The notes: generated by a model from the sequence alone, not told the origin. 28,543 nucleotides of DNA from Candidatus Gastranaerophilaceae bacterium (GCA_051875035.1 JBJEGL010000235.1:1-28543), one strand, 5' to 3'; counted from the stretch's first letter, positions 1-28,543 are shown. A program made the numbers and translations.

Positions 1-213
1 ATTTACAACAATGATTTTATTGGCACCGCAGGCAGAAAAATTATTAATAATATTATCATAATTGATACGTCTGCCGACTATAATTACAACTATTTCTGGG
101 TTTTCTATATTCCGTGCAAGCTGTACAGCTTTTGAAACAAGTTCATAAGATACGGGGGCAGCAGTATCATTGCGTTGCATTTCACAAAAAACAGCAATTT
201 TATATTTATTCAT
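1..213 (-). CDS. etfA: Electron transfer flavoprotein alpha subunit, N-terminal part (runs off window start; not in ORF track)
   Basis: Hand translation from ATG at 213: MNKYKIAVFCEMQRNDTAAPVSYELVSKAVQLARNIENPEIVVIIVGRRINYDNIINNFSACGANKIIVVN, open to base 1. ELxxxA and GAxKI pattern of the EtfA N-domain; start overlaps the etfB stop. Confidence 0.8.
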   Translation of the reverse strand, partial: MNKYKIAVFCEMQRNDTAAPVSYELVSKAVQLARNIENPEIVVIIVGRRINYDNIINNFSACGANKIIVVN

Positions 214-1006
214 TTTCCCCCTTTGTAAATTCAAAAATCTTATCCAAAATTAAACAAGCTACTTCTTTTGAAGTTTTATCTTTTATTATTTCACCGCCAT
301 GGCGATTTTCCGGACGAAAAGCTTTTTTTACATAAGTCGGAGAACCTTTTATTCCGACTGAAAAAATATCAATACCAAGATTTTCCGCATTATATTCGGG
401 AATTTCAATGTCTTGTGCTTTAATTCTTCCGGAAATTTTGGGCAATCTGACTTCATAGTCGCCTTTTTGCATACAAATTACTGCAGGAAGCAATACTTGT
501 ATTACTTCAATACCATCATCCGTTTCTTTTTGAACAACAATTTTTTTATCTTCTGTTTTTAAAATATTTTTAACATTGGTTACTAAACCAAAACCTAAAT
601 TTTGGGCAAGACTCGGACCTGTTTGTGCGGTATCTCCGTCAATGGCACATTGACCGCATAGAATTAAATCGGTATCAGCAAGCTTTTCTTTGATTGCAAA
701 AGCTAAAACCCTTGCTGTCGCAGCTGTATCGGAACCCGCAAATCTTTTGTCACAAAGGAGAAACGCTTCATCAGCCCCCATCGCAATAACTTCTTTAAGA
801 GCTTCTTTTGCCTGTTTCGGCCCCATAGAAATTACCGTAACAAAAGAAGATTCGTCTTTATCTTTTATTTGAAGTGCAGCTTCGGCAGCATATTCATCAA
901 AAGGATTTATAATACTTTCGACGCCTTCTCTATTCATTGTATTATCAGTTGTCCACTTTATATCTGCCGTATCGGGAACTTGTTTTATACATACCGTTAT
1001 TTTCAT
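206..1006 (-). CDS. etfB: Electron transfer flavoprotein beta subunit
   Basis: MKITVCIKQVPDT, INPFDEYAAEAAL, AMGADEA, FAGSDTAATA, CGQCAIDGDTAQTGP are ETF-beta signatures; RBS AAGGAG upstream. Confidence 0.95.
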   Translation of the reverse strand: MKITVCIKQVPDTADIKWTTDNTMNREGVESIINPFDEYAAEAALQIKDKDESSFVTVISMGPKQAKEALKEVIAMGADEAFLLCDKRFAGSDTAATARVLAFAIKEKLADTDLILCGQCAIDGDTAQTGPSLAQNLGFGLVTNVKNILKTEDKKIVVQKETDDGIEVIQVLLPAVICMQKGDYEVRLPKISGRIKAQDIEIPEYNAENLGIDIFSVGIKGSPTYVKKAFRPENRHGGEIIKDKTSKEVACLILDKIFEFTKGENE

Positions 1007-1053
1007 AAAAGCTCCTTTTTGTTTATTGTGACAGATATTCTTATATTTTGCAA

Positions 1054-1884
1054 TTACATATCAAGACCTAAATCAAGATGTTTTATGCCCGAATGAATTG
1101 CACTTGTGGATATAACATCGGGATTAATGGCTGCAATGTCTGCAATCGTATCAATTGTGACTTTTCCGCTAACTTCTACGATTGCTCTTTTATTAATTAA
1201 TTCAATTGCCTCTTTCATTTGCGGGATTGGCATGTTATCAAGCATTATGATATCAACTCCGCAAGCTAATGCTTCTTTTATTTGTTCAAGATTTTCGCAT
1301 TCTATTTCTATTTTATGAGCATGTGAAGTATATTTTTTTACTGTTTCAATAGCTTTTGTTACAGAACCTGCACATTCAATATGGTTATCTTTAATCATAA
1401 CACAGTCGCTAAGATTAAATCTGTGAGGAATTCCCCCTCCTGTTTTAACTGCATATTTTTCAAAAACTCTTAATCCCGGAGTAGTTTTTCTTGTATCGGT
1501 TAATATTACATTCGGGTTATTCATTGCTTTTTTATATTTAGCTGTTTCTGTTGCAATACCAGAAAGATGTCTTACATAATTTAAAGATACTCTTTCCCCT
1601 GTCAAAATGCATCTTGCGGGAGCAGTAATTTCAGCAATGGTATCTCCTTTTTTGATTTCATCACCGTCTTGTTTATAAAATTTAATTTGTGCTTTATCAG
1701 ATAACAATTTATACACTTTTTCAACTATTTGTGTACCGCAAAAAATACCGTCATCTCTTGTTTTAAGATATGCTGTGACAATTTTGTCATCCGATATTAT
1801 TGCTTCCGTTGAAATATCTTCAAATCCTATGTCTTCTAACAACGCTTTTTTAATATGTTCCTCAATCAATAAATTATTTAACAT
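1054..1884 (-). CDS. nadC: Nicotinate-nucleotide pyrophosphorylase (quinolinate phosphoribosyltransferase)
   Basis: ALLED-IG-EDIST, LTGERVSLN, DTRKTTPGLR, HRFNLSD-VMIKDNH, IMLDN motifs; overlaps the nadB stop by 11 nt. Confidence 0.95.
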   Translation of the reverse strand: MLNNLLIEEHIKKALLEDIGFEDISTEAIISDDKIVTAYLKTRDDGIFCGTQIVEKVYKLLSDKAQIKFYKQDGDEIKKGDTIAEITAPARCILTGERVSLNYVRHLSGIATETAKYKKAMNNPNVILTDTRKTTPGLRVFEKYAVKTGGGIPHRFNLSDCVMIKDNHIECAGSVTKAIETVKKYTSHAHKIEIECENLEQIKEALACGVDIIMLDNMPIPQMKEAIELINKRAIVEVSGKVTIDTIADIAAINPDVISTSAIHSGIKHLDLGLDM

Positions 1885-3511
1885 AAATTTCCTCGTATGT
1901 TTTACTGTTTTTTGTGCTCGTATAATGTCTTGCGGGTTCGTGTTTTCCTTGATAATCTTCTCTGAAATGTCCGCCTCTTGACTCTTTACGCTTTATTGCA
2001 AATTCTATAACCAATTTTGCTATCGTTAAAAGGTTCCTGACTTCATAGCCCTCTTTTGAAGGACATTTATCAGAATATCCGAAAACTTCTTTTATTCCTT
2101 CAATTTCATTTAATGCGGTTTTCAAATTCTTTTCATTTCTGATAATACCTACTTTTGTCCACATTATGTCTTGAATTTTTTGTTTTAAGACTTTAAAATC
2201 AACTGAATTTACTGCTAAATCGGCATCATATTTTTTTAAAGTTTCAAAAATTTTATTATCTTTTTCTTCTTTTAAAGCATCTACCGTTTCAAAATGTTCA
2301 TCTTTAAGAAATTCTGTAATTTCATAAGCAGTTACAACACATTCCAGCAAAGAATTACTTGCCAGTCTGTTTGCACCGTGCAATCCAGTGCAAGCTGTTT
2401 CACCTATTGCATAAAGATTTTTTACGGAGGTTAATCCCGAAACCGTCGTCTTAACTCCACCCATCATATAATGTGCAGCAGGAGATACGGGAATATAATC
2501 TGTTAAAGGATTTATGCCGTTTTTAAGGCAAACACCGTTAATTGTCGGGAAACGATTTAGAAATTTATCTTTAGGGATTACAGTTGCGTTAAGATAAACA
2601 TTTTTTGTACCGTGAATTCGCATTTCATTGAAAATTGCTCTCGTAACAATATCTCTTGAAGCAAGTTCAAGTCTTTCATCGTACTTTTCCATAAAAGTAT
2701 TGCCGTTTTCGTCAACAAGTTTAGCACCTTCTCCTCTAACGGCTTCCGAAATCAGAAACATATTTTCTTCAGTTGCAGCTTCAAATGCGGTCGGATGAAA
2801 TTGAATAAATTCCATATCCTGCATAACCGCCCCCGCTCTGTATGCTGCGGCAAGTCCGTCGCCTGTTGTAACAGATGGATTTGTTGTGTGTTTATAAAGC
2901 TGTCCGACACCGCCTGTTGCAAGAATGACGGCATTGGAGAAAAATGCTTCATATTCGCCTGTTATATTATTATAGGCAATTACTCCGCGGCACTCATTGT
3001 TTGCATTAGTCAAAATATCGACAATAAGTGTTTCTTCAAGAATTTGTATATTTGATTGTGCTAAAACTTTTTCCGCAAGAGTCTGTTCTATACATAACCC
3101 TGTTGCATCTCCTCCGGAGTGAAGAATACGCCTTACGCTGTGAGCACCTTCCATTGTGAATTTCAGTTTATTATCTTCATCTTTATCAAAATCAACACCT
3201 TGTTCAAGAAGGTCTTTTATAACTTTTTCACTGTTTTCGGAAATAAATTTAACAACTCCTGTATCGGATAATCCTGCACCTGCTTTTAAGGTATCCTTTA
3301 CGTGCAGGGTTACGGAATCAAGGCTATTTTCGTGCATAACACCAACAATTCCGCCTTGGGCATACTTTGAATTTGATTCTCTTATATTTGATTTAGTTAT
3401 TAGAAGAATATTCTTCTTTGAAGAATTGGACTTTTCTGCCAAACGAAGGGCTGTATATAATCCTGATATTCCGCTTCCTACAATAATTTCAGTATATTCG
3501 GACGATTTCAT
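1874..3511 (-). CDS. nadB: L-aspartate oxidase
   Basis: GSGISG FAD-binding motif, SKYAQGGI, EGAHSVRRILH, EFIQFHPT, LISEAVRGEGA, AAHYMMGGV, GLHGANRLASNSLLEC, RKESRGGHFR; adjacent to nadC. Confidence 0.95.
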   Translation of the reverse strand: MKSSEYTEIIVGSGISGLYTALRLAEKSNSSKKNILLITKSNIRESNSKYAQGGIVGVMHENSLDSVTLHVKDTLKAGAGLSDTGVVKFISENSEKVIKDLLEQGVDFDKDEDNKLKFTMEGAHSVRRILHSGGDATGLCIEQTLAEKVLAQSNIQILEETLIVDILTNANNECRGVIAYNNITGEYEAFFSNAVILATGGVGQLYKHTTNPSVTTGDGLAAAYRAGAVMQDMEFIQFHPTAFEAATEENMFLISEAVRGEGAKLVDENGNTFMEKYDERLELASRDIVTRAIFNEMRIHGTKNVYLNATVIPKDKFLNRFPTINGVCLKNGINPLTDYIPVSPAAHYMMGGVKTTVSGLTSVKNLYAIGETACTGLHGANRLASNSLLECVVTAYEITEFLKDEHFETVDALKEEKDNKIFETLKKYDADLAVNSVDFKVLKQKIQDIMWTKVGIIRNEKNLKTALNEIEGIKEVFGYSDKCPSKEGYEVRNLLTIAKLVIEFAIKRKESRGGHFREDYQGKHEPARHYTSTKNSKTYEEIYVK

Positions 3512-3628
3512 AATCGTTACCTCATCTTAATTTTTGGGACTCGCCAAAACAATAATACACTAAAATTTTACATAATACATTATTTTTTATTTTTTGATGT
3601 ATATTATTTTTGTGAAAGAATAAATAAT

Positions 3629-4510
3629 ATGTTAACGGATTTATTAAACAGAATACCTGAATTTGCGGCAGATGCAATTGCAGACAGCATTAATCTGCTT
3701 CCTTTTTTATTTATAATATTTGTTTTTATAGAACTTTTTGAACATTATTTTTCAAAAAAAATTGTTTCATTTTTAAGATATTCAAAAAAAATCGGGCCTG
3801 TTATCGGTGCTGTTTGTGCAATTGTTCCGCAATGCGGTTTTTCAATTGTTGCTTCCGTTTTATATGTCAAAAGGTTTATTTCTGTAGGAACGTTGATTGC
3901 TATTTATATTGCAACTTCTGACGAAGCTATTCCGATAATTATTGCCGAACCTTCAGGAATTTCAGAAGTGTTAAAAATTATTGCGGTAAAACTTTTTTTG
4001 GCAATCTTTGCAGGTTATTTGACAGATTTTATTTTTAAACCCAAATCGGTTTTATCTAATGATGATGATATTGATGCCATAAATGAAAAAGGATGTTGTA
4101 ACCATGAGATTTCCGGACACAAAATTTTAGAAATTTTATGGCATCCCGTAAAACATACTTTTATAATTTTTCTGTTTATTCTTGCCGTGTGTTTGGGTTT
4201 AAATTATATGTTTGAAATTGTTCCGCAAACAACAATCGAAAAATTTTTACTTCAAGACTCTGTGCTTCAACCTGTTGCTGCGGGAATATTCGGATTAATT
4301 CCTAATTGTGCGGTATCCGTTCTTATTACAATGATGTTTTTAAAAGGTGCAATCAGTTTTGGTTCCGTAATTTCCGGTTTATCATCAAGTGCAGGATTAG
4401 GACTGCTTGTTTTACTTCGCAAAAATTCGGAAATTAAAGATACCGTTTTAATAATTTCCATATTACTAACGGTAAGTATTGCCGCAGGTATTCTTATTCA
4501 ATTGTTTTAA
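3629..4510 (+). CDS. Membrane protein of the ArsP_2 / putative manganese transporter (heavy-metal exporter) family
   Basis: Multiple hydrophobic segments, internal repeat motifs VPQCGFS and IPNCAVS, ATSDEAIP, and a cytoplasmic loop GCCNHE. Confidence 0.75.
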   Translation: MLTDLLNRIPEFAADAIADSINLLPFLFIIFVFIELFEHYFSKKIVSFLRYSKKIGPVIGAVCAIVPQCGFSIVASVLYVKRFISVGTLIAIYIATSDEAIPIIIAEPSGISEVLKIIAVKLFLAIFAGYLTDFIFKPKSVLSNDDDIDAINEKGCCNHEISGHKILEILWHPVKHTFIIFLFILAVCLGLNYMFEIVPQTTIEKFLLQDSVLQPVAAGIFGLIPNCAVSVLITMMFLKGAISFGSVISGLSSSAGLGLLVLLRKNSEIKDTVLIISILLTVSIAAGILIQLF

Positions 4511-4536
4511 GTCGGTTTTACCAAAATAAATTTAAC

Positions 4537-4567
4537 AAGGTATTTGAAGAAAATCCCCAAATACCCT
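4537..4567 (-). terminator. Probable intrinsic terminator downstream of the Cys-rich gene
   Basis: Minus strand AGGGTATTTGGGG-ATTTT-CTTCAAATACCTT forms a 13-bp stem (with G-U pairs), followed by an AT/T-rich tract, between convergent genes. Confidence 0.6.
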
Positions 4568-4577
4568 GCATCAATAA

Positions 4578-4955
4578 CTATTCAAAAATATTAAAATTTT
4601 GCGGACATTCGCAGTCGCAAGATTTTTCCCCTACATTAAGAGGATTGGTGAGGCAATCACAATCGCAAACAGCTTCAACAGAGGCATAACCGGCAATTTC
4701 TTCACCTTCTTTATCTTCATTTTCGGCCATTTCTCCGCAGCCGCAAGGTGATGTTTCGGAAGTATCTTCTTTTTCTTCCTTGATTTTTTCCTCAACAATG
4801 ACTTCTTCACAATCGCAAACATTACCGCATCCGCAGGCATTTTGCTCAGGATGTCCATTACATCCGCAAGCATTTTCTATCTGGATGGCAAGTTTATCTT
4901 CGGTACAGTTATTGATATATTCTTTTGTTACTTTTTCATTTTCTTTGTTATCCAT
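4578..4955 (-). CDS. Small acidic Cys-rich protein (125 aa, 15 Cys in CxC and CxCxC clusters), metallothionein-like
   Basis: Start reassigned from 5033 to ATG 4955 (RBS GAAAGGA 6 nt upstream). CGC, CGC, CDC, CGC, CDCDC and CDCEC clusters in a Glu-rich background; own terminator. Confidence 0.7.
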   Translation of the reverse strand: MDNKENEKVTKEYINNCTEDKLAIQIENACGCNGHPEQNACGCGNVCDCEEVIVEEKIKEEKEDTSETSPCGCGEMAENEDKEGEEIAGYASVEAVCDCDCLTNPLNVGEKSCDCECPQNFNIFE

Positions 4956-5026
4956 GACAATTCCTTTCATTTGTAATAAAATATACAGATGTTTTTTTTC
5001 AAAAACATTGATATAAAAGGTAATGT

Positions 5027-5055
5027 TTGCCATATTGCATAAAAAGATATAAAAT
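5027..5055 (+). promoter_or_regulatory. Sigma70-type promoter for pepT, probably giving a leaderless transcript
   Basis: TTGCCA (5027-5032), 17-nt spacer, TAAAAT (5050-5055); ATG at 5063 lies 7 nt past the -10 box with no SD. Confidence 0.55.
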
Positions 5056-5062
5056 GATACCT

Positions 5063-6424
5063 ATGAATAAGATTAAGTTTTTATTAACAATAATAATGTT
5101 TGGAGTACTTACCCTGCAAGGTAATGCAATCGGACAAAACGAGGTTAAAAATATGAATCAATTGATTAATCAAGACAGACTTGCTGATTCTTTTATAAGA
5201 TATGTAAAATTTGATACCGGTTCTGATGCGGAACTCGCAGAAACACAAATTCCAAGTACGGAAAAACAAACAAAATTTGCAAAAGAGCTTGCAGTTGAGT
5301 TAAGAAATTTGGGCTTGCAAGATATCACAATAGATAAGCACAGTATTGTTACAGCAACACTTCCATCAAATTGCAGTGAAGATATGCCGATTATAGCTCT
5401 GTTTGCTCACATGGATACGAGCAGTGACGTACCGACTGGTCCTGTAAATCCTCAAATCCACAATTATCAAGGCGGAGATATTGTTTTGCAGGATGGTATC
5501 ATAATCAGTGCAGAAGATTTGAAACCAGAAAAAGGTAATCGTATTATAACTTCAGACGGAACTACTCTTTTAGGTTCTGATGATAAATCCGGTGTTGCGG
5601 AAATTATGGAAGCACTTAATGTTCTTGTTGAAAATCCGAGCATTAAAAGACCTGAAATAAAAGTTGTTTTCACTCCTGATGAAGAAACAGGACTTGGTGT
5701 TTCGGTATTTGATGCCGAAAACTTTAAGGCGGATGCCGCATATACCGTTGACGGAGGAGCTCCGCATGAACTTGATACGGAAACTTTTAACGCTTTCAAT
5801 CCTGAAATTATAATAAAAGGCAAAGTTGTACATTGCGGATATGCCTATAAAAAAATGATAAATTCACTTGAACTTGCAAATGAATTTTTGTCAAAATTGC
5901 CTAAAAATCAGACACCATCTACAACAAAAGATAAAGAAGGCTATTATTACATTGATGAAATAAAAGGTACGGCGGAACAAACAACTATAAAAATGCTTGT
6001 AAGAGATTTTGACCTGAAAAAAGCGAATAAAAAAATTAAATTTATTGAAAAAAACTTAAAGAAAATAGAAGAAAAATATCCGGGCTGTGAAATAACTTTC
6101 GACCCTAAACAACGTTATTTAAATATGAAAGAAAATTTGCAAAAATTTCCGGAAGTTATTTTATTTGCAGAAGAAGGAATACGAAGAAGCGGACTTGAAC
6201 CTGTCCAAAATTCCGTAAGAGGAGGAACGGACGGTTCGGCATTAACATATAGAGGACTTTTGACACCAAATTTAGGTGCGGGAGGAATTAACTTCCATTC
6301 CAAAACTGAATTTGTTTCTGTGGAAACAATGTCAAAATGTTGTGAGAATGTTTTGAATATTTTAGTTGTTTGGGCAGAAAAAGCTCCCGAAGTTATGCCA
6401 AAAATTCAAAAAAGAAGAAATTAA
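5063..6424 (+). CDS. pepT: Peptidase T (M20B tripeptidase) with a predicted N-terminal signal peptide; alternative start at 5153
   Basis: FIRYVKFDTGS, AHMDTS, TSDGTTLLGSDDKSG, FTPDEETG, AYTVDGG, VRGGTDGSAL, NFHSKTEFVS. N-terminus MNKIKFLLTIIMFGVLTLQGNA. Confidence 0.9.
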   Translation: MNKIKFLLTIIMFGVLTLQGNAIGQNEVKNMNQLINQDRLADSFIRYVKFDTGSDAELAETQIPSTEKQTKFAKELAVELRNLGLQDITIDKHSIVTATLPSNCSEDMPIIALFAHMDTSSDVPTGPVNPQIHNYQGGDIVLQDGIIISAEDLKPEKGNRIITSDGTTLLGSDDKSGVAEIMEALNVLVENPSIKRPEIKVVFTPDEETGLGVSVFDAENFKADAAYTVDGGAPHELDTETFNAFNPEIIIKGKVVHCGYAYKKMINSLELANEFLSKLPKNQTPSTTKDKEGYYYIDEIKGTAEQTTIKMLVRDFDLKKANKKIKFIEKNLKKIEEKYPGCEITFDPKQRYLNMKENLQKFPEVILFAEEGIRRSGLEPVQNSVRGGTDGSALTYRGLLTPNLGAGGINFHSKTEFVSVETMSKCCENVLNILVVWAEKAPEVMPKIQKRRN

Positions 6425-6448
6425 AACAAATAATTTTATCGGACAAAT

Positions 6449-6937
6449 ATGACTGAATTTGACGCAAAATATTATCTTAATCAAGGAATAGAAAAAACAA
6501 ACAAAGGCTTTTTTATTGCCGCATTAGAGGATTTTGACAAATCTCTTGAATTAGATGCGAAAAAACCGTTGACATATTTTTCAAAAGCAATTGTTTTTCA
6601 TAATTTAAAAAGGCTTGAAGAAGCATTTGAAAATTATTCAAGAGCAATAGAACTTGATGAAAAAATGGTTGATGCATATTACAATAGAGCTCACGTTGTG
6701 CTGTTAAAAGAAAATCCTGAGGAAGCGGAATATAAAAAAGCTCTTAGAGATTTTGAAGAAGCAATAAAATTAGACAGTAAGTTTATTGATGCACTTTACT
6801 ATGCTGCGGTTATGAATATGAAATTAAAGAGATATAAAACATCGGTTGAATATCTTGATAAACTTCTTGCAATTGAACCGGATGCAATTCAGTCAAGAGC
6901 TTTAAAAAAATTGATTTTGCAAAAATATCTTAAGTAG
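6449..6937 (+). CDS. Tetratricopeptide repeat protein
   Basis: About four TPR-like helix pairs (ALEDFDKSLELD, AFENYSRAIELD, ALRDFEEAIKLD, SVEYLDKLLAIEP). Confidence 0.9.
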   Translation: MTEFDAKYYLNQGIEKTNKGFFIAALEDFDKSLELDAKKPLTYFSKAIVFHNLKRLEEAFENYSRAIELDEKMVDAYYNRAHVVLLKENPEEAEYKKALRDFEEAIKLDSKFIDALYYAAVMNMKLKRYKTSVEYLDKLLAIEPDAIQSRALKKLILQKYLK

Positions 6938-6986
6938 TTTTTACAGTGTCGTAACATTTTACAAAAAGCCTTAAAGAGGAGTTTTT

Positions 6987-8072
6987 ATGAAAATATCAGT
7001 TATAATGCCTGTTTATAATATCGAAAAATATCTTCCCGAGGCAGTTGAAAGTATTTTAAATCAATCATTTTCAGATTTTGAACTTGTTATTCTTGATGAT
7101 AAATCAAAAGATAATACACTTTCTGTTGCATATCAATATGCACAAAAGGACAGCAGAATAAGAGTTATCGAGCTTGAAGAACATCAAAAGCAGGGGCTTG
7201 GCAGAAATAGGGGTATCTCTGAGGCACAAGGGGATTACATAATGTTTTTAGACGGAGATGATATTGCCCGTCCGCATTTTTTGGAAAAAATGTATAATGC
7301 AGTAACCAATGCAGATGCGGATATTGCCATGTGCAGATTTGAAACATTGGACGATAAAACTAAAAAGATATCCGACAATCATCCTTTTGGTGATATTAAT
7401 CTATCTGATGACGCAAAAAGAAACGGATTTACGCCAAAAGATATTCAAAGTCAAATTTTTACTATTCCGAATATTGTTTGGAATAAAATTTATAAACGAA
7501 GTTTCTTGCTCGAAAAAAATCTGAAACTTCCCGGTGTTATTACAATGTGTGAGGATATAATTTTCGGAATAAATTCGACTCTGCAAGCAAAAAAACTTGT
7601 TTATGTTGATGAAAGTCTTTTGTATTACAGAATTAATCGTCCTAAATCTTCCAGCGGCGGGCGTGATGAGTCTTTTTTCGATAACTTTACGATGTATGAA
7701 ATTTTGGCTCAGAATTTTAAAGATATCGGTGTTTATGAAGACATAAAAAAATATTTTATAACTGATGCAATATATAATTTGATTTATTTTTTGGAAAGAA
7801 TTAAGCCTCAATACAGAAGAAAGTTTTTTTATAAAATGCAGGAAGTTTTTGAAAAATTTTACCAACAGGAATTTTATTCCGAAGATAAAATGCTTCAATT
7901 TGATGCTACAACATTTTTTCATCTTAATAGAATAAGACAAAATTCTTATTATAAATACGGTATTTTGAACTTCTTTGATAAATTTTTCAGAATAGAAAAA
8001 TGGGTTGGCGGATATGCGGTTGTTGTATTTTCAAAGTATGAATTTTGGATTGACACAAACAAAGAAAGTTAA
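6987..8072 (+). CDS. Glycosyltransferase family 2 (copy 1)
   Basis: KISVIMPVYN, ILDDKSKDNT, GRNRGI, MFLDGDD (DXD), WNKIYKR, CED; RBS GAGGAG. Confidence 0.92.
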   Translation: MKISVIMPVYNIEKYLPEAVESILNQSFSDFELVILDDKSKDNTLSVAYQYAQKDSRIRVIELEEHQKQGLGRNRGISEAQGDYIMFLDGDDIARPHFLEKMYNAVTNADADIAMCRFETLDDKTKKISDNHPFGDINLSDDAKRNGFTPKDIQSQIFTIPNIVWNKIYKRSFLLEKNLKLPGVITMCEDIIFGINSTLQAKKLVYVDESLLYYRINRPKSSSGGRDESFFDNFTMYEILAQNFKDIGVYEDIKKYFITDAIYNLIYFLERIKPQYRRKFFYKMQEVFEKFYQQEFYSEDKMLQFDATTFFHLNRIRQNSYYKYGILNFFDKFFRIEKWVGGYAVVVFSKYEFWIDTNKES

Positions 8073-9337
8073 ACCATATCAGAGAATTTTGCAATAATTT
8101 TTTCACAATTTTCAATATGTCTTTTTTGTTTTTCATTTTGAAAAGGCATTGCAATTACAGGAATAGACTCATCTTGTGATTTTCTGTCAATATCAAAAAC
8201 AAAATAACCGTCAGATGAGGGTAAAAGCATAGTCATTTCTTTATCCAAAACAAGTTTTCTTCCGTCTTTCAGGTTCACTATGCCGTTTTCTGCGTGTAAA
8301 TAATGTGCGTCATAAAAGCAGGTACAACGTTTACAGCTTGGCAAACATCCGTTTTGTATTAATTCATTTCTTAAAATCTCTGCTTTTTTACTGCTCCAAA
8401 TATCCCAAAAATCTTGTTTTATAAAATTTCCGCAGGTACTGTACAGACAAGTTGCAACTTCTCCGTTAGGAAGAATAAACGGAACATTCCAAGGTGAAAC
8501 GCAAAGGCGGGATGATACCCCCACCCCCCGCAAATTCTGTACTTCTTTTTCATTATAATATGCAAGTCTTTCCTGCTCGGAAAAAGCAGGGTATTCAACA
8601 ACTTTTCTACCTTTATATTTTTTATTGATAAAGTTAAAAAATTCATTTACTTTATTAATATATTCATCATTGAAAATATAATCTTTATTTGTATGTAAAT
8701 GTAGTTTTTGCGGGCTGTTAAGACCCAAATTATTGCATATTTTTAATGTTTCCTCTTCTGTCTGATAACTTGTATATCTCGGATGATTTAATACTAAATC
8801 TGTTAAGTTAAATTGTTCAAAAAATTCTGTAAACTGTATTGCTTCATCGATATTATCCGGTAAAATAACCGAATTAACTCTGCAAAATATTTTTCTGCCG
8901 TAGGATTTTGAAGATTTGATTTTTTCAAGAATTTTAATTGTTTTAGAAAAACTATCTTTTGTATGAGTCAGAGAATTTTGTGTATTTTCAAGTCCGTGTA
9001 CCGAAATTGTAAGACCGGTATTTGTTTTTAAAATTGTATCAAGATGCTTGTCTAAGAAATAGCCGTTAGTAATAACATGCGGATAGATTCCTTTTTTCCA
9101 AGCATTAATAATGATACTGTCAAAATCTTTATGTAAAAGAGGTTCTCCTCCCATAAAAACAATACGGGGATGCTCTATCTTTTTTGTTAAACTGTCAAAC
9201 AGAATATTCCAATCTTCTGCACAAAGTTCAGACATTGTTTGTTCTCTGAATTCGGAACCTTGAGTACACATATCACATTTAAAATTGCACCGAAAAGTGA
9301 GATAAACAACAAATTCCATACTGTCAACTTCAAGCAT
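8069..9337 (-). CDS. Radical SAM protein with twitch/SPASM-type C-terminal Cys motif and a 79-aa extra tail (rSAM-C)
   Basis: CNFKCDMC (CxxxCxxC), GGEP, TNGY, C-terminal CVSPW...TCLYSTCGN...CKRCTC. Start moved from 9388 to ATG 9337 (RBS GAGG). Confidence 0.9.
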   Translation of the reverse strand: MLEVDSMEFVVYLTFRCNFKCDMCTQGSEFREQTMSELCAEDWNILFDSLTKKIEHPRIVFMGGEPLLHKDFDSIIINAWKKGIYPHVITNGYFLDKHLDTILKTNTGLTISVHGLENTQNSLTHTKDSFSKTIKILEKIKSSKSYGRKIFCRVNSVILPDNIDEAIQFTEFFEQFNLTDLVLNHPRYTSYQTEEETLKICNNLGLNSPQKLHLHTNKDYIFNDEYINKVNEFFNFINKKYKGRKVVEYPAFSEQERLAYYNEKEVQNLRGVGVSSRLCVSPWNVPFILPNGEVATCLYSTCGNFIKQDFWDIWSSKKAEILRNELIQNGCLPSCKRCTCFYDAHYLHAENGIVNLKDGRKLVLDKEMTMLLPSSDGYFVFDIDRKSQDESIPVIAMPFQNEKQKRHIENCEKIIAKFSDMV

Positions 9338-9389
9338 TATAACCTCTTTAATTTTTGTAATTATAACTTTTATTTCTTGTAAAATCAAC

Positions 9390-9427
9390 TTGACCGTATA
9401 AATATAAAAGAATATACTTGTTATAAT
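9390..9427 (+). promoter_or_regulatory. Sigma70-type promoter(s) for the tandem radical SAM genes
   Basis: TTGACC (9390-9395), 17 nt, TATACT (9413-9418); also extended -10 TGtTATAAT (9419-9427). Confidence 0.6.
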
Positions 9428-9447
9428 GAACCTAAAAGGGACTTGTA

Positions 9448-10494
9448 ATGAGCCGATTATTTTATCAAAGAAAAAATGTCAAACTGGAAAAACACCACTT
9501 GATTGAGCAATATAAAAATAAGTCAGAATTGCCTAAACATATAAGACTTGATGTGAGTACCGTTTGTCAATTGAAATGCCCTTCCTGCTATATGAGACAG
9601 GAAGAAGAAGCCGTGAAAAAAGGGTGTAAAATAGGTAATTTAAAATTTGAAAATTTTAAAAAATTAATAGATGATAATGATATTGAAAGTATTGAACTTT
9701 CTAACAGCGGTGAAATATTTTTAAACCCTGATTTAATTAAAATTTTGGAATATGCACATAAAAGAAATATATGGCTGACTGCCGACAACGGTGTTAACTT
9801 GAATTATTTGACGGATGAACAGGCAGAAGCTTTATCAAAGTACGAATTACGTTCAATGACGATTTCTTTAGACGGAGCTTCTCAGGAAACATATCAAATT
9901 TATAGAGTTAACGGCAATTATGATAATGTTATTGCCAATATTGAAAAAATAAATTTTTATAAAAAGAAATATAAAAACGGTTGTCCGCATATAGTTTGGA
10001 AATTTATTGTATTCGGTCATAACGAACACGAAGTTCAAAAAGCTAAAAAAGAAGCAAAACGACTCGGATGCGAAATAAAATTTGATGCAAATTGGGATGA
10101 AAATTATTCGCAAATTAAAAATCCGCAAAAGGTTCTTAAAGAAACAGGCTTAGCCTCTTTAGATGTTAATGTTTCTCCTATAGAACAGTTAAAAGAATAT
10201 GAAGAAGGTATTGTGGATTGGTTTTTCTGTCGTGATTTGTGGGAGCCTCAAATTAATTGGGATGGTCAAATTTTAGGATGTTGTGCTAATTTTAAAGAAA
10301 ATTTCGGCGGAAATGCTTTTGAAGAAGGATTATTAAATGCTCTAAATCATCCAAATATGATTTATGCTAAAAATATGGTAACAAACAACGCAAAACCCGC
10401 TAAAGATATACCTTGTTCAAGATGCTGGGTATATAAAGATATGTATAAGAAAAATATTTGGTTAAAATCACCTAAAGTTGAAGGAATACTGTAA
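9448..10494 (+). CDS. Radical SAM protein with BtrN-like twitch domain (rSAM-A)
   Basis: CQLKCPSC, SNSGE in place of GGE, SLDGAS-ETY--YRVNG, C-terminal C...WDGQILGCC...GN...PCSRC. Confidence 0.9.
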   Translation: MSRLFYQRKNVKLEKHHLIEQYKNKSELPKHIRLDVSTVCQLKCPSCYMRQEEEAVKKGCKIGNLKFENFKKLIDDNDIESIELSNSGEIFLNPDLIKILEYAHKRNIWLTADNGVNLNYLTDEQAEALSKYELRSMTISLDGASQETYQIYRVNGNYDNVIANIEKINFYKKKYKNGCPHIVWKFIVFGHNEHEVQKAKKEAKRLGCEIKFDANWDENYSQIKNPQKVLKETGLASLDVNVSPIEQLKEYEEGIVDWFFCRDLWEPQINWDGQILGCCANFKENFGGNAFEEGLLNALNHPNMIYAKNMVTNNAKPAKDIPCSRCWVYKDMYKKNIWLKSPKVEGIL

Positions 10495-10496
10495 TT

Positions 10497-11585
10497 ATGA
10501 CGCCTAAAATTCGTAAAACATACGAAATGAAAGATAAATATATGTTTGAAGCATATAAAGATGCTTCCGAATTGCCGAAAAAAATTAGAATAGAAGCCAG
10601 CTCAAAATGCCAGTTAAACTGTGTAAAATGCTATATGAGAATGGATCCCGAAGGTGTGGAAAAAGGCTGCAAGCTCGGTAATCTTAAATTCTCCGATTTT
10701 AAAAAATTTGTTGATGCAAATGATTTTGAAGAAATTGAAATCTCAAATCACGGTGAAATATTCTTAAACCCTGAACTTGAACAAATTATCAAATATGCAT
10801 ACAAAAAAGGTATTAAACTTTATGCAGGTAACGGTGTTAATTTGAATTATCTTCCCGATAGTGTTGCCGAAGCTCTTGTTAAATATGAGTTTGGTTCAAT
10901 GGATGTTTCAATAGACGGTGCTTCTCAAGAAACATACAAACAATACAGAGTAAACGGTAATTTTGATAAAGTTATTGAAAATATCGAAAAAATAAATTTT
11001 TACAAGAAAAAATATAAATCCGAATTCCCTGTTTTAAATTGGAAATTCATTGTTTTCGGACATAATGAACATGAAATTCCTCTTGCAAAAAAGCTGGCTA
11101 AAAAATTAAAAATGAACATAGACTTTACCCCGAACTGTATGCCTGATTATTCTCCTTTAAAAAATGAGGCAAAGGTTATCAAACAAACAGGTTTGGATAC
11201 AATGGACCTCGCTCCCCATGTTATGTTGGAACAATATAATAACCATGAATCTGATTGGTTCTACTGTGCCTTTTTGTGGGAAGAACCTCAAATTAATTGG
11301 GACGGAAAAATTTTGGGCTGTTGTTCTTTATATAGCGATGATTTTGGTGGAAATGCCTTTGAAGAAGGATATTTACAGGCAATGAATCATCCTAAAATGA
11401 TTTATGCGAAAAATATGTTGACTCATAAAGCTCCTCCCGCAGAAGGCATACCTTGCACACATTGTTATGCTTTTCAAGATTTAATGGAAGCAAATAAATA
11501 TATGATTTCTCCCAAAAAGTTGAAAATAGAAGCAGAAAAAGCAAAAGCAAAAAAACAAAATAAATCCCGTAAAAAAGACAACTAA
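10497..11585 (+). CDS. Radical SAM protein with BtrN-like twitch domain (rSAM-B), tandem paralog of rSAM-A
   Basis: CQLNCVKC, SNHGE, SIDGASQETY, C...WDGKILGCC...GN...PCTHC; long identical blocks shared with 9448..10494. Confidence 0.9.
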   Translation: MTPKIRKTYEMKDKYMFEAYKDASELPKKIRIEASSKCQLNCVKCYMRMDPEGVEKGCKLGNLKFSDFKKFVDANDFEEIEISNHGEIFLNPELEQIIKYAYKKGIKLYAGNGVNLNYLPDSVAEALVKYEFGSMDVSIDGASQETYKQYRVNGNFDKVIENIEKINFYKKKYKSEFPVLNWKFIVFGHNEHEIPLAKKLAKKLKMNIDFTPNCMPDYSPLKNEAKVIKQTGLDTMDLAPHVMLEQYNNHESDWFYCAFLWEEPQINWDGKILGCCSLYSDDFGGNAFEEGYLQAMNHPKMIYAKNMLTHKAPPAEGIPCTHCYAFQDLMEANKYMISPKKLKIEAEKAKAKKQNKSRKKDN

Positions 11586-11632
11586 ATTTATTCTGTGGTT
11601 TATATAGCTGTTTACATCAAAGTGAACAAACT

Positions 11633-11735
11633 ATCATTCTGAGGTAGAAAAACAAAGACAACGACCGAAGAATCTCTTAAAAGTCAAAATCTATGTAAAA
11701 AAGATTCTTTACCCCCGAAATGCTAAAGAATGACA
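11633..11735. repeat. Inverted pair of REP-like elements (degenerate)
   Basis: ATCATTCTGAG...ACCGAAGAATCT (11633-11675) and the inverted copy AGATTCTTT...AAGAATGACA (11702-11735). Confidence 0.7.
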
Positions 11736-11776
11736 GCAATGTTCTTGCATATATCTATATAAAAGTTTGTTATTTT

Positions 11777-13126
11777 TTAGTTATCTTTAGTTACTTTTAT
11801 GATTTTTTTACAATGCGGGCATGCTATATTCATACCTTCATAATCTTTGGGAAATTTTAGTTTTGTTCCGCATTCACATTGTTTAAAAATATATTCTTGA
11901 GCCTGCCATATTGCATCTTCAGCTTCTCTTTTTCTTGTCAATATTTCCGACTTTTCTTGTGTTTGAACGGAAAAATGTTCCTCTGCCACTGGCATAGCCG
12001 AAATTGCTACAGTATTTTCAACAGCTTCTTTTAATGGAGTTCTTATTTTAAGACGTTTGCTGTCTTGTAAATCTTTCCTGTTTAAAATTGTACGGGAATG
12101 TGAACCTGAAACTTTTGCAAATGCTTCATTGTAAGATTTATAATCTGCTCCGCTCATTTTTAAAAGCACATCAATTCTTTTTTGAGTAGGAGGGTGTGTT
12201 GAAAAACAGCTGTTAAACATTGATTTTGGCGACTGTTTGTTTTTAGGATTTACCGTAAACATTGAATATATAATTTTGTTATACTTAATTCCTGCGGTAT
12301 TACCGTAGTCATCAACAATATTACATTCAATATCTTCTATATTACTACAGGAAATTTTTGCAAGAGCAGACGCTAAACCCGCAGGATATCTTGTAAATTG
12401 TGCAGCACACGCATCAGCTAAATATTCTCTGCGTTGAGAAATTAAAAAATACAGTAATTCCGCAACTATTGGTGCAATAATCATTGCAAGAACACAAATT
12501 AATAAAACTATTACATTTCCGCCTCCGCTGCTTTTTGAACTTCTTCTTGAACAACTTGAACGGGAAATACTCCTTAAACCGAATTCGCAGATAATAACAA
12601 TGGTGCCTATCATTACTCCTACAAGCAGCATATACAATGTATCCCGATTAACTATATGTGCAATTTCGTGAGCAATAACGCCCTGAAGTTCATCCCGGTT
12701 TAATTTTGTAAGAAGTCCCGTTGTTACCGCAACTGCTGAATTTTCAGGGGAAAGGCCTGTCGCAAAAGCATTTGGCATTTCCGTATCGATAACATATATT
12801 TCCGGAACTTTTGGTAATCCTGCCGCAATGGACATTTCTTCTACAACATTTTCAAGAACAAGATGGGCATGAGGGGGAAGCTTGTATGCATTTACGGTTG
12901 ATAAAACGAATTTTTTACCGTTTGTCAAAGCAGACAATAAAAGACATATCCACACAATAACTGATACAACTATGCCTGTTTCAATAAAAAATACTATGTT
13001 TTCTATATCTTCAACATAAGAGGCAAACATTCCTCCTAAAGCCGCACCCACTGTCATAAGTAGAAAAAGCATTGCTGTTATTAAAATAATAGAATTTCTT
13101 TTATTATTTTGTATTTGCTGCCACAT
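11777..13126 (-). CDS. htpX: HtpX-like M48 zinc metalloprotease with C-terminal zinc ribbon
   Basis: PNAFATG, ELQGVIAHEIAH (HEXXH), ISQRREYLAD, STHPPT-KRI; extra C-terminal CECG...CPHC. Confidence 0.85.
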   Translation of the reverse strand: MWQQIQNNKRNSIILITAMLFLLMTVGAALGGMFASYVEDIENIVFFIETGIVVSVIVWICLLLSALTNGKKFVLSTVNAYKLPPHAHLVLENVVEEMSIAAGLPKVPEIYVIDTEMPNAFATGLSPENSAVAVTTGLLTKLNRDELQGVIAHEIAHIVNRDTLYMLLVGVMIGTIVIICEFGLRSISRSSCSRRSSKSSGGGNVIVLLICVLAMIIAPIVAELLYFLISQRREYLADACAAQFTRYPAGLASALAKISCSNIEDIECNIVDDYGNTAGIKYNKIIYSMFTVNPKNKQSPKSMFNSCFSTHPPTQKRIDVLLKMSGADYKSYNEAFAKVSGSHSRTILNRKDLQDSKRLKIRTPLKEAVENTVAISAMPVAEEHFSVQTQEKSEILTRKREAEDAIWQAQEYIFKQCECGTKLKFPKDYEGMNIACPHCKKIIKVTKDN

Positions 13127-13134
13127 ATTTTATC

Positions 13135-13695
13135 CTAAAATTTAACTTGAGGAACCCCTTTTTCATCACTTGAAACTTCAAAAAAGTCTCTGTTTTCAAA
13201 ATTAAAAACGCCTGCAATAATATTGCTTGGGAACATTTCTTTTTTGTTATTGTATTGCAAAACAGAATCATTATAAAATTGTCTTGCGAAACTTATTTTA
13301 TTTTCTGTTGAAGTAAGTTCCTCTTGAAGTTGTAAGAAGTTTTGATTTGCTTTTAAGTCGGGATAATTTTCCGCAACTGCAAAAAGTGATTTTAAAGCAC
13401 TCGATAAAGCATTTTCGGCAGCAGCTCGTTCTTTAACATTATCTCCTATATTGACGGTCATTTGTCTTGCTTTTACAACTTTTTCAAGAGTTGCTGCTTC
13501 ATGAGAAGCATAACCTTTTACGGTTTCAATAAGATTCGGAATTAAATCGTGACGTCTTTTTAATTGGACATCAATTTGTGACCATGCATTTTTAACCTGA
13601 TTTTTAAGAACAATAAGCCCGTTATAAACTGCTATAACCCATAAAAACACTACTGCGAGAACGACTATCGGAAGAATCATTGTAATTTGCTGCAT
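13135..13695 (-). CDS. lemA: LemA family protein
   Basis: N-terminal TM segment, [52 protein letters not shown]. Confidence 0.95.
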
Positions 13696-13711
13696 ATATA
13701 CTCCTTTATTT

Positions 13712-14086
13712 TTAATTACCTATATTAAATACTTCACCCAAGAAATTTACTGTTTTATAATTTTTTAAATTACTGCCTGCCATATTTACAAATTGAGAAA
13801 GTTCACCCTTATCAAACCAAACTCCGTGAAATTTAGGGCATTTATCCAACAAAACACCGCTCATGTCAATTTTATGCATAGTCTTTCCGCAAACGGGACA
13901 CTTTCTTCCTTTTTCTTTTGAAAATACGGCATCATAATTAAACGGATTATATTTTTCGTTAATTACACCCAAAAGTTTCCATTCATCAGCATCAAACCAA
14001 AAACCTTCACATTCGGGACACCAGTCAAGTTCAATCTGATTACGTTCAACAACAATAAGCGGTTTTCCGCACTTTGGACAAAGCAT
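13712..14086 (-). CDS. Protein with two zf-TFIIB-like zinc ribbons
   Basis: CPKCG...[16 protein letters not shown] and CPVCG...[17 protein letters not shown]. Confidence 0.85.
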
Positions 14087-14235
14087 AAATACCCTCTTCT
14101 TTAAGATAATTGTACTACTTTTTCATGTATATATATGATTTTTTTTGATAAGAGTTATAAAAAGTAACAATTTTATTTATAATAATGACAAAGGGGAAAT
14201 AATCATTAAACTGAATTCATACAGGGAGATTGGAA

Positions 14236-14487
14236 ATGATTGACGGATTACAAAATTTTTTCGCAAAGGTTGCTGCACCAAACAATACTAATGCTGCTGC
14301 ACCTGTTCAAAAAACACAAATTTATTCAAACCCTTTTGCAAATCCTTTTTTAAGCCGTAACTTGGAACAAATGAACAGACGTAATGAACAATACGGAAAA
14401 AATAATCCTTTTCCCGGCGGCTATTTTGCAGGATATTACAATAATAAACCCAATATTGTCGGAAGAAAATTATTTGTTGAAGTATAA
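14236..14487 (+). CDS. Small hypothetical protein (83 aa), Asn/Pro-rich, three NPF motifs
   Basis: ATG 14236 with RBS AGGGAG; divergent from the zf-TFIIB operon; no family recognised. Confidence 0.6.
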   Translation: MIDGLQNFFAKVAAPNNTNAAAPVQKTQIYSNPFANPFLSRNLEQMNRRNEQYGKNNPFPGGYFAGYYNNKPNIVGRKLFVEV

Positions 14488-14528
14488 TTTGCTTAAAATG
14501 TTCCGGAAATTGGGAAATTTAGAAATAC

Positions 14529-14706
14529 AGATTCTTCAGTCACTTCTTCCTCTTGCAAAAAACATTCACCGGACGTTTTTTGCGGCGGCAGAGTGCTCAG
14601 TATGACATAAATTCTTCGGCTAAAGCCTCAGTATGACAGATTATTTGTGAATATACAGATTCTTCAGTCGCTGTTTTGGATTTTTCTCCCTCAGAATGAC
14701 GGATTA
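14529..14706. repeat. Cluster of three same-orientation REP-like elements
   Basis: AGATTCTTC...CTCAGTATGACA (14529-14607), AAATTCTTCGGCTAAAGCCTCAGTATGACA (14609-14638), AGATTCTTC...CTCAGAATGAC (14657-14700). Confidence 0.85.
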
Positions 14707-14710
14707 TTCA

Positions 14711-15733
14711 TTAATATCTAAAGTTTTTGTCTTTTAATTTTTGAAAAAATCTGTGCAATTGGAACGTATAATAGTTATTTTTCAATATTGATGATAATAA
14801 TTTATATGTTTCCGAATCTTGCGTTATATTATACTTATCTTCTATAAAACCTTCATATACGGATAATTCCGACTTCATCCTGTCAAAGAATTCTTTTCTA
14901 TACTTTTTATTTACTGCTTTATAGAAAAACATAAATGAATATGTTTGATATTGCATAAAAGCATTGTGAAATTTGAAAAATATACACAAATTTAACAAAT
15001 CTGCCTTTATCATTTCATACATTTTAAAACAGTCAAAAGTTGTTCTGTCTTTTTGGTTACTTGAAGATGTTTTTCTGTTGACTCTGTAAAATACAAGACA
15101 TTTATCCAATACCGTAATTTTTTTTGCACGGAAAATAGCTTTAAAAGAAAAAACATCATCTTCACAATACATGCCGCCCGGAAATTTTATGTCATTTTCA
15201 AGAATGAAAGATTTTTTATAAATTTTATCCCAAACAACATTACATTTATCAAATAAAGCAATCGGTTCACAATCTTTATAAGAAAATCCGTTATGTAAAT
15301 CTTTAGGTAAATCCGCATAATTTTGAAATTCATGTTCGTATGCGACTTTTCCCGTTTCATCATCAATTGTTGCAAATTTGCAAACAGTCATATCGGCATC
15401 ATCTTCCGAAATCTTTTTGTACATTTCTTCCGCACAATTGTTAGTAAAAGAATCGTCAACATCCAAGAATAGAATGTAATCCGCTTGAGCTTGTTCTATT
15501 GCAACATTTCTTGCATAACCCTGTCTGTGATTTTCTTCAAGTTCAATAAGTTTAATTCTGCTGTCTTCCGTCATTACCTGTTTAACAAGCTCAACCGTAT
15601 TGTCAGTTGATTTGTCATCAATAACAATAATTTCAATATCCTCTAAAGTCTGATTCATACAATTAATCAAACAAGATTGAATAAATTTCTTTGCATTATA
15701 TACCGGAATAATTATCGAAACTTTCGGACTCAT
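14711..15733 (-). CDS. Glycosyltransferase family 2 (copy 2, paralog of 6987..8072)
   Basis: KVSIIIPVYN, IDDKSTDNT, ARNVAI, LFLDVDD, WDKIYKK, CED. Start moved from 15751 to ATG 15733, 1 nt after the DegT stop. Confidence 0.92.
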   Translation of the reverse strand: MSPKVSIIIPVYNAKKFIQSCLINCMNQTLEDIEIIVIDDKSTDNTVELVKQVMTEDSRIKLIELEENHRQGYARNVAIEQAQADYILFLDVDDSFTNNCAEEMYKKISEDDADMTVCKFATIDDETGKVAYEHEFQNYADLPKDLHNGFSYKDCEPIALFDKCNVVWDKIYKKSFILENDIKFPGGMYCEDDVFSFKAIFRAKKITVLDKCLVFYRVNRKTSSSNQKDRTTFDCFKMYEMIKADLLNLCIFFKFHNAFMQYQTYSFMFFYKAVNKKYRKEFFDRMKSELSVYEGFIEDKYNITQDSETYKLLSSILKNNYYTFQLHRFFQKLKDKNFRY

Positions 15734-15734
15734 C

Positions 15735-16835
15735 TTATAACCTTCTCTCAATTGCTTTTATAGTTGTTTCACAAATTCTTTTTATATCTTTCTTTTCTAA
15801 TTCAAAATACAAAGGCATTTGCAGCATTCTGGCACAAACATCTTCTGCTACGGGGCATGCCTGATATTTTTTTAAATATTTAAGCGTATTTAATGTCGGA
15901 TAGTAACAATGCCACGGATAAATCCTGTGTTCACAAAGAGTATTCATAACATTATCCATTTCTTCTTTTGATTTAAGCACTATTACATAATAAGGATATT
16001 TATATTCAAGTTCTGGTTGTTTCTTTGGTACTTGAACAATATTGCCGAGCAATTCATCGTATGTTTGGCACAATTCTCTTCGTTTATTGATAATTTTGTC
16101 TATATACTTTAAGTTTGCAAGCCCCATTGCGGCATGAAGCTCCGAAAGTCTTGCGTTAAAACCGTCTCTTATATAATTGTCATCAACATGCCCGCATTTT
16201 TTTATCAATTCAAATTGTTCCATTAAATAAGGATTTGTACTAAATAATGCTCCGCCTTCCGCTGTGTGAAAAAGTTTGCTTTCCTGAAATGAAACAACGG
16301 AAACATCACCGTATTCAACAAGAGGTTTGCCTTTGTATTTAGCGGCAAATGCATGAGCAGCATCATATATAACTTTTAAATTATGTTTCTTTGCTATTTC
16401 TCCAATTTTTTCAAGATTGCAGGCATATCCGAAAATATGAACAGGCATGATTGCTCGTGTTTTAGGAGTAATTGCCGCTTCAATTTTATCCGCATCAATT
16501 GTAAAATTATCGGGTTCAATATCTACATATACTGGTTCGCATTTTTCTGCCAAAATAGCCGTTGTTGTTGCAACATATGAAAACGGAGTTGTTATTATTT
16601 CACTTCCCGGTTCAATATCCAGAGCTTTTATCGCCATTTGCAAACCGGTTGTTGCACTTGTAACAACTTTTATATCCTGAACATTTAAATATGTTTTTAA
16701 TTTCTGTTCAAGCTCTTGCAGTAAAACGCCGTAATCCGTAAATGTCTGATTTTTATAAGCTCTTTTTATAAAATCAGTATATTCTTTTAGCGGGGGCAAA
16801 AATGCCCTTGTCGTAAATATCTCTTTTTCTGCCAT
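15735..16835 (-). CDS. DegT/DnrJ/EryC1/StrS family PLP-dependent sugar aminotransferase (VioA-like)
   Basis: SATTGL, ITTPFSYVAT, IMPVHIFG, VIYDAAHAF, SFQESKLFHTAEGG (PLP lysine), GFNARLSELHAAMG. Confidence 0.92.
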   Translation of the reverse strand: MAEKEIFTTRAFLPPLKEYTDFIKRAYKNQTFTDYGVLLQELEQKLKTYLNVQDIKVVTSATTGLQMAIKALDIEPGSEIITTPFSYVATTTAILAEKCEPVYVDIEPDNFTIDADKIEAAITPKTRAIMPVHIFGYACNLEKIGEIAKKHNLKVIYDAAHAFAAKYKGKPLVEYGDVSVVSFQESKLFHTAEGGALFSTNPYLMEQFELIKKCGHVDDNYIRDGFNARLSELHAAMGLANLKYIDKIINKRRELCQTYDELLGNIVQVPKKQPELEYKYPYYVIVLKSKEEMDNVMNTLCEHRIYPWHCYYPTLNTLKYLKKYQACPVAEDVCARMLQMPLYFELEKKDIKRICETTIKAIERRL

Positions 16836-16918
16836 TGGAAACTTTTCTTAATAAATTATGCCAACTGCGGTTAAATATAAGCTGCAATATTTGCATACAA
16901 TGGTTGTACCTTATTTCT

Positions 16919-16989
16919 ATACTATCTCTTCATACTAATATGTCAATATGTAAGTATTTGTTGACATATTTTGCTAATGTTTTTACAAT
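16919..16989. promoter_or_regulatory. Back-to-back divergent sigma70 promoters whose -35 boxes lie in a 10-bp inverted repeat
   Basis: Plus: TTGACA (16961-16966), 17 nt, TACAAT (16984-16989). Minus: TTGACA (16946-16941), 16 nt, TAGTAT (16924-16919). IR AATATGTCAA-N14-TTGACATATT. Confidence 0.6.
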
Positions 16990-17015
16990 TAAAATTAATA
17001 TTTTAGGAGATTTTT

Positions 17016-18053
17016 ATGTCTAATAATACTATTAATGAGTTTATAACGTATATAACTTTCAGATGCAATTACAGATGCAAAATGTGTACTCAGGAAGGAA
17101 TTTCAAAAACTAAAGAGTTAAGTGCGAAAGAATGGGAGAAAATTTTTAAAGATATAGAAAAAAATTACCCTGGTTCAACACTTATTATACTTGGTGGAGA
17201 ACCGACACTTCATAAAGATTTTGCAGAAATTCTCGAGCGTGCATCAAGACAAAATATTCACAAACATATCGTCTCAAACGGATATTTTCTTGAACAGTAT
17301 TTACCTGTCATAAAGAAAAATTATTGCGGTGTAACAATTTCTATTGACGGTATCGGAGATACTCACGATAAAATCAGAAACCACGAAGGTGCTTTTGAAA
17401 AAGCCGAAGGCGTTATAAAAAAGATGTATGAGATGAATCAAAATCTTTTGGAAGGCGAAATACCTCTTTATTACAATATAAACTTTGTCATGTTGCCTGA
17501 TAATATTAATGAAATCTATGATTTTATTGACAGAATGCTGCAATACGACCCGAGAGAAATTGTTTTAAACCATCCGAGATATGTTTCTACGGAAAAAGAT
17601 AATACAATGCAATCTATTATGTCATCTTTATACACAGGACCTTATACAAGCAGATTAATGATGAGGCAAGATACGTCTTTTGACAAGGATTATGTTCAAA
17701 AACTCAATGAAATTGTAAAAGACGTAAAATCGAAATATAATCCGAAAATTATAAAAGAACTTCCTGATTTTTATGACGAGCAGGAACGCTTAGACTATTA
17801 TAACGATGAAAAAGCATATAAATTAAGAAAAAGCAGAAGATGTCTTTCTCCATACAAAATTCCGTTCTTTTTCCCTGACGGAAGTATAGCAAGCTGTCTG
17901 TACAATGTTTGCGGTAATGCTTTAAAAACACCCATTTCAAAGATATGGAACGGGGACGTTGCAAATAAAACCAGATTTTATTTGGATACAAACGGTAATT
18001 TCCCAACCTGTGCAAGATGCACTTGTTTTTATAAGGAAGAATGTGAAGAATAG
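17016..18053 (+). CDS. Radical SAM protein with twitch/SPASM-type C-terminal motif (rSAM-D), paralog of rSAM-C
   Basis: CNYRCKMC, GGEP, SNGY, ISIDG, CLSPY...SCLYNVCGN...CARCTC; RBS AGGAG. Confidence 0.9.
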   Translation: MSNNTINEFITYITFRCNYRCKMCTQEGISKTKELSAKEWEKIFKDIEKNYPGSTLIILGGEPTLHKDFAEILERASRQNIHKHIVSNGYFLEQYLPVIKKNYCGVTISIDGIGDTHDKIRNHEGAFEKAEGVIKKMYEMNQNLLEGEIPLYYNINFVMLPDNINEIYDFIDRMLQYDPREIVLNHPRYVSTEKDNTMQSIMSSLYTGPYTSRLMMRQDTSFDKDYVQKLNEIVKDVKSKYNPKIIKELPDFYDEQERLDYYNDEKAYKLRKSRRCLSPYKIPFFFPDGSIASCLYNVCGNALKTPISKIWNGDVANKTRFYLDTNGNFPTCARCTCFYKEECEE

Positions 18054-18059
18054 GGTTTT

Positions 18060-18500
18060 ATGGAACAACTTTCAAAAGAACAAAAAGCAAGAGATTTATT
18101 TCGACAAGGTTATAATTGTGCACAATCGGTTTTTTGTGCTTTTTGTGAAGATGTTGGCATTGATTTTAAAACAGGATTGAAATTATCTTCTTCTTTCGGC
18201 GGAGGTATGGGCAGATTAAGGGAAGTTTGCGGAGCTGTCAGTGCTATGTTTATGATAGCGGGTTTAAAATACGGATATACTTCACCCTGTGATGACGATA
18301 AAAAAGCCGCTCATTATAAGCTGATACAAGATTTGGCAGAAAAATTCAAACAGGAAAATCATTCTATTATATGCAGAGAACTTCTCGGATTAGATTCTGA
18401 CGGGTATTTTCCTTCAAAAAGGACCGAAGAATATTATAAAACAAGACCTTGTGAAGAATTAGTTGCTTCTGCCGCTTTAATTATTGAAAAAAATTTGTAA
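18060..18500 (+). CDS. C_GCAxxG_C_C family putative redox-active protein
   Basis: GYNCAQSV, SSFGGGMGRLREVCGAV, ICRELLG, PCEELV; 6 nt downstream of rSAM-D. Confidence 0.9.
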   Translation: MEQLSKEQKARDLFRQGYNCAQSVFCAFCEDVGIDFKTGLKLSSSFGGGMGRLREVCGAVSAMFMIAGLKYGYTSPCDDDKKAAHYKLIQDLAEKFKQENHSIICRELLGLDSDGYFPSKRTEEYYKTRPCEELVASAALIIEKNL

Positions 18501-18572
18501 GTGTAATTCTTACAAACCGGTTGTTTCAGTACTTGAATTAAGCTTTGAGAGTTTTATGTAATAGAAAATAAT

Positions 18573-18610
18573 GGATTTATATAACTGTTTATAACAAAGT
18601 ATATAAATCC
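18573..18610. other. AT-rich imperfect inverted repeat (possible terminator or protein-binding site)
   Basis: GGATTTATAT (18573-18582) and ATATAAATCC (18601-18610), with partial inner pairing. Confidence 0.35.
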
Positions 18611-18641
18611 GGCATCATATCCGAATAATAGCAAAGTAGAC

Positions 18642-18792
18642 TGTTATTCCGAGGGAACGAAGTGCCCGAGAATCTATGCCATACTCTAAGTGACAACACA
18701 AAAAGAACTGTCATACTGAGCGGTAGCGAAGTATCTCTTAATTTTTTAAGTTCATGTAAAAAGATTCTTTGTGCTATGCACTCTGAATGACA
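18642..18792. repeat. Cluster of three REP-like elements (two forward, one inverted)
   Basis: TGTTATTCCGAG...CGAGAATCT (18642-18675), TGTCATACTGAGCGGTAGCGAAGTATCT (18709-18736), AGATTCTTTG...CTCTGAATGACA (18762-18792). Confidence 0.8.
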
Positions 18793-18891
18793 ACAATTTG
18801 GATGCTTTGGAGTATTGATTTCGTATCTTTTATTTGGACCAAGTTAAATATTAATTATACTTCTTAGAGGTGAATAAGTTTACTATAAGAA

Positions 18892-19047
18892 CTAATTTAT
18901 TTTATTATTTTTAACGTAGTCATTAATTAATTTTGAAGCAAGATTGCTTGCGGAACGATTATCTTTTTTGGCAAGGTTTTTAAATTCCTCAAATATTCCT
19001 TTTTCTATAATAACTACAAACCTATGCATATCTTCTTTTATTGTCAT
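18892..19047 (-). CDS. Ribbon-helix-helix (CopG/Arc-like) DNA-binding protein, 51 aa, below the ORF-track size cutoff
   Basis: Hand translation MTIKEDMHRFVVIIEKGIFEEFKNLAKKDNRSASNLASKLINDYVKNNKIN*; RBS AAGGG; beta strand (RFVVII), helix, NRS turn, second helix. Confidence 0.7.
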   Translation of the reverse strand: MTIKEDMHRFVVIIEKGIFEEFKNLAKKDNRSASNLASKLINDYVKNNKIN

Positions 19048-19097
19048 TATAAACCCTTTTGTATATTTGCATCTTAATCAATTTGAAACAGTTTATA

Positions 19098-19375
19098 ATG
19101 AGTTTGCAAACTAAATATTAAGATAAGAAAGAAAAACATATGATTGAAGACATGATTTGAGAAACAGAGGTTAATCATCGTGCAATAAAATTGATTTCAA
19201 TTTTTTACGAGATTATCTTTTGGACAATATTTGTTCATATATAGAAGAAAAATCTCAAAAAGACAGATTAGAAAATATTTTAGCAATAGTTTATACAATT
19301 TAATTGCTTGCTGATAACTTGAAAAGAATAAACGAAAAATATTATAAACGTATCTGCGAACAAAAATATAACTAA
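19098..19375 (+). pseudogene. Possible decayed ORF divergent from the RHH gene
   Basis: Protein-like reading CNKIDFNFLRDYLLDNICSYIEEKSQKDRLENILAIVYTI*LLADNLKRINEKYYKRICEQKYN* (19181-19375) with an internal stop; upstream part in another frame with stops; no family recognised. Confidence 0.2.
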
Positions 19376-19378
19376 AAA

Positions 19379-19407
19379 TTGCTAAAAAAAATATATTTTA
19401 ATATAAT
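19379..19407 (+). promoter_or_regulatory. Sigma70-type promoter for the arnT-like operon
   Basis: TTGCTA (19379-19384), 17 nt, TATAAT (19402-19407); RBS GAGGTGGAG before ATG 19425. Confidence 0.6.
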
Positions 19408-19424
19408 TGTTTTGAGGTGGAGTT

Positions 19425-21080
19425 ATGAATTTTGACTTTATTAAAAAACATCCCGATTTATTTACTTTTATAGGATTATCCGTTATTTTTTATTTCATAT
19501 TTATTTTTGGAATAGGTTCTTATCCCTTAATGGATATTGATGAAACAAGATACGCTTCAATGGCACATGATATGTTTTGCTCCAAAGATTTTATGACTCT
19601 CTATCTAAACGGAGAATATTTCTTTGAAAAACCACCGTTGTTCTTTTGGTTAGAATGTTTATCGTTCGGACTTTTCGGCAGAATTAACGAATTTACCGTC
19701 AGATTTCCTGTTGCAATGCTTGGTTTGTTATGTTCATTTTTAGTTTATTTTACGGGTAAAAAAATTGTTTCAAGAAAATTTGGAATTATTTCTGCTTTAA
19801 TTCTTGCAACATCAGCAGAATTTTTTATACTATCCAAGTTTTCCATTCTTGATATAGTATTAACTTTTTGTACAACTTTTTCAATTTTCTTCGGATTTAT
19901 GACATTATTTTGCGAAGAAAAAAATAAAAAATGGTTCTGGTGGTTGTTTTACATTTTTTCAGGACTTGCCGTTCTGGCAAAAGGAATTCCTGGGTTTGTT
20001 CTTCCCTTTGGAACAATGTTTTTTGTATACATTACAGCAAAAAAATTCAAAGAGCTTTTTAAACCGATGTTTTTTATTCCGGGATTTATAATATTTTTTG
20101 CAATTGTTTTACCCTGGCATTTATTAATGTTAGACAGGCATGATCCTTTATTTTTCAATGAATATATTATGAAACACCATATTGCAAGATTTACCACTTC
20201 TGCTGATTTGGGAAGAAAACAGCCCGTGTGGTTTTTTGCGGTAACTATACTCTGGGGATTTTTTCCGTGGATTTTACCGTTGATTGCATCTTGTAAAAAT
20301 TGGTTTTTGAAAATTGTGCAAACCTTTAAAAACGGTTTCGATTTTAACAAAATGGATAATTTGCAAAAATTTGTTACTATAAATGCAATAGCTGCAATAT
20401 TTACACTTGCTTTCTTTTCAAGTTCAAGTTCAAAACTGGTGACTTATATTTTACCGATTTATCCGTTTTTAGCTTGCTTAACTGCAAAAATAATTATAGA
20501 TTACAGCCAAAATGAAGAAATTAACAAATTTATAAGTATAATAAATTTTGTTTTTGGTGCAATTTTTATAGCTGCAGGATGTGCAATTCCATATATTATT
20601 AAGCCGTTTTTCCCTTCTGAAATAAGCAGTTTTGCTTTTGAGTTAACTCCGTTTTCACCAATATTAATTATTGGAGGTATTTTATTACTTGTATTTACAA
20701 TTAAAAAATCAAAAAAACAGCTTTTTATCTCTGTTATAGCAATTATGATAATGCTATCGTCAATAGGTATTCCGACCGCATTTAAGTTTGATTATCTCTT
20801 TGGTCAAAATGATTTAATGGAGTTTGCAAAACAAGCAAAGGAAAATAATCAACAACTCGCATCTTTCGGATTTGGAAGAAGATTTTCTTTGAATTATTAC
20901 TATCAAAAACACGTTATTTATGAGCAATTCCCGATTTATGAAAAATTGCAGGAATTATTAAACGATGACAACACTGTCGTCGTTATAAAAAATAAAGATT
21001 TGGAAGAATATAAAAAACACGCAAAATTTGCTGTAACAAAAAACGGATACAAATATTTGCTGATAAAAAAGGATAAGTAA
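19425..21080 (+). CDS. ArnT-like GT-C polyprenyl-phosphate-sugar transferase (GT83/PMT_2 family)
   Basis: Many TM segments, DIDETRYA-MA, LNGEYFFEKPPLFFW, VRFP, LAVLAKG, KLVTYILPIYP. Confidence 0.85.
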   Translation: MNFDFIKKHPDLFTFIGLSVIFYFIFIFGIGSYPLMDIDETRYASMAHDMFCSKDFMTLYLNGEYFFEKPPLFFWLECLSFGLFGRINEFTVRFPVAMLGLLCSFLVYFTGKKIVSRKFGIISALILATSAEFFILSKFSILDIVLTFCTTFSIFFGFMTLFCEEKNKKWFWWLFYIFSGLAVLAKGIPGFVLPFGTMFFVYITAKKFKELFKPMFFIPGFIIFFAIVLPWHLLMLDRHDPLFFNEYIMKHHIARFTTSADLGRKQPVWFFAVTILWGFFPWILPLIASCKNWFLKIVQTFKNGFDFNKMDNLQKFVTINAIAAIFTLAFFSSSSSKLVTYILPIYPFLACLTAKIIIDYSQNEEINKFISIINFVFGAIFIAAGCAIPYIIKPFFPSEISSFAFELTPFSPILIIGGILLLVFTIKKSKKQLFISVIAIMIMLSSIGIPTAFKFDYLFGQNDLMEFAKQAKENNQQLASFGFGRRFSLNYYYQKHVIYEQFPIYEKLQELLNDDNTVVVIKNKDLEEYKKHAKFAVTKNGYKYLLIKKDK

Positions 21081-21919
21081 TGGAAGTTATTGTAAATGCT
21101 GATGATTTTGGAATGAGCAGAAGCGTTAATACGGCTATTGTTGATGGATACAAAAGAGGTATTTTGACGAGTACATGTATTATGGCAAACATGCCATGGT
21201 TTAATGATGCAGTATTGAAACTTTCCGAAATTAAAGATATCGGTTTAGGTGTTCATCTTAACATTATTGAATACAAAACAATTTTAAAAACTCCGATTAA
21301 AAACAGTAAATTGTATAATAAAGAGGGATTTTTTAATAACGGATTCTTACAAATGATTATAAAATCTTTTGATAAAAAATTTATGGAAGAAGTTGAAAAA
21401 GAATTTCGCACTCAAATTGAAACTGTTTTGCAATATGCTCATCCAGACCATCTTGATTCTCATGTTCACACACACGCTATTCCTAATATTTTTAAACTCG
21501 TATGTAAATTGGCAAAAGAATACCATATTCCCTGTGTTAGAACGCAGTTTGAACATCTTTATTTTGATGGAAATAAAAAGAACTTTATTAACCTTAAATA
21601 TTATATAAATCTTATAAAAATTATTATTTTAAACACTTTTACATTTATAAACCGTAAAACGGCAAAAAAATACGGTATAAAGACAAACGACTGCGTAATA
21701 GGTGTTGGCTACACAGCAATGATGAATGAAAATACAATTCAAAAAGGAATAAACAAAGTCAAAAATAAACAAGAAATTCTTGAGGTAATCTGCCATCCCG
21801 ATTTAAATATTGAAAGACAGTCGAATTTAAATGAATACTATGCTGTTGTTAATCCTGAGATGTTAAAGTTCTTAGAAAACTTAAATACAATTTCATATAA
21901 AAATCTTTCGACAAAATAA
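21080..21919 (+). CDS. YdjC/ChbG family carbohydrate deacetylase (NaxD/LgmC/HpnK-like)
   Basis: IVNADDFG, GVHLN, HLDSHVHTH, EVICHP; coupled to the upstream gene by TAATG overlap. Confidence 0.9.
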   Translation: MEVIVNADDFGMSRSVNTAIVDGYKRGILTSTCIMANMPWFNDAVLKLSEIKDIGLGVHLNIIEYKTILKTPIKNSKLYNKEGFFNNGFLQMIIKSFDKKFMEEVEKEFRTQIETVLQYAHPDHLDSHVHTHAIPNIFKLVCKLAKEYHIPCVRTQFEHLYFDGNKKNFINLKYYINLIKIIILNTFTFINRKTAKKYGIKTNDCVIGVGYTAMMNENTIQKGINKVKNKQEILEVICHPDLNIERQSNLNEYYAVVNPEMLKFLENLNTISYKNLSTK

Positions 21920-21920
21920 G

Positions 21921-22610
21921 TTATTTTTGAAAATAAGATTTAAAAATGAATTTAAGAATTTTAAAACCATCACCAAAAATACTAAGTTTACTGTTAGAAT
22001 CTTCGGGTCTCGGGAAATAATCACAACTGTATTCTCTTACTTTTATATGTTTTTTAGATGCCATAATGTGTATTTCCGCTTCAATTTCAAAGCCTTTTGT
22101 TACAAAATTAAAAGACTTTAAAAAATCTTTTTTCAATAATTTATATCCTGATAAAATATCTGTGCAATTGCACTCAAACAAACAAGAAAATAATTTGTTG
22201 AAAAATGAATTACCAAATTTTCTTAAAGATTTAAAAGCACTTTTATCTTTTGCATTTCTCTTTACATTAATCAAATCAATTTGTTCTTTTTCAATTATTT
22301 CGGCAAATTTTTGCAAATCTTTTGTATCATAAGTTAAATCTCCGTCAACAAAGCAATATATTTCTGCATCAATTTCATTGACAGCTTTTTTTAAAGCATT
22401 CGCCTTACCCGCTTTTTCTTCGGATAATAATATCATATTTGAATTTTTTTCAATTACACTTTTTGCTTTTGATGCAGTGTCATCTTCGGAATTATTATCC
22501 ACAACACAAATAACAGCATCCGAAAGATTTTGCTCCGTTAACTTTTCAAGTACGGCAGCAATTGTTGCTCCTTCATTTTTACAAGGTATTATAACAGCAA
22601 GCTTTGTCAT
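21921..22610 (-). CDS. GT2 glycosyltransferase, DPM1/ArnC-like polyprenyl-phosphate sugar synthase
   Basis: VIIPCKNE, VVDNNSEDDT, GKANAL, FVDGDLTYD, DILSGYK, GFEIEAEI, SKLSIFGDG. Confidence 0.88.
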   Translation of the reverse strand: MTKLAVIIPCKNEGATIAAVLEKLTEQNLSDAVICVVDNNSEDDTASKAKSVIEKNSNMILLSEEKAGKANALKKAVNEIDAEIYCFVDGDLTYDTKDLQKFAEIIEKEQIDLINVKRNAKDKSAFKSLRKFGNSFFNKLFSCLFECNCTDILSGYKLLKKDFLKSFNFVTKGFEIEAEIHIMASKKHIKVREYSCDYFPRPEDSNSKLSIFGDGFKILKFIFKSYFQK

Positions 22611-22708
22611 ACTTTTTCCTTTAAAAATTGGTCTGTATCTTGTTTTTTATAAAAATACTCTTAAAATTATACAATACATATTAAAAAAAACCAATAATTT
22701 TGTAATAT

Positions 22709-22735
22709 AAAGAGGCTGCATTTAACAGCCTCTTT
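22709..22735 (-). terminator. Intrinsic terminator after gdhA
   Basis: AAAGAGGCTG-N7-CAGCCTCTTT perfect 10-bp stem, about 25 nt past the gdhA stop. Confidence 0.65.
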
Positions 22736-22758
22736 ATCATTTTAAGATTACAAAATTT

Positions 22759-24144
<1,386 letters not shown>

Positions 24145-24212
24145 TTATACTATTTTTTTTCAAAAAATTCAACAAACAAACTAAAATTTTTACAAAAACA
24201 ATAAAAAAATAT

Positions 24213-24250
24213 AAAAAAGTCCTCGAAAAAATTTTTTCGAGGACTTTTTT
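24213..24250. terminator. Perfect 38-bp palindrome, bidirectional-type terminator after deoC
   Basis: AAAAAAGTCCTCGAAAAAA / TTTTTTCGAGGACTTTTTT. Confidence 0.75.
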
Positions 24251-24270
24251 ATTTTTATGCAAATTAAAAT

Positions 24271-24921
24271 TTAACCTTTAATAATTTTGATTCCGGAAGA
24301 AGTTCCTAAACTCGCAGCACCTGCATTTATCATTGCTTCCGCAGCTGCTTTGTCACGTACTCCGCCTGAAGCTTTAACTCTTAAACCTGCTGCATGGACA
24401 GTATCATACATTAATTTTACATCTTCAGCTTTTGCACCGACTCCGCCGTTTACAAAACCTGTAGATGTCTTTACAAAATCAGCTTTTGCTTCAATTGCAC
24501 ATTTACAAGCTTTTTCAATTTCTTCTTTTGTTAAATAATCTGTTTCCAAAATAACTTTTAAAACAGTTGCTCTGCAAGCAGCTTTTACTGTTTTAATATC
24601 TTCCGTTACAACATCCCATTCGGCATTTTTTGCAGCTTGTATATTTAATACCATATCAACTTCATCTGCACCGTCTTCAATAGCTCTTTTTGCTTCAAAA
24701 GCCTTTGCATCAGAAACCATTGCTCCCAAAGGAAACCCAACAACCGTAACAACTTTTACGCCTGTTCCTTTTAACGTTTCTGCCGCTTTTTTGACATTAA
24801 TCGGATTAACACATACTCCTCTAAATTTATTTTCTTTTGCTTCGGCATATAAATTATTAAGAGCTTCGTTAGTTGCCGTAGGTTTTAAAAGTGTATGTTC
24901 AATAAATTCATTCATGTTCAT
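24271..24921 (-). CDS. deoC: Deoxyribose-phosphate aldolase
   Basis: IEHTLLKP, VVGFPLG, GADEVDMV, KVILET, FVKTSTGF, VKASGGVR, GTSSG. Confidence 0.95.
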   Translation of the reverse strand: MNMNEFIEHTLLKPTATNEALNNLYAEAKENKFRGVCVNPINVKKAAETLKGTGVKVVTVVGFPLGAMVSDAKAFEAKRAIEDGADEVDMVLNIQAAKNAEWDVVTEDIKTVKAACRATVLKVILETDYLTKEEIEKACKCAIEAKADFVKTSTGFVNGGVGAKAEDVKLMYDTVHAAGLRVKASGGVRDKAAAEAMINAGAASLGTSSGIKIIKG

Positions 24922-24930
24922 TTTTGCCTC

Positions 24931-25692
24931 CTAAATTGCCTCTAATACTTTTGTTGATTTGAATTTCTTTGGTGAACAATGTTCAATATACTTTTTTAAA
25001 AGTTCAAAACAGGGTTTTGTAACATTTATATTCGCAAGTTTATCATAATCTGTTTTTATATTGAAGTCAGTATTTTGTAAAGTTTTTAAAAAGTCTTTTA
25101 TTTTAGGATGAATTCTTTCGTTTTTTTCTCCTAAACAAGAATGATTTTCACAAATTAATCCGCCGTTTTCATAAGAAAATTTAGAATAATTCTGCCCGAT
25201 TTCTTTTTGACATAAATTGCATACGTCAAATTCCAAAGCATATCCGAATATACTCATTACTTTTAATTGAAATCTGATAGTTGCAAGCAAAATTTCAACT
25301 TCCGTAGCACTTTCCGATATTTTTGCAAGAACTCCGTACAATAAATTGTAAATTTCTTTACTGTCTTCATCATTCTCTTCACCGAAATTTTTAATTGTTT
25401 CAGCACAGTACATTGAATAAAACATTTTTTCTGCACTCTGCCGAATTCTGAAAAATGAATTTACAATTTCCGCTTGCGAAACAGTATCCATTGACCGCCC
25501 CTTACTCAAAAGAAGATTGTTTGCAACAAACATATCCATCCTTCCGCAAAGTTTACCGTTAGGCTTTTTTGAACCTTTCGCCATGCATTTTATAAGCCCT
25601 TTGTCTTTAGAATACATTAAAACGACTTTGTCAGCTTCACCAAAGTCATAAGATTTTAAATTAATAGCATTTGTTGTATATTTCTGCTTCAT
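24931..25692 (-). CDS. recO: DNA repair protein RecO
   Basis: DFGEADKVVLMYSKDKGLIKCMAKGSKKP N-terminus, zinc motif CNLC...GGLICENH. Confidence 0.9.
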   Translation of the reverse strand: MKQKYTTNAINLKSYDFGEADKVVLMYSKDKGLIKCMAKGSKKPNGKLCGRMDMFVANNLLLSKGRSMDTVSQAEIVNSFFRIRQSAEKMFYSMYCAETIKNFGEENDEDSKEIYNLLYGVLAKISESATEVEILLATIRFQLKVMSIFGYALEFDVCNLCQKEIGQNYSKFSYENGGLICENHSCLGEKNERIHPKIKDFLKTLQNTDFNIKTDYDKLANINVTKPCFELLKKYIEHCSPKKFKSTKVLEAI

Positions 25693-25694
25693 TT

Positions 25695-26786
25695 TTATAC
25701 GTCAAAATTTGCTCCGTGATAAGCTCCACGCATATATTGTTGAAGTTCAATCTTATTATCACTGAAATACAATGCATCTTCTTTTGAAATAACACCGCTT
25801 CTGAACAAATTGAACAAAGAAAGATTTAATGAAATCATATCATTAAAATTACCTTTTTTAATTAAATCATAAATTTGTTCAAGTGAATCTCTGGCAATAA
25901 AATCTTTAACAGTAGGAGTTACAACCATTATTTCACAAGCAGGAATACGAGACGGTTTATCTTGTCTGGGTATTAATCTTTGAGCAATCGTTCCTCTTAA
26001 ACATTCTGATAATTGCTTTCTTATGTATTCTCTGTCTTTTGGTTCGTAAAATCCTAAAATACGATTTACCGTTTGTATAGAATCGTTTGTGTGCAATGTT
26101 GCAAGAATAAGGTGACCTGTTTCTGCTGCTTTAAAAGCTGCGGTCATCGTTTCTTTATCTCTTATTTCGCCGATAAAGATAACATCAGGATCCTGTCTTA
26201 ATGCATATTTGACACCATCAGGATAAGAAGCCGTATCTACTTCAAGCTGACGCTGTGTAATAATCGACCTGTTTGCCGTAAATACAAATTCTACAGGGTC
26301 TTCAATAGTTATAATGTGTTTATCATAAGTATTATTAATATGATTAAGTAATGCCGCAAGTGTAGAGGATTTTCCGCTTCCTGTTGCTCCCGTTACCAAA
26401 ACAATTCCGTTTGAGTATGTTGTAAACTGTTCTATTGATTTCGGCAAATTTAATTCTTCTATTGTCGGTATTGAATATGAAATTACACGAATGACCATAA
26501 ACATTCTGCCGAGTTCGTGGGATAAATTTACACGGAAACGTGCAACATTCGGAAGATCGTATGCAAAATCCAAATCAAAAGACTCAAAAGCCTTGTTTCT
26601 AAGCGAATGTGGAAGTAATACCTCAAGCATTTCAAAGAAATCAGGTTCTGTTGTTACAGGAAGTTTTGTTCTTACTATCTTCCCGTCTTTTCTCAGTGCC
26701 GGAGCGTCATTAATCTTGATATGAATATCTGATATTCCCTTTGCAACTGCACTTTTTAATAAATTTATAATACTAAAATTTGCCAT
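25695..26786 (-). CDS. pilT: PilT/PilU family type IV pilus retraction ATPase
   Basis: ISDIHI, ARFRVN, Walker A GATGSGKS, ITIEDPVE, ALRQDPDVIFIGEIRD, AETGHL-LATLHT. Confidence 0.88.
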   Translation of the reverse strand: MANFSIINLLKSAVAKGISDIHIKINDAPALRKDGKIVRTKLPVTTEPDFFEMLEVLLPHSLRNKAFESFDLDFAYDLPNVARFRVNLSHELGRMFMVIRVISYSIPTIEELNLPKSIEQFTTYSNGIVLVTGATGSGKSSTLAALLNHINNTYDKHIITIEDPVEFVFTANRSIITQRQLEVDTASYPDGVKYALRQDPDVIFIGEIRDKETMTAAFKAAETGHLILATLHTNDSIQTVNRILGFYEPKDREYIRKQLSECLRGTIAQRLIPRQDKPSRIPACEIMVVTPTVKDFIARDSLEQIYDLIKKGNFNDMISLNLSLFNLFRSGVISKEDALYFSDNKIELQQYMRGAYHGANFDV

Positions 26787-26899
26787 ACACTTACAAAATC
26801 TTTCAATTTACACAATACATAACTTTTTATATAATAACAGATTTGTAAAATTTGCACATTATATTGCGAAACATTAACGTTTAAAAAATTGAAAATTAC

Positions 26900-27246
26900 A
26901 AATTCTTCTCTTAAACTCAGTATGACATAGATACTTCGGCTAAAGCCTCAGTATGACAGTCTGTGTCATTACTAATCTGTATTTTGTGAATGGAGAATCT
27001 CTTTTGGATAAATTGAAAATTATAGATATTTTCATATTATCCTGTATTATAACTCTTTTACTTAAGATACTTCGGTCACAAATTGATGATTGTCCTTAAT
27101 ATGACAATTTATTTTCACTCAGTTGACATAAATTCTTCGGTCACTTCTTCCTCTTGCAAAAAACATTCACCGGACGTTTTTTGCGGCGGCAGAGTCCTCA
27201 GAATGACGGATTACTTGTCATTCTGAGTGCGTAGCACGAAGAATCT
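26900..27246. repeat. Large cluster of about six REP-like elements in mixed orientation, plus a fragment
   Basis: Units at 26900-26927, 26929-26958, 26964-27000, 27065-27106, 27130-27207 and 27216-27246 (TGTCATTCTGAGTGCGTAGCACGAAGAATCT); fragment CTCAGTTGACA at 27118-27128. Confidence 0.85.
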
Positions 27247-27371
27247 TTTTGAAATAAATGAAAATAGATAATTAAACATTATAAATACTTCATCTGTAAA
27301 TTGCTGTTTATCTTAAATATTATGCAACTTTTGTGCAATTTTGCATAAACTGTTTCAATTTTATACAGCCG

Positions 27372-28543
27372 TTATAAATTACCTTCAAACCCCGGGGAAC
27401 GTACCGGCAATGATGAATAACTCGGATTTGAAAAAACGGATTTTTTTATGTATTTATCTGAATAATTCCCTTTTTCAAGGAGTTTCTTTAATAAGTTTTC
27501 TCTTGTGACAAGCGGGTGTGCAATATCATTTAAATTGGGGTATTTGTCGCAAAGCTGCGTCCAAACCGAAGCTTCCATTGTCCAGGCATAAGTTTCTTCA
27601 TTTAAAGAGTCAAATTCATCCTGGTGTAATGCTTCATGAGCGAGTATTGCCGCAATTGCAGCTGCAGGAGCATCTGCGTGTTTGTGGTTTATATAAATAT
27701 TTAATTTACCCGCTTGCCTCCAGCCAAGAGCATCAAAAGTTGAATATTCTTTTTTTATTTCACTCAAATCTTTAAACTTAATTGCCATTGGTTTCTTTGT
27801 TAAGTTATCCCCTAAAATTGCTTCATAAGAAAATTTTCCGACAGTATCTTTTAAAAGCTCAAGTGCTTCTATAATTCTGTCTTCACTGCTTATTTTTTTG
27901 TATTTTTTTTGAAATTCTTTATCGTCAAAAGACAAAACATCAGCCTGTGAATTTTGATTTTTATCAAAATTTTTTACTGCTTGTGACTTCGTTTGATTTT
28001 GTTTCTTAAAACTTGTTCGTGAAGTATCTCCAAATGCTTTTGCAACTTCTTTCGGCATAGCACCTTGATTTGTTTGCGGAGATTTTGCTTCATTTAAAAA
28101 TGCTGTATATTCAATCGGATTTCCCTGAGCTTTTATCTTATTCTGCAAGACAACAAGCGGATGTTGATAATTTTCAAGGTTAGGATTTCTGTCAAGCATT
28201 TGCGACCAAACAGCTATTTGCAAATTCTTTGCAGCTTCTCTGTCACTGCTCGTTTTTGTTGTATTTACAAGAGCCTCTCTTGCAATAACCGGTGCAAGAG
28301 CTTCCGACGGTGCATTAATATATCTTGAATTTATTCTTATTTCATACCTTTTACCGACAAAAACCCCATAAGCATCAGTATTCTTAATTTTGTTGTCATT
28401 TGATTCACTTACAAAAAATATCTTTATCGGTAAGGTCGTTTTATTTTGACCAAATACAGAGGAATAAGAAAAATCTCCCGCACTGCCCTGTAAAAGTTCA
28501 CATGCTGTTATAATTCTCTCGTTTTTGGTAATATCAGAATATT
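27372..28543 (-). CDS. Hypothetical protein with tandem zincin-like domains (5'-truncated by window edge); C-terminal copy has HEXXH
   Basis: The frame of ORF 27372..28223 stays open by hand translation to 28541. The added 106 codons align with the C-terminal domain; HEALH at 27624-27638 followed by NEET. Confidence 0.75.
   Translation of the reverse strand, partial: YSDITKNERIITACELLQGSAGDFSYSSVFGQNKTTLPIKIFFVSESNDNKIKNTDAYGVFVGKRYEIRINSRYINAPSEALAPVIAREALVNTTKTSSDREAAKNLQIAVWSQMLDRNPNLENYQHPLVVLQNKIKAQGNPIEYTAFLNEAKSPQTNQGAMPKEVAKAFGDTSRTSFKKQNQTKSQAVKNFDKNQNSQADVLSFDDKEFQKKYKKISSEDRIIEALELLKDTVGKFSYEAILGDNLTKKPMAIKFKDLSEIKKEYSTFDALGWRQAGKLNIYINHKHADAPAAAIAAILAHEALHQDEFDSLNEETYAWTMEASVWTQLCDKYPNLNDIAHPLVTRENLLKKLLEKGNYSDKYIKKSVFSNPSYSSLPVRSPGFEGNL

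Follow-up and report, generated by a model that had tools for sequence, protein, structure and literature searches.

Two paralogous glycosyltransferase and twitch radical SAM modules in a Gastranaerophilales genome and their possible role in glycan decoration

Gastranaerophilales are non-photosynthetic relatives of cyanobacteria, and the uncultured gut bacterium considered here (Candidatus Gastranaerophilaceae bacterium, GCA_051875035.1) carries, in a 28,543-nucleotide stretch of DNA (JBJEGL010000235.1:1-28543; hereafter, the window), four radical SAM (rSAM) genes among two GT2 glycosyltransferase genes, a DegT aminotransferase gene and a gene for a C_GCAxxG_C_C protein. This arrangement raises the question of whether these genes form one system and what they modify. 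A preliminary description of the sequence had read them as a single sugar-tailoring system, in which rSAM enzymes supply the ketone that DegT aminates. The features concerned are as follows.

6987-8072, plus strand: GT2_1, glycosyltransferase (Pfam PF00535 Glycos_transf_2, 131.8 bits)
8069-9388, minus strand: rSAM_A, probable start ATG at 9337 (Pfam Radical_SAM 60 bits, SPASM 35 bits)
9448-10494, plus strand: rSAM_B (Pfam Radical_SAM 46 bits)
10497-11585, plus strand: rSAM_C, radical SAM, paralog of rSAM_B
11777-13126: M48 peptidase, an interrupting gene unrelated to the modules
13135-13695: LemA, an interrupting gene unrelated to the modules
13712-14086: Zn-ribbon gene, interrupting and unrelated to the modules
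14230-14487: orf85, a conserved small ORF that interrupts the stretch
14711-15751, minus strand: GT2_2, glycosyltransferase (Pfam PF00535, 129 bits)
15735-16835, minus strand: DegT aminotransferase (Pfam PF01041, 307 bits)
16836-17015, no strand: intergenic region flanked by the divergent DegT and rSAM_D genes, with promoter-like matches
17016-18053, plus strand: rSAM_D (Pfam Radical_SAM 77 bits, SPASM 26.5 bits)
18060-18500, plus strand: C_GCAxxG_C_C protein (Pfam PF09719, 131.5 bits)

The preliminary inventory of four rSAMs, two GT2s, DegT and the C_GCAxxG_C_C protein was recovered in full with Pfam, which also agreed with that description in finding neither an SDR dehydratase or sugar dehydrogenase nor a PqqD/RRE domain in the window. 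All four rSAMs carry the CxxxCxxC motif, and GT2_1 has a DXD-type motif, FLDGDD, read from its sequence. Much of the set is paralogous, with identities of 37% for rSAM_A and rSAM_D (BLASTP, E 3e-81), 58% for rSAM_B and rSAM_C and 38% for GT2_1 and GT2_2. Because the genome is rich in such enzymes (51 Radical_SAM domain matches per 1.83 Mb), a cluster of rSAM genes stands out less here than it would in most other genomes. No hydrophobic segments were found in the GT2s and rSAMs, and no priming transferase, flippase, polymerase or exporter near the modules.

Comparison with related loci did not bear out a single 11.5-kb system. What is conserved is a pair of paralogous modules, of which module 2 comprises GT2_2 and rSAM_D, usually with DegT, and module 1 comprises GT2_1 and rSAM_B/C, sometimes with rSAM_A. 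The M48, LemA, Zn-ribbon and orf85 genes are interlopers. GT2_2 is the constant partner of rSAM_D-type genes, its ortholog adjoining such a gene (47-81% identity) in 11 of 11 loci from nine species genomes. DegT adjoins an rSAM_D-type gene in 8 of these 11 loci, in divergent, convergent and co-directional orientations, and of the 12 genus genomes nine contain both an rSAM_D-type gene and DegT (at 66% identity or above) and three contain neither. A search of 401 family genomes confined rSAM_D-type genes to their own genus, so that shared descent, and not independent selection, accounts for part of this synteny. Pairs of an rSAM_D-type gene and a GT2 also occur without DegT (L058, L059, L018), as does the rSAM_A/GT2_1 module, and one metagenomic locus (L004) has DegT and rSAM_D with no GT2 within 18 kb. 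In the window, GT2_2 overlaps the end of DegT, and by these overlapping gene ends the two form an operon. The two strongest sigma-70-like matches of the stretch stand back to back in the DegT/rSAM_D intergenic region (plus strand, TTGACA-17-TACAAT, 16961-16989, 11/12; minus strand, TTGACA-16-TAGTAT, 16946-16919, 10/12), a pair that is only suggestive since promoter-like sites in the stretch are no more numerous than in shuffles.

The remaining members of the stretch are less constant. The C_GCAxxG_C_C gene begins 6 nt after rSAM_D and is probably co-transcribed with it in this genome, which encodes no second copy that we could find; none of the related loci has a homolog close to its rSAM_D-type gene, and the suggestion that this protein serves as electron carrier is weakened by an adjacency unique to this genome. 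In module 1, GT2_1, rSAM_B and rSAM_C follow each other on one strand in three loci (L052, L053, L019), and in three others (L041, L043, L044) rSAM_A orthologs are neighbours of GT2_1 and divergently oriented to a B/C pair. Only close relatives show this linkage between rSAM_B/C and GT2_1; the rSAM_B/C family is a large orphan family, elsewhere arrayed next to housekeeping genes, and six paralogs in the host genome have FtsY, DnaB, amino-acid permeases and CTP synthase as neighbours. Linkage and co-occurrence across the genus are seen for rSAM_D, DegT and GT2. No small ORF or precursor peptide is conserved beside the modules in related loci: a recurring 60-aa ORF is part of the rplS neighbourhood, and orf85 goes together with LemA and M48.

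The rSAMs fall into two types of twitch enzyme. Type I (rSAM_A and rSAM_D) has only four invariant C-terminal cysteines in its family (C276, C294, C332 and C335 of rSAM_D), and type II (rSAM_B and rSAM_C) has five (C257, C275, C276, C320 and C323 of rSAM_C); the short auxiliary-cluster tail noted at the outset therefore holds, and such numbers indicate one auxiliary cluster, twitch-like, rather than the seven-Cys SPASM motif. The open reading frame of rSAM_A, whose product is extended at its C-terminus by about 85 aa, reaches a TTG at 9388; its start is likely the ATG at 9337, giving 422 aa, since a 100%-identical database cluster (P0179) has that length. In rSAM_B the GGE SAM-binding motif is replaced by an SNSGE variant and the SPASM match (20.5 bits) is slightly below the Pfam cut-off of 21.5; rSAM_C, its tandem paralog, starts 2 nt downstream. 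In rSAM_D, the central gene of module 2, the rSAM core begins at about residue 8, and no NCBIfam model matched the protein at its cut-off. The nearest solved folds are tied both for the model of rSAM_D (pLDDT 91: BlsE Z 24.7, SuiB 24.6, SkfB 24.4, DesII 22.6) and for the AlphaFold model of rSAM_C (pLDDT 93: DesII Z 19.1, SuiB 18.9, SkfB 18.5, anSME 18.4). BtrN, which the preliminary description had taken as the guide, follows at 18.4 and 15.4, respectively, a likeness specific for neither type.

Sugars rather than peptides are indicated by the wider type I family. A profile search yielded 770 clusters at E<=1e-30, including fusions of GT2 with rSAM (P0397, P0399) and of Acyl_transf_3 with rSAM (P0350, P0376), which align full length and collinearly at 22-29% identity. 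One fusion locus (L063) reads GT2, GT2-rSAM, PIG-L deacetylase and three rSAMs, and a distant family member lies within the order GT2, rSAM, GT4, SDR (L062). These fusions and the placement between glycosyltransferases support a glycan role and oppose a peptide role. Together with the linkage and co-occurrence of rSAM_D, DegT and GT2 and the lack of an RRE or conserved precursor, they uphold the original grouping as sugar or glycan tailoring. The nearest solved relatives of GT2_2 are GT2s of polymer and teichoic-acid synthesis, e.g., TarS and chondroitin synthase, with SunS as a weak GT2 match.

The keto-sugar supply for DegT was the other part of the original reading, and this part fared worse. 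The best NCBIfam matches of DegT are WecE-type PRK11706 (214 bits), PseC (209) and DesI (183), none above cut-off, and Lys187 in SFQESK is presumably the PLP lysine. Its closest clade (49-55% identity) sits within rmlB-rmlA-DegT operons, with GT56 or WbqC, and has DesI, the dTDP-4-dehydro-6-deoxyglucose aminotransferase, as its best NCBIfam match. Judged by these relatives, DegT is most likely a dTDP-4-keto-6-deoxyhexose 4-aminotransferase of DesI/WecE-like type. Outside the stretch, the host genome encodes RmlA, RmlB (83% identity), RmlC and RmlD, and nine of the ten other genus genomes that were searched also have RmlB, with or without the module. A conventional dehydratase elsewhere in the genome is thus present as a capacity, and the proposed NAD-independent ketone supply by an rSAM is weakened by this, by the rmlA-rmlB DegT clade and by the rSAM_D-GT2 pairs without DegT.

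We therefore propose, at about even confidence, that the locus holds two paralogous modules of GT2 and twitch radical SAM for lineage-specific, variable glycan decoration, with DegT of module 2 aminating first and rSAM_D acting later; the decorated glycan is probably a cell-surface sugar polymer. The substrate, step order, reaction type and acceptor that we infer would be the following. Housekeeping RmlA and RmlB would provide dTDP-4-keto-6-deoxyglucose, which DegT would convert to a dTDP-4-amino-4,6-dideoxyhexose; rSAM_D would then carry out a radical step on the amino sugar, either as nucleotide sugar or after transfer (by guess, C-3 hydrogen abstraction followed by deamination, oxidation or epimerisation, cf. 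DesI/DesII), and GT2_2 would attach the product to a glycan acceptor. Module 1 (GT2_1 and rSAM_B/C, here with rSAM_A) may do the equivalent for a second sugar with no amination. The lack of an acyltransferase gene for the amine in the module agrees with an amino group that is transient or processed further; since DegT is missing beside two rSAM_D copies and from the rSAM_A module, an amino sugar cannot be what every module acts on.

Several other readings compete for the same observations. That rSAM_D and its paralogs are NAD-independent dehydrogenases or epimerases, turning a sugar or cyclitol into a ketone for DegT by BtrN/BtrR logic with C_GCAxxG carrying electrons, now appears quite unlikely. 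The perfect co-occurrence of rSAM_D and DegT, mostly adjacent and here with back-to-back promoter-like sites, speaks for it, as do the single, fully Cys-ligated, twitch-type auxiliary-cluster pattern of rSAM_D, the missing dehydratase or dehydrogenase in the window and the ability of DesII to dehydrogenate a TDP-sugar at C-3. It is opposed by the sister DegT clade fed by rmlA/rmlB, RmlA and RmlB in the genome with RmlB near-universal in the genus, both kinds of module without DegT, the unconserved C_GCAxxG adjacency, and BtrN itself, which gives no PDB sequence match and scores well below the tied top folds. Peptide or protein maturation of RiPP type, with GT2s glycosylating a peptide as in glycocins and M48 processing it, is highly improbable: SuiB and SkfB are RiPP maturases among the tied top structures, SPASM/twitch enzymes are common in RiPP clusters, the stretch includes an M48 peptidase and SunS matches a GT2 weakly, but RRE/PqqD is missing, with the rSAM_D core beginning at about residue 8, no small ORF is kept beside the modules, M48-LemA is missing from the relatives' modules, and DegT and the fusions indicate sugars.

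Two further possibilities are to be weighed. The target of the rSAMs may be a glycan that is already lipid-linked or complete, or a non-sugar acceptor (a lipid, say, or a small aglycone) that the GT2s glycosylate, which would yield a glycolipid or small glycoside in place of a surface polymer. We hold this to be unlikely; the fusions to GT2 and membrane Acyl_transf_3 suggest action where glycan is assembled, polymer export and polymerisation genes are absent nearby, type II arrays stand beside GDSL/SGNH hydrolases (L034, L041), usually enzymes of finished glycans or lipids, and PIG-L occurs in L063, but the tight link to a nucleotide-sugar aminotransferase is more simply explained by donor-sugar tailoring, neither the GT2s nor the rSAMs contain a hydrophobic segment, and the known rSAMs that act on sugars and have a similar fold (DesII, BlsE, BtrN) work on soluble small molecules. 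A more serious contender, though still on the doubtful side, is partial coincidence, with rSAM_B/C and possibly rSAM_A belonging to an expanded orphan family and only GT2_2, DegT and rSAM_D forming a functional unit. The rSAM-rich genome and the six type II paralogs beside housekeeping genes favour it, as do type II arrays of three to five genes without GT2 (L034, L035) and a B/C pair (67% identity) with no GT2 or rSAM_A nearby (L035); against it, the run GT2_1, rSAM_B, rSAM_C is tightly spaced and co-directional in several species (L052, L053), where it directly abuts module 2, and rSAM_A, rSAM_B, rSAM_C and GT2_1 recur together in L041. All loci being from close relatives, this synteny weighs little either way.

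Set against known systems, the proposed glycan-decoration modules resemble several precedents in part. In hopanoid glucosamine-to-cyclitol ether synthesis, a GT2 (HpnI), a sugar deacetylase (HpnK) and then a radical SAM enzyme (HpnJ) remodel an attached sugar; comparable elements here are a YdjC deacetylase and small GT2 3-4 kb downstream in the window and PIG-L in L063, but the YdjC/ArnT triad shows no linkage to the modules in relatives' loci, and HpnJ, in contrast to the twitch enzymes, is a class B rSAM that binds B12. BtrN/BtrR of butirosin pairs a DegT-family aminotransferase with an rSAM that has one Cys-ligated auxiliary cluster, for which a role in oxidising the substrate radical is proposed in BtrN and anSME (PMC6231123). 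The fold of BtrN is shared with rSAM_D (rmsd 2.8 over 223 aligned residues, rank 30th), with no detectable sequence relationship to the window rSAMs; no cyclitol pathway context is seen here, and DegT belongs to a dTDP-hexose clade, not the glutamine:scyllo-inosose type. The rSAM-rich surface-glycan loci of uncultured anaerobes with GT2-rSAM fusions contain the same rSAM family (profile E ~1e-43, 29% identity full length) and also associate rSAM with GT2 and sugar-modifying enzymes, whereas here GT2 and rSAM are separate genes and the module with DegT belongs to one Gastranaerophilales genus.

The precedent for the proposed order is DesI/DesII of TDP-desosamine biosynthesis in Streptomyces venezuelae, where the aminotransferase DesI has as its rSAM partner DesII, an enzyme that removes the amino group from TDP-4-amino-4,6-dideoxyglucose and is also able to dehydrogenate TDP-quinovose (PMC11434129). 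There, as predicted here, a DegT-family aminotransferase stands beside an rSAM acting on an amino sugar, with substrate from RmlA/RmlB-type enzymes, and for both rSAM types DesII belongs to the group of tied best structural matches. The likeness has its bounds: rSAM_D and DesII share 11-13% identity, with no homology beyond the superfamily and a twitch auxiliary cluster in rSAM_D only, a feature that BtrN and anSME connect with oxidation (PMC6231123), the 183 bits of DegT are far below the DesI equivalog cut-off of 650, and the second aminotransferase, methyltransferase and macrolide context of desosamine are absent here. Overall, a DesI/DesII-like order, amination first and the radical step later, would fit better than an rSAM-made ketone, in this case with a GT2 partner and in the primary-metabolism setting of a gut commensal.

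The window carries radical SAM (rSAM) genes of a predicted twitch-type family without a characterised member, tied to family-2 glycosyltransferases (GT2s) by gene order, by co-occurrence and by fusion in distant lineages, and hosted here by a gut-associated Melainabacteria lineage with an exceptional load of orphan rSAMs. Literature searches on rSAM + DegT + GT2 combinations, on rSAMs of Gastranaerophilales and on rSAMs in polysaccharide loci found neither the family nor the module described. Pfam searches recovered, in place, every gene listed in the preliminary description; these genes and one additional ORF are as follows.

Features of the window (GC about 31%; source genome 1.83 Mb, 81% complete)
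6987–8072, + strand: GT2_1, family-2 glycosyltransferase (Pfam PF00535, 131.8 bits; DXD-type motif FLDGDD read in the sequence)
8069–9388, − strand: rSAM_A, type I radical SAM protein (Pfam; ORF opens at TTG)
9448–10494, + strand: rSAM_B, type II radical SAM protein (Pfam)
10497–11585, + strand: rSAM_C, type II radical SAM protein (Pfam)
14230–14487, + strand: orf85, ORF of 85 aa, no Pfam match
14711–15751, − strand: GT2_2, family-2 glycosyltransferase (Pfam PF00535, 129.3 bits; DXD-type motif FLDVDD read in the sequence)
15735–16835, − strand: DegT, aminotransferase (Pfam PF01041, 307 bits, cut-off 19.8)
17016–18053, + strand: rSAM_D, type I radical SAM protein (Pfam)
18060–18500, + strand: C_GCAxxG_C_C protein (Pfam domain, 131.5 bits)

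The set is built of paralog pairs (rSAM_A/D with 37% identity, rSAM_B/C with 58%, GT2_1/GT2_2 with 38%), type I and type II rSAMs being barely related to each other. Neither GT2 reached an NCBIfam equivalog cut-off. The start of rSAM_A is likely the ATG at 9337, because an identical database protein has 422 aa. In DegT, Lys187 sits in SFQESK, the position of the Schiff-base (PLP-binding) lysine in this family. Between rSAM_C and GT2_2 stand genes for an M48 peptidase, for LemA and for a protein with a double Zn-ribbon, together with orf85.

All four rSAMs score above the PF04055 cut-off and carry the CxxxCxxC motif (Cys 34/38/41, 40/44/47, 38/42/45 and 17/21/24), while the Pfam SPASM model is above cut-off in rSAM_A and rSAM_D and slightly below it in rSAM_B and rSAM_C. 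Across 24 aligned type I sequences, only C276, C294, C332 and C335 (rSAM_D numbering) are invariant among the C-terminal cysteines, the rest being variable, and five are invariant among 26 type II sequences. By the published definitions, a SPASM domain comprises seven cysteines and two clusters, and twitch is its truncated, one-cluster form (PMC6231123); on these counts both types would be twitch-like with one predicted auxiliary cluster, and the earlier label of twitch-type enzymes holds. A finer assignment did not emerge from the databases: no NCBIfam model was reached at cut-off by any of the four rSAMs (the best, a tungsten-cofactor maturase, gave 70–80 bits vs. a cut-off of 380), and an ESM Atlas look-up returned only generic "radical SAM/SPASM" clusters.

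The conserved gene associations were resolved by comparison with relatives. Homologs of rSAM_D at ≥45% identity are few; a survey of 401 species genomes of the family found D-type genes (47–81% identity) in the window's own genus only, where 9 of 12 genomes carry them, two of these with a second, more divergent copy. DegT orthologs (≥66% identity) occur in exactly the same nine genomes and were not found in the same three others, which are 81–91% complete. A GT2_2 ortholog adjoins the D-type gene in all 11 loci, and DegT does so in 8 of 11, in divergent, convergent and co-directional orientations; the two divergent second copies have the GT2 and lack DegT, and one genome with a D-type gene has DegT-GT2 on a separate contig. 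Metagenomic loci with D-type genes agree with this linkage. In loci of two species (L052 and L053), the D module directly abuts GT2_1>rSAM_B>rSAM_C, with no M48, LemA or Zn-ribbon genes between, and rSAM_A orthologs lie divergent to the B/C pair and beside GT2_1 in close relatives only. The C_GCAxxG_C_C protein had been proposed as an electron carrier for the rSAMs; its gene stands beside rSAM_D in this genome only, no homolog was found near D-type genes in the related loci examined, and these loci do not support the proposed partnership. Therefore, the conserved units are two GT2-rSAM modules: GT2_2 with rSAM_D, usually joined by DegT (module 2), and GT2_1 with rSAM_B/C, sometimes joined by rSAM_A (module 1).

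Inverted repeats of REP-like type with a common CTCAG(A/T)ATGAC core flank both the M48-LemA-Zn-ribbon-orf85 block (11611–11652 / 14681–14722) and the GT2_2-DegT-rSAM_D-C_GCAxxG block (14627–14646 / 18701–18720); they may mark points of rearrangement, because in relatives the M48 block is missing between the two modules. A second species of the genus encodes a counterpart of the orf85 product (71% identity), there too near LemA/M48, and orf85 is probably a real gene of that block, outside the rSAM modules. A short way downstream, positions 19425–22610 hold a set for lipid-linked glycosylation with three components: an ArnT-like GT-C, the deacetylase YdjC and a small GT2 resembling Dpm1/AglJ; a link of this triad to the rSAM modules was considered and dropped, as relatives do not have the triad beside their modules. 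A cluster of four genes (CP_ATPgrasp / Alpha-E / transglutaminase) that the window does not contain recurs beside GT2_2 in relatives (L001, L017, L041, L055–L057 and L060).

Whether these modules act on carbohydrate or on a ribosomally made peptide (RiPP) was judged from the wider family and from the module loci. A type I profile searched against 1.84 billion representatives retrieved 770 clusters at E ≤ 1e-30, and its best matches include a GT2-rSAM fusion (P0397, 835 aa), a GT2-rSAM-rSAM fusion (P0399, 1251 aa) and fusions of rSAM to Acyl_transf_3 (P0350 and P0376), an N-terminal domain of a sugar O-acyltransferase family. These fusion proteins match the full length of rSAM_D at 22–29% identity and retain the family motifs. 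A single-domain relative lies in a GT2>rSAM>GT4>SDR locus (L062), and a locus from another metagenome (L063, 6579–17926) reads co-directionally as a GT2, a GT2-rSAM fusion (835 aa), a PIG-L deacetylase and three double-domain rSAMs of ~705 aa. On the peptide side, Pfam found no PqqD/RRE match in the four rSAMs, whose core begins ~10–35 residues from the N-terminus, and no conserved small ORF stands beside the modules among the related loci searched for precursor peptides. Taken together, the GT2 and acyltransferase fusions, the glycosyltransferase contexts and the absence of an RRE and of a small ORF make a carbohydrate role well supported at the sequence level and a RiPP role unlikely.

Individual precursor candidates were also set aside: a 60-aa ORF found repeatedly close to the module is part of the rplS neighbourhood and is located elsewhere in this genome (contig C96), orf85 travels with LemA/M48, and a Cys-rich 60-aa ORF 1.2 kb from one DegT-rSAM_D pair (L004, 5006–5188, − strand) is not conserved in other loci. 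Six other genera harbour A-like rSAMs (414–437 aa, 31–38% identity to rSAM_D; e.g., L013 in G127, L014 in G124, L015 in G117 and L016 in G108) in a conserved operon with Pfam-less proteins of ~430, 450 and 620 aa and an adjoining protein-kinase-domain gene. This operon is a system distinct from the window's modules, and it gave no hint of function.

The tie of rSAM_B/C to glycan genes is weaker than that of rSAM_D. The genome has an exceptional radical SAM gene load, with 51 Radical_SAM domain matches in its 1.83 Mb (on contigs including C152, C264, C183, C294 and C298); four of its six type II paralogs lie outside the window, adjoining FtsY, DnaB, amino-acid permeases and CTP synthase, and type II genes elsewhere come in arrays of three to five that have no GT2. 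The genome also has arrays of N-terminal-SPASM/twitch rSAMs, among them four in a row on C152, of which one is fused to a type II domain (706 aa). In two unrelated contexts (L034, 5166–11341, with five in tandem, and L041, 11386–14518), type II arrays adjoin a GDSL/SGNH hydrolase, a neighbourhood faintly suggestive of an acylated glycan or lipid as the target.

The preliminary description had further proposed an NAD-independent route to amino sugars, in which an rSAM makes the ketone that DegT aminates, as BtrN does for BtrR, and had noted that the window itself encodes no dehydratase or NAD-dependent dehydrogenase to make the keto-sugar. The DegT of the window falls below cut-off with its best NCBIfam models (WecE-type, 214 bits vs. 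375; PseC; DesI, 183 bits vs. 650). Its nearest clade outside the genus (49–55% identity, about 28 genomes, none with a D-type rSAM) has as best model DesI, a dTDP-4-dehydro-6-deoxyglucose aminotransferase, and sits in rmlB-rmlA-DegT operons followed by a GT56 (WecF-like) or WbqC-like gene, one of which also carries rmlC and rmlD; the operons and the model support dTDP-4-keto-6-deoxyglucose as the probable substrate class of DegT. Other contigs of the window's genome encode RmlB (83% identity), two RmlA, RmlC and RmlD; the genome also has three more DegT genes and SDR epimerase/dehydratase genes numbering at least eight. RmlB was found in 9 of the 10 other genus genomes that were searched, some of which do not carry the module. 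Judged from these genes, the usual keto substrate of DegT would be available, as a capacity, without any rSAM. A conventional dehydratase encoded elsewhere could thus supply DegT, a case that the preliminary description had itself named as counting against its route, and, since rSAM_D/GT2 pairs without DegT exist, the rSAM's job cannot be transaminase feeding alone. Both the obligate rSAM-DegT partnership and the NAD-independent amino-sugar route are therefore not supported.

Structural comparison does not single out BtrN either. AlphaFold models (pLDDT 91 for rSAM_D and 93 for rSAM_C) compared by Foldseek and VIA-align gave Z scores for rSAM_D of 24.7 with BlsE, 24.6 with SuiB, 24.4 with SkfB, 22.6 with DesII (303 residues aligned, 11% identity, a tie with unrelated rSAMs) and 22.2 with anSME, and for rSAM_C of 19.1 with DesII, 18.9 with SuiB, 18.5 with SkfB and 18.4 with anSME, all at 11–20% identity; BtrN (18.4 and 15.4, respectively) ranks 30th, under this tied group. 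No functional placement by fold resulted, the top matches being tied among RiPP maturases, sugar-nucleotide enzymes and anSME; the shared fold speaks neither for nor against any chemistry and suggests no special kinship to BtrN. A PDB sequence search at E ≤ 0.01 matched rSAM_D in its N-terminal core only (to SkfB and BlsE) and rSAM_C not at all, and retrieved neither BtrN nor DesII. The similarity network suggested in the preliminary description is unlikely to decide the function, because, as the SkfB paper points out, twitch/SPASM enzymes do not group by function in such networks (PMC6231123).

As the most likely mechanism, we infer throughout a scheme in which RmlA and RmlB would supply dTDP-4-keto-6-deoxyglucose, DegT would aminate its C-4, rSAM_D would carry out radical chemistry on this amino sugar, or on the residue once transferred, and GT2_2 would install the resulting sugar. 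The module has no N-acyltransferase, which fits a transient or further-processed amine. A more specific version, which we consider rather unlikely, would make rSAM_D and DegT a radical, NAD-independent sugar-editing pair of primary envelope-glycan synthesis: once C-4 of the RmlB product has been aminated in the conventional way, the twitch rSAM would take a hydrogen from the adjacent carbon and deaminate or oxidise, giving a 3-keto-4,6-dideoxy or 3-keto-4-amino sugar, perhaps aminated again by the same DegT (iteratively, like BtrR) and installed by the cognate GT2. If this were true, the 770 or more clusters, some of them fused to a GT2 or an O-acyltransferase, would represent an undescribed class of radical sugar-tailoring enzymes coupled to glycan assembly, widespread in anaerobes and found in a human-gut lineage.

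More generally, should envelope glycans be what the modules tailor, the surface-sugar repertoire would gain deoxygenation, oxidation or epimerisation steps that need no oxygen, and the modules could account for strain-variable glycans of uncultured anaerobes. With its small size, its predicted solubility and a plausible, purchasable substrate route (dTDP-glucose, RmlB, DegT), the rSAM_D-DegT-GT2 triad offers a practical entry to the family's reaction; this conserved triad gives workable access to a large enzyme family without a characterised function.

To our knowledge, radical SAM sugar chemistry comes almost wholly from antibiotic pathways (desosamine, butirosin and blasticidin). Radical SAM sugar tailoring as such is already known; the case described here is its coupling to GT2s, probably in envelope-glycan synthesis. 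In logic, the closest precedent is the DesI/DesII pair, in which an rSAM is likewise partnered with a 4-aminotransferase; DesII abstracts the C-3 hydrogen and eliminates ammonia or, alternatively, dehydrogenates TDP-quinovose (PMC11434129). The two systems differ in the auxiliary cluster domain, which is predicted in rSAM_D and is not present in DesII, in whose structure paper the words auxiliary, SPASM and twitch do not occur (PMC11434129). For BtrN and anSME, the auxiliary cluster has been proposed to serve an oxidative outcome (PMC6231123), and the predicted auxiliary cluster of rSAM_D would fit oxidation, as in these two enzymes.
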